Assembly (NCBI RefSeq): GCF_052425735.1
Contig: NC_135765.1
Span: 2,542,001 to 2,606,000 of the forward strand
Direction: 5' to 3'
Origin: Oculina patagonica
Taxonomy: Eukaryota
DNA length: 64,000 nucleotides
The notes below the pieces were generated by a model that did no database searches, was not told the origin of the DNA, and saw nothing but the letters and a program-made list of their open reading frames with translations. Positions 1 to 64,000 of this stretch are shown here, piece after piece; position 1 is the first letter of the stretch; every line of letters starts with the position of its first letter. The position numbers and the translations under genes are program-made.

Positions 1-216
1 TGTTGTCGTTGTTAAATAGGGGTTAGGTAAAGAACCTTCGCGGCACACCCCTATTCGAAATTCATCGGAGTACAACCACACACCCCCCCCCCTCCCCCAC
101 ACGCCCCAGCCCAGTGAAATTTAATGGTATATATGATTCGTGAAATGGTCCAAAAACTGTACGTGATGCGTGCTTAGGATCTCCCCTTTACTCAACTTTA
201 CCTACCCTGTACTTAC

Positions 217-558
217 CGGACGATCGGCGAAAGCAGCAAATTCTTTGACAAGTATGTCCTTGATTATTTCAGGATCACTGATAACTATGCAGGGTTTGCT
301 GCCAAAGATATACATGGAGAATACATGGCCGTATTTTGTGTAATATTCGTCGATCTGTAGATGAATCTTTCCCTTGTGTTTTATGGTATCGTGCAGATGT
401 CCGATCAGCGGAAGAGGAGTTGGACCGGTGGGATATGCAGCTTTCAGCGTCTGATAGGGCACGATCCCAAAGTAATAAACAACCAGCAAAATGACTGAGG
501 CGATTAAAATCGTCTGCCAGTGCTCAAGAAGCGGTTCTACGGAGTCCAAAAAATCCAT
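217..558 (-). CDS. Cytochrome P450 (clan 3 / CYP3-like), first coding exon; gene continues past the left edge
   Basis: N-terminal TM anchor (ILIASVILLVVYYFGIV), Pro-rich hinge PTGPTPLPLIG, KYGHVF, and DPEIIKDILVKEFAAFADRP typical of CYP3-clan enzymes; GTAAGT donor follows (plus-strand acttac 211-216). Confidence 0.9.
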
Positions 559-724
559 TCTCAGTTAAGCAGCTCGCTCGCCAAGCTCTAACACGTACAA
601 AGAGTCAAGTCAGCCGCCATTTTGAAAGCGCAGAAGACCCTGGGGACGAGGTTGCTCGATATTGCTCGGTTGCTCTTGTGCTTCTTGTGTCTTGTGCGGT
701 CGCATAACCCTTTTGCCTGGACCC

Positions 725-1387
725 TAATCTCGTACCCAGATGTCTACTTACCACGGTAGTACACATCTGGTCAAGTGCGTTCAATTCGCCAATGTGATTG
801 GTTAATGAACAGCTTCAGCATTTACGCGCGGATGATGCAAACTTTGTTTCGCACGCGCGCACCGTGCGTTAGCTAGTAGGAAAATATTTGGTTTTAAAGG
901 CTTTTCTACAAATGCGTCGTGTTTTGAACGTTACTAATGCGAATAAGCTATGGATACAATTTGTAGTTCAAGCTTGTTAGAACAAAATGCTTTAAAATTA
1001 CGATTTTCGTGGGTAAAAAGATGGGCAAAAAACTTTGCAAATCTGACGCGTACTTGACACGTACAGCTAGCTTGTACGCGTCAAACACAGCGCGCGCTTT
1101 TCCCCACCGTTGAAGGCTGGTTTGAGTGTTTTAATTTATCAGCAAAAACACGACTGGCGGCTTTTTTTCTTCCTCAACTCTATTTCAAGATTGTGTTACT
1201 TGTCTTTCCTTGTATGGGAAAGAAGTTCATTAGCTATTTAAAGCGGCCAAGTGAGCTTTTCATCTACTAAATTCCCGAACATGCGTAGTCGCGTCGTGTG
1301 TCACATTTCTGACACATTTGACGCGAGCAAAATCCGACTTTGCCAGATGTTCTCTCCGAGGGTTGAGAAGATCTGGGTACGAGATTA
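725..1387. mobile_element. Non-autonomous DNA transposon with TA...TA ends and 10-bp TSD
   Basis: TIR TAATCTCGTACCCAGAT (725-741) / ATCTGGGTACGAGATTA (1371-1387); flanking direct repeat GCCTGGACCC at 715-724 and 1388-1397. Confidence 0.85.
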
Positions 1388-1725
1388 GCCTGGACCCCAC
1401 TCAGGGGGGAGAGGAGAAGGAAAAACGTAATCTCTAATTTACCGGCTGTGGAATAGGTCATGTGTCAGAACAGAACTCAGTCGCAAAAATATGTCGGGGC
1501 GATTTTCCTACACAAACCTATACAGGAAAAGATCAGCGACTCTAAGTCTATATTTTTATTTTTTTCACAAGGGGGAAAAAGCCCCTTGGTAATTTGGAGC
1601 AAGGGAAGAGCCCTTTGAACGAGGTTGGCTTGCTCGATTGAGTTCGTTGATGATTGCAAGCCGTCAAAACCGTTCGCGCTAGTTCTTCAGATTTGTAGAC
1701 CAACATCTTTGAACAGTGAAAAATG

Positions 1726-1888
1726 CCCGATTCCCTCTATAGTGCGCGCCTGCCGGGAATCACGGTAGTTGTATTCATCAAACCATGCGCGAGACTCAGC
1801 AACGATGCACGCTGCTAAGTCTCGCGCATGGTTTAATGAATACAACTACTGTGATTCCCTGCAGGCGCGCGCTATAGAGGGAATCGGC
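1726..1888. repeat. Long near-perfect palindrome (foldback/MITE-like)
   Basis: Arms of about 75 bp, CCGATTCCCTCTATAG...GCGAGACTCAGC versus GCTAAGTCTCGC...CTATAGAGGGAATCGG, with a short loop. Confidence 0.85.
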
Positions 1889-1974
1889 TATTAGACATGC
1901 TAGAACCGTATCTTTGAAGTACCCGTACTTTTCTAATTTTTTTTTTACCAGCAGCAGGGAAACGAGGCTGGTTT

Positions 1975-2370
1975 TAATATGTGCGCGCGTCTGCGCGCGC
2001 TCTTGCGTCACGTAAAACTATGAACGAATCTCATTGGCTGATTTTTGCGCGCGCGTTTTGCTGCTCTTGTTATGTCATAAAAGAAAGATTTCAACTGTGA
2101 AACAAAACTTGGGCATGTTGGGGATGATTATAGCAAAGACAAAATGTTTCTTGAAAATTTCTTGGAATTGTTTGAGATTCTTACAAAGAAAAGAGAAATG
2201 AGAAAACAAGCTTAAAGGTATGTTGACTGGGCGTTTGTTTTAGAACAAATTACGCCAAAGCGTTTTAACAGGATTTTATTTAAATGGTGGCTTCGTAGTT
2301 CGTTACTTACTGGCCTACCTCCAAGAGGGCAGAGATATAATAACTAAAAAACTTTACCAAACAGATTGGT
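1975..2370. repeat. Dispersed ~400-bp segment, copy 1 (copy 2 at ~26275-26635)
   Basis: Shared blocks such as TGTTATGTCATAAAAGAAAGATT, GAAACAAAACTTGGG, AAAGGTATGTTGACTGGG and GTGGCTTCGTAGTTC in the same order and orientation. Confidence 0.85.
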
Positions 2371-4854
2371 ATTTGCGCGCTCTTTGACTGGCTTAAAAAC
2401 TTTGCTTAATCGTGATAAAAAGAAATACATAGGTTTGACGCCTGATTTCGTGAATAATAATTAGATATGAGAAAAATACAATAACTAAGATGAAAGAACC
2501 TGACTTAAAAAATGTTATTCACAATTTCAAACTGGATTTCCCAGAAAATTACTATCCCAATTTCTTTCCAACTGAAATGTCCAGTGTTGCTATCTGTTTT
2601 TCTTTTTTCTGGCTAGAAATTAATTTTGGAATTTTGTTAATTTAAGTCAACGCGAAATGAACAATATGTGCCATTTCCAAAGCTGACATTAAGCGGAGCG
2701 CCTATTCCAACATTCCTCGGTGATGACTGGAATGCGATCTTTCTCCCGACATTGTTAAGCTTACATTCAATACGCAAAAAAGTTAAACATTTCGAAAAAG
2801 ATATTGATGGTGCATTGTTTTGTGCAAACCATATTTGTCGTGGCATATCTAAATGAATATTAATTGCGTATAAGAGTTTAAGCGTCATGACACACCCATA
2901 ATTTTAGTGTTGGTCATCGTTGTTCTGTGAAGCAAACGGCGAACATCTTCCTCTATGTGCTTCGTTCAGATAAGTCCACATTTCCTCTTTTCTTTGTTTA
3001 AATGGTATTTCTTTAGTTGTTATGTAGCTTTAGTTATTGAAATTACGCTAGCTTTTAAGTTTTGCCTTTAAAACGGTCTAATGTAGCCAAGCAGTGATTT
3101 TAGTTCGAGTTACTCATCGGCCACGCCGCCGAAATCGTTGAAGTGTAATTGTTGAAATACTGAATTTCCAAACACGTTTTTTCCCGTGAGTAGTTATTGT
3201 ACTATACTGTTAGGCGGACTGTTTCTCGCGCCACTAACTTTTCGTTAGCAATTTGTATCGTATTGAATTTGTTTTCAGTTTTTATACTTGTCAGTAAGCT
3301 GGCGTCAAACCAAACTCCTTCGACGCCTCCTTCCCTTCCCAGACAGTAAATAAGAGCTTTTGCCTGGATTAGAATACAAATACCTAATCTTTTCCTGTGT
3401 GTTTCGTCAAATTTAGCAGAGCAGTAGAAGTGCTTCCAAAAGAATTTGCAAACAGAGCGGGCATGTTCAGTGTTGGCGCCAAAAAATCATGAATCAGCGA
3501 TAAGCAAGTGGGGCGTTGTTATTCCATCCTCGCCGGCCTCTTCGCGTTACAAACAATTACAATTTCAGGTAAGGTGATCGTTCGATGATTGCTTAACAGT
3601 AAATTTGTCATTTACAAGATCTTGTCTCAATTTTTAGTCTGTCTGGTAAGCCTATATGGTGTACCGGGGCAGCACTGATGTGATCTGCTTTCATACTAAG
3701 ACTGCCCTGAATGGTCATCAAATTTCAAATTGACTTAATTGCTTTACGTTGAGGTGTTCGTTAATTTGGTCAAACGACCTCAAGGATATCCTATACGGAG
3801 CATGCGCAAATGCTGCAATCGGCCAAAACAACATCGAAGTCGGCGGTAAATTTGTCCAAAATGGACTTCGTCAATGTTTCAGCGTTCCTGATTTTAGAAA
3901 TGGCCGTCATAATAGATATTTCAAAATAACTCTCGCCAGTCTTTTGAACCGACAGGGCCAAGTTTTGGCTCGGTCAACAGGGACAACTTTCTCATATAAA
4001 CGCTCGGCAAAATATAGCTCGGGAGAGAGGGTAACTCTCCTACCAGGGACAACTCTCCTCCATATAAACAGGCCCTCAGAGATTTCTGGCGGGAAACAGT
4101 TTTATTGTTAGATGTCGTTAATGAAAAGTTACTTAAGCAAAATGTCCACTGGTTTTCCTCGACATTTCGGCAGGTATCACCGACTGAAAAATCCGGAGCC
4201 GGCTAAACTGGATGAATGAAATAAAAACTTCTTTTCTTCAAGTTACTAAATACTAATGTTTTCTCTATTTTCTTCAGCTCGTTGAACAGAGATCAATACA
4301 AACAAAGTGCATCAAGTGAAGCTATTGTTTTAATCGAAGTCTGGTAGCTCTCCTCCTCTGGATTCAATTGACTATTGGAAAGATCTTATGTCAGATAAGT
4401 ATTTTTCGTAATTCTTTCGGTTATTTGCACTTTTTCGGTACAAAAACGTTTCCTATTACAATAAACTATTGTGATTTACCAGCAAGAGGAATTGAAAATC
4501 AAGATCGCAAGACTGCAGTTGATTATTTAGTGTCATTTCTGGTTCATATAACGCAATGATGAGCAAACCAAATCAAACTTGTACGAAATAGTAACGAAAA
4601 AAACTAAAAATAATGATACACCAGACTAGTGTTTAGACATCTTGTTATACAATGAAAAGTACCTTGAGTAGATTCATATCAAATTATCTTGGTTACGTGT
4701 CTACTATAAATACTTAGGTAATGAGAAAAAATCATTATCTGAAGGATATTGTCTTGTACCACCCCAATGACATTTTAAAACGTTCTGTATTGAAGGATTG
4801 ACATCTAGTGCCGCGAATTCGAACAGAAAACATATCTATTATAAGTAAAAACGC

Positions 4855-4924
4855 TAGCCTGTGTACAGCCGTCCCGCTCCGCTCAAAAAAATCGCGAGCG
4901 GAGTGGGACGGCTGTACACGGCTA
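4855..4924. mobile_element. 70-bp palindromic MITE with 9-bp TSD
   Basis: TAGCCTGTGTACAGCCGTCCC...GGGACGGCTGTACACGGCTA flanked by TAAAAACGC at 4846-4854 and 4925-4933. Confidence 0.85.
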
Positions 4925-7900
4925 TAAAAACGCAAACAACACAACAAATTGTTGAGGGAGCCGCCAGCGATCGAGTTTTTTCGAAAACTGAAATGTTACA
5001 GTGTACGTACTGACGTAACCTAAATATAAGCTACAACATAAACAGTGAAGAAAAAACTGAATAAAATTATAACCTAAACGGAGACAGTGAAAAGGAGTGT
5101 AAATGTGACAAGTACAAAATTCAAACTATTACAGGCTAGATAAGGCTAGATATAATACTCATTATTTTATACAAAAATAAGAAAAAAACAACTTCGATTA
5201 ACCTAGTCATTCACAAGGAGTGCTCCGTAAACGGGTTTAAAACCCCAATGGCAATAAATTGCAATACATGCTTATTGACAACTAAAAGAAATGCATTTTT
5301 TGCATAAAAATTTTTTTGCAGTGTTTATGTTTCGTGAGCATTAGTCAAAAGCATTTGACATCAGTCGGAGAAAAACTGAATCAAACCATACTGAAATGTT
5401 ACATCGACGTTTTAACAGTCACGATACACCATGTGTAACACTAGTATTCTTGTTTCAAAAATTCGCTCAGGGTCTTTCTTAATCTTAATCATAATCTGCT
5501 TGTTTTTGAAAAATAAAGAAAAATTAAACCTTACTCTCGTGGTGAGTAATATTTGTTTAGAGTTTGGGATTGCAAAATACCAAAATAGCTCAAACCAAAT
5601 CTAGAAACAGTGTGCTGGAACGATTGCATACCTGTATTAGCAAATTAAAAGTTCTCAACAAACTTTAAACAGCAAACTGTTAATGCAGGTAGAGATATAA
5701 AAAGAAAAAAAGAAAAAAACTAAAATACAGTCATGTATTTTTAATAACGCCTTTAGAATTGATAACATCTCTCTAATTTATGAGTCGTGGTCAGAGCACG
5801 GTTGTTCGAGATCTATACCTAGCGTACTTTTAAAATTACCAGATTTAAAAAAACACCGCAAGAAAATATGCTTAATAAAAAATGGATTTCTTTGATTTTT
5901 TGGTCTGAACTTCTCTAAAATTAGTGGTATTGGCAACTAAACCCATAAAAAACTTCATCTCTGAACATCTAAACAAAGTTTATAACGTAAGTTTGCAGAG
6001 AGAAATCAAACCACGGCTATAAATAAAGATTTTTTGAAGACGCGCGGAGACAACTTGAAAAGTTTAGCCTTAATTTTTTAAGTAGCAATCCAGTTCCATT
6101 TTAGCCATCTGCAGCAGAGGACGCTTGTAAACAGTTTCAGTGCTCTAATATGGTAATTGTTAATAAAAATGGATCATTATTATTAGGTTTCTAACGACAC
6201 AAATATTTATTTGGCTGTTTAAAAAACTGTTGAAATTCATGACAAAGCCCCTTTAAGTTATATTGATTTTTTCTTTGTTTCTCCAGGTGGTAGAGATATA
6301 AAAAAAGGGAATACAAGGGCTCCGGAGTACAACCATTATGGGTCAACTGCAAGTGACGATGGTGTAGCTATTGGATTCTGAAGCAAGTTGACTGTTGGAA
6401 ACTTCGTTTTTCCAAGATAAGTCCACAGTTTTCTTCCTTCTGTACAGTTTTGGTGGGGGACTATTAGAGTGTACTGTTTCGAATTGAATAGCAATGGTTG
6501 TAAAGTATTGCATAAAGAATATTCATTACTAGATATATCACCAAACTACTGGCAGAACCAACACTAAGAGAATTGTAAGGCAACCTATAAATTCTGAAAT
6601 GGCTAATATCCACTGAAGATTATGTTCACTTTTCTCTGCATAGTTTTAAGGTTAGTCGAATGGCGTATTGATCAATTAACGAACACGAAAAAACTGTTTA
6701 ACACTTTAAGGGAATTCAAACAAAAAACTCTCATGTCAACCCATTCCTTGCTGCTTAGAATGCATGAATAAAAACTGTAACAGTACTTGAAACAGGCCTT
6801 GGACTGTTTAACTGCATATCAACTCGTCATTTTAAGATTGCTGAAAAAATTTGTTTAACAACAACTATGAAATACTACAGACACCTCGATACTTTGACTA
6901 GTAAAGAATGTCGTTCGTGTTTAGAAGGATTTACCGGTAATTCAAAATCAAAAGATAAGGAACAGAAAAGAACAACATCGCTGTTTCCTATATCTTGTAC
7001 AAAGAGTATCGTTATTAATAATGTGTCTTCAGTTAATTTTTCTATCAAACGTGGTGAGGTGATAAACACCAGGAGAATATTGTCTTCATGTACCACCAAT
7101 ATCTCACAAATTACATTGAAATATATTTATAACAATCAGTTAGGAGAATAGATATTTTGATCTAGTATTTGAAAGCGTTAACGTTCAGTTTTCTAAACTC
7201 TACCTTGAGGGCCATCCGTGTGACGTTTCTGTAGTACGAACCTAACCAAAAACATAAACAAAACTAAACTAATTTGTTCGAAATATGTCGAGAAAGGATT
7301 TGTAAAGTGTTTGCAAAAACGAGGATTTGCGATTTTTCTGAATTCAAGAATTCAATCAAAGGAAACATGAAGCCTAAAACATACTAACGTTTTTTTGTAA
7401 ACGATAAAATTGGTAACTTTCTTATAAGACGAGTTGAAACTTTCTTTTAAGAAGATTTGTAACTTTCTTTTAAGACGATTTGCGTATGAAATGACTGAAC
7501 GAAAATTAATCATTTGTTTCGGAAGGCGTTTTTTAGCTTTTTCATACTTATTATGACATAGAATTTGTACCGGAGATGTATTTTAAGAATTTGTGTTTTT
7601 GCGACTTTGATAGCAGAAAAAATAGAGTACGACTCGTGGCTCTATAGCATTTGTCGTCGGGACGTTTATCCTTTTCAAATATTTGGAAACGTGTGTGAAT
7701 TCGTTTTTGTTTAGCAATAAATAAAGTAAATATCGATAGAATTACACTACTTTGACTCAACTTTAAAAATAATCTATTTTCTATTTTTAATTATGTCATT
7801 TCAAGAAGTTTGTTGCTGTTTATTTAACAATTCTCAAAGTCAAAAACTGTTGAACAAAAATTATTCGGAAAAATGATTGAACAACTAGGCCCAGTTAAGA

Positions 7901-9242
7901 TAAAAAGTTAGATCCAATTAGCCTAAGAACACAGCAATACCTTAACACAAAATTGTTGTTTTGTATAACCTGTTTATCGTATTGAAGTTGGCAACAGAAA
8001 ATTCTGAACATTACGTTTATCCCACTTTGTAGGTATTACAAATCATATTTGGAAGAATAACTAAAAGGGAGTTTATTTTCGAGGAACGGTATTATCCGGC
8101 GAAACACTGAAATCTCTTTAAATTGTTATCATGACTTGAAAAAATTCCTAAAGTTATTCCGTCTAAAACTGATGACATATTTTTTGGTATAAAATTTAAA
8201 AACTTGGAGTAGTACGTTTTTATAACTTCTTGACATTATTACCTCAACCTCACAAATTATCTTTGCTCGTCACGAATGTTTTGCTTATTTTTCTTCTTGC
8301 GACCCTGAGAACGATTTTGATTCTTAAGCTCACTTGTATTAGAATTTTTTATACGCCATTGTAAAAATCTAAAACATGGCTCATTTAATGTTTTCAAAAC
8401 GTTCACTACAAAAGTTTAATAGTTGACATATTTTGACCATAGCAACAGCAAGGTACAGTTCCCAAAATGCTCTTCCGAGATACCTCAAAATTATAATTTC
8501 ATCACACAAGCAAAGATCGATTATACGTGTGCAGTTCAGTTACTTTTTCTTACAGCTTATTAGATTGTTAAGTAGTATTTGCAAGAGTTTGGTGCGGGCT
8601 GAACTAGCGCATACTTAAAAAATTTGTAAACTTAGGAACGACCAAATGTTCTCAGTTTCGCAGTTCAAGTTTTCCATTTATCAGTTAAATTAACATCTTA
8701 AACACGCCTTCTAATAGATCAATATTCTACTTGATAAAGGAACGCAGACATGAGAAGGATTTGCACGGAAATGAATAGTGAAGCATCACAGTTGTGTATA
8801 ACAAAACATGAAGAATGTGTCAAGAATAAACCAAGATTATTAAAGAAAAAGCATTGACTGCATTTTGTAATCTTTCGTAACATGAGTTTGCTTATTTACC
8901 AAGCACTCTAAGTGGCGGCATCTACAGAAGCCAACAATCAATACAAAAAACTGGTTTTCAAGTGGGAAACGCAATACAGAAATTAAAGTAACGAAAATCA
9001 AAATTTAACTCATGTAAAGAAAGTGTGAAGAGCAAAATAAATGAAGACGATGAAACGCTCTTAAAACTTTCTACTAAAAACATTTATTATTCATAATTAA
9101 ACATTGAATAAGAAAAAAAGTCGAGCATTCTAAAAAATGCTCAGTCAAAACATGTGTCCTTGTGTCCTTCTTTCCTATATAAAATGTTACTCGATTTCAG
9201 CAACATTTAGAAACTCCAAAGACAAGGTTGGGAGAAACAACG

Positions 9243-12200
9243 ACTCCCACATACCCTTCTCCCACTCCCCTCCGGAGAAGGAGAGAGTGGAGGGGGAGGT
9301 ACTCCCACACACCCTTCTCCCACTCCCCTCCGGAGAAGGAGAGAGTGGAGGGGGAGGTACTCCCACACACCCTTCTCCCACTCCCCTCCGGAGAAGGAGA
9401 GAGTGGAGGGGGAGGTACTCCCACACACCCTTCTCCCACTCCCCTCCGGAGAAGGAGAGAGTGGAGGGGGAGGTACTCCCACACACCCTTCTCCCACTCC
9501 CCTCCGGAGAAGGAGAGAGTGGAGGGGGAGGTACTCCCACACACCCTTCTCCCACTCCCCTCCGGAGAAGGAGAGAGTGGAGGGGGAGGTACTCCCACAC
9601 ACCCTTCTCCCACTCCCCTCCGGAGAAGGAGAGAGTGGAGGGGGAGGTACTCCCACACACCCTTCTCCCACTCCCCTCCGGAGAAGGAGAGAGTGGAGGG
9701 GGAGGTACTCCCCACACACCCTTCTCCCACTCCCCTCCGGAGAAGGAGAGAGTGGAGGGGGAGGTACTCCCACACACCCTTCTCCCACTCCCCTCCGGAG
9801 AAGGAGAGAGTGGAGGGGGAGGTACTCCCACACACCCTTCTCCCACTCCCCTCCGGAGAAGGAGAGAGTGGAGGGGGGAGGTACTCCCACACACCCTTCT
9901 CCCACTCCCCTCCGGAGAAGGAGAGAGTGGAGGGGGAGGTACTCCCACACACCCTTCTCCCACTCCCCTCCGGAGAAGGAGAGAGTGGAGGGGGGAGGTA
10001 CTCCCACACACCCTTCTCCCACTCCCCTCCGGAGAAGGAGAGAGTGGAGGGGGAGGTACTCCCACACACCCTTCTCCCACTCCCCTCCGGAGAAGGAGAG
10101 AGTGGAGGGGGAGGTACTCCCACACACCCTTCTCCCACTCCCCTCCGGAGAAGGAGAGAGTGGAGGGGGAGGTACTCCCACACACCCTTCTCCCACTCCC
10201 CTCCGGAGAAGGAGAGAGTGGAGGGGGAGGTACTCCCACACACCCTTCTCCCACTCCCCTCCGGAGAAGGAGAGAGTGGAGGGGGAGGTACTCCCACACA
10301 CCCTTCTCCCACTCCCCTCCGGAGAAGGAGAGAGTGGAGGGGGAGGTACTCCCACACACCCTTCTCCCACTCCCCTCCGGAGAAGGAGAGAGTGGAGGGG
10401 GAGGTACTCCCACACACCCTTCTCCCACTCCCCTCCGGAGAAGGAGAGAGTGGAGGGGGAGGTACTCCCACACACCCTTCTCCCACTCCCCTCCGGAGAA
10501 GGAGAGAGTGGAGGGGGAGGTACTCCCACACACCCTTCTCCCACTCCCCTCCGGAGAAGGAGAGAGTGGAGGGGGAGGTACTCCCACACACCCTTCTCCC
10601 ACTCCCCTCCGGAGAAGGAGAGAGTGGAGGGGGAGGTACTCCCACACACCCTTCTCCCACTCCCCTCCGGAGAAGGAGAGAGTGGAGGGGGAGGTACTCC
10701 CACACACCCTTCTCCCACTCCCCTCCGGAGAAGGAGAGAGTGGAGGGGGAGGTACTCCCACACACCCTTCTCCCACTCCCCTCCGGAGAAGGAGAGAGTG
10801 GAGGGGGAGGTACTCCCACACACCCTTCTCCCACTCCCCTCCGGAGAAGGAGAGAGTGGAGGGGGAGGTACTCCCACACACCCTTCTCCCACTCCCCTCC
10901 GGAGAAGGAGAGAGTGGAGGGGGAGGTACTCCCACACACCCTTCTCCCACTCCCCTCCGGAGAAGGAGAGAGTGGAGGGGGAGGTACTCCCACACACCCT
11001 TCTCCCACTCCCCTCCGGAGAAGGAGAGAGTGGAGGGGGAGGTACTCCCACACACCCTTCTCCCACTCCCCTCCGGAGAAGGAGAGAGTGGAGGGGGAGG
11101 TACTCCCACACACCCTTCTCCCACTCCCCTCCGGAGAAGGAGAGAGTGGAGGGGGAGGTACTCCCACACACCCTTCTCCCACTCCCCTCCGGAGAAGGAG
11201 AGAGTGGAGGGGGAGGTACTCCCACACACCCTTCTCCCACTCCCCTCCGGAGAAGGAGAGAGTGGAGGGGGAGGTACTCCCACACACCCTTCTCCCACTC
11301 CCCTCCGGAGAAGGAGAGAGTGGAGGGGGAGGTACTCCCACACACCCTTCTCCCACTCCCCTCCGGAGAAGGAGAGAGTGGAGGGGGAGGTACTCCCACA
11401 CACCCTTCTCCCACTCCCCTCCGGAGAAGGAGAGAGTGGAGGGGGAGGTACTCCCACACACCCTTCTCCCACTCCCCTCCGGAGAAGGAGAGAGTGGAGG
11501 GGGAGGTACTCCCACACACCCTTCTCCCACTCCCCTCCGGAGAAGGAGAGAGTGGAGGGGGAGGTACTCCCACACACCCTTCTCCCACTCCCCTCCGGAG
11601 AAGGAGAGAGTGGAGGGGGAGGTACTCCCACACACCCTTCTCCCACTCCCCTCCGGAGAAGGAGAGAGTGGAGGGGGAGGTACTCCCACACACCCTTCTC
11701 CCACTCCCCTCCGGAGAAGGAGAGAGTGGAGGGGGAGGTACTCCCACACACCCTTCTCCCACTCCCCTCCGGAGAAGGAGAGAGTGGAGGGGGAGGTACT
11801 CCCACACACCCTTCTCCCACTCCCCTCCGGAGAAGGAGAGAGTGGAGGGGGAGGTACTCCCACACACCCTTCTCCCACTCCCCTCCGGAGAAGGAGAGAG
11901 TGGAGGGGGAGGTACTCCCACACACCCTTCTCCCACTCCCCTCCGGAGAAGGAGAGAGTGGAGGGGGAGGTACTCCCACACACCCTTCTCCCACTCCCCT
12001 CCGGAGAAGGAGAGAGTGGAGGGGGAGGTACTCCCACACACCCTTCTCCCACTCCCCTCCGGAGAAGGAGAGAGTGGAGGGGGAGGTACTCCCACACACC
12101 CTTCTCCCACTCCCCTCCGGAGAAGGAGAGAGTGGAGGGGGAGGTACTCCCACACACCCTTCTCCCACTCCCCTCCGGAGAAGGAGAGAGTGGAGGGGGA

Positions 12201-13438
12201 GGTACTCCCACACACCCTTCTCCCACTCCCCTCCGGAGAAGGAGAGAGTGGAGGGGGAGGTACTCCCACACACCCTTCTCCCACTCCCCTCCGGAGAAGG
12301 AGAGAGTGGAGGGGGAGGTACTCCCACACACCCTTCTCCCACTCCCCTCCGGAGAAGGAGAGAGTGGAGGGGGAGGTACTCCCACACACCCTTCTCCCAC
12401 TCCCCTCCGGAGAAGGAGAGAGTGGAGGGGGAGGTACTCCCACACACCCTTCTCCCACTCCCCTCCGGAGAAGGAGAGAGTGGAGGGGGAGGTACTCCCA
12501 CACACCCTTCTCCCACTCCCCTCCGGAGAAGGAGAGAGTGGAGGGGGAGGTACTCCCACACACCCTTCTCCCACTCCCCTCCGGAGAAGGAGAGAGTGGA
12601 GGGGGAGGTACTCCCACACACCCTTCTCCCACTCCCCTCCGGAGAAGGAGAGAGTGGAGGGGGAGGTACTCCCACACACCCTTCTCCCACTCCCCTCCGG
12701 AGAAGGAGAGAGTGGAGGGGGAGGTACTCCCACACACCCTTCTCCCACTCCCCTCCGGAGAAGGAGAGAGTGGAGGGGGAGGTACTCCCACACACCCTTC
12801 TCCCACTCCCCTCCGGAGAAGGAGAGAGTGGAGGGGGAGGTACTCCCACACACCCTTCTCCCACTCCCCTCCGGAGAAGGAGAGAGTGGAGGGGGAGGTA
12901 CTCCCACACACCCTTCTCCCACTCCCCTCCGGAGAAGGAGAGAGTGGAGGGGGAGGTACTCCCACACACCCTTCTCCCACTCCCCTCCGGAGAAGGAGAG
13001 AGTGGAGGGGGAGGTACTCCCACACACCCTTCTCCCACTCCCCTCCGGAGAAGGAGAGAGTGGAGGGGGAGGTACTCCCACACACCCTTCTCCCACTCCC
13101 CTCCGGAGAAGGAGAGAGTGGAGGGGGAGGTACTCCCACACACCCTTCTCCCACTCCCCTCCGGAGAAGGAGAGAGTGGAGGGGGAGGTACTCCCACACA
13201 CCCTTCTCCCACTCCCCTCCGGAGAAGGAGAGAGTGGAGGGGGAGGTACTCCCACACACCCTTCTCCCACTCCCCTCCGGAGAAGGAGAGAGTGGAGGGG
13301 GAGGTACTCCCACACACCCTTCTCCCACTCCCCTCCGGAGAAGGAGAGAGTGGAGGGGGAGGTACTCCCACACACCCTTCTCCCACTCCCCTCCGGAGAA
13401 GGAGAGAGTGGAGGGGGAGGTACTCCCACACACCCTTC
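9243..13438. repeat. 58-bp tandem minisatellite, about 72 near-identical copies
   Basis: Unit TACTCCCACACACCCTTCTCCCACTCCCCTCCGGAGAAGGAGAGAGTGGAGGGGGAGG; only a few single-base indel variants near 9710, 9875 and 9990. Confidence 0.98.
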
Positions 13439-13639
13439 CTGGATTAATTTATTCATATATTCCTGCAACACAAAATAGGAAACAACGGTGTCTTCTGTGG
13501 TGCTGGCTTTGTCATCATTGTTTCTTTTACATTTAAATTTTGTTTACTCCCTATCACAACCCGTCTTTTTCAGAACGCTTAACAGCGATGGATATATTCT
13601 TTTGTGCGAGGGGCTGTTTATTCCATCTAAAATTTTCAA

Positions 13640-14300
13640 CCCTCCTTTAGCCGGAAGTTTGGGCTAGGAAGTTTAACTTTCATCCTCAATTCTTCAGGCT
13701 GCCAGGGGAGACGACTGTAAATTAAAGTTTCAACTCCCTAGGCAATCATCCACCCAACTGAAAGTGAAGATTAGTAAAGAGAATTTTTCTCCTATTTCAA
13801 TTTAACGTCCTTCACTGTCTCAGAGGTGAACATGTTGGGAGGGATTGTACTCCTATCCACAATCCTTCGCTCTTACATTGAAAAGAGTTGAGATTGTGGA
13901 TGGAAGTAACACTTCTTCCCACTGTCTTTTCCTCTGTGAGAGTGGAGGATTGTGGGTGGGATTAAAAGGTCCTCCCATAATCTTTTCCTCTATGAGAATG
14001 AAGATTGTTAAAAATTAAACTCTCTCCTACAGTCGTTTCCTTTCGGAAAGTAGGGATTGTGGACGGACGTAAACCACCACCCCCCCCCCCCCCCCCCTAT
14101 TAACCTCACTTCCAGGTGACGTGGAGGATTGCGGGAGGGAGTTAAACTTTGATCCTCAATCGTCTCCTCCAGGAGGTTGGAGGATTATGGATCAGAGTTA
14201 AATTCCCTTCCGTAATCTTCCCCCAAGGCAAGTGCAGAAGTTGATGGGAGTGAGACTTTTTCCCATAATGGGCGTATATATCGCTTCTGGTATAACCTCC
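13640..14300. repeat. Degenerate tandem array of ~50-60-bp hairpin units related to the 58-bp satellite
   Basis: Recurrent GATTGT/GATTGC/GATTAT at mostly ~50-57-bp spacing; stems ATCCACAATC (13855-13864)/GATTGTGGAT (13892-13901) and AACTTTGATCC (14145-14155)/GGATCAGAGTT (14189-14199). Confidence 0.6.
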
Positions 14301-15316
14301 TTTGGGCAGGAGGGAATTGCTCATCGGAGTAAACTAAATTTAAATGTAAAAGTAATGGACAGCGACACAAGTTTAACCTCATTCACTTTTCAAGTGATGT
14401 GGCTTATTTATATCCTTTTTATTTTTGTGACTAAGTAATGTTACATTGTGGAGAGGTTTTGAGAGCATTTGGGCCAAGCCTTTAATCTGCTCTTAGTATC
14501 TTCTTTACAGGCGTGAAGTTGACTTTATTTATATTGACTCATTTGTTGTGTGGTGAGTACTGATAAGATTAAGGTTTACTCAGTGCACAATAAATTATCT
14601 TCTCGGTTAAGTTTACAAAGTCATATTTATCAATTGCCTACACGATAACGGACGCTGTTTTCATAGTTTCCTAACACTCTTAAGCAAAAAATTATAATAT
14701 CTAAAAGAGCACGAGAGAGACTTAATATAAAAAAAACAACTTAGCTAACTTATTTAACGCACAAATGACATTTGTTTGCAAGATATCATTGGATTATTTT
14801 TCTGTTTATTTTTCCTGCTTCTACTCATTGTTTTTTTTTACATTGATAAGAATTTTTGTTTCGCTCGGTAACAACGTAATAGAAATACATGTGAAGTACA
14901 AAACATTTTCTGTAAAGAACATGTCAAAAATTTAAAACGATCCTTTATCTACAGTCAGTGTTTGTCCCATTATATTATTATAATTGTAATCACAGAGTGT
15001 GGCAAAAAGTCCCTTCATGAATAATAACGTTTACAAATGTTCTTCTTCTTCTCGTTTTGCGCTGTGTTGTTGTTCACTTTCTTGATTGTTCGCTCTCCGA
15101 GTACCTGCAAAGAGGATCAAACATTGACAATATATTAGAACACATAACCTAGAATAAAGGTTAGCGGTGTAAAAATCGATCGTAAATGAAGCCAACTAAT
15201 CCGGGGATCGCCCTGTTGTGTTAGGTCATTTAATTTTGTGTAAGACTACCTTTTTTCGCAACAAAGGAAAACGTTCCTTTACTGACAAGAACATAGTTTG
15301 TGGCGAAGGAAAATAA

Positions 15317-15633
15317 TAACTTTTATACCATGCCATAGAAAATACAGCCAATCAGAATACAGGAAAGCCGTTGTATATTCGACGGTATTCAACCCAACCT
15401 TCCCATAGTGCGCTGCGACTGTATTGTCGATGAAATTTAGTAAGCGTATTTTCTATGGCATGGTATAAAATAGTTACACAACACTTTCTCGTGGTATACT
15501 ATGGAATATCCCACTTGTCACTTGTATTTTCTTGGCATACACACTCGCCTAAAGGCTCATGTGTATACCGAGAAAATACAAGTGACTCGTGGGATATTCC
15601 ATAGTATACCACTCGAAAGCGTTGCATAACTAG
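15317..15633. mobile_element. Non-autonomous repeat with internal inverted repeats
   Basis: TTTTATACCATGCCATAGAAAATAC / GTATTTTCTATGGCATGGTATAAAA followed by a second nested IR (GGAATATCCCAC...GTGGGATATTCC). Confidence 0.7.
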
Positions 15634-16947
15634 TATTTACTTAACCCCCATTAATACCCAAGTTAGAGACAGAGTGATCAAAATCTATTATCTCCTTTTT
15701 ACGAGGCAAGAAACAAAATTTAGATAGACAGCGGGGAATATACTAGAAATGTAACCTAAAGTTGCAAGCGATGAACAAGACCATAGATTTTCAATTTGGA
15801 CGTATTGAGTTATTCTACCTCCTCTACGCCTTGCAATTCAATCAAACAAATTTTAACAAGTCTGATCACATAACTGAGACTAAACTTTGCGCGGTTGCTT
15901 TTCTTTCAGTACAAATCTTACTTTATAAAGCAATCCTCCATACCAATTTTCTTTGCCATAGTTCCCAAAATTTTACCAAATGTTAGATGAATGAATTTAA
16001 TACTACATCAAGACGATATTTTTCAGTTTATAACTTATGTACAGGATTAAACGCAAGTACTGTTCATTAAATACTTCATATTTGACTGCGTTATTTACGA
16101 TTTCCATATTTCTTCATATTTGACAGAATTGATAATTTTCTCATAACCTGTTTTTGGGTACTGTATATAGACACTGTAAGGGAAAATAGACTTTGCATCT
16201 CACGTTGACACTAGGTTATTGGAAAGCGAACATGTTAAAGGCGCTGTTATTATTGACATGCCACTGAAATCACTATAAATGTTCTTAAAAGTCGATGCAT
16301 ACTTTGTAGGCATTTTACTATAAATATAAGTTACTAGCACATTGTAATCAGAAAATCTAGTTGAGAAAAGCTGAGAGTTCTTTTTTCGTTATTTAAAGAT
16401 TGTATTTCTCGCACTTTCAGTCGGCATTGTTGTATAATAGGTGAGTAAACTGTAACATTATTTTTTCTCAAAATTTTCATGCAAATCGTTTGTAACTTAT
16501 GTCCATCTTTCATCAAGTTCGACTTCTCTTAAATGCAAATAATTGATTTGGCACAAATGAAGCATTAATAACATGTTTATTTTTTGCCCACAAATTGAAA
16601 ATTTCTCCAAACGAAGACTAGTATTTTGTAAAAAAAAAATGTGTATCAAAAGTTCATTTAATATAAAAAGTGGAGGAAGGGCCGGGTGGGAGAGATATGA
16701 AGACGTTAAGGAGGGATACGCATGTATAAGGGGGGGGGGGGGGGTGATGTAGAAAAATTATGTGGTCACAAGGCCGGGGTGCAGAACCTTTTTGTTTTTT
16801 CATATTCACACTTACTTTATGTTTTTTTCTTCTATAATCATAACTTACTAATGTCCAGTCCATAACCTGAACACAAGAAATGTATCTTAAAGATGAGCTT
16901 TGAGTTTTATTTAATCATTTCTAACAGAAGTTTCAATGACATCCTCC

Positions 16948-17470
16948 TCATCTTTTGTCATTTACATTGCCATCACCACTGTCATTTTCAGGAGTCTGTC
17001 TCTTGATCAGTGACATCGTCTGATTCGATTTCCTTGCCCATAGCAGGTCTGAGTACACTCTGGTTTGCTCCACGTCGTCCATCACATCTGCTTCGATGAG
17101 ATATTCTAGGTCCTTGATGTGAAACCTTGGGTGGAGCTTGATCCTTGCCAACTTAGCTTCTGACAAGACTGCATTTGCGAGGACTTCACCCATAGATTTG
17201 TAATTTGTATGCTTGACTTTTTGCCCATATCTTTCTGGCGTTGGACGTTTTTCTTCTTTGCTCTTTCTTTTTTCTCTTCATTCTTTTCCTTTCTTCAGCA
17301 GCAGCTGTATCCCAACCAAAAAGACTATCTAGTATTTTGTATTTATAACTAATGCAGCGGTGTAAACAACTGATTTTCCAATTCAGTTCATTATTCGCCC
17401 AGTTTTTAGGTGTAAGTGTTGTATCATTCAAGAAATTTTTCGGCCTCACTATATATGGATATATGTCCAA
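16948..17470 (-). pseudogene. Frameshifted coding-like remnant of unknown family
   Basis: Two abutting protein-like ORFs (17186-17470 and 16948-17193) joined by one frameshift near 17190, with a basic RKRMKRKKK stretch; no recognisable domain. Confidence 0.35.
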
Positions 17471-19049
17471 GTATTGATCTCAGTTGGAAAACTTGTTTTA
17501 AGGTACACGATGAATTTATTTCGTAACTAAAACTTCTGTTTACTTACAAATATCATGGTCAGTGTTTTGAATTGTGGAAATTGTGATCGCGTGTGTTGTT
17601 AGGGAATGGGTGCCCTGAAATTTCTGTTGCAATGGGGAGGGGGAGGGGAGGCCTGGAATTTTTTTCGGGTTAATGATGCCTCATCTTCATGTCCCGTCCC
17701 TCTCCTCCCCTGCCACCCTTTCATATTAAACGATTTTTTTAGCCGACTCTTGACGAACAGGTTTGGTTCTAACTTGATCAAATATGTAATACGAAGCGTT
17801 AGTACTCTAAATTCGCATAAAAAAATTAAAATAAATGCTAACCGCCTGAAATGTTCATTTAGCTCTCTATATTTCTTTTAACGTTACTGGTACATCAAGA
17901 CTGACAACTTAACTAGTTATGTTTTTTTTAAACATACTTGACAATGTATCGATGTGGTAAAAAGATTTTAGATTTGATCACTTTTGTACTTAACCTTAGT
18001 TTTAAATGGAGTGTTTCTGTTTATATTTCTTTTGAACTGCTTGCTCTATGCTATAGGCCTATCACAGTGAAATTGTGCTGAATGATGCAAGACTTGAAAC
18101 TGCCTTTTTCATAGAATAAATTGCGACGAAGAATACTATAGAGTTTCAATTTGGTCAACTTGCGTTCATCTTCCTACCCTATTGTCTTGCAATCAAACTA
18201 TTTGTTTTCATATGTGGTCACATAACAGACTAAATTAACGCGATTGGCTCCCTTTCAGTAATGATCTTAAATATAAATTCTCCACACAATTTTAAATTAC
18301 ATTGTATAAATTAGACCTGAGAATTTAGAACTGCATGAGGACAATATCCCCTAGTTAACAATTTGTTTCTCATTTTCCCCTAGTTAACAATTTTTTTGTC
18401 ATTAAAATTAAACAAGGGCATCAAATTAGCTAGCTATATTTTGCCCCTTCCATTTCTTCTTCTACTCGTTTTGTTTATGTTTACCTTTGTAATTTTGGAA
18501 TGGAATAAATAAATAAAGTGAAATTAAAATGAAATGAATAATGAGAAAGAATTAATATAGAAAATAGACTTGTCATGTTATCTCGATAGCTGGTTACATT
18601 TTACTGCTAATTTATAAAGCTACTCAGTAAAAAACCGTAATCAGAAAATCCAGTAACACCTTGAAACTGATTTGTTTTGCGGCCTCTTATAAGGATTGTA
18701 TAAATATAGTGAATTGGAATTGGTCGTCACCTTAAACTAAATTTTTGTCACAAATTGCTTTCACGGTTACACGATCATTATGTCCTTCGTTATTAACCTC
18801 TACTTGTTTTCAAAGCAAGCAATCACAAGTTTGTTTCACAATTTTAGCCTTAGCATATTTTTGCGATCTGTACGATTAAATACTTCCATTTTTCTTTCGA
18901 CCATTTTCTTTGTAACATTTCTTGTTTAGTCGAATTTTTTCAAACAATTTTGATTCTGGTATTCTAAAAATACGTTAACAATTCTCCAATTTTGAAGTGA
19001 TATTGAGAAAAAAATTAACTAACTCGAGACATTCATTCTGCATCCTTAC

Positions 19050-20370
19050 TGATCACTTTGTATCTTTTTTGTTGCTGGTACATCAAGACAATCAGTTTTC
19101 TAGTTATCTATTTTCTTCATAAGATACTTGACAATGGATCAGTGCGGAAAGGAGATATTATATTTTGATCACTCTTGTTCTGAAATTTTTTATGATAAAC
19201 AACAGAACAAAAAAAAAGATAAACTTATCTTAAATAAGATGTTTCCGATGTCATCTTAGGCCAGTTTCAAGGAGCAAATCACTGCAAAGGAATTTGCGGC
19301 ACGTTCTTTCAAAATATTTGCCTTCAATCTGGAGAAAAAAGAAAATAACATTGTTAACTTTAGCTATTTTCCTTTGTTTTGTCAAAAGTTAAGGAACGAT
19401 TTTTTAAATTAAAATTCCCGTTGACTGATCAAAACGATATACGAATAGCACTCTAATATTTTACTGATTGTGCGAATAATATTTGTCAGCTTCAAATTAA
19501 CCAGCTCGAAATATCAATTCTCGAACCTACAATTGACCTGCTCCCCAAGTATCAAGGCTTCATAGCTCATGTGGTAGAGCAACGCACCGATGTCGCGTTA
19601 GTCAAGGGTTCTAATTTCGTTGTTTCTTTTTATGGTAAATGACACAACAAAAAGACAGGATACAATGAACGTATCTTACATAACATGTTTCCAATGTCAT
19701 CTTGCGCCAGAGTCCAAGAACTAATGAATCACTGCAATCCAAATGGCTGCACATTCCCAGAAATATCTGCGTTCAACCTGGAGAAAGAAAGAGAATATTA
19801 ACTTGGGCGATCGTTTAGGACGATTTCAGTTTCTGTTTATACTGATCAATACAACATACGAATAGCACTCTAATATTTTACCGATCATGCGTATAATATT
19901 GTTACCAACTCGAAATATCAATTCTTGAATCTACAATTGACCAGCTTTATAGCTCAGTTGGTAGAGCAATGGTGTCGCGGAGGTCTTGAATTTTTCCAGA
20001 ACAAACAAAGCACTTGTTTAAAATTGCTTGCTCACTACCAAGATCATTTCATTCATTTCAAAATCCTTACTTTATAACTCTTTTTCTGCTAGTAAATCAA
20101 GACAATATTTCCTAGTTAACGGGCTTTTTTACAAGATACTAGACAATATATTAATATGGTAAGGAGATACGAGATTTTGATCACTCTTGGACTAAAACTT
20201 TTTTGGCAAACGACAGACAAGATATGATGAACTTCTTACATAAGATGTTTCCAGTGTCAGCTTGCGCCAGAGTCCAAGAGCTAACCACTGCAATCCATAG
20301 TGGCTGTACTTTCTTTCAAAATTTCTGCGTTCAACCTGGAGAAAAAGAAAACAACATTAACTTGTGTGTA
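19050..20370 (-). repeat. Three diverged tandem units, each with an exon-like cassette
   Basis: Acceptor TTCTCCAG|GTTGAACGCAG at 20335 and 19777, variant at 19328 (another copy at 23798); GTAAG donors after 20240 and 19680. Confidence 0.7.
19535..19622 (+). mobile_element. tRNA-derived SINE fragment (second fragment ~19936-20050)
   Basis: GGCTTCATAGCTCATGTGGTAGAGCAACGCACCG...GGGTTCTAATTTC: A-box and degenerate B-box, no intact cloverleaf. Confidence 0.65.
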
Positions 20371-20778
20371 ACTTAGTCGAACGTTTAGAAGTGTATTAAA
20401 CCCGTAAGTGGATTGATAGACAATACAATTGTTGTTTCGCATTGACTCCCGAAAATAACGAACTTTATGTAAAGGTTACTCCATACCTTTGCAATAAATA
20501 TAAACATAAATCTGTAGAATCTACATATCGTAAAATCCCGGTTACAAGACACAATAACCACCCCCCCCCCCCCCCAATAAAAAAAGCATATTTCAAATTA
20601 AAGGATATATTACAAAGAAAATCCCCTGTTTTTTTACAGATCTTTGAACAATTTGCAACTAACAATGTGTAAATAATAATAATGATACAATTGCCGTTAC
20701 TGGAAGCCCCCATGCACGTTTTATTCACTTCCATTCACCTTCAAAGATGTTGTCGGGTCTAATCTGGTCCCTCTCTAA

Positions 20779-21009
20779 GGGACGGACCATTATTTTCTTG
20801 AATGAGGGGGATGGGGTATGAAACATTTTCCTCTGCAAACTTTCTTTAAAGTTTATGCATCTCTGCCAAAAAAAATTTCGAAATTCCACCCATGTTTTGT
20901 AATACATTTCGTGTGCAAACTTTTTTTTTGTCTTTGTAGGCCCTGTAAACAATTGTTTTTCTATATTTTTCATACCCCCCCCCCCCCTCTCCAAAAAATG
21001 GTCCTTCCC
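20779..21009. mobile_element. PIF/Harbinger-type MITE
   Basis: TAA-GGGACGGACCATT...AATGGTCCTTCCC-TAA. Confidence 0.8.
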
Positions 21010-22185
21010 TAATCCCGGCCAAAATTTCTCTTTCGAAACACATTACGTTACCCAATCAAAGGACTCAACAACTGCTGGGTTAAGTTATTGTTTTCGTTAA
21101 ATTTTTGCGTCGGTAAAGAAGACCTTTTAACATTTTTTTTAAAAAAAATTTGTAAGTGTGGTTCAGAGCTACGTCATTTTTTCATAAATTTAAGGTGGCT
21201 CTGAAGTTTGACCCATTTACAGTTTGTTAAAATAACTGTGAAAATATATAAATATATAATTTTGTTTTTTAACTGACATAAAAAACAAAATCTTTCCCAG
21301 GCTATATTAGTTATGTTAATAAACGCCAAAAATAGGGTATCTTTGACCCTTTTTTGACGTTGCCATGGCAACAAGTTTTGACGTCATTTAGATTTTACTG
21401 ATAAATGGTTTACTTGTTTATAGTAAACGATTTTCAGCGGCATCATTGGGCTAGCCATAGAATACCCATAGACTACACCTAGGCCTAAAGTAATGTGAGC
21501 TAACAAGTTGGAGTTTCGTGAAAAGTTTTATTGTTGTTCATGGTTGCAAGGCACAATAATAATAAGGCGTTATCGTTTGTCTCACGATGTAGTCACTTGG
21601 GATGTCGATTGCGAAGTTTCGTTTGCTTATAATTGCTAGTATCAGGACATAAGGGTGGACTGATGAGGCGTCACCATATTTAGCACAATGGCCGGCTGTG
21701 ATTGGCTGATTTCGTTCCTCTATGTACTGGCAAAAGGCCTTTCCTGACAGCGGTCCACTGCCGTACTGGTGGGCGTTCATGCTTCTGGATCTCAATTCCA
21801 CTAGCGTTCCGCCAAACTCGCCGGTGTACACTTTATTGCATTCACAGGGAATTCTGTAAACACGCCATCTTGCTAAGTCGGGTCGACAGCGTCCTTCGGT
21901 CGCAGCAAGTGTGACCTAAGTGTGGTGTTGGACTTGAAAACAGCGCTCATGCCTTGTTGTGAGATAAGAGCTTTGCTTCCATAAAAGATTTGCGAACACT
22001 TCCGGCCTTCTCTGAGAATAGTGCAACATAACGAACCACCAAGCAAGGAAAATTAAACAGTATAAGTATTTAGTTAAGCATTTATAGATCTGTATTTTTA
22101 ATTTTTAGCTGTCGTGCGGGAGGTCTGGGGTTCGACTCCCAGATTCAGATTAGCCTTAGCCTTGATATGAGGTTTTGTTTCTTTA

Positions 22186-22701
22186 CCGTAAATGATCTAA
22201 TAAACGCCCGGGGCGTCTATTAAATTTTTGGGGTCCTAGGGGAGGCGTTAAATAGATATGAGGCGTTTATTAGAGAGAGGCGTTTATTTCAATTTAACAG
22301 TAGCAACGTCAACACAACTAATAGGATGGGTAGTTTTCTACTGGAGTAAGATACATAACAGAGTTTGTGAGTAGGAGACTAATCTAATCTGCGCTAATGC
22401 AAAGCCTTGAGATGCCGTTCATAGTTCGATATCGACGTTTTTTATCGTCATCGGGGTTAACCATATTGGCGTTGTTGGCCTCTTCGATGTCCGAGTCAAG
22501 CAAAAAACTAACTTTATTGCGTGAAATTACTCCGATGGAGCATTTCCTTGGTTTTTGAGATGATTCCTGGAGGGGGGCGTCTATTAGACACGGGGCGTTT
22601 ATTAGAGAGGGGCGTCTAATACAAACTTAACACCTCAGAGGGGGCGTTTATTAGATAAGAGGCGTTTATTTGAGAGAGGGCGTTTATTAGATCATTTACG
22701 G
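22186..22701. mobile_element. Tc1/mariner-type MITE (TA TSD)
   Basis: TA-CCGTAAATGATCTAATAAACGCCC...GGGCGTTTATTAGATCATTTACGG-TA, with repeated GGCGTTTATT subterminal motifs. Confidence 0.9.
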
Positions 22702-22931
22702 TAATTGATTTGTTTTAGTTTTTTTTTTTGCTCTTGTGTGCTCTCGTGTGCGTCTAAACTGAGATTGAATTTTTTTCTAAAGGAAACCCAGCGAAAGTAT
22801 GGAGTAACCGAACCTAAACCGTTTCTATTCCAGGCTCAGAACAAAACTTCTCCTTGCTCTCCTTGCAAAATTAGTGGAGAGAATTTCGCGATACATCAAA
22901 GCAATACCCTGCAGTTGATGATTTTCATTGT

Positions 22932-23578
22932 AAAACCTCGATCAAACGGTCATGATAGTTGATGATAGTTCGCTGCTTCCAACTATCATTCACTATCATA
23001 TTGACTATCATGTTTGCGATCAAACGCTCCATGATAGTTGACGATAGTTTGTCAAAATCACGCAATGCGCGCTCGCGCATTTCATTTTTTGATTTTCTCG
23101 TTCTCAACTCCACTATCACTCGGTGCAGAAATGTTTTCATGTTTTTTCCTTGTTTCCGATGCTTTCACGCCATCTTTTGCTTCTGGCAGTGATATTTTCA
23201 ATGCTTTCTCGGTGCTGTTTTTACTCTTCTTCTTCCCACTCACTTTCTCGTTTTCAGCTTAACTTTAGTCCAAATATTAATCTAAATTTCGGTTTTCTTC
23301 TTCACCGAACGATAGAATTTCCTTTGCGGCAGCCATGAATCTTGGATTGAGCCCGTCTTTGACTGAACCACTGACCGATAAACTATTATGCACTATCATC
23401 CCCGCGATCAAACGGTAAAAACTATCGTCAACTATCATGTTAAATTTGAGCACGTCCAAACTGCGTGATAGTTGGTGATAGTTGATGATAGTGCATGATA
23501 GTTCGTGTTCAAACGCGCGTGATAGTTGGAACTCTCATCAACTATCATCAACTATCATGACCGTTTGATCGGGGCTTA
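22932..23578. mobile_element. MITE with TIRs and GATAGTT/AACTATC subterminal repeats
   Basis: CGATCAAACGGTCATGATAGTTGATGA...TCATCAACTATCATGACCGTTTGATCG in a TAA/TTA context. Confidence 0.85.
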
Positions 23579-25197
23579 AGATAGTTGATAATAAAGTGAT
23601 ATGGTAAGTAGAAATTACATTTAAACGACAAAACATGACCGACAACAACAAAGGCAGAAGAAACGAAACACTTATCTGAAATGAGATATTTCCAATTGTG
23701 ACCAATAGCCAACTTGCGCCAGACTCCAAGAGCTACAGACCACAACATGATAAAAAATTGCTGCACTGTCTCTTAACATATACCTGTCAGCGTTCAACCT
23801 GGAGGAAAAAGGAGGAAACAGCATTAAATTTACGGCTAATTTCTGTGTATGGTTCTTTTCTACTGATAAATACGCCATGGAAATATAGGAATGTAATTCT
23901 TAAAATAACAAAACAACAATGTTCGACAGTTTTGCTTTGACTCCCAAAATAGTAAGGTGGAAACCTTGCATATGACAGAATTTCAAAGAAACCGACATTC
24001 AAAGTACCTTTTTTTAAAATTCTATATTCTAGACAAATCAATGGTAAACAATTTTCTTTTACCTGAAATTCGACAAAACAAGTTGAAGATGTTGTACGGA
24101 CGGCATTTACCAGGGTGAACTCGGACAAAGGAATGCGTCGTGACTCGTGAAGTCACGCCTACTTCAGTCAATTGCAGTACCTTGCTCGCTGTTAGAAAGT
24201 CTCATTCAGCCTGCGGGAAAAAAATGTTCAAGTTATGGGAATGACTTCCGTTAGGTTAACAAATTCTCTTTCCAACACCGACCTTTCTCGGGTGAGAAAT
24301 GTGCACGGCAGCACTCCAAACCAACTGAACTACGAACGAACAAGTATCATGTGTAATTGTAGTGTAAACATTTTAACCAACAGTCGTTCGTAAGAAACAC
24401 TCTAACCAATGGATTGCTCACGAAAAAAATTCTATCTGTGATTCAATGAGTATTTCAACAACTAAACTAGCTGATTGAACGACGATTTCTTTATAGCGTC
24501 ACCGATAAGCACGCCGAAAATTTCACAGCAGAATGGTTACCAGTTTAAACGTTAAAGCGCCAAAATTGAACAGAAAGCTAAACGAAACGAAAAGCTACAA
24601 AAGCTATAACAACTCGACGAATGAACGACTCTTAAAAAGAAAATAGAAAGAGAAAACGTTGGCTTACCAGAAGCGGGAGCACATGGAAGAAGATGAAGAA
24701 CTCAGCTTTACAGCACACAATGGTGAACAACACTCAAATGATCGGCGTGTCCTTTGAGACTTCTTTATATACGCGATTAAAATTCATTGCAGCTTCCATA
24801 AATGTGCTTTGTTCAATCAGAAAAATTCGTCAAGACTTTTGTGCATTGAATAAGTGAGAATTTGACAAATGTTGCGAGAAAAGCAGGCACTTGAATTATT
24901 AATGGAGAATACTATTTTGTTAGAAATTTGTGGTAAAAGTTACAAAAATGTGTCGCTGAATTGTAATAAATCTTGGCGGGGTTTTAAATGAAATAATGGG
25001 AGGTGGATTTTCACTGTTGCGTAATTTCACGTGCGTAAAGAAAGAGATAATGGATACTGGTTGATTTCTTGTGTCATAATTAAGCATTTGAGCAGAAGGA
25101 AAATTAAAAGCTTGCAAAGCATACAGAAAACTATTAACTTAAAGGATTACGTGTGGCTGTATGGCCATGTGTCTTAAACAGGAAAGCTAGCATTCTT

Positions 25198-25368
25198 CAG
25201 TGGCGGATCCAGACCTTCAGATAAGTGGGGGGGGGGGGGCGATCATCCAGACCCTGGAATAAGGGGGGCCCGCACTCGAAAATAATATTTCACGGCCGTA
25301 CGGGCCACTATTTAGCTTAAAAAAAAAGTTTGGGGGTCCCCCGGGCCCCTCTCCTAGATCTGTCACTG
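25198..25368. mobile_element. hAT-like MITE
   Basis: CAGTGGCGGATCCAG...CTAGATCTGTCACTG terminal inverted repeats. Confidence 0.7.
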
Positions 25369-26274
25369 TTCTTGCCTCAGAAGGGCCAGGCAAGAATAGC
25401 TCAAACATATGTACTATAGGTTCATTATTGTTGTGAATACTGTAGCTAGCGAGAAATCATCTTTCCTTAACAGTAGTCAACTAGAAGAAATTTATGTTGC
25501 AAAGTAGTAGGAACATATAAATAAAGTATTGTGATTTGTGGATTGTGATGTCCTTTTCTTTTCTTTTTTCGTGAGCATGGTGGCTAGATTTGTTGACTCT
25601 AGGTTCCAATGCAGCAACCTGGTCTTCAATATCTTGCCTCAAGGCTGATTAGCAGTTAATTTCTCTTTATAACATCAATACATAATCAACCATAGAAGTA
25701 AGGAGAATTGAGCAGAATCAGTGTGATACTGTTCTTCCAGGCACATATATTTAAGAAATTGGAAACGTCCTCAAGATTGCCGCAGAATCTCACGAGTTTT
25801 TCCTTTTCACCTTTCTTCGTGAAAACAAGGAAATTACGCTTTCTGTTGTGTTCCTCTCGTTTTTTGTTTGTTTGTTTTCATGGTTGTGCAGAGTGGGTTC
25901 AAATCAGAATGCACCCATCTGGTTTGACATCTTCAGAAACGCAACTTCAGAATCTCAGAATAAATATGTCAGTTTTTAGAAGCCAGCACGCAAATAAAAA
26001 TTATACACGACTCCGAAATTTGCCTCATCCTTCAGATCAAACCAGGGCGAGAAAATATTTTCCATGACGTTTCACGGGCGAGAAAAGATTTCTCTCGCCC
26101 TGAATCCCTGATTTAAACCCAACCTTGCATCTACGGCACTGGATAACGGCTGCCTCAAATTTCGTCGGTGAAAAGGTGGGAACTGGGAACAGGGAGGTTG
26201 GACGCCTAGGAAAGAGGCAGGGGGTCGGTAGGAAGTCGGCAGAAAAAGCCGCAGGGAAAGGTGGTTAGCAGTTA

Positions 26275-26635
26275 TAAAATTCATCTGCGCGCGAGTTTGC
26301 GCGCGCTTACGTCACGGAAAACTTTGAACGAATCTTATTGGCCGATTTTTGCGCGCGAGTTTTTCTGCTGTTGTTATGTCATAAAAGAAAGATTCCAACT
26401 TTGAAACAAAACTTGGGGATGATTATGGCAAAGAGGAAATGTTTCCTGAGAATTTCTTGCAATCGCTTGGCATTTTTACAAAGCAAAGAGAAATGAGGAA
26501 ACAGGCTTAAAAGGTATGTTGACTGGGGCGTTTGTTTTAGAACAAATTATTAAAGTGGTGGCTTCGTAGTTCTTTACCTTCCTCTAAGAGGGCGGAGTTA
26601 TAATAACTTAAAAACTCCACCAAAACTGAATTGGA
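26275..26635. repeat. Dispersed ~400-bp segment, copy 2
   Basis: Colinear similarity to 1975-2370; ends just before the MITE at 26659. Confidence 0.85.
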
Positions 26636-26658
26636 GATGTTCCGCGAAATAAGAAATA

Positions 26659-27088
26659 CAGTAAACACCCGCATATAAGAACACATGATTTCGGAGGTCA
26701 GGCTGATCGGGTTCTTATTTAATGGGTGCTTAGTGACAAATCAGCCTCAAAGTGTTCTTAAAATGTTCTTAAATGTCTATGTTAGTAATACTACCCAAAA
26801 ATGCCCCTAGATGTAAAATTAGCATAAATTAATAAATATTCTCAGATTTAATGATCACAATCAATACTGTGTCATTGAGCCCAATAGATGAGATGACTGG
26901 CTGTCCTTCATTATAGGTAATGATGAATAAAATTACTTGTTTTTTACGTAATTATGACACCTTTTCCAATTTATAAGAACATGCTGAATTTTTCAGGCTG
27001 ATCTTGTTCTTATAAAAATGGGGCTTTATTGGCCAAATTTCAGCCTGGTGTTCTTAATCCATTTGTTCTTATATGCGGGTGTTTACTG
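26659..27088. mobile_element. Tc1/pogo-type MITE (TA TSD)
   Basis: TA-CAGTAAACACCCGCATATAAGAAC...GTTCTTATATGCGGGTGTTTACTG-TA; a right-end fragment recurs at ~43747-43772. Confidence 0.9.
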
Positions 27089-27635
27089 TAGCACATGCTG
27101 CATAAACATAACTCAGTGGCTGGGCGCGGACTCTTAAACAAAAAGATATTAACAATGTTCATTAATTTGATAAGCGGCAGAAGGAGACAATACTGTCCTC
27201 TTGTATTTCTATGTCGTTACAAGCAATTACAAAATATGTAAGCTAAAGTATCTTAAAGTTAAGTAAGTAAGGTTGTTATGTAATTTTGAAAGTTTGAAAA
27301 GAAAAACGATTTATATGAAAAAAGGTGCTGTTTTTGCTCTGAACAGAACACATGCCACGGTTGAAAATATGTATTTGAGTTTGTCTTACTTCGATCACTC
27401 GTGAACTAGAGTTGCCCACACAAGGCCCTTGTTGGAGCTTTTCGAAGCACGAGTTGCACTTACTATGCTAGATAATTCATGTAAGACGTTTCACAGATGT
27501 ATGGACTCAGGTTTTATTCCAACCAACATTTCCAAATTCCAATTCGACCTGGATAGAGGACCCGCATGAAAATCAGCTACAGCTAATGTGGCTTCCTCTC
27601 TAAATCTTGTATTTTCTATTTTTATTCAACACAAC

Positions 27636-30600
27636 TTAAGACGAACCTAGCAAGTTTTCTAAGGGTCCGGGGAAAGGGTAACCAAATATTTCAAAACTGC
27701 TCTGATATACGTCCCCTAGACGTTGAATCCAAGACTTTGGAATCTGTGAATAATACTGTACAAGTTCATCTTGAGTTTTTGATGGACGAAATGCTGGAAA
27801 TTTCAGTTCAGTTAAGTTGGCCCGCTCAAGAACATACCCAGCGTCATCTACCATCGTTTCATAATGTCCAACATAGTCATACTTGATATCGCAAAACCCG
27901 CAAACGTCAAGATAATTTGCCCAGTGCCAATCATCTTTATCACCCTCGTTTAGTATATACTCTACGAACTCTGGCCACTTTACCCCGTAACCGCTCTGTA
28001 TTGCCTCTTGTGAAGCGTTGGGTCTAAAGTTTTGAATGATCTTTCTCCCAAACACTGTGATAAATGGATCTTTATCAACCGATCTCGGATGCACGTATTT
28101 ATCTTTGTACGCCGACAAAAGCCTTTCAAAAGGTTCTCGCACAAACATAAACTTGTAGAAAGTTTCCAGCATTTTCTGTCCTTTCTCCGGTGGAAATTGT
28201 TTCACAGTAGGTCCATACGGAGAATAACCCTGATAGGTGCGATATCTTCCCAAGAGGGGCATCCACTGTCGGCTTGCCACCTTTGGTACGAGGCAAAATA
28301 TCAGTTTGTATTTCTCAAACACGTAAAGGTGCCCCAAAGTCTCATTACTTGGTTCTTGACGCTTTCTTTTTCCACAGTAATGTCTCAGGCGTTGCTTTTG
28401 TTCAAAGTCCCTTTTGCCATCCTCTCCTTTGTAATTTGTCATCTCGTCTCCCTTCAAAATGAGAATTAAAAGGTAAAGTCTGTGTCAAGCCTAGTGGCCC
28501 ATCTTGCTGGAACTTATTCCGGTTTTCGTAGCATGAAGCTACTAGGAGTATTTCTACCCCCTCCCCTTGATGAGATGCTAGTCCATCGTAGGGTTACACC
28601 GGTATTAGTTCGCCGGTACCCATTTATACACCTGGGTAAAGAGAGGCAATATGAAACTGATAATTTAAAAAAAAATTGAATGGTTTCTAAAAATCTGACG
28701 CAGGGCTTTTTCTCACTGAAAAGCTCCGGCGACTAAGTTTTGATTCCACTCTGTTCCTGGATCTCCGAGCTGCGTTCATTTGTTTCTTCACTTCTAAAGT
28801 AATTAACGGCTACGATTGGCTATTAACTAATACAGTACGGAGGAACAGCTTTGTATTTTAAAATCAAATCCCACCTCATCTTCATAAGGGTTGTCATCCT
28901 GCAGAACGGGAGTTGACAAGGGCTCCACTGAAAAGAAATGTCAGAAATGAATAATCATTTTACGAGCGCAATCGGGACAGGCCAAGGGGAGAGAGGCTCC
29001 TTTCAGTACCCAGGGGCTGGCAGCCTGATAACACTTCTATATTAGCTATACGGGTAGGTCCATTCCAAAGAACATGTTTTTTAGGCGCAGTAAGCTGAGG
29101 TAACATATTTCTCCGTTTTCGTATGGGGAGTTTAATTACAGTGGAACTGTATATTATCATTTATCTAATTTCCTTATTTTTTTTACACTGACTGTACAGT
29201 ACGGATATTGTCCCTCAAAACATACAGCGTACTGAGTGGAAGCCAACCATCTGGATTGAATGACTAATTAAAACTTGAGCTCAGAATTATAAGCTACAGA
29301 CGCTGTCATGTATTGGGCTAAGAGAGATAAAATACCAAGAATCTCGTACCATCACAACTTACCTACGGTGTCCTGTAGTAAGAAGCGACTAAGAGTACCA
29401 CTCCCCCACGGATAGGAGTCTTGTCCATCAACAGGATACCATAGCAACCTACATGAGCCCATTGATACACCTGTATAGTGGAAATACGACCCTGATAACT
29501 GAAGGTTTGAAACCCTCGACCTCTGCTCCAGCTCTTAAGGCCTGTTCCAAACGTCATGCTACTGCCGTGCCGAACTAAATTGAAGAAACCATTCAGTTTG
29601 GCAGGCTGAATTAGTTCGGCACGTCTACTTAGCACGGCAGGCATTCACCCTTGCCGTGCCGCACGGCAGGAGCGCGACTTGATTTCAAAAGGCGTGCTCT
29701 TGTCGTGCCGAGTTAAATTAAAAAACTATGTTAATGTGTTTTAAGTTCTTTTGCAGTTTTTTGTTGTTTCTGATAATATTATAGTTTGAATTTGCGCGAC
29801 TTCATTTTGTAGATTCGCCGTTTAACACCAATGCCGTGCTATCGTCGTGTCACTGCTGCAGTAGCACGACGTTTGGACTAGGCCTAAGTCTTTAAGACTT
29901 CTGAGACTTAACGGGCAGGGAAGCTCACAGGAAATATATAATACTGTTATTTATTTCCTGTGAGCTTGCCTGCCCGTTAGTCGCCTGCTTTATAACAGCA
30001 TGCTAAATCCTGGCCTAAAGGCCCGACCAAACGCACGCAACATTTCAACGCAACATATCCCAACATTGTTACGTACAGCATGTTGCAATCGTTTGGCCAC
30101 CTAGTCCAGTCCGTGAACTCTCTCTTCCACCCGCCCTTTAAAGGGGTTGAACCCAGGCGCGCGAAGAGAGAGTCCAGGATAACTTGCATGCGCATGCTCA
30201 GCACGAACCAATCAGAAGCGAGGAGTGTGGCGTCACTTGCTTGGGATGCGCGCGCTAGGTTAAAACTGGCTCGCTCAAATGACGAATTTAACTACGTAAC
30301 CGAGCGCGCGAATAAATGCAAGAAAAAAACTGTGCTCAATTGCATACAAAACCAATTCAATAAACAGCTACAAAATACTAGGAATAGTTGACGGATAGCG
30401 ATTTTTGTTTTGGCCGTTAGCTTTTAGCAGACACTGCCTGCAAAGCTAGGCTTTTTAAAGTTATTCCGGTGATCCTGCTTTAGTACACGGTCGTGTAGCT
30501 GAACTCGTCATCTGTGCGCGCGCGTTTTCAAAAGGGCTGCCAAATATGGTTTTTCCCCCAATTTTGGGGAAAAAACTGGCGCATGCGCATGCAAGTTATC

Positions 30601-31937
30601 CTGGACTCTCTCTTCGCGCGCTTGGGTTCAGCCCCTATAAAAGGCGCGCGGAAGAGAGATTTCAGGGACTGGACTATTGGCCACCCTGTTGCATCACGTT
30701 GGACCAAGTTTGAAAATGGTTAAAATTTTTCTCGCAACATTTTTGGATGTTGCATGATGTTGTACTCGTTTGGCCATGTTCATGGAGCATGCGCCCTAGT
30801 TCGGTTTACGCCATCCAACAAGCTGCAACATATTGCAACAGGGTGGCCAAACGCTTGCAACATGTTGTGCACAACAATGTTGCGCTATGCTGCGTTCAAA
30901 TGTTGCGTGCGTTTGGCCAGCACCTTCACAACATCTAACAACATGAGTACATGACTCAACAATGTTGCGATATGTTGCGTTGAAATGTTGCGTCCGTTTG
31001 GCCGGGCCTTAAGAGGGTATTGAAGCTTACCGTTTAACCACTAGCTCATAGTCTACGTACTTTAACTTTTTGTTTACAAGTATATCGAATCCTCTGTCTG
31101 ATGATATAAGAACTGCCGCCGGCAAATTTTAAAAAGAGAATACGGTAATATGTAGGTCTCCTTAATGTTTTAGGCTATACTGGCTATAAATTTCTATTTT
31201 ACTGTAGTATTACCCTGTTACTTAGATTATTACACTAAGATTTTTGCTTCTCTAAAATCCGAATTAAAATAAAGCTTTGGTTGATTGATTAACGAGGGTG
31301 TCTACTTTCGGGAGTTGTTGTTTCACAGAGCGTCAAGATGTCTCTGATATCTAAATTTTCATTCCATTAAATAACGGGGCAATTTTTGCGGTTTTACTGC
31401 GGACAAAATATATTAATTGTTTGCCGAATGAACTATATCTGAGAGCAAGTAAATGGCCTAAAAGCAAAGAAACGGCGTTTTCTTCTGAGAATTTAGCATC
31501 CCTGATTAGATCAGCATCAATCTTCCCAGCAGTTTAACAGTTTGAGGTAAATAGCTCCCGATCATACTTCAGATTTGCATGCTACTTGTAGTCTCTCGAA
31601 AGTCTCTTTAAAAGTCAAGTTCTTGTCTCACAAAACACCTGGTTTTCCTTTCATTCGGTGATTTATTTGTTCTATGAAAATGCCAAAAAAAATAGGCCCA
31701 AAAAGAAAACATTGCGGTTATTATCAGTCTATACGAGCAGAGTTCTTTATAACCTTCAGTGCATTTAGCATATAGTGATTGAAAAAAAAAATAATAAATC
31801 AGTTAAAACATACCTTCACTTCCACTGATGTGATCTGGAACAGACGGCAACGAGCAAAATACGAGTAGATTTACTGTGATCAGAACAGTTATGCAGCTGA
31901 CACTGATAACGGCCATGCAACGCAAATTCCTCTTCAT
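27636..31937 (-). CDS. Carbohydrate sulfotransferase (CHST11/12/13-like, Sulfotransfer_2), ~330 aa, type II membrane
   Basis: Exons 31814-31937 (MKRNLRCM plus TM anchor), 28875-28927 and 27636-28451, all GT-AG and phase compatible; 5'-PSB VPKVASRQW, 3'-PB FVREPFERLLSAYKDK, HW, and CGFCDIKYDYVGHYET. Confidence 0.92.
28482..28655 (-). mobile_element. SINE fragment (another part of a similar family at ~60370-60507)
   Basis: GTAGCATGAAGCTACTAGGAGTATTTCTAC...GATGCTAGTCCATCG...GGTACCCATTTATACACCTGGG, recalled as a widespread cnidarian SINE body; not database-checked. Confidence 0.6.
29539..29884. mobile_element. PIF/Harbinger-type MITE
   Basis: TAA-GGCCTGTTCCAAACGTCATGCTACTGC...GCAGTAGCACGACGTTTGGACTAGGCC-TAA. 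Confidence 0.85.
29909..29979. repeat. Short palindrome
   Basis: TAACGGGCAGGGAAGCTCACAGGAAATA...TATTTCCTGTGAGCTTGCCTGCCCGTTA. Confidence 0.8.
30019..31009. mobile_element. Harbinger-type MITE interrupted by a nested element
   Basis: AGGCCCGACCAAACGCACGCAACATTTCAACGCAACATAT...ATATGTTGCGTTGAAATGTTGCGTCCGTTTGGCCGGGCCT, flanked by TAA. Confidence 0.85.
30102..30676. mobile_element. Nested non-autonomous DNA transposon with TA...TA ends and 9-bp TSD
   Basis: About 90-bp TIRs TAGTCCAGTCC.../...GGACTGGACTA; TSD TTGGCCACC at 30093-30101 and 30677-30685. Confidence 0.9.
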
Positions 31938-33494
31938 GGCTGATTAAGGTCGTACATCGCACGTCGAGAAAACTCTAAGTTAGGAATATCAATTAACGCG
32001 TATATTTTGCAACCCTTTAACCAGCAATGCATAACATCATTGCGAATTTAGAAACCTCGAAAAGATATAGCGGGGACGATGCTTGTTAATTTTTTATGAA
32101 AGATTTGTCTTTGTGGATTTGAAATAAAAACAATGGTTTCTGGGGGGGGGGGGGGCAGGACACGCAAACTTAACAAAACCCTAAATCCAATAATTTATAG
32201 TTGTAAAATCTCTGAATTAATCTGCTTGCATCTATCTTTTTGTCAAATAAAGATACGAAACGTAAAAAAAAATTGTTTTCCTTTTCGAAGTTGCCAACAA
32301 CAAACTTTTTGTGCTTGCTTGATTTTAAAGGCTTAATTAAACCAATCACGCAAAACCGTCTCCAGCAGTTTCGATTCAATTGATTCCGCCCTACAGCTGT
32401 GTTTTGTCGATGTTAAATTGATGATTTTAATTGTTCCATAGATATCAAGGTTGTTTATTTTTTAATGCAGAAGACTGATTTGCATCCAATTTATTTGTGA
32501 TTTCAAATATTTGGTTTCCGTTGCCGTAGCAGCTAGATTTCAAAAGTTTATAATCCCATTAATGGTTTTGCGCAACCATAACATTTGTTGCTGTGTTTGT
32601 TTGAGCTTTGTTTCTTGTTTTCTCACACATTGTTAAGAGAACTAAGCTGTGTACAGGATTACTTATTTATTTCTGGCTTTTTTCTACCCGTTGAGTGAAA
32701 ACTTAAGCTTCATACCTGTACCGCAGTTTAGCGGCTTTTTAGTTTCATCCATGCTTTCAAAACGGGCAAAACTGAACGAACGAACGACAAAAGAATTAAC
32801 AAGTAAGAGGAGAGTATTTTTTAGATGTAGCGCCAAGCCCCGAGAAACACCAGATTCAAATAAACGCCGGGTCTAAAAGCACCGTTGGATTTCGTCGGTG
32901 AAGTGGTGTTCAACTTTGTGTTTAGCCTGCGTAGCAGGCGCCGTAGTTTCTAGCGCGCGTATGGGAGAAACGCGAAAGGCGCGACAGAGCCACGCGAAAA
33001 ACTACACAGTTTGCAGCGGTATTCCCTACTGATAGGGTAGGTACGTCATGTATGGCGACACGTCGGAGAGTCCATACTGACGAGTTAGTTTCACAGAGAT
33101 CCGCGTAGTTCTGTTTATCTGATCAGTTGTTGCTTACGCGTGAAATTTTTAAAAGTGATTACAGTAAAAACCTAGTACAGAATTTGATCGAAGATCTCTT
33201 CGAGATACCGACTATTTTGCATGAAGTATGAGTAGAAGGTTTATCCTGGGCATTGTTGTTCGAACATATCATGGAAGAATTCAAACGTCTTTCAGTTCAA
33301 GCAATTTTTTTTTATTTTCGCGGAGGAAATGCTGTATTTGTCAGTCGCGACGGCTGGGCGCTTTGCGACTCATATACTATAACTTGGTTAAAAATAGTAA
33401 ACTTTGACGTTTGCCTTTAATCGAAATAGTTGTTCCCTTTCGAGTTAGAAAGATTTCTACTCGGCTTAATGCAGGGTTCCCGATAAAGGTTACG

Positions 33495-35400
33495 GGGGGT
33501 GGGGGGTGAATAGGGGTACGCAAATCCGCCGAACCGTGTAGTTTTTTGGGCCAAATCCGTCAATCCGCCACCGTTCTCGTTCAAGTCCAAATCCACATTA
33601 CATCAAAACTTTGTGTGGTATAGTTTTCGCTGCTACGGAAAGTAGATGTTGCTTCACATGCAAACTGTTTCAGAAGTTTCGTTTTACTGCTTTTTTTTGC
33701 GACAATTACACCAACATACCGACGAAAACCGACCAAAGTGATCCGGACTCCGTTAAGTATCTGTTGCAGGTCTAATTGGTTTTCAGATTAAATCTCTTTT
33801 TCAATCGATTTCAACCAAGGTATTAAAATCTGTTTCAAGCTAAAAAAATAATAGTCTTAAAATAACATAAAACAATTTGCATTTGCTCATTAGGGTTTTT
33901 TGTGTCGAAATTGTTTTTTTATATATAAAACGAATGTCATTTGGCTATGAACAAAAGCGAAATACAAGTACAATTTGTCTGTTTTATTTATTTATTTTTA
34001 TTTACAATTCATAAATTGCCCAGAATTCGATTTTTGTAAAAGATATTTGCCGTCGGATTCCCATACAAACACTGTAATTTCTACCCGCTTTGCCTACTCG
34101 TCAAGATGGCGTCGAAAACCGTGATAAGGCCTATTCAGTTAGTTTCCGACCATGACAACGGCGGTTGTCTTACAAAAATTCAAAAATGTTCATATCATAT
34201 AGTTTATAAAATAGAAATAGATGAATGTTTTCTTTCTCTTCTCCTCTTTTCTATGTCAGTGTTATCATTACATGTATAAGATTCTGGCAACGCAAGTCAT
34301 GTTTGATTATTATACCGGACATTCTTTTAACTGTTGAGCGAACAAATGGCACAGGTTTAAGAGTAATTGTGATTCCCAGATTAGAGACCTCCTGAAGAAA
34401 ATAACAACCCAACTGGCTTTAAAAGAAGCGAGCTACAGACCGACGTAGCTGTACTTCTGCATCTGTGTATGTGGCGTCTGAAGGAGAGCGTTTTTCACAA
34501 CTGTGAAAAAAAAAAACTACTGCCAAATTCAAGAGGATCGGAAAAACACGGCCCCACAAGCTTCTCTGAGCTTTACAAAGACAACCATGTTTAAGTAAAG
34601 GTTAGGTAAGGTGATGTTAGAGAAAATTTCACTATCAACCACCTAGAGTAAAACTGCAAACGACACCTAATAAATTCCTTTTAAAATAAAAATTGCGCAT
34701 CGGTTTTCGCATTTTACACGATTCGCGTTACTGAACAGTTGGGTCGGTCCTTATATGTCACGTTAAGGCCGTGCAAAGAAACAAATTTGAAAACTAACTT
34801 TGGGATTTAAACTGATCTTACCTGATTTTTCTCTGGCAATGATACAGCATTCTGGCGTACAGCGTACTATCTTGAGGACGGTTATTTAAATCAAGTGATA
34901 GTGGGGGATATGCTAAAATTGGTTCTTTCTAATACTTAGTGATAACATCTCGAATTAGGTTATTGGCTGCCCAGGGGTTCGGTTAGCAGCTCTCCCAAGG
35001 TCTCACATGAATGGCTCGTTCCTTTCGAGAGAACAATAGAACAAACAACAGGAACAATGCCCCTAGCCTCAAAAATTAACAATAGGAACTCCTACATACA
35101 CTAGAGGACCAGTAAAATAAAGCTTCCGAGATCTGGATGCAACACCACGTTTCATTGCTTGTTTTTTTCGACAACTCGCCAACATACCGCCGAAGACCGA
35201 CAAGAGTGATTCGAACTTCGTTTATCCACGATCCGAACTTCCTGACATAAAGAGATCGGGATCCGGGCAAAAATTCTCAGCTTACCCGCGATCCGCTGTA
35301 CTTTCGAGATCCGCTAATCCGCTCAATGCATCGCAAAAAATCCACAATCCGTGCGCTTTTCAGCGCCAAATCCGACGATCCGCGATGCTTTTCACCCCCT
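33495..35400. mobile_element. Degenerate non-autonomous element with ATCCG-rich ends
   Basis: GGGGGTGAA...TTCACCCCC termini, clustered (A/G)ATCCG motifs at both ends, and internal direct repeat CCAACATACCG(A/C)CGAA(A/G)ACCGAC at ~33711 and ~35179. Confidence 0.45.
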
Positions 35401-35687
35401 TCGTTACGCACAACAGAGTTACCTTTTGTCTCATCACGCAATCTTAACCCCACATTGAGAAGTAAATTTTCGTTTGGATATTGCCAAAAGCGGCTTCTCC
35501 TCGCGTTATTCTTTACCTTACGGCTACACATGCCATTTCTAACGGCTACATTTCCAGTAAAACAGTTGCTGTTTTTTTTTCTAATGGCGATGCATTAACT
35601 TCTGAACAGAAACAAAAACTTTAAGGGAACTGGTCAAAACTATTTTACATGCTCGGGACCCACTTTTGAGGGGTGGTGGTAAGGACG

Positions 35688-36020
35688 AGGCCATGGGTCT
35701 CCAAGCCCAGGTGGGGGGATAGGGGAGAGACCATGGGTCTCCCAACCTGGTGGGGGGATAGGTGAGAGACCATGGGTCTCCAAGCCCAGGTGGGGGGATA
35801 GGTGAGAGACCATGGGTCTCCCAACCTGGTGGGGGGATAGGTGAGAGACCATGGGTCTCCCAACCTGGTGGGGGGATAGGTGAGAGACAGCTAACCCGGT
35901 GGGGGGGGGGGGATAGGTGGGAGACCATGGGTCTCTGTAGGGGGGATAGGTGACAGCGGGAGGTTGTTGGGGGGAGGGGGGCTAGGTAAGAGACCATGGG
36001 TCTCCCAGGATAGGTGAGAG
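35688..36020. repeat. Left subterminal ~39-40-bp minisatellite
   Basis: GAGACCATGGGTCTC cores at 35727, 35766, 35806, 35845, 35921 and 35990 separated by G-rich spacers. Confidence 0.9.
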
Positions 36021-37280
36021 GTGATAAGTAGAATGCAGTTGACCATGTGGTAAAGTAAAAAACAAGGACTTTTAGTCTCAAATATCAAAAATCCACAAAC
36101 TTTACAGGAACATGTCAATATTGCGCCATATTACGGGTATGTTTAATATATGTAGTTAGAGATAATCAATCTGTGTGATCTGGGAACAGAAATTGTTGAA
36201 ACCAGAACAGGTAATTGTTTATCAGTCCAGGTCAGATCAGAGACAACTCTTGTATGGCATATAATGCCTTCTGTCTCCTTCTTAGAGGTTAAATGGGATG
36301 TTTGTTACGGAATTCTGCTGCACAAGATGACTGCAGGCACAAAAATCAAGAAATTCGTTATATTCCATGTTTGTGCCTGCACTCAAATATACTTTTTTTT
36401 ACTCGTCGGATTCTCTCCACTCTATAAACCTCTTTCAGTACCAAAAGGTGACTTTAATAAATGCCATTTATTCCAATAACATTGTTTACTGTGCCTAACT
36501 TATATCCATGCAGGGAAGGATCAAATACCAGAAACATGTGCACATGTCCTTACTTCCTATTTAATTTAAGCCAGCAAATCAAATGTACATGTGTCTTTAT
36601 TTGGAAGGAACAAATGAAGCACAACTAAGTCTTTCTGTTGGATAAAAAATATCAACTTTGTTTACAGAGTTTGTTTTGTTTGATGAATATATCAGTTTCA
36701 ATAGAGTTTTTATTTTTATTTTTTGATGAAGTTATTATTGAAAAACTATACAAGAGCGACAAGTAATAATTTCTACAAGTTATATACATATCAAAGCAAC
36801 ATAGAAATTAAGGAAGGTGGCTACTTAGACCAAGAAAACCAAACCGTCTTTAAAAAATGAAAATTATTTTATGTCTGTGTGGCCCCGATTATAGTAGTTG
36901 CACTGTAAGCCATATACAAAAATACTAGAACATGGAAAGTTTAGGTCAATGGCAAAAAATACTGTTGCCAAGTCACAAGGCTATTTATCACATAAGGTGG
37001 CTCCATATAGTTTCATTACTATGTTTGCTGCTAATGCAAGCTTGTCCTATTGCAAGCTCAGGCAAATTTGATCAACAACCCATTAATGTATAACACTTCA
37101 AAGAAAGGCTTTACCCAAAACAGTTTTTTAGAGCAGATAATACTGGTCTTACTTCCAAAGATTGTAAGTTTCATGTTATAAACAAGTGTGAAATATTAAT
37201 GAAACACGAGCATGCACAGCACCATAACACATTACAACACAGCCACGGTTAAAATGTGTTGTTCAGAAATGGGCAAACCG

Positions 37281-38446
37281 CTAGTCTTTTGACACCGAAG
37301 GCTTGGTCATTTCCTTGTCGGCAAGCTTCGGGTTTGCTCCAAAGAAGTCGTTGAGATGTGTTCTACAAGCTTTGAAATGAGCGTTTAATGTTGTTTTGAC
37401 TTTCTGTCCCAGCTTGTATTTGCCACGGTTGCTTAGTTTACCAAAATAATTCTCCAGGTTTATAACTATTTGAAGCCATGTTTATAAATATAATAGCAGG
37501 AATGTGACAGTAATCTGATTGCCCTAGACTTGACCCTCCTGTGAGGGTTACCCTACCTCGAGCTTTTACATGAATAAAAAAATAGTTGACTCTAGAAGGG
37601 TAACCCTAGCAAGCAAATAGGGTTACCTGCCTCCTAGGGTAACCCTACCTTGCATGTAAACAAAACTGGGAAAAACAGCAAATGGTAATCCTCATAAACG
37701 GGTAACCCTCTAAAAGGGTTACCCTTCCTCCATGTAAACAGGCCATTAAAGTAGCTTGCATAAAAAAACAAGCCAGCCATCTGTGACCCTAGTTGCCATA
37801 GCAATGAGATTGAGGTACTAAAAGAGTATTCATCCTGAAAATTGAACAAAGCTATAGCAAATTTATTCTGACTAGACATTGTATATTTTCACCCAGAATT
37901 AACCTTTTGCAAATATAATTACACTACTATTAAAAAGATTACTTTTTTGGCGTGCCGGTTAGTCGGATTTTAAAAAATAACTAAATTTGCATATTAATTA
38001 ATTGGCCTACTAATATTTATTAGTTGACCCCATCGTTCTTCATCCTGTTCATCTTCAATTTTTTCATCTAACTCAACTGCATCACTGCCACCAGCACTTG
38101 CACATTCAACACCAACACCAGAAACCTTTTCAGTAGTGTTCTCATCATTTTCAACAGCACCAGTGCCCTTGTTCCCTGCACAGTCCCCAGCAATCTGATC
38201 TTTTTCATCATCACAACCACCAACATTAGCACTTACATTGACAGCATCAGTAACCTGATCACAACCATTACCACCATCACCACCAGCAACCTCACAACCT
38301 ACACCATCGGCAACCTCATTTCCAGGACTACTGTCAATAGCCTTATCATCGCCTTCTTCTTCAAACCAAGGAGTGTCATGTTCTGCACTGCTTCCAGTGT
38401 CATCTACTTCAACATCACCAGAATCCAGTCCATCTTTTAAATGATC
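37281..38446 (-). pseudogene. Candidate exons of a second, minus-strand cargo gene (acidic exon and basic exon)
   Basis: Stop-free frame 37994-38446 after an AG acceptor, encoding D/E/G-rich sequence (DHLKDGLDSGDVEVDD...), and a stop-free frame 37281-37465 (NLENYFGKLSNRGKYKLGQKVKTTLNAHFKAC...); no start found. Confidence 0.35.
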
Positions 38447-39935
38447 CTTTAGAGCAAAAAGTTAAACCACATATAAGTATATTTTGAGACACAATACTTC
38501 TACTACCGCCACCATTAACACTACCACTTCTGCTTTCGGATTTTAGATTCATTTTAAGCACTAAATGCTTTCAATAGGTTTTTTAGTCATATAAATGCAC
38601 ATGTACCTTTAATGTCATAAGGTTTGGCCTTTCCAAAATAAGACAAACACTTACCAGTTTACATACAATTATAGACCCTTCAAAACTACTACCAAAGACC
38701 ACAACTCAGATTTTTTACTACCCCTACCCCATGACAATGAAAACCATCAAAAGCAAGACCTTAAGCAACATTTATTGCATGTTAAGACCTTGAATTTGTG
38801 TCATATCCTAATCCAGTTAGACTGCTTTCAGTCAATCAGTATTAAATCATGATAGTAGAGTCAGATGTAGTTAATTTGAAAGAGATAATTCTCAAGGGTA
38901 ACATAGGACAACAGACAAACGAAGCTAATGAGGTCTATATTTTAAATACCAACAGTATTTTTTTAATGATTAAAATAAAAATATATCAATTATCCGTGCA
39001 TATTTTCATGCCAAATGGAGGCTATTGTTTAGATTTAACCCACCGATTAATTTTCGGGCACACTCCTTGGACAAAATGCATCACATTGTACAAAATCGTA
39101 GAAATGTATCAGACAATATACCCTGTCCGATTTGATATATGCGGTCCAGTTTTTTAGACAAATGCAAAACAAAAGAACAAATTTGCCTTTTTATTTTTAA
39201 TTTTTTAATTAAATCACAGTGTTAAAAATGTTTTGTGCATTAATCAACTTGCATTTATTTCAACTGCAGTTACACAGTTAGCCTTGATTATCACTGCAGG
39301 TTTTTCCTATTTAATGGTGATAAAGACCGTTGTAGAAATTAATCAGAGGGTTATAAAATTAATAAAACCCTTTGCTGGTATATTGAGAAAAAAACACTTC
39401 CGTGGGGGATGTATGGATAATTTTTGTAACTACACATTGGAGCAGAAATATTGTCCTCAAAATTTTTCAGTTGTCCTTGAAGGACCTGAAGGTTTGCTTC
39501 TCTTCTAAGACTTCTAACTGTTCATTTTTCAGACAATCTTTAAGCCTCAGGCATTATCCTCCAATATACCAGCCGCCTGACGGGGTTTATTTACTTATAA
39601 ATAGCACAAGTAAAACACAGAACTCTGACAAATTAGCTTCAGTAAATACTTATGCTTGACAGGTAAGATTAGCAAGTGGAATAAAACGAAAAATATTTTT
39701 TATATAAGCTTAAGTCTTATACAGGACTTCGTGTGTGCAGTGCTGCCTACTTTATAAAACAAAAATAGTACATGCTTCTGAGTTAAGATATCAACGCTTA
39801 AGCACGAAAATAAGTGTTTCTTAAAAAAAAATAATTAATATTTTAAAAAATACCTTTATGTGCGTTCTGTGATGGCTTTTGAAACGTGTTAAATACGCCA
39901 ACTTCACGAAAACTTTTCCAGTGTGGTTAAACACA

Positions 39936-41436
39936 ATGTCAATCGCGCCGACAATCGCGCCTAAACTATGCTTGTACAACCGCTGTTCGAAGTGTTCGCG
40001 GTGGACTGTTTGGTGGACGGACACCAAACAGTCTCCTGACAACCCGGAGTGCTCTTGCGAGGGGGTCAACTGTTTGGAGGTGTTTCCATTCTTTTCTTCA
40101 ATCCCTTCTTTAAATCTCTTAAAGTTCCATTCAAATTCAGGTAGAACCCCACCTTAAGTTTTGTTCTTGTGAGAAAACAACAGAAGTCAAAGGTTGCGTG
40201 ATATAACCAAGCATGGATTTTAATTCTCCCTCCCTTTCCATCTCCTTAGCCTTTCACCCCCACCTGTCCCTCCCTTTCTACTCTCATTCAATTTAATGTT
40301 TGTTTACATTTCCTAACCAATTCAGTATCGTACTAATCTGTGCCAAGCAATCAGATAATAACAGAAATTTCCCTTAATTTTGATCTCCCATACCAAGACC
40401 TTAGAGTATAAACCGCTAATAAAACAAAACACACTTGATATTTGCAAAGACTCCTTTGACGTTCTATCAACAACCACTGTCCCATCTTCTAGAGGCTGAT
40501 GTTCAAGCATTTTGTAAAGCGAGCAAAGTGGAAAAGGAGACATCTCAAAGATTTCATTGGATTCGTCTTAATCTGAAATGGTATGACGACCATGGACAAA
40601 TGTCACCGAGTGGATATTATGAAGAAAGACGAGCCTGTGGTGATGCAAATTGTTGCGGGACAAGAATATTGCCCCTTGGCACCCCACAGACTCCGAAACC
40701 ATCTCTTTCCCACGTAGGGCATTATGAAGAGCTAAGGGTCGTGGACAATCTGGTAGAAGATCCATTGTCAGAGGAGAAATTGAAGGGGTTGAATTTATTC
40801 CCAGAAATTGAAGTCAACAAAGAAACGTACGAACAGATGGACTATTTCTTGCCCTCGAAAGGACTTGACACTGTCTATTCGCACAGACATGGTCTCAATG
40901 AAGACGACGAAATCAACTTTAGAAAGGTGTTTCCCTGTCCTCAGAACAGTTTAAGGGAAGAAGTAAGGAAGCGCCTGGAAAAAGAGAAGATAAAAGAAAG
41001 AGAGAAGTTACCAATTCCTTTAACGGAGCGAATTTCGTCCGATAAACTTCACGGCGAAAAAACAAGAAGGCTGACAGAAACGCTCAGAGAAATCTGCAAC
41101 TGCTCTGATCCTGACTGCCAATGGAGAGTGACTGGTGTAAAATACGACCTTGTGTCCCGCATTATGGAATATGCAAATAAAGAGAAGATAACCGTGGGAA
41201 AAGAAATCCAAAGAATGGAGCGCAGTGCTTTGGAGCGAGAGCTAAGAGACCTGCATGGACTACCAACAAGTGGGGCAGTGCTTGACGTGAGAGAGCGACT
41301 TGCGAGGGCACGCAAAAAAAAGTGGCTTCCACCACAACCGTGTGAGATTACCAAGGAGAAGAAACAAGGCAACGCAGTGCTAACCGAAGACTTTCTTTTC
41401 ATCTCTTCAGTCATCAATAGCATCACAGATTCGTAG
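39936..41436 (+). CDS. Two-exon ~382-aa Cys-rich protein with two SAP-like motifs (element cargo)
   Basis: Exon 1 39936-40140 (ATG...TCAG|GT; CSKC, CSCEGVNC) joins in phase 1 to exon 2 40493-41436 (TTCTAG|AG); SAP-like LTETLREI...VTGVKYDLVSRIMEY and LERELRDLHGLPTSGAVLDVRERL. Confidence 0.65.
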
Positions 41437-41607
41437 TAGCAAGAAACATTATTTATTTCTCGCCTGCTTTTAGATTAACCTTAGCGTGACATGTCATACC
41501 ACTAGACTCTTCGTGTCCTCACCCGACTGAAGGAAGTGTCGACAAAAAAAAAATGAATGAGGGGTCGTAAGAAAGAGAAAATGTGTGTAAAGTAGATGTT
41601 GTGTGCA

Positions 41608-41990
41608 GCCCGGAATCGAGGGCGGTTCCTGAATGCGTATTAACGCCAGGTGAATCGCTCGATGAACTGTGATGGGCTAGTAATTTGTCTGTTCCTCTGT
41701 TCAGTAATGTGTATGTCATCTTGTTGAATGTAACCCGGAATCGAGGGCGGTTCCTGAATGCGTATTAACGCCAGGTGAATCGCTCGATGAACTGTGATGG
41801 GCTAGTAATTTGTCTGGTTCTCTGTTCAGTAATGTGTATGTCATCTTGTTGAATGTAGCCCAGAATCGAGGGCGGTTCCTGAATGCGTATTAACGCCAGG
41901 TGAATCGCTCGATGAACTGTGATGGACTACTAGTATTAAATTTGTTTGTTCCTCTGTTCAGTAATGTGTATGTCGTCTTGTTGAGTGTGG
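41608..41990. repeat. 125-bp tandem repeat, about 3 copies
   Basis: GAATCGAGGGCGGTTCCTGAATGCGTATTAACGCCAGGTGAATCGCTCGATGAACTGTGATGG recurring at ~41613, 41738 and 41863. Confidence 0.92.
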
Positions 41991-42408
41991 CCAAAAAATG
42001 ATACATCATAAAAGGAAACGGTGCCTTGATCAGTATGTAACTTTTTGTAATAGCAGAATTCTTCACTTAAGTTGAATGAAAAAATCGAAGTTGTAACAGA
42101 CTTCCAGCTGATAGATGTGGAGAAATCGATTAGTTTATTAAAGACAACTGCCAGTGTTATGAATGAAAACAGTAATTTTATGACATTATAAAACGAAAAC
42201 AAGCTTAGCACCAAGGGTGCGACTCTGCAGAGACTCTGCGCCCAACGAGTCATTTCCGTTGAACAATCATTAAACAGCCAAAATGAACAACCGGGTGCTT
42301 AAGAGGGGACTGGGCACTAGTAGTTTCAATGCCATTTTTCTCAAAATCCACACGAAGACCCAACCTCAAAATTTCAGACCTTTCAAATTGGCTCTGATTA
42401 AACATTTA

Positions 42409-42790
42409 GGGGGGGGGGGTTACAGAAGAGACCATGGGTCTACTGGGAAGAGACCATGGGTCTATTGGGGAGGGGGGGGGTGGTACAGAAGAGACCATGG
42501 GTCTATTGGGGAGGGGGGTGGTACAGAAGAGACCATGGGTCTATTGGGGAGGGGGGGTGGTACAGAAGAGACCATGGTTCTATTGGGGAGGGGGGAGGGT
42601 TACAGAAGAGACCATGGGTCTATTTGGGGAGGGGGGTGGTACAGAAGAGACCATGGGTCTATTTGGGGAGGAGGGGGGATACAGAAGAGACCATGGGTCT
42701 ATTGGGGAGGGGGAGGGGTAAAGAAGAGATCACGGGGCTCTAAATTTTGGGGGGTGGGGGGCAAAAGCAGATACCATGGGACTCTTCAAG
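42409..42790. repeat. Right subterminal ~38-41-bp minisatellite
   Basis: GAAGAGACCATGG cores near 42428, 42450, 42491, 42529, 42568, 42608, 42647 and 42687 with G-rich spacers. Confidence 0.9.
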
Positions 42791-44566
42791 GGGGTGGGGG
42801 GCTATATGGGTAGGCAGTCACCTCCACTTATTCTGGTGGGTCCTGAGCTTGTATAGTAGTTTTGACCACTTTCCTAAGCGTTTACTGCTTCCACCGGAAG
42901 TAATTTCACAACAGGCTACAAAATCACTTGTAAATATCACTTCACACCTGCATTGAATGATGTTGCAATTCTAAATTGTGCAACTCAGCAGAAATAATCA
43001 ATTGTCACGAAATGAGTTCCCTTTGTTTAACTATTAGCAACGTTTTAGTGTGTGAAAGACTTGTACCAGTACAAATTTGCGTTCTAAACTTCGTTGCCTT
43101 CGAGCGCTGAACCCCTCACATTCTCAATTGGTTATGTAATGTACCAATTGGGCTACTCACGTTTCAAAATTGTTATATAACGTTTATAAAATTGACAAGT
43201 CACGTTTTTTCTACGACATCGCACGTGTTGACGCACTACCACCGTGTGACGCTTAGAACATCCACAGACAAATCCCTTGAGAAATTATAATATTCCCTTG
43301 AGAAATTAAAACAGTCCCTTGAGAGTTAACAAAACTGTGCGGAATTCGGTCCTAGAGTGACAAGCTTCCCTCCAATATCTTTACCATTTTACTTGTAGAC
43401 AAGCAAAATACTCGATAAAAATGAAATAAAACAAGGTCTACTGGCCAAAGGAAATGAACCAAATCCCTTGAAACGTCATTTTAGTATATGTTTACTATAC
43501 ACAGCTGTGACTGCACAAATACAGCAGTTGTTTCTTTTCATTGGGTACTGTATAGCAATCTCAACTTGATTTTCATACTGTTTTCTCACTTTATTGGACT
43601 ATAGTTTTCCAATGATTGAGTTAGGATGTACCATTGTAACAACAAAAACTTTTCAGTTCTCAAGAAAATAAGAACCTATTTAATATAAAATCCCTGTAAA
43701 CACAATTAATAAAAAAACCTGTTTAGGCTAACTTGGAAAAATGCAGGTTCTTATATGCGGGTTTTTACTGTATAGCATAACCAGAACAGGAGCTAGAATT
43801 GTTTGCTTCCCTGAATAAGATGCTGGCGCATCTCAAGTATCCCCTAGAATACAGTCAGGATTCCCAAGCAAATCACCTGCTCTTAGCCACCATCTCTAGC
43901 AAAATGACAACAAAAAGCATTTCATACCAATTTGGGTTTCGCACCAAAGTGAATCAAGTATAAGCCCTGCATGTCAGCTTTTCTACTGTCAAATGTATAT
44001 ACCAAATAGAAGAAACGTTGATCCTGTGAAAAGCATAAAGCATGAACGATAAGACCGAATGGGATTCTGGGTAGACAACATTAGTAAGCTTAGTAATACT
44101 TCCATTTATTTATAACCAAGATATTTTCTTTCTTTGAGAGCTTTAAAAGCATGATTTATGCAACCTGTCTTATTATAATGTTCATTCTGTCAAAGACGAC
44201 AGTATTTTTTTTTCCAATTTCCCAGTAAACATTTGGGTCGCATCGTTTATGGTTTATGCTTTTCATGGGTCAACGTTTCTTCAATCAGACAAAACAACAC
44301 AGCACAACATTTTTCATTTTTATTCATAAACCGAATACTGTAGATCTTACCTAAGAATTTTAATGAATTAAACTGCAATCTCAAGCTGCAGTAACTTTTG
44401 ACATTGTCTACAACAGCACTGCACAAATGGTACAGCGCCCAATCTTTACAAAATTAAAGTAAAACAAATCGAATCTATAATTGCAACAAAACAGCGTTAG
44501 CCGTTGAATTTCCCAAATGCATTTGTTCTTTAGCAAGCTCCATGTCAGATACATTTTCAAGTATCC

Positions 44567-44950
44567 AAGTTGCTGCTTTTTCCAACCCAGAAAAGGCTTC
44601 TTTAACATCACTAAAGTTCTTCTAAACTGCAATATGTGCGATCGATGAAAACATACTGTTGAATCCCGACAACTCGAACCTTCAAAGTTGCTGCTTTTTC
44701 CAACCCAGAAAAGGCTTCTTAAACATCACTAAAGTTCTTCTAAACTGCAATATGTGCGATCGATGAAAACATACTGTTGAATCCCGACAACTCGAACCTT
44801 CAAGGGAAATCGAAAAAGGTTCAAGTTATCGGGGGTTCGAGTTATGGTGGGCAAAATTACTAAGAAAATGACCTGGAGGGGAATCGAAAAAGGTTCGAGT
44901 TAGCGGGAGGTTCGAGTTATTGAGGGTTCGAGTTTCGGGATTCAACTGTA
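44567..44950. repeat. 119-bp tandem duplication overlapping the left end of a Tc1/pogo-type MITE (~44772-44950)
   Basis: AAGTTGCTGCTTTTTCCAACCC...CTCGAACCTTCAA present twice; MITE ends TACTGTTGAATCCCG...CGGGATTCAACTGTA. Confidence 0.8.
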
Positions 44951-45543
44951 CTTTAAGTTCAGCAAGACGGTAAGTTATTGCTGTTTACGAAAAGAAGTTT
45001 CTCTCCGCAATTAATTCTATCATAAACACGTTGAGGACTCAGATAATCCAACGAGCCCTCGGTACCCAGAAAACATGAAAAACTGTTTGATTTTCCTTGC
45101 TTTACACAGGACGGCGAGGCGTGACACAGTAAGTGTATGGCTTTGCAATTCTGTTTTGCCTCGTTGCGTGACTTTTCGTTTGTTGCGTGACATAGTAGAC
45201 AGTTCCTTGGACTTTCCCGCTTCCACACAACGCCGACGACCGGGACGAACAGTTAATGCTAAGCTTTAAATATCCTTTCTCTACCTTTCAAAACGACTGT
45301 AGTTTGGAGAACTTTTAAAACCACATTGAACAAAACACTTTCTTGTGGACGAATAGCGATGTCAGCAGGACAGATTCGTGGAGGCTTGACTGAACGACTG
45401 ACTGGCAGGGGGAAAGTTTAAAACATAACGTGTCCAAGAAAGAGATGGACGCCAAATGATCCACTCTGTAATGTCCTTGGAACGTCGGCGACCGAAGTAC
45501 AATGTGGCAACTGCGTGGACCGGTGTTTGACGAATAATCCTTC

Positions 45544-48500
45544 TTAAGCAACGTAAACATACACTTTCCTGAAAGAGAATCAAAAAAGATAAGGCTCTAA
45601 GAAATGAACTTCAAAAGTACAGTACAGCTTCACTTCGCCCATAATATAAACAGTCGGGAGAACAAGTGCCAGTTGACGGCGACATCACTCTTCCGACTGA
45701 GCCTGCGTTTTTCGTCCCAAAGTTGCTAAGCAACATGACGTATTTATACGCGCTACGGCTTTCGGAGTACTTGTGATGTGAGCGCGAGCGCTACTTTTTG
45801 ATTGGTATGGGTAATCAAATGGTGACGAGTGAAATTAGGAAATAATTTCACTTGCATTTTGTCAAAATTCGTATAATTTCCCGAGCCTTTAGGCGTATGA
45901 AATTATTTCCTAATTTCACGAGTATAACATTTGATTACATTTTAATATCATAGGTGACAAATTACGCTTGCAATCGTAGGTTTTTGACTGTCATGTGCAT
46001 CGCGAACTCCGAGCTTTGAAAAGTTGAAAGCATACATTTTGCTTAAGTTGGCAAGTTTTTTAGTCTTTGAAGAAAACCTTTGAGAGATTCCTTTTTGCTG
46101 TTGACAAAAAGTTTCAAAGATGAATCAACCGTCAATTATTTCTCACATTATGACCATAGTTCGTCTTGAATGAACTGAAAATGGCGCCCGTGTACTGAAA
46201 ACGCTCAAAAATCCGCTCGATGCCATTTATGTAATTGGCTTCAGTCTTGAAGTCGTTTTGACGTTTTGAAATATAAAATATCATCAAAAGTTTTATAACA
46301 TGGCCAAGGCTAGCTGGCTAAGATAAAAATTCAAGCGAAAATGTACAAAGTTTAAGCTTTAAAACATCTGTTATACCGGACGCCATCTTGCCGCTAACTG
46401 CGTTGCCATGGCAATTTTATAATTTCACATGTGAAATTATAAATTAACGTTAAAATTTCGCGCCAAAATTAAGGAGTAATTTGTCACCTATGATATTAGA
46501 TGTAATAATTCGGAAATTTTTCGAGTGCTTCAACGAAGATTTTCCAAAACTGGCATTTATTCACCCGACTGTAAACAGCTTATCATTGCTCACAGTTCAC
46601 TTGGCCCTGGAGACACAAAAATTCATATACCGTACAGCAAGCCCCGCTAGAATTTCTAAGTAAACCTCTTTTTTTTCCTCCTTCTTTTGAACGAAGAAAG
46701 AATCATTTTGAGTTATTGAGGTATTTAAGAGTAATCCATTAAGTGCATTTTTCCCCCTTTTTGTGAAGATCAGTGAGGTATTAAACAAAACAAACATTTG
46801 CTATTATATCTATTTTTTACGTACATTTTTTTGCTGATTTATGATTTGAAAGTGAGTCCCACTCAAGAGGTCTCGGAAAGAGCTAAGACCTTCTGGAGCT
46901 AGTAAAGTTTTTACGGTAACCCATAAAGCTACCGAATTGAGGATAACTATGATATTGGTCTTCGTGCGCAACAATGTATCGTCTATTACCTATGTTTAAT
47001 TAGGGGGGCATTAGACCACAATCAGATTCCCCTTCGGATAGTTTTTAGCTTGACGCTCGCTTTACTGGGTCACAAAGAGGGCTGTTTGAAGTCTAGCGAA
47101 CTTTCTACGTGACTGACGGGTGTTCTCAAGTGAAACCACGGTAGGCAAGATAAAGCATCTTTTTGTTATATCATGAGTTGTATTATCAGGACACCACAAT
47201 TGTTCATGTTTTGTTGACGAAAACCCGTGCCGCGAAAATATTAACAGAGCAAACAAAAATCCTTGCACGGTAGACTCTGCTCTGCTTTGCATTCATAAGC
47301 TTTTTAGAAATCTTGAAGAGTACGGAAAGGAAAAGTCCTGGATGCACTAAGGAGTTTCGGGTACCTACCTGTCTTCTGGTGTCCTGGCTAAGTATTCTCT
47401 TTCAATCAAACCTTCTATTCTCTTCTTAATGACTTGAGGGCTCGGCATGAATCGCGCTTTTAACTGCTCTGTAACCTCAGCAACTAAAAGATTATGCGGT
47501 CTCTTCTTACGAGCCTTCATTATTCTTACAATCGCAGCTTCGATTCTACACCTTGTTAAGGAAATACACTGGTTCTAATGCTGCTCATAACACTATTTAT
47601 TAACTTCAATAATACGACCGGTATTTTTTGGTTCAAACTACGTTAAAAAAGGATACTCATGTTTTCTGTCTTCGTCGACTTTACTTCTGGTCTCCTTTCT
47701 CTCAGGTTCCAGTTCACCTTTGGCGAGAACTGCGAAGAAGAAAAGAAAGAAACATTTAACAATTGCGACACATAAGTATAAACCAAACACAGACGTTCAC
47801 TGAACCATGATTGCATTGTACCTGTTTGTATTTTGACTCTGTGTAATTTGGACGTGAACTGTTCGTTCACTGAAAACATATCGGTTGTTGCTGCAGAAAA
47901 AGAAAAAGGAAAGATTGTTACAGTAAATATAAATAAACACTGTGAGGAAATCTGTGAAAAAAGCACAGGCGTCATTGGAAGAAAATGCCATGTGTGTTCT
48001 CCACAGAACTCAAGCGTCAATGCTTATTTGACTTCAAAGGTTACTTTGTTAATCATTAACAAATTAGATAATTTAGAATTCTTCCCTAGACACTAACAAA
48101 ATCCACACTACTTACAGTTGTTTGGTTTCTACAATAAAAGTGACGCCACAAAAACATCCGAAGGAAAAAACAACAGTTACCAATAGCGAGAAATCTACAG
48201 TCCACCATCGCCGATAGCTGCTACTGAATTGTGAACTACAGTCGAACCTGCTTTACAGACAGAAACTTTCTGTGGCTCCTAAGAAGACCCTATTACCGGA
48301 ATTTGACTGTTATGCGTACTGTTCTACAGTAGTAAGGATATAAGTTCCAATCTTTCCACTCACATATATCTCTTCCTTTAGGATCTTTAGTGAGAACTCT
48401 TTGCGTTGCTTTTCCACACGCAAGTGATTGTAACGCCCGGTTTAAATCTCTTTCAGGAATTTCTGTATGCTGACTAATTTCCTGCAAGATGAAATAAAGA

Positions 48501-51500
48501 TGATGAGATGACATATTTTTTTTCTGTGTTTGAAAGTACAGTCAACTCTCGCCTTGTAGAAATCTCGCTATTACGGACACCCCGTTATTACGGAGAGGAG
48601 TTGCAGTCCCGGCGAATAAGAATTACTGAAAATAACTTTCGGTACTTCGGACATCCTATATTACGGACACCAAATTGTGGTTCCGAAGGTTTTCGTTATA
48701 GAGGGAGTTGACTATAATAGGACTTTAAACGATTCAACGAGTACAGGTTTAGCAATCATTTTCAACCTAAAAGCGAGGAAATCAGATTAAGATCTTTAAC
48801 TCGCCCCGGACCTTCCTGCCAGCAGATTGGTTGAGTTGTCAAGTGACATTTTATGTATGCCCACCTCATAAGTCCATCTCTCTTGAGTATTAAACAGCAT
48901 TAACAGACACATCTGGTAAGAGGATACTTGAAATATGTGTCGTCGTGTTTCTGTGGGACCACCCTCCTGAAAAGAAATTAGTAAATCATGGTTATAGCAA
49001 ACTTCGTTTTTGACAAATCCTTGGAGAAGTCGCTAATGAATGTTAAAATTAGAATCACTTAAGANNNNNNNNNNNNNNNNNNNNNNNNNNNNNNNNNNNN
49101 NNNNNNNNNNNNNNNNNNNNNNNNNNNNNNNNNNNNNNNNNNNNNNNNNNNNNNNNNNNNNNNNNNNNNNNNNNNNNNNNNNNNNNNNNNNNNACTTTCT
49201 TGGAAGGTGGAAAGGTCGCATTCAGCTCCGCTGTTCCCTATAAACAACAAACAAATCTCTAAATCATTTCACAACAGAAATAGAACAGGGACAAAGAACA
49301 AGACGTTAAGCAAACCACTAAGTAACTGCTGTTTGTTTAACCTGAGCACAAATCTATCAAACTGAAAAACTGTCCTTACTAGTTGTGGTTGAAGAGTCAG
49401 CTGTCTTCCACTGTGACAACCTAAATAGAACCTAGAAAAAAGGTAAAACTTAGATGAATAAAGAGATATAAACTTTACTGTAGAAAGTAATTTACGTTTT
49501 CGTTGGTTGCATTAGCATGCTTAGTGATTGGTTTACAAAACTCGCGCCACTTTCTCATCCAAACAGAGGTTATGCTAAAACCAATCGTGACTTGCTCGTG
49601 CACGTTTGCCGCACTTCGCTGTGGTTACATGTGGTTTTTCAAGGTACTGTCACACTGGGAAATGTTTAGTGCAACTTTTCCATTTTGTTTTGCTGTTGCA
49701 AGACAATTTACAGGAAAAGTTGCTTAGTGTAACGCCAGTTTGGCAACCAAAAAAAAAATGATGGAACATTCTGCAGTTGTAACAAAAAGTTGAACTTGAA
49801 TTTTTTTGTACAATGCTTCCTACTGGCAACAAAAACGTCAAGAGACGTGTCGAGTTTAGTGGGTGTTACACAAATACGGTTTCTATTGCAACTTGTGCCA
49901 CAACAAAACGGTGAGACAACATCAAACAAGGCTTGTTTGGTTATTCCTTGACTGTACTGAACAATCCATATAATTTTTACCTTTTAAAGCAGTCAAAAGC
50001 GTGCTGGGCCTGGGGAGGAACAGTGCACTTTGGCGAGGCGGCCTGGGTTGGCCAGAACCCAGTTGTGAGAACTCGAACTACCAGATCCACTCCCATCAGA
50101 TTTATCTGTAAATGTCACATAAGATTGTCCAATCGACATGCAAAACAACTTTATTTTCATAACTGAACACGAGTGATGCATAACCATCAGATGCAGCGTA
50201 AAGACCAGGGTTATGCTCCAGGAGAAAAACCCCTTGTACAGTACACACAAGGGAGCATTTTCAAGTTTGCTCAATTTGCCCTGGGATCTTTCTCCAAAAC
50301 ATTTAACCAGTTTAATATCATGGAGCATTTTGCGGGGTGGAAATTCTGCTCCTAAGGATGAATTTTACCTGTAAAATCATTGGTACACACAGAGAAGCTT
50401 TGCTCCAGTAGTGTGCCCCTGCGGCATAACCCGGTAGCAAAACCCTTCATGTCTATCAGCCTTAATTAAGCCAGTTAAATATTTGGGAGCAAGATCCTAG
50501 GGCAAACTGACCAAATTTAAAAATGATTCTTCGTGTGTATAGGCCTTAATCCAATACAGGAATGATCTAACTCAAAAGTTGTTTTCAAGCTACACTGTAC
50601 CTGTAATCTTAATACACCTAAATTAGGTATTTACTTCAGAAATCTCCTAAGTGGCAATTTTTGTCTCTTTATTATTCTGTTTACCTGATTATTGGAGATG
50701 TGTTGTCTAAATTCATCATTTGTTGATTGTGATAATGACATGTCTTTGAACATGCCTTCTAGTTTGGATGTAAATTGACATCCACACTCAGTCTGAAAAG
50801 CGAAAAACATGCAAGGTACATGAATTATGCAGCTGATAGCAAACCAATACAAACCACTCTAGAAGTTGTACAAATAATTAAATGCAGTTAAATGCAATTT
50901 AACAGAGTTAACAACAAAGAGCGCCAGTGTTGTTTGGAGTCAGCGGTGTTTCATACATGGGCATGCGCCAGATCCCATGTGCTCTTCGACTGAAGTGTGC
51001 TTTGAGCGTTTGCGGACGTAAGCGTGTTTATTAGCGTGGCAGTTCATGGGACCTCATCTTCAAGGCTTCCCCCCTTGTCCTTATCTTGAGTAGCGTGTGC
51101 ATTATTTGTTTTTTCGTCCGTCGTTTCGAATCTTGCGGTTGTTTCTTTCGTTTGTATGGCACTTCGTTCAAAGCGTACAACAAACAACAGTGCAGCCGCC
51201 ATGTTGGATTCAAGTCAGCCTTCTTCCTCAGCCGATCCTCCCTCTTCCGTCGCAAGTCCTCCCATTAATTCAACTCCGGTGAGCGCTCCACCCTCCTTCG
51301 TTCTCTCTCAACAGGACCTCAGTCAAGCTTTTTCACAAGCCCTGGGGGATTCGTTACCGCGCATTCTGGCGGCGTTGCAAAGCCACACATCGAGTTCTTC
51401 GGCGGCGGGAAACGCGACATCGGGCACAACATCGCCCGTCACAATGTCATCTGGTTCTGCTGTCATTAACCAGCCCAGTCCTCAGGTAATTTGGTCGTTC

Positions 51501-54500
51501 CTCCATTTATTTCAACATATTGCACACTAGGCAACTCTTCTTTGTCTTCGCCATCCTTGTTTGGTTCTCGTGGTGCCGCGAATGGACCGCCATCTTCGAG
51601 CCAGTTTTTTACGCCATTGTCCTCCTTTGGTTCTAATTCCTCAATTGCGTCTACCTCAACATCCCTGAATAGCCCATTTGTTGTTGGCCCCGGTTATTTT
51701 CCTATCCCTGAGAAGCTGGTGACGAAAATTAGGTCTGGCCAATTTGTTGATCTTGCCGACTTGCTGGCTGAAAACTTAAAAGCCCAGGACACAGAGCCCC
51801 CAATGTACTTTGATGGCAAACTTCTCGTGAGTTCTTCTAAGAAAAGGGTGCAAGAGATCACTGATATCATGACATGGGTTGAGGCATTCACCATGTATTC
51901 GTGGATTTTATGTTGCGCTCATCCTTCCAGGTGGCAGGACATGACACAATACAAGCTACTAATTCTTAAGACATCGCGCCAGTTCCCTGGGAAGGCCTGG
52001 CTCCACTACGATATTGCATTCCGCAAGGACGCAGCTGCAGCAGGTTTGGTGGATTGGTCTCGTATGAATCTGGATTTATACAACTTCCATACTCTTGCGT
52101 CACCTCTTCCTCAGTCTAGCCAGCAGCCAACCACTTCATCTCCAGCTTCAACGTCGATAGCCAGTTCGTCCACCTTTTGCCGATCTTGGAATGATGGCAC
52201 CTGTCGCTGGACCTTTGGTCAATGCCGGTACCGACATCGCTGTGAGAAATGTGAAGGTGATCATCCACGCGTCAATTGTCCCTTTCGGGCCTCAACCTCT
52301 CTTTACCGGCGCTCCCAGTCAACTCCCCCATCCCAAAGCAAACGTCAGCGGCGTTGAAGTGGGACCCAAACCATCTGTAAATAGTGTACATTCTTTTCGT
52401 TCAGTTTCCTCTTCAAATTGTTTGATTCCTATTCCTGTTAATGTTGTTGTTCATGCACCACAAGATGCTTTTGGTAGTGGCATGCCCTCCGCAATGGCAC
52501 CCCATACTTTCCCCTCTCGCTCCTTTTCCACGTTGGGCACCTCGCAGCAAGACCTCGTCCCCCCATCTAGAGTAACACCCATAGACGCGGAAAAACTTCG
52601 ACATGAACTGTGTTCTTACCCCGACCAATCGCAAGTGGATTATGTAATTGCAGGCCTCACAAATGGTTTTCATCTTGGTTTTGATCCTCTGGCTATATCT
52701 TTAAAATCGGAAAATAAAAATATGCCTTCAGCATCCCTTCAGCCGTCCGTCATCGACCAGTATCTCCTCACGGAACTCGACAAAGGCCGTGTAGCTGGCC
52801 CCTTCGCTATAGCCCCTATCCCAAACCTCCACGTGAGTCGCTTTGGAATTATCCCAAAGAAGTACCAGCCTGGAAAATGGCGGCTTATCTTGGATTTGTC
52901 TAGTCCTTTAGGCCATAGTGTCAATGACGGCATTCCCAAAGAACCCCCTTTTCAGTGCAGTACATGAAGGTTGATGATGTCATCAGCGGGATCATGCTTC
53001 ACGGTAGAGGAACACTGATGGCAAAGTTCGATGTGGAAAGTGCTTATCGCAATGTCCCTGTCCATTCTGATGATCGTTACCTGCTTGGTATGAAGTGGCG
53101 CGAAAAATATTTTATTGATATGGCGCTTCCATTTGGACTACGCTCCGCTCCATTCATCTTCTCCTCCATTGCAGATATGCTCGAGTGGATCCTGAAACAC
53201 AATTACAATGTGAATTTTCTATTACACTACCTGGATGACTTCCATACGTTGGGCCCTCCTAATTCACCTGTCTGCCAGAACAATATTGATACTTGTGTTA
53301 AGCTATTTAAAAAGTGGGGAATCCCTCTTCACCCGAACAAACTGGAGGGGCCATCCACTTGTTTAACGGTGCTCGGTATTGAGCTTGATTCTCTTGCACT
53401 TCAGGCCCGTCTGCCACGTGATAAGTTTGATCGTATTGCTGCTCTTCTTGAATCCTGGTCCCTCAAACAACATTGCACTAGGAAGGAGCTGGAATCTCTC
53501 ATTGGCAATCTTCAACACGCATGCAAAGTAGTTCCTCAGGGGCGTACCTTCTTGCGGCGCATGATTAATTTATTGTCAGCCTTCCGACGTGATGACCACC
53601 CGATTAGGCTCAACCAAGACTTTCGCTTAGACCTTCGTTGGTGGCGAGAATTTTTCCATTCTTGGGATGGTCTCAGTTTCCTGCTCTCCCCACAGTGGGC
53701 GACCTTACCTGATTTTTCCGTTTCCTCAGATGCTGCTGGTGCCAAGGGTTATGGTGCAATCTTTGATCATGAATGGTTCGTGGGTGAATGGTCAGCTGCT
53801 CAGCATCCCTTGGCAATTGCGTACAAAGAGCTGTTTCCCGTGGTTATTGCAGCTTCCTTATGGGGCCACCGATGGGCTTCAAAACGAGTTGAGTTCTGCT
53901 CCGACAACATGGCGGTCGTTAGTGTCTTGCGTTCAGGCACCACGAAGGATCCGAACATGATGGTTCTTCTCCGTCACCTATCACTTGTGGCAGCCCGACA
54001 TTCCTTTGCCTTTACTGCCTCTCATACACCGGGTAAAGACAACTCCATTGCTGATGCCTTATCTCGTTTTGACTTTCAGCGTTTCCATCATCTTGCTCCT
54101 CACGCAGCTCCTGGGGCAACTCCAATTCCTTCAACGCTGCTAGCTCAGCTGCCCGTACTTTGACAGACAAATGCCAGTTCTACTTGACCAATGGCCTCAC
54201 CTTCTACTCGCCAAGTTTATGCTTCTGCTCAACGTCAATTCTTAGAATTTTGTAGTCAGGATACTCCCATCGAGCCAAGTCAGCCCATTTTACCAGCCAG
54301 TGAACAAACTCTGATGCGCTTCTGTACTCATTTAGCAGATCGTCTTCACCATTCTTCCATTAAAGTATATTTGTCTGCAGTCCGTTCTTTACATATTGAC
54401 TATGGCTTCTCGGACCCAATGGTCAATCGTCTTCAACTTCAGCGTCTCCTTCGGGGGATCAAACGACACAAGGGCTCAAATCTCCCTCAGCGCCAGCCAG

Positions 54501-55830
54501 TGACAGCTGACCTTATGTCTGTTTTGCACAAGTCTTTAGATTTTACTAACCCTGACAATGTCATGCTATGGGCAGCCTGCTGTCTCGGCTTCTTTGGGTT
54601 TCTTAGAGCTGGAGAATTTACAACAAATGGTACCTTTGATCCAACTGTGCACCTGACAGCAGCAGATCTTCAAGTAGACTCCTCCACAAATCCCCAAAGC
54701 TTTAGAGTGTTGATCAAGTGCTCAAAGACTGACCCTTTCAGGCAGGGTTGTTTCATCTATCTTGGCCGTGGTTCCTTGCCTCTCTGTCCTGTGACTGCAT
54801 TAACAAACTACCTTCATCTTCGCGGGCCAGGCACCGGACCTCTCTTTATTCACCAAGATGGCTCTCCTCTTTCTCGATCGCGGCTTTCCTCGTTTCTTCA
54901 AACCACTCTACAGGCAGCAGGAATTCCTGGAAAGTTTTCAGGGCATAGCTTTAGAATTGGAGCCGCAACAACTGCTGCGCAGAGAGGTGTTCCTGACCAT
55001 CTCATTAAGACAATGGGTCGCTGGTCGAGTGATGCTTACCTGTTATATGGGCGCACGCCTGTGGAAACCATCCTTTCAGTAGCTGAAAGACTTGCCTAAC
55101 AGGTATGGTGTTTCACTTATCACTTATTTGCCGGTTACTGGGTGCCTCCGGATTTGGGCAGTTTTTCTCGGGTCTCTGGCTCTCCCATCCATGAGCCCCT
55201 CTTTCTCCGAGCTTGCTAGCGCGCTGCTCGGAGGTCCTCCGGCTTGGCGTGGGGGCTCATGGCTGGCTTGCCAGGATTTGCCAGCCATGGGAGCAGTCTC
55301 CATCTAGGAGCTGGCTGCCAATAGTGGAAGCTCCTGGATGCCGCAGGCACCCAACCTCCATTTTGCGATGCAGTTGTTAAATGCAGTTAAATGCAATTTA
55401 ACAGAGTTAACAACAAAGAGCGCCAGTGTTGTTTGGAGTCAGCGGTGTTTCATACATGGGCATGCGCCAGATCCCATGTGCTCTTCGACTGAAGTGTGCT
55501 TTGAGCGTTTGCGGACGTAAGCGTGTTTATTAGCGTGGCAGTTCATGGGACCTCATCTTCAAGGCTTCCCCCCCCCCTCTTCCCTCCCTCTTTCCACTGT
55601 TCGTGCAGTGTGACGGGTGCCTGCCCTCCCTACTGCGTGGGGGCTCATGGCTGGCTTGCCAGGATTTGCCAGCCATGGGAGCAGTCTCCATCTAGGAGCT
55701 GGCTGCCAATAGTGGAAGCTCCTGGATGCCGCAGGCACCCAACCTCCATTTTGCGATGCAGTTGTTAATGTCATTTACAGGGTCGCCTTTGCTTAAATTT
55801 TGACATGATAATAATAATAATAATAATAAT

Positions 55831-55863
<33 letters not shown>

Positions 55864-58800
55864 TTGTTTATATAGCATTATTTCTATCGCTATCCAATAG
55901 CGCTTTACAAGATTAACCGTAACAATGTTCAAGAGCTGATAATCGCTGAAAAAATTAGAACATCTCAAACGAGCACAATTTGGTAGCTCATACATCACTG
56001 TAGCATGATAATAACGAGATGAACTGAATTGATTAATTGAACACCTCCTGCCTACCATGCAGACATAAGCATAACATTACACCCAGTTAACATACAAACA
56101 CCACTAGTGAAAAGAGCATTTTTTTACGTTTTTGTATTTATGAATACTAAATTACCAACAGCAGGCATTATGTGAGATCAGTGACCAACCTTCAGCTTAG
56201 AGATCATATTTTTCTCTGAGTCATCAGAGATGCTCTTTCCTAGAAGAAGTCTCTTGGCCAGATGTTGTTTGTAATATCTTTCGAAAACATCCTAATAACA
56301 CAACAGCTTTGTTAGTGTCAACCTCCTTACAAAGTACTGCAATATTTGTTTTTTATCATAGAAAAAAAAGCAAACCTAGCAACCAACACAGACTCACACA
56401 ATGTTGTTTTATTTAACTATTTTCACTTAACTTGCAGGCCAGGTCAGTTCTGGCCTAGAAATTACAATTGTACTTTCACTTCAAATCTGCAAACATGTGC
56501 AAGCATAAAATATATTTTATATTAAGCTCACCTTTTCTTGAAGAAATCTGAAAAGCACCATACATTTATCCAATACAGTTTCTACTTCTTGCTCAGAAAG
56601 CTGAAAGGAAAGCCAGGAAACCATTGTTAAATGGATGAGAAAGTAAATTTGTTGTATTTTTTTCCTGCTAATATGTGAAGTGAACTTACAAGATTATCAG
56701 AACTTCACATCACCAAATAAATTGAATGTACAAATATGTATCTCACATTCTTGTTGGAATAAACTGTGGTAGATCATACCATTTTACAGAATAAAAGACC
56801 AGAAACAAAGGATCCCCAAAAACAAAGAGGGCAAATAAAGTAAAACTTCACAGCTTACCCCCTTTACACCTTTCTTCAGTTTGTCGTCAACAAAGAGAGA
56901 CAAAAATTCAGGCGATTTTCCATTGAGATTGAGAAAATGTTCAAATTCCTGAAAGTGAAGCACAAAACAACAAATTAACTTCTTGCATAACAAGTTAACT
57001 AACAATCTATTCTATGTTGTATATTTACTGCAACTTTCTAGTTATGAACATAACATCCTTTAATTTCACCTATTACTAAAAGTTCTGAACAAAAGTAAGT
57101 TTCCCCCTCTCGACTCATGAGAAACGAAATATATCTTGAGAGAAACTGAGACACATCTTGTTTCTCTCAAAAATCCCTGAACTGTTTAGAGCAGTTTTCA
57201 ATTGAGTGTCGTAAAACCAAAACCAAAGTAATCACTCTGGCCAATCACAAAGGACACAGACAATCAGGTAAACCAATCAAAACTTGAAGCAAATACATGT
57301 AGCTGGCACGAAGCGCGGGAAAACGTGCACAAGCGAGTCAGGATTGGTTTTGGTTTTACTTCTGATTGGCTGAGAAAGTGGCGTGTGAGTTTTAAACCAA
57401 TCACTGAGCGTAGTAATGCAAAACCAAAGCAAACGCAATTTACTTTCGACACTCAAGTGAAAACCGCTCTAGTATGGAATGTATTTCTTGCAAGTACATG
57501 TAGCTAGTGACAATGGTATGCATCAAAATGAACTTATATAAACTTACTGAAGATATTGCCTGCTTGAATAATCTGTCATTACTGAAGGAATTGTTCAAAA
57601 AATGATCAAATCTGTCCTTTAAGTCTAGAAGACTCTGAAATAAACAAACATAAACTGTGAGTAGACAATCAATTACATGAATAAACACCAGGCAATACAC
57701 ATTGCCAGTAAAACATTGTCTTTCAGTTCATTGCCATATAAGCAATTTGTACTCATATTTAAACAGCATGTGCTTAGAAGAATTGGTATAAAATAAACCA
57801 CTAACCTGAATGTAGGTGATGGGGTTTTTACAACTTTCCCCTTCCTCTTCTACGACAAGAGCTTTCCCTTGTTCTCGTAAATATCCTCTCATGCAGTCAC
57901 ATACTGTCTTCAAGCCATCCTTAACTCTGACAAAGAGACGGTACATTCTTGCCAGATCTGAATGTAAAACAGAGAAATTAATATTCAGATTGTGGATTTT
58001 TGTGAAATGATTTTTAAATCTTTTTCTCTGTCAAGTTAACAACAAGCATGCAATAATAAAACTTGAGCATTGTGTCATTCATTCAATAGAGTGATACCCT
58101 ATTCTCACTTAATTTCGCGAGTACTAAATTTCGCGATTAAATTTAATACTTGCGAAATATACGACACGCGAAGTTTAAAATCATGAAATTTAATATCGTA
58201 CTATTATAAAAAAAGCTAATGAAACTCGATGTGTTTTATCATAGTTATTTTAACATGTCTGAGCTTCATGTTTAGGAGTTTTTTGTTTAATTTTGTCCAT
58301 AAGTTATCTTCCACTCCATCAGTCGCACTGTTCGAACTGTTCTCTGCCGTTGTTCACTTCCTGGAGCAGACAATTCAGGACTATTTAAATAGTTACAAAT
58401 GAGCCCAGTTGAATGATTTGCATTCTGTTCTGGATTAATAAAAGTAATGATCATTTTTTGAGCAGAATACTTCAGTCATTTTGACTGTTATATAGGTTTA
58501 TTGTGACAAAGCATAAAACATTGTGGACAAATAAAATAACGTAACAACAATAAGTGCAAGATGGAAGCAAACAAACCTTCTATTTTGTTATGTTTGAGCA
58601 TATGAATAACACCAGAGTTTTCCATTTCTACCACTGTTTTCATGTGCTTGCGTATTAACTCCTCTTCCACAACCTGTATAAGTAATTATCCTTTTTTAAC
58701 TACATTGTAATAAACCAAACATTCTTTGGCATTTCTCATATACAATGTAAATACCAGGAATTTTAACGTTTCCCACTTCAGTGGCTTATAGCAGTTTTCA

Positions 58801-61800
58801 CAAACATGCGAACTCTGAAGTTCAAAACCCAACTAACAATTGCATTTTTGCTGCCATCAATCATAATTATGGTGACAACCAACGAACCTTGAAAAAAAAA
58901 TTGATCAAAATCTACAAATCATAACCGACAGATGTGACCTTTTGACCCAGTTGAAGTGAACTTCTGTTTCCTGAGAGGTCCACTAAGATGATTGACGGCA
59001 GCAAAAAGCGTAAATGGTTGGTTGAGGTTTGAATTTCAGAGTTCATGTTTGTGAAAACTGCAATAAAGAGAAGAATGTTACCTTAACAATAGGGTCCTCA
59101 GTGGTGGGATCCAGGTAATGTTTGGCCCGTTCTGATTCTTCATTTATTCTGGCTTCAACCTGATGGAATATCATTGAAAGTCAATTTTTTATTATACCTC
59201 TAACAGAATAAGAACAAGACAAAACTTAATTTGAATTCTTCCAACTAACAAACCTTCTGGATATATACTGATGCACTGTTTTCTGCAAGGAACTTTTGAC
59301 CTTCTAACTGTTAAGAAAAAAGCAAGAAAAAACAATAAATAAAATAATTTCTCACACACAATTGGGAGTCATGCCAAGTTGAACCAAGTAACAACATCCC
59401 CTCGACCACCACCACTTCACCCACATTCTTAGTTGGTGCAAGTGTCTGAGAAAAACACCTTCTACTTCATTCCTACTGCAGCCAACCACAAATGTGTGTA
59501 TATGTGTGGATGTTGTGGTTAAATTTTACCCTTGTACAATCTGGTATTTTCCTTTGTTTGATATTCATTATGATCATATATTACCATACACCAGAACAAA
59601 GGAAACTACCAAACTGTACTAAGGGTAAAATTGAACCACAACATAGATGTGTGTGAATAATTAAAATGTCTGCAAAGTAGAGATTCAGATTATCAAGGTT
59701 TGACTGCATTGTTCAGAGTCAGTTAATGACACCAGCCGTACAGTAAGGTTCCTACTTTGTAGAATTCTGCAGATTCTTCAAGGAAAGGCTTCTCAAAGTC
59801 CTCTTCATAAACACTTCTAGTGTCTATACCCAATATCATCAACATTTGACAAGCATTTCTGATGGCCATCCTTTAAAATGAAATAAAAGGACAAATTTTT
59901 AACTGCATATTCACTTAAACAAAGGAAGGGAATGAAATAGGAGGGAAGTAATTGTCAGGGTTTAAAAATGTAAAGCCTTGTGACTTGAACAAGATAATGA
60001 TGTTAATAAAAGGCGTGCAAACTACCTGTCAACAACTTCTCCTTTACGCTCTCTTCTGACCAGCGTCAGCAATGTTTGACAAAGATCATCTCTTATGTTA
60101 CCGTACCTCACCACCTTCAAACAATAAGATGTACATAAAATGTAATTTGATGAAGATTTTAGACAAAGCTAATTGTTGAGCCTGTACATCACAGTGCTAG
60201 AAATTAGCACCTGCCTGCTCACCCACGCAAGTGTCAGAGGGGCCAGGCCAGTGCAAATCAATTTTTCTGGAGAGAATTTTGGGTAAGTGAAATCTAATCC
60301 AGGCAAGCATATTCCGAGAGTCACTCACCCAAATGCTGAGTGCTCTCAAAATTAAGTTTCCAACACTGACATCACTACTGGGTAAAAAGAGGCATTGTAA
60401 GAAATGTCTTGCTCACAAACACAGCAGATTGACCCCAGACAGGGTCCTGGCCTAGATCGCTTGATCTGGAGTCTGGTACACTAACCATTATACCACAGTG
60501 CCTCCCATAAACTCAGATGGTCCCTTAGTTAATGATTTTCTTTATTCTTGTCACTAGTCTGATCAATAATGTACAAATTTTGTAAGAGAATTAGATGAAT
60601 TCTGATCACTTCTGAATTAGATCTCGCTGATCAGCACAATGTGCGATCAATGATAGAATGCACATGGCTTAGGAGCTTTTGGTCTCAGACATTCTAAAAA
60701 CTCTGCACGGGAAATCAAGTTAAAAACAGAGCTATCTCTCAAAAAACTTAATCAGAAAAATCATGAATAGCTCACCAAGTCCCTGAAAAGGATTAATCCT
60801 AAGTTGTAAACATTATCGACACCATTTTGTTGAACATATACTCTATCCTGTGAAAACAATGAAATAACATTCCAATTAAAATTTTATCACAGAATGCATT
60901 GCATAGTGATTGTGTAAAGGGGCCAGGTGGGAGTATCCAATCAACAACAAAGTGTACAAACCAGGCTGCAGTAATGAGTAAACAACATCCAACAATGTCC
61001 ATGTTTTACAAGACTGAAGTTTTTTGAAGGTAATTTTGTGTATCACATTTCATTTTACAACAGTTAAAGGTAGAACTCATCGATTTTATATTGACTTACT
61101 CCTAATACTTTTACAGCGGAGATGGTAGCACATTTGCACCATTCACAACCTCCAACAAGCAGTCCCAGCCACATACAACTGCACAGACATTGCATGTATG
61201 CACACTTCAACCTTCCATAAACAGACCCCTTTCCTAAGTGGGCACTTGTTTCAGGTCCCAAAAAAAACTTAAAAAACTCTGAGCCTATAAACGACTGAAC
61301 CCATGACCATCATATATTGGTGCAAACACATTTACCACTTCGCTGTGAAGCCACTAGGAGCAGGAAAAAGATGTGATGAGACAGTATTTTGTTTGCAAAC
61401 ATACCATGTACATGAGAATATCTCTAATCATCACCATTGATGTTTGATGATCATTCCAAGCAGCATTCAGTGTGTCCAGGAAATTATTGTTGAGTGAAAC
61501 CACTACATCTTTGCGTATCTTGAAGTGTCAAGACAACAAAAAAAGAAACAAGTCTAAACTAATGTACTGAATAAAAGAAGATTACTTGTTTCACGATAAA
61601 AAGCAAGTGGAAGGTTAACAGATTGGTATGTTCAATAGCAATAGCAGTTTTTGTTCTCTTTTGAAATAATTGAACAAAAATTGGGAAATCAATGTACAAT
61701 AATTTTGTGTAGATGTTGATACCTTTTCTACCAAATGCTCTGTAACAACTTGCTTGAGTCCCGAGTATAACCTCTCTCCATGCTTGTGTAACACCATAGT

Positions 61801-62416
61801 GTATGCATTTCTGTTAATTTCAAATCAAAACTTGCTGTCAACATGACGTTCATGTAGTTCTTACACACAAACTGAAAAACTCTTCCAGACATACCTTATT
61901 ATAGGAAATTAAGGATACGTTATTAACGCGAATTTCAAAAATTCACGTTAATTTTATGTATGTTAACTTTTTTACTATAAGCATTTGACCAGAACTTTTC
62001 CTAAATTCACGTTAATTTTATTACCCGTAAATTTTGTTCGCGTTGTTAAAATGCCTCCTTATATTCCTATAATAAGGTAGATTGTATCCCTCTTATCTCA
62101 TGGTTATAATTGGTGAATTAATTTAGTTGCAAGAAAATAGGAATATTTTTTCGATGATGACGAGCAAGCAAAGCACTCTGATCTGTTGTTGAAATTATCA
62201 TTAATGCACAAGACTGATGTACGTACATGTGAAGGAGAGAATTGGAATCCACAGCCAGAAAACAGTTCAGTTTACAAATGGATTTAAACATTATTTATAC
62301 ACGTACCTGTACAATTCTTCAAAACTCAGGCCACTGTTGTTCTTTTTCTGAATCTCCTGGATGGCATTCTTCAGTAAATTCCAGATATCTTCAACATACT
62401 TGTCATCCATAGTCAT
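45544..62416 (-). CDS. CUL3: Cullin-3 (24 exons in window, ~735 aa; first exon not found)
   Basis: Exons 62307-62416 ([37 protein letters not shown]), 61723-61810, 61405-61518, 60776-60847, 60026-60114, 59756-59870, 59254-59307, 59082-59159, 58577-58673, 57806-57957, 57548-57634, 56859-56948, 56532-56600, 56190-56291, 50685-50792, 49981-50105, 49380-49431, 49196-49237, 48865-48966, 48364-48481, 47822-47890, 47657-47729, 47369-47545, 45544-45568; sum 2208 nt in frame; neddylation motif IVRIMKARK; ends RKVYVYVA*. Confidence 0.97.
47546..47656 (-). other. U12-type (minor spliceosome) GT-AG intron in CUL3
   Basis: 5' splice site GTATCCTTT; branch point TTCCTTAAC (plus 47555-47563) 9 nt from the intron 3' end; no polypyrimidine tract. 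Confidence 0.93.
48537..48714. mobile_element. Tc1/pogo-type MITE in CUL3 intron
   Basis: TACAGTCAACTCTC...GGGAGTTGACTATA with repeated TATTACGGACAC. Confidence 0.7.
49065..49193. other. Assembly gap (129 N)
   Basis: Run of N starting immediately after the GT of a CUL3 donor. Confidence 1.
51156..52357 (+). CDS. Ngaro gag-like protein (split by a frameshift near 51485)
   Basis: Ser/Pro-rich N-terminus, WLHYDIAFR, and C-terminal Zn finger CRSWNDGTC...[19 protein letters not shown]. Confidence 0.85.
52191..54163 (+). CDS. Ngaro reverse transcriptase/RNase H (frameshift near 52945)
   Basis: [33 protein letters not shown]; RNase H residues [27 protein letters not shown]. Confidence 0.95.
54191..55099 (+). 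CDS. Ngaro tyrosine recombinase
   Basis: [23 protein letters not shown] and [11 protein letters not shown] give a complete R-K-H-R-W-Y catalytic set. Confidence 0.95.
   Translation: MASPSTRQVYASAQRQFLEFCSQDTPIEPSQPILPASEQTLMRFCTHLADRLHHSSIKVYLSAVRSLHIDYGFSDPMVNRLQLQRLLRGIKRHKGSNLPQRQPVTADLMSVLHKSLDFTNPDNVMLWAACCLGFFGFLRAGEFTTNGTFDPTVHLTAADLQVDSSTNPQSFRVLIKCSKTDPFRQGCFIYLGRGSLPLCPVTALTNYLHLRGPGTGPLFIHQDGSPLSRSRLSSFLQTTLQAAGIPGKFSGHSFRIGAATTAAQRGVPDHLIKTMGRWSSDAYLLYGRTPVETILSVAERLA
55807..55863. repeat. (ATA)n microsatellite
   Basis: About 19 ATA units with one interruption, ~40 bp from the Ngaro right end. Confidence 0.95.
57187..57471. mobile_element. Short interspersed TIR repeat in CUL3 intron (related reverse fragment ~49490-49630)
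   Basis: TAGAGCAGTTTTCAATTGAGTGTCG...CGACACTCAAGTGAAAACCGCTCTA. Confidence 0.8.
61892..62079. mobile_element. Small MITE in CUL3 intron
   Basis: TACCTTATTATAGGAA...TTCCTATAATAAGGTA. Confidence 0.7.
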
Positions 62417-64000
62417 CTAATCAGACAAAAAAAAAACATTACATTAGCACTGCATGGAGGATAGAAAAGAACAGCCACATGTGAGGACAATCAATTATTA
62501 TTCTTAAAATTACATAGATGGATATGACTTTAGGAAGGAAAAATTGCACAACACAAGTCATCATTCTTGGTAGACAAAATGTACATACATACATGTAAAC
62601 TTAATTTCACCTCAGATTGTTATGTAGAAGCAGTATGTGTATATTACATTTAAATTAATAAAATAAACAATCATGACCAATCCATAATAACATATAATAG
62701 AACATTAAAATACTTGTTAAAAGTACTTGATGAATAGAATTGATACATGCATTATAAAATAATTTATACAATAAAGGCACATGAAAACAGTTTTAGGGAA
62801 GAACATTGCTTTCGAGAACACAAGTTAGCACAAAATACAGACATGCAAGATAATTATAATACCTCTGTCAGTGAAATACAATTCTGTTGTAGATAGAGAT
62901 AGTAATAAATATATAGGATTGCCAGAATTACATCTGAATTATTCTATAAATTTACAGGTACAAGACTGATATAAAATAATTAATGCAGAAGAAAAATCTA
63001 AAAATAGGGTGTTGATTCCCAAAATAACCTGCTTTGAATAAATAAACAACATTTAAAAACTAGTTAAAACCCATCAGCTTATTTTCTAATTTGACATAAT
63101 CAATGGTCACAGCTGTAGTTTAAAAAGTCACTTGCCAACCTCAAGAAAGTATTTCAAGTTAATTTTCAGATTATTTCAAGTTCAGAGACAGGATTGGCAA
63201 GAGGAAACTACATAAAGTTTTTAAGTAAAAAAACGTGCCAAATTAATATTATTTTTAATTATTTATGAATGTAAAACCAAAACATTCAAGGCACAGTGAT
63301 CATTGCCCAGGGGAAGGGGGGGGGGGGGCTCAAAGAAAATAGAGAAAGGGAAGGACAGTTTTTCTTGGGGGGGGGGGAGGGGGTTAAAAATGTTTGCCAA
63401 TATTTCTAAGATGAGTCAAGTTGTATGTTAAGTAATAATCAATACTATACTGTTGCAAGAATTTTTTTAGCTAATCAAAAATGGTTACCAAAACACTGAA
63501 ATGCACTAATTTTCAGAGACTCAACCTGAAAAATGCCTAGCTAATGACAAAGCTCTCCAGAGATTTGAATTGTTTCAAGTGGCTTGTTTCCTGCTGAAAA
63601 CCAGGAACAACCAATCAAAGATGATGTATACTGCAGACCTCAGAAGGCCTGTGACTTCAGTTTGAAATTTTTTGGTTCAAATCTTGCACATCTCTCAAAG
63701 AATTCACACAAGAGAGGATCTGCTTACTCTGGCTAACAAAACAGCTGAATGTGGCTCTCAGTTACTTATGCACATTTTTTTTTTTCATTTACTTGCAGAC
63801 GAAAAATAGGTGAGGGAAGGTGGGAATGTAAGGGGGTTTTTGGCCTAATAACGACATCACAGAGGTCATATTGAGATTAAATATTTTATTGCACATGTAT
63901 GCTCTGTCACTAATAAACTGCTACTGATATGGCTATTAGCAACAGCATTAGCCTGTTTTTTTGTGTGTGTGTTTTTTTAAAGGGTACATCCTGTAGGAAA

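Follow-up and report, generated by a model that had tools for sequence, protein, structure and literature searches.

We have identified in Oculina patagonica a single insertion of a cut-and-paste DNA transposon, bounded by terminal inverted repeats (TIRs), into a TAA within a high-copy repeat. It spans positions 35625-42874 (7250 bp, 7.25 kb) of the window, by which we mean the whole 64-kb stretch of DNA that was analysed. We consider it likely that the full structure is one non-autonomous TIR transposon with a host-derived interior and an origin of the Pack-TIR type via template-switch repair. Pack-type elements are well studied in plants and sparsely in animals, and a reef-building coral here offers a clean, checkable TIR transposon with an interior rebuilt from host DNA. 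Paralogous empty sites prove where the insertion begins and ends, and the junctions resemble template-switch repair. The case suggests that a conserved coral gene was truncated or made structurally polymorphic in Oculina through the event; it reveals no new transposon class or mechanism.

Boundaries and target site

The inverted ends occupy 35625-35663 (plus strand) and 42836-42874, and 33 of their 39 positions are alike by our own count. TAA adjoins the element on either side, at 35622-35624 and 42875-42877. The left flank (35590-35624) is part of a high-copy host repeat that was the insertion target and ends in the left TAA; the same repeat resumes at 42878, directly after the right TAA of the target-site duplication (TSD), and the insertion reads ...CTTTAA-element-TAAGCG... 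in the window. The pair of motifs flanking the element was matched with a short spacer at 206 other places in the genome and at none in the control, the modal spacing in these copies being 17 nt (...CTTTTAGCG...). In the window the motifs are separated by 15 nt before the 7250-nt element and 5 nt after it, which is 17 + 3 nt when the element is left aside; this implies a single, precise insertion that duplicated the 3-bp TAA. In run X2, a loose end joins left-flank letters directly to 42879 onward, and depth in run X1 over 42850-43449 is about 100,000-200,000. The 39-bp imperfect TIRs and flanking TAAs reported in the first-pass annotation were seen at the same positions, and the 206 paralogous copies without the element are empty sites, which it had proposed to look for in other individuals or species. 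These copies, together with the open-frame scans given below, bear out its claim of one large non-autonomous TIR insertion with a TAA TSD.

Ends of the family across the genome

Within the 64-kb window, the 12-nt core of the TIR occurs at these two places alone. A 30-nt TIR pattern, allowing up to 3 mismatches, was matched at 8 places in the 529-Mb genome and at 0 in the control, and BLAST added 2 more, giving about 10 ends genome-wide. The same 39-nt terminus is kept at 10 ends with unrelated flanks, and TAA or TTA adjoins 7 of them. Subterminal sequence splits them into 5 L-type and 5 R-type ends. The L-type end of the window (35625-36133, plus strand) consists of the TIR, 23 nt and then a minisatellite (35687-36004), and this left-end stretch is shared by the L-type ends on contigs C9, C12, C2 and C4, on C4 as far as about 36133. 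The R-type end (42751-42874, minus strand) includes the right TIR, and the R-type ends on C11 (two), C7 and C5 have in common ~50 nt inside the TIR.

The minisatellites noticed earlier inside both ends are present and share one 15-bp palindrome. They have a period of about 39 bp (35687-36004 and 42425-42736), and GAGACCATGGGTCTC, at up to 2 mismatches, occurs in 7 copies in the left array and 9 in the right, where the chance expectation for the window is 0.08. In the right subterminal minisatellite (42425-42790, plus strand), the 9 copies of GAGACCATGGGTCTC lie at a spacing of about 39 bp. Both arrays are G-rich on the plus strand and hence in direct, not inverted, orientation to each other. 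The palindromes are putative sites at which a DNA-binding protein, acting in trans as the partner of a transposase, would bind. The transposon's own sequence comprises the ends alone, about 510 bp of left end and about 125 bp of right end.

The window ends are the only L/R pair among the ~10 ends of the genome. Since each of the other 8 of the 10 stands alone, its contig carrying no partner within 10 kb or anywhere else, two unrelated solo ends might bracket resident chromosomal DNA here and mimic one inserted element. This is very improbable: excising 35625-42874 together with one TAA restores the 17-nt modal spacing of the 206 flank-repeat copies, and the chance of an inverted R-type end within 7 kb of an L-type end is ~2 in 10,000 (an estimate from 8 other ends and 529 Mb). 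The single insertion has one recent second copy, G000:C9:8619091-8623536, which is one-ended, lacks the cargo and the right end, adjoins a run of N and is common with the window over 35622-40001 alone. With a partner at only one of about 10 ends, the full 7.25-kb unit is at most a candidate mobile unit. The element is probably immobile now, since the search for an autonomous partner bearing these TIRs found none.

A mosaic interior

The 6.6 kb between the ends appears from its sequence to be host-derived filler with junctions unlike those of transposable elements. A cargo consisting of an intact gene and remnants was considered and rejected; what lies between the ends is a mosaic of fragments, one of them a 5'-truncated gene. 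Its largest part is a 3.9-kb block (36134-40001, plus strand) with no family-level homology, found besides only in the one-ended C9 copy, to which it is 98.5% identical (63 differences). It contains an old dispersed repeat of ~560 bp (39036-39595) that resembles many copies at 70-72%, and at 37389-37748 a segment that is 77-78% like three C4 loci. No conserved coding sequence was found in 36134-40001, and the longest open frame of the block (37997-38461, minus strand) has no relative beyond this genome's own annotation.

The block is followed by 8 nt of filler (40002-40009, plus strand), read directly from the sequence, at which other copies of the adjoining repeat differ in bases. Positions 40004-40009 lengthen the repeat's own 6-bp stem to a 12-bp hairpin, in which 40004-40015 pairs with 40022-40033, as a snap-back would leave behind as its signature. 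Next comes a 431-bp internal fragment (40010-40440, plus strand) of a very young, very high-copy repeat family, with copies 99-100% identical and 2917 first-look candidates in the genome; its depth in run X1 is about 200,000, compared with about 55 for single-copy DNA. Because both of its edges fall inside the parent repeat, the fragment is no nested insertion. On the far side of the gene fragment lie the 3' flank of the gene (41437-42261, plus strand), which is unique in the genome and contains a tandem repeat of 3 x 125 bp (41609-41988), and a 145-bp MITE fragment (42262-42406, plus strand) from inside one arm of a ~420-bp MITE family, 83-90% to copies. One contig of run X1 spans the 42261/42262 junction.

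The carried gene fragment

An open frame of 337 codons lies at 40423-41433 (300 shuffles: mean 114, maximum 210). The 5'-truncated gene within the mosaic (40438-41436, plus strand) encodes, with no internal stop, residues 353-684 and the stop codon of a conserved, uncharacterised 684-aa coral protein. It is 94% identical to P0025 over these C-terminal 332 residues, or the 3' 48% of the gene; proteins of other corals, Porites lobata among them, share 55-74% identity with it. Protein homology starts exactly at the edge of the 431-bp fragment, where GATA (40437-40440) fits both sides; the start points of contigs and of the protein homology suggest that these 4 nt are a microhomology. The N-terminal half of the protein is absent from both the window and the genome assembly, and in a whole-genome protein search the window locus was the sole copy of the fragment.

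The gene had been taken for an intact, SAP-like one, a description that is not supported, since what is carried is the C-terminal 332 of 684 residues and the SAP signal is sub-threshold and confined to one homologue. The open reading frame (ORF) itself matched no Pfam family at E <= 0.1 and gave no SAP hit. The best match to SAP (PF02037), in homologue P0006, scored 14 bits where the gathering cut-off is 23.9 (E = 0.041), which does not support a SAP-domain protein. The AF2 model has a mean pLDDT of 50, a low confidence, and shows a helix-loop-helix at 255-294. Nor were the divergent coding remnants recovered that had been described beside the gene: 56 further frames of at least 40 aa gave just three Pfam hits, all at chance level.

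The window allele in sequencing runs

No read or contig among those listed for four runs bridges the junctions at 40001/40010 and 40440/41, as the high-copy piece interrupts short-read contigs, and the mosaic structure across 40001-40441 rests on the assembly. The missing bridges would be expected of an assembly chimera, in which the left 4.4 kb, an alternate C9 haplotype, was misjoined to a real C8 element via the left end and the 431-bp repeat, the junctions being artefacts. At most C8/C9 differences (e.g. 37858 and 37906), moreover, none of the four runs has window-type letters in its listed contigs, the depth of the 4.4-kb block is that of one diploid locus, and the run of N beside the C9 copy points the same way. 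A repeat-mediated join would not, however, create a 431-bp piece with both edges inside its parent repeat and an 8-nt hairpin filler ahead of it, and for a long-read misjoin a repeat of 431 bp would be short. Run X1 has a contig that begins precisely at 40437, which a real branch at that point would produce, and the same run holds both letter types, that of the C8 window and that of C9, at 39872-39931. We regard a chimera as improbable and retain the mosaic insertion as assembled.

In runs X2 and X8, contigs with the ORF (about 99.7% identity) are unlike the window left of 40437 for 241 and 3513 letters, and contigs over 39568-40001 run on into unlike sequence, as the C9 copy does. Both runs have C9-type letters at the C8/C9 differences tabulated for them, including 39872-39931. 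According to the contigs of X1, X2 and X8, the window allele is a derived state, and those of X2 and X8 hint at another gene context in other individuals. One explanation is that in the Oculina lineage an otherwise single-copy 684-aa host gene already lay whole inside the TWA-TSD transposon, relocated and not duplicated, and that the reference allele is a later internal replacement, in which template-switch repair took 3.9 kb from the neighbourhood of a paralogous lone end and destroyed the 5' half of the gene. The fragment would then be the sole genome copy with no parental locus, as found, and the X2 and X8 ORF does have a different long upstream, known by its length and its unlikeness to the window. 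In X2 the ORF, 3' flank and right end are at about half the depth of C9-type contigs, as if on one haplotype, and the X1 contig over the gene-flank/MITE junction is at full depth; contig depths are, however, poor measures. Precedent exists in amphioxus, in which a gene duplicate was mobilised between Zator-1 arms with a TAA TSD (PMC12905397), but a second copy of 40551-40768 in X2 and X8, at about 91% identity, could be the true host gene. On balance we find this explanation possible but unlikely; if true, a stump borne by the transposon would be all that remains of the gene in the species or in this haplotype.

Non-autonomy and superfamily

The 9 + 56 open-frame pieces of the element gave no Pfam hit to a transposase or a Myb/SANT/MADF protein, as the first-pass annotation had stated, and the element is therefore non-autonomous; the DDE_Tnp_4 transposase is not in it, as expected for such a member. 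Elsewhere in the genome 150 DDE_Tnp_4 loci of the PIF/Harbinger type were scored out of 518 candidates, many with long open frames. The proposed search for an autonomous partner came up empty: no TIR end lies within about 150 kb of any of these 150 scored loci, and no autonomous element sharing the TIR, which occurs at about 10 ends only, was found.

The 3-bp TAA TSD and the 39-nt TIR, which lies in the range of about 14-50 bp, are features of PIF/Harbinger, and the pairing of a TIR that starts with G and a TWA TSD is classic for PIF/Tourist elements (PMC2836001, PMC8903248). The earlier assignment to PIF/Harbinger stands as far as these features go and not as an exclusive one, since Zator also makes 3-bp TAA/TTA duplications (PMC12905397, PMC10045372). 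The sequence fits PIF/Harbinger by its TSD and G-starting TIR, the only grounds of the assignment, with which Zator stays compatible. Placement in Zator would affect classification only and leave the structure as described. Zator makes 3-bp TSDs (PMC10045372), and such a TSD is found here together with short TIRs; in amphioxus, a composite that carries a gene is flanked by Zator-1, whose TIRs measure 33 bp and whose TSDs are TAA or TTA (PMC12905397). The abundance of PIF/Harbinger transposase loci in this genome and the PIF/Tourist-type termini nevertheless make Zator the less likely choice. The suggestion of an undescribed subgroup has no basis without a transposase. A Tourist-like MITE was rejected, since such MITEs stay below ~800 bp at high copy number, whereas this element measures 7250 bp and its ends number about 10 in 529 Mb.

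Proposed origin and relation to known systems

The element is best read as Pack-TIR-type, presumably built by template-switch repair. The most likely course would be repair of a double-strand break or gap inside the element by serial template switching. Synthesis primed on the homologous C9 left end would have run on into C9's neighbouring DNA; it would then have folded back and copied a piece of a dispersed repeat before re-annealing at the 4-nt microhomology inside the gene. Pack-TIR / Pack-TYPE elements in general are proposed to originate in this way. Candidate marks of the breakpoints are the 8-nt hairpin-extending filler at 40002-40009 and the shared GATA at 40437-40440. In keeping with Pack-TIR and Pack-TYPE elements, there are TIRs with a TSD, no transposase and a host-gene-derived interior. 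The parental copy of the captured sequence, which Pack-type capture should leave behind, is absent from the assembly; this absence counts against the reading, as do the occurrence of just one pair among about 10 ends and the 6 of 39 positions at which the TIRs differ.

Gene-fragment-carrying TIR elements, PIF-type included, are already described (PMC8903248, PMC8277862, PMC2572040); no description of Pack-type elements in cnidarians was found in the literature. Tourist-like MITEs such as mPing are likewise non-autonomous, with a TAA/TTA TSD, a G-starting TIR and transposase and ORF1 protein supplied in trans, but are under 800 bp and high-copy, as opposed to 7.25 kb and about 10 ends here (PMC2836001). 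Pack-PIF elements occur in maize and rice, and these and other Pack-TYPE elements share with ours the PIF-type ends, the TTA/TAA TSD, captured coding DNA and the lack of a transposase; they come from plants, mostly measure less than 2 kb and often have many copies, whereas ours is from an animal, is 7.25 kb long and is the sole paired copy (PMC8903248). Turmoil-1 of C. elegans is a Harbinger with captured (transduplicated) gene fragments, and thus also an animal, Harbinger-type carrier of host coding fragments with one complete copy and several fragments, but it keeps its transposase and holds the fragments in 760-bp ITRs, while here the transposase is lacking and the cargo is internal (PMC2572040). 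The Zator-1-flanked tesDwb composite of Branchiostoma belcheri is similar in its TIRs (33 nt, 39 nt here), its 3-bp TAA/TTA TSD and a host gene copy that lies between transposon ends and is polymorphic among individuals; it consists of two whole Zator-1 elements around a complete duplicate with the parent kept, as compared with single ends, a truncated gene and no parent (PMC12905397). Animal Pack-TIRs, which arise through gap filling with microhomology, were described by Tan et al. (2021) in a main text that mentions neither Harbinger nor cnidarians (PMC8277862). Like the present element they are non-autonomous and single-copy, with a host-gene interior and a proposed origin by gap filling and template switching; filler or microhomology marks their junctions and may do so here. 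Unlike them, the present element has no parental gene copy, chains several unrelated fragments and takes its 3.9-kb filler from DNA beside a paralogous lone end (PMC8277862).

Results

The 7250-nt element at window positions 35625-42874, on contig C8 of the assembly, is a single insertion with a 3-bp TAA duplication. Its terminal inverted repeats (TIRs; 35625-35663 and 42836-42874) are inverted copies that agree at 33 of 39 positions by our own count, with TAA directly outside each (35622-35624 and 42875-42877). Two minisatellites with a period of ~39 bp lie directly inside the two ends. The first-pass annotation had described this arrangement of TIRs, TAA flanks and inner minisatellites, and all of it was found where it had been placed. 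Read depth from ~42850 rightward, in the right flank, is 100,000-200,000 versus ~55 in single-copy parts, so the element is located within a high-copy repeat. The genome was therefore searched for the left-flank motif TTCTGAACAG followed 5-25 nt on by the right-flank motif GTTTACTGC, which returned 206 matches (control, 0). The modal spacer between the motifs is 17 nt, reading ...CTTTTAGC, and the spacer at the window site is 15 nt + 7250 nt + 5 nt. Deleting exactly 35625-42874 plus one TAA regains a 17-nt spacer, reading ...CTTTAAGC. Because these paralogous empty sites match exact removal, everything between the TIRs entered as one insertion with a TAA duplication of 3 bp. A piggyBac reading with a TTAA target was rejected, since TTAA is missing from the right flank and only 3 bp are duplicated. 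A loose contig end in sequencing run X2, joining left-flank letters to 42879, was also rejected as an allelic empty site and counted as paralogous, because its letters match a common flank-repeat subfamily with many genome copies. The target repeat itself (35590-35624 and 42878-43449) has at least 206 copies with both flank motifs, a depth ~2000-4000x that of single-copy sequence, and at least two subfamilies, one with a 17-nt and one with a 14-nt spacer.

The 12-nt core of the TIR has no further occurrence across the 64-kb window. A 30-nt degenerate TIR pattern allowing up to 3 mismatches gave 8 matches in the 529-Mb genome and none with a reversed-pattern control. BLAST and pattern searches together yielded about ten termini: the window pair, single ends on contigs C9, C7, C12, C2, C4 and C5, and two on C11. 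Their outer flanks are mutually unrelated, and 7 of the 10 have TAA or TTA. Beyond the 39-nt TIR the termini fall into two types, left (L-type, n = 5) and right (R-type, n = 5); L-type ends lead into a palindrome array, and R-type ends have ~50 nt of different sequence in common. Similarity at the level of the family extends on the left only as far as ~36133 and on the right only from ~42751. No partner for the eight other ends was found within 10 kb or at a plausible distance on the same contig, so the window has the sole pair of a small TIR family that is mostly decayed. No transposase was found near the solo ends, where the large ORFs are host-like (serpin, LIM, fibrinogen). One of these, an uninterrupted 400-codon serpin ORF on C2 (L063:7502-8701; E 9e-126), lies ~1 kb inside the solo L-type end at L063:9708, a position that may be due to chance or may mark a further carried gene.

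A perfect 15-bp palindrome, GAGACCATGGGTCTC, is common to both minisatellites of the window element, with 7 copies in the left array and 9 in the right (up to 2 mismatches; 0.08 expected). In each array G is enriched on the + strand, so the two stand in direct orientation although the TIRs are inverted. The exact palindrome array occurs genome-wide only in the C8 copy and in its one-ended relative on C9. PIF/Harbinger transposases require a DNA-binding partner protein (PMC2836001), and the arrays may plausibly be binding sites for such a partner.

The element has no coding capacity for transposition and is non-autonomous. Neither its 9 ORFs of at least 60 aa nor 56 stop-to-stop pieces of at least 40 aa, taken from the parts outside ORFs and arrays, gave a Pfam match to a transposase, Myb, SANT or MADF domain, which bears out the earlier remark that no transposase or Myb/MADF protein is visible. 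The 56 pieces gave only three Pfam matches (E 0.003-0.04), the chance level for that many scans, and the "divergent coding remnants" of the first-pass annotation are not upheld. The longest open frame in the left part (37997-38461, - strand) matches, among 5.8 billion proteins, only the "hypothetical protein" annotated in this O. patagonica genome itself, and Rfam gave no match on 34000-44500. By size and by copy number, the element is not a MITE.

A TAA/TTA duplication of 3 bp combined with TIRs that start in G is typical of PIF/Harbinger elements (PMC2836001, PMC8903248), and we consider this the probable superfamily, as had been proposed. Duplications of 3 bp are also produced by Zator elements (PMC10045372); in amphioxus, Zator-1 leaves TAA or TTA and flanks a gene-carrying composite (PMC12905397). 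The duplication is therefore common to both, and no transposase is linked to the ends. PIF/Harbinger transposase loci are plentiful in the genome: 150 of 518 candidates were scored, many with open frames >400 codons, and none of the 150 comes within ~150 kb of a terminus of this family. A Zator origin is rather unlikely in our estimation.

The left block of the element, 35622-40001, recurs on C9 (8619091-8623536) at 98.5% identity with a different left flank (...CAGATAA) that adjoins a run of N. This run (C9:8618800-8619072; L058:1-273) stops 18 bp ahead of the left TIR of the C9 copy, so only 18 bp of flank are readable at that insertion site. Beyond the shared part, C9 runs into unrelated, mostly unique DNA, and no right end was found within 15 kb. 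No coding signal was found in the 35622-40001 block, which includes an old dispersed repeat at 39036-39595, matching many copies at 70-72%, and one segment that is 77-78% like three loci on C4.

The block is followed by a 431-bp piece (40010-40440) of a young repeat, hundreds of whose copies match it at 99-100% identity. As all copies of the repeat continue identically on either side, the window holds an internal 431-bp fragment only. The parent repeat (L003-L030; 2917 first-look candidates, 99-100% identical well beyond 431 bp) is a very young, dispersed and apparently very active family. The 8 nt ahead of the piece enlarge a 6-bp stem native to the repeat, giving a 12-bp hairpin in which 40004-40015 pairs with 40022-40033, an extension that reads as the signature of a snap-back. 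Downstream of the gene fragment are its 3' flank (41437-42261), a 145-bp piece (42262-42406) from within one arm of a ~420-bp MITE, and the right array. This MITE family (L037, L039, L042, L043) consists of dozens of copies at 81-90% identity, each with two ~146-bp inverted arms and a ~120-bp spacer. The interior is thus chimeric, with junctions that did not arise by transposon insertion. A reading in which complete transposons had later filled a small element was rejected, since the 431-bp piece and the 145-bp piece each represent only an inner part of their repeat family and no interior piece is a complete nested transposon.

The carried coding stretch (40438-41433), in a frame open over 337 codons, is the only copy in the genome. 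Its relatives in other corals, Porites lobata among them, are uncharacterised proteins at 55-74% identity; over residues 353-684 of a 684-aa homologue (P0025), identity reaches 94%. This protein homology begins exactly where the 431-bp fragment stops. The "intact SAP-like gene" of the first-pass annotation is therefore the 3' part of a gene and not demonstrably a SAP protein; it has no Pfam match, and SAP scored a sub-threshold 14 bits in one homologue (P0006). A structure model of the product was of low confidence (mean pLDDT 50), the ESM Atlas returned only unnamed cnidarian clusters (scores <0.9), and a metagenome scan found no relatives. All four differences among the near-identical ORF sequences in the runs change an amino acid, and ~15 window residues are unlike both close relatives (P0023 and P0025), which is weakly suggestive of relaxed constraint. 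Run X11, tentatively taken as RNA, has deeper coverage of non-coding sequence than of the ORF, and so offers no evidence of transcription.

Logan contigs from four runs, representing four organisms, were read with caution as contig data; the region is present in them at ~99-100% identity. Contigs of X2 and X8 that include the ORF extend leftward past 40437 by 241 and 3513 letters that depart from the window sequence, and those over 39568-40001 continue for ~620 letters that also depart from it, just as the C9 copy does. Both runs have the C9 letters at the C8/C9 differences listed for them, including 39872, 39902 and 39931. At several other differences the window letter is found in individual runs, so many of the 63 C8/C9 differences look like segregating polymorphisms. 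The X1 contig with the ORF starts exactly at 40437, as expected for a branch point, and X1 has both letter types at 39872-39931. Depth over 37450-38459 is that of one diploid locus, and X2 and X8 both include the right end (~42680-42856). Among the contigs listed, none spans 40001-40441, as the high-copy piece interrupts short-read graphs. We read the C9 arrangement as older and widespread, the left 4.4 kb of the element as recently copied from it, and the junction ahead of the ORF as derived or polymorphic. X2 and X8, labelled as other organisms, also have a second copy of 40551-40768 (~91% identity) at full depth, which the assembly lacks.

Three other features of the window were recorded. 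A GC-rich (~0.6) 58-bp satellite at 9243-13438 (72 copies, 99% identical) keeps every one of the six reading frames open there, giving ORFs of 1377-1436 codons. Adjacent ORFs at 51491-55099 (+) match RVT_1 (reverse transcriptase, E 3e-14) and Phage_integrase (tyrosine recombinase, E 5e-9), and are probably a DIRS-like retroelement. A 273-aa open frame at 27639-28457 (-) contains a complete Sulfotransfer_2 domain (E 6e-44) and probably represents an exon of a host gene.

Discussion

The window element is a real, precisely bounded, non-autonomous TIR transposon that duplicates TWA, and its cargo is a mosaic, probably built by repair, that includes a truncated, conserved coral gene. The earlier description of a large non-autonomous cargo-carrying element holds for one TIR-bounded insertion with host-derived DNA; the cargo itself is a mosaic of fragments and the gene is truncated. 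In animals, gap-filling with template switching has been proposed as the origin of single-copy Pack-TIRs, which have microhomology at most breakpoints (PMC8277862), and we infer the same route here. A break or gap within the element would have been repaired by copying the homologous left end on C9, with synthesis overrunning the ~510-bp shared end into C9-adjacent DNA for 3.9 kb; such an overrun would explain why C9 has neither a right end nor a junction where similarity stops. The nascent strand may then have snapped back over 8 nt and taken up 431 nt from the dispersed repeat, before rejoining at GATA (40437-40440), which is compatible with repeat and gene alike.

The N-terminal 352 residues, well conserved among the homologues, are absent from the window and from the genome searched. 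The element could once have carried the whole gene, its front half being lost in the same repair event, an order of events that we regard as doubtful. Alternatively, the gene piece may have been copied from a parental locus missing from this assembly, in which no parent copy of the ORF was found. With either source of the gene piece, repair by template switching is our preferred account of the mosaic.

The element is not a new class; its kind is already known. It offers a clean animal example, from a coral, of such a mosaic element, with a gene that is possibly lost or polymorphic. Unlike the usual Pack-TYPE or Pack-TIR element, it has no parental copy of its cargo in the same genome. In function it matches these elements, such as Pack-PIF in maize and rice (PMC8903248) and the Pack-TIRs of animals (PMC8277862), and it resembles the Harbinger element Turmoil-1 of C. 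elegans, with its captured gene fragments (PMC2572040).
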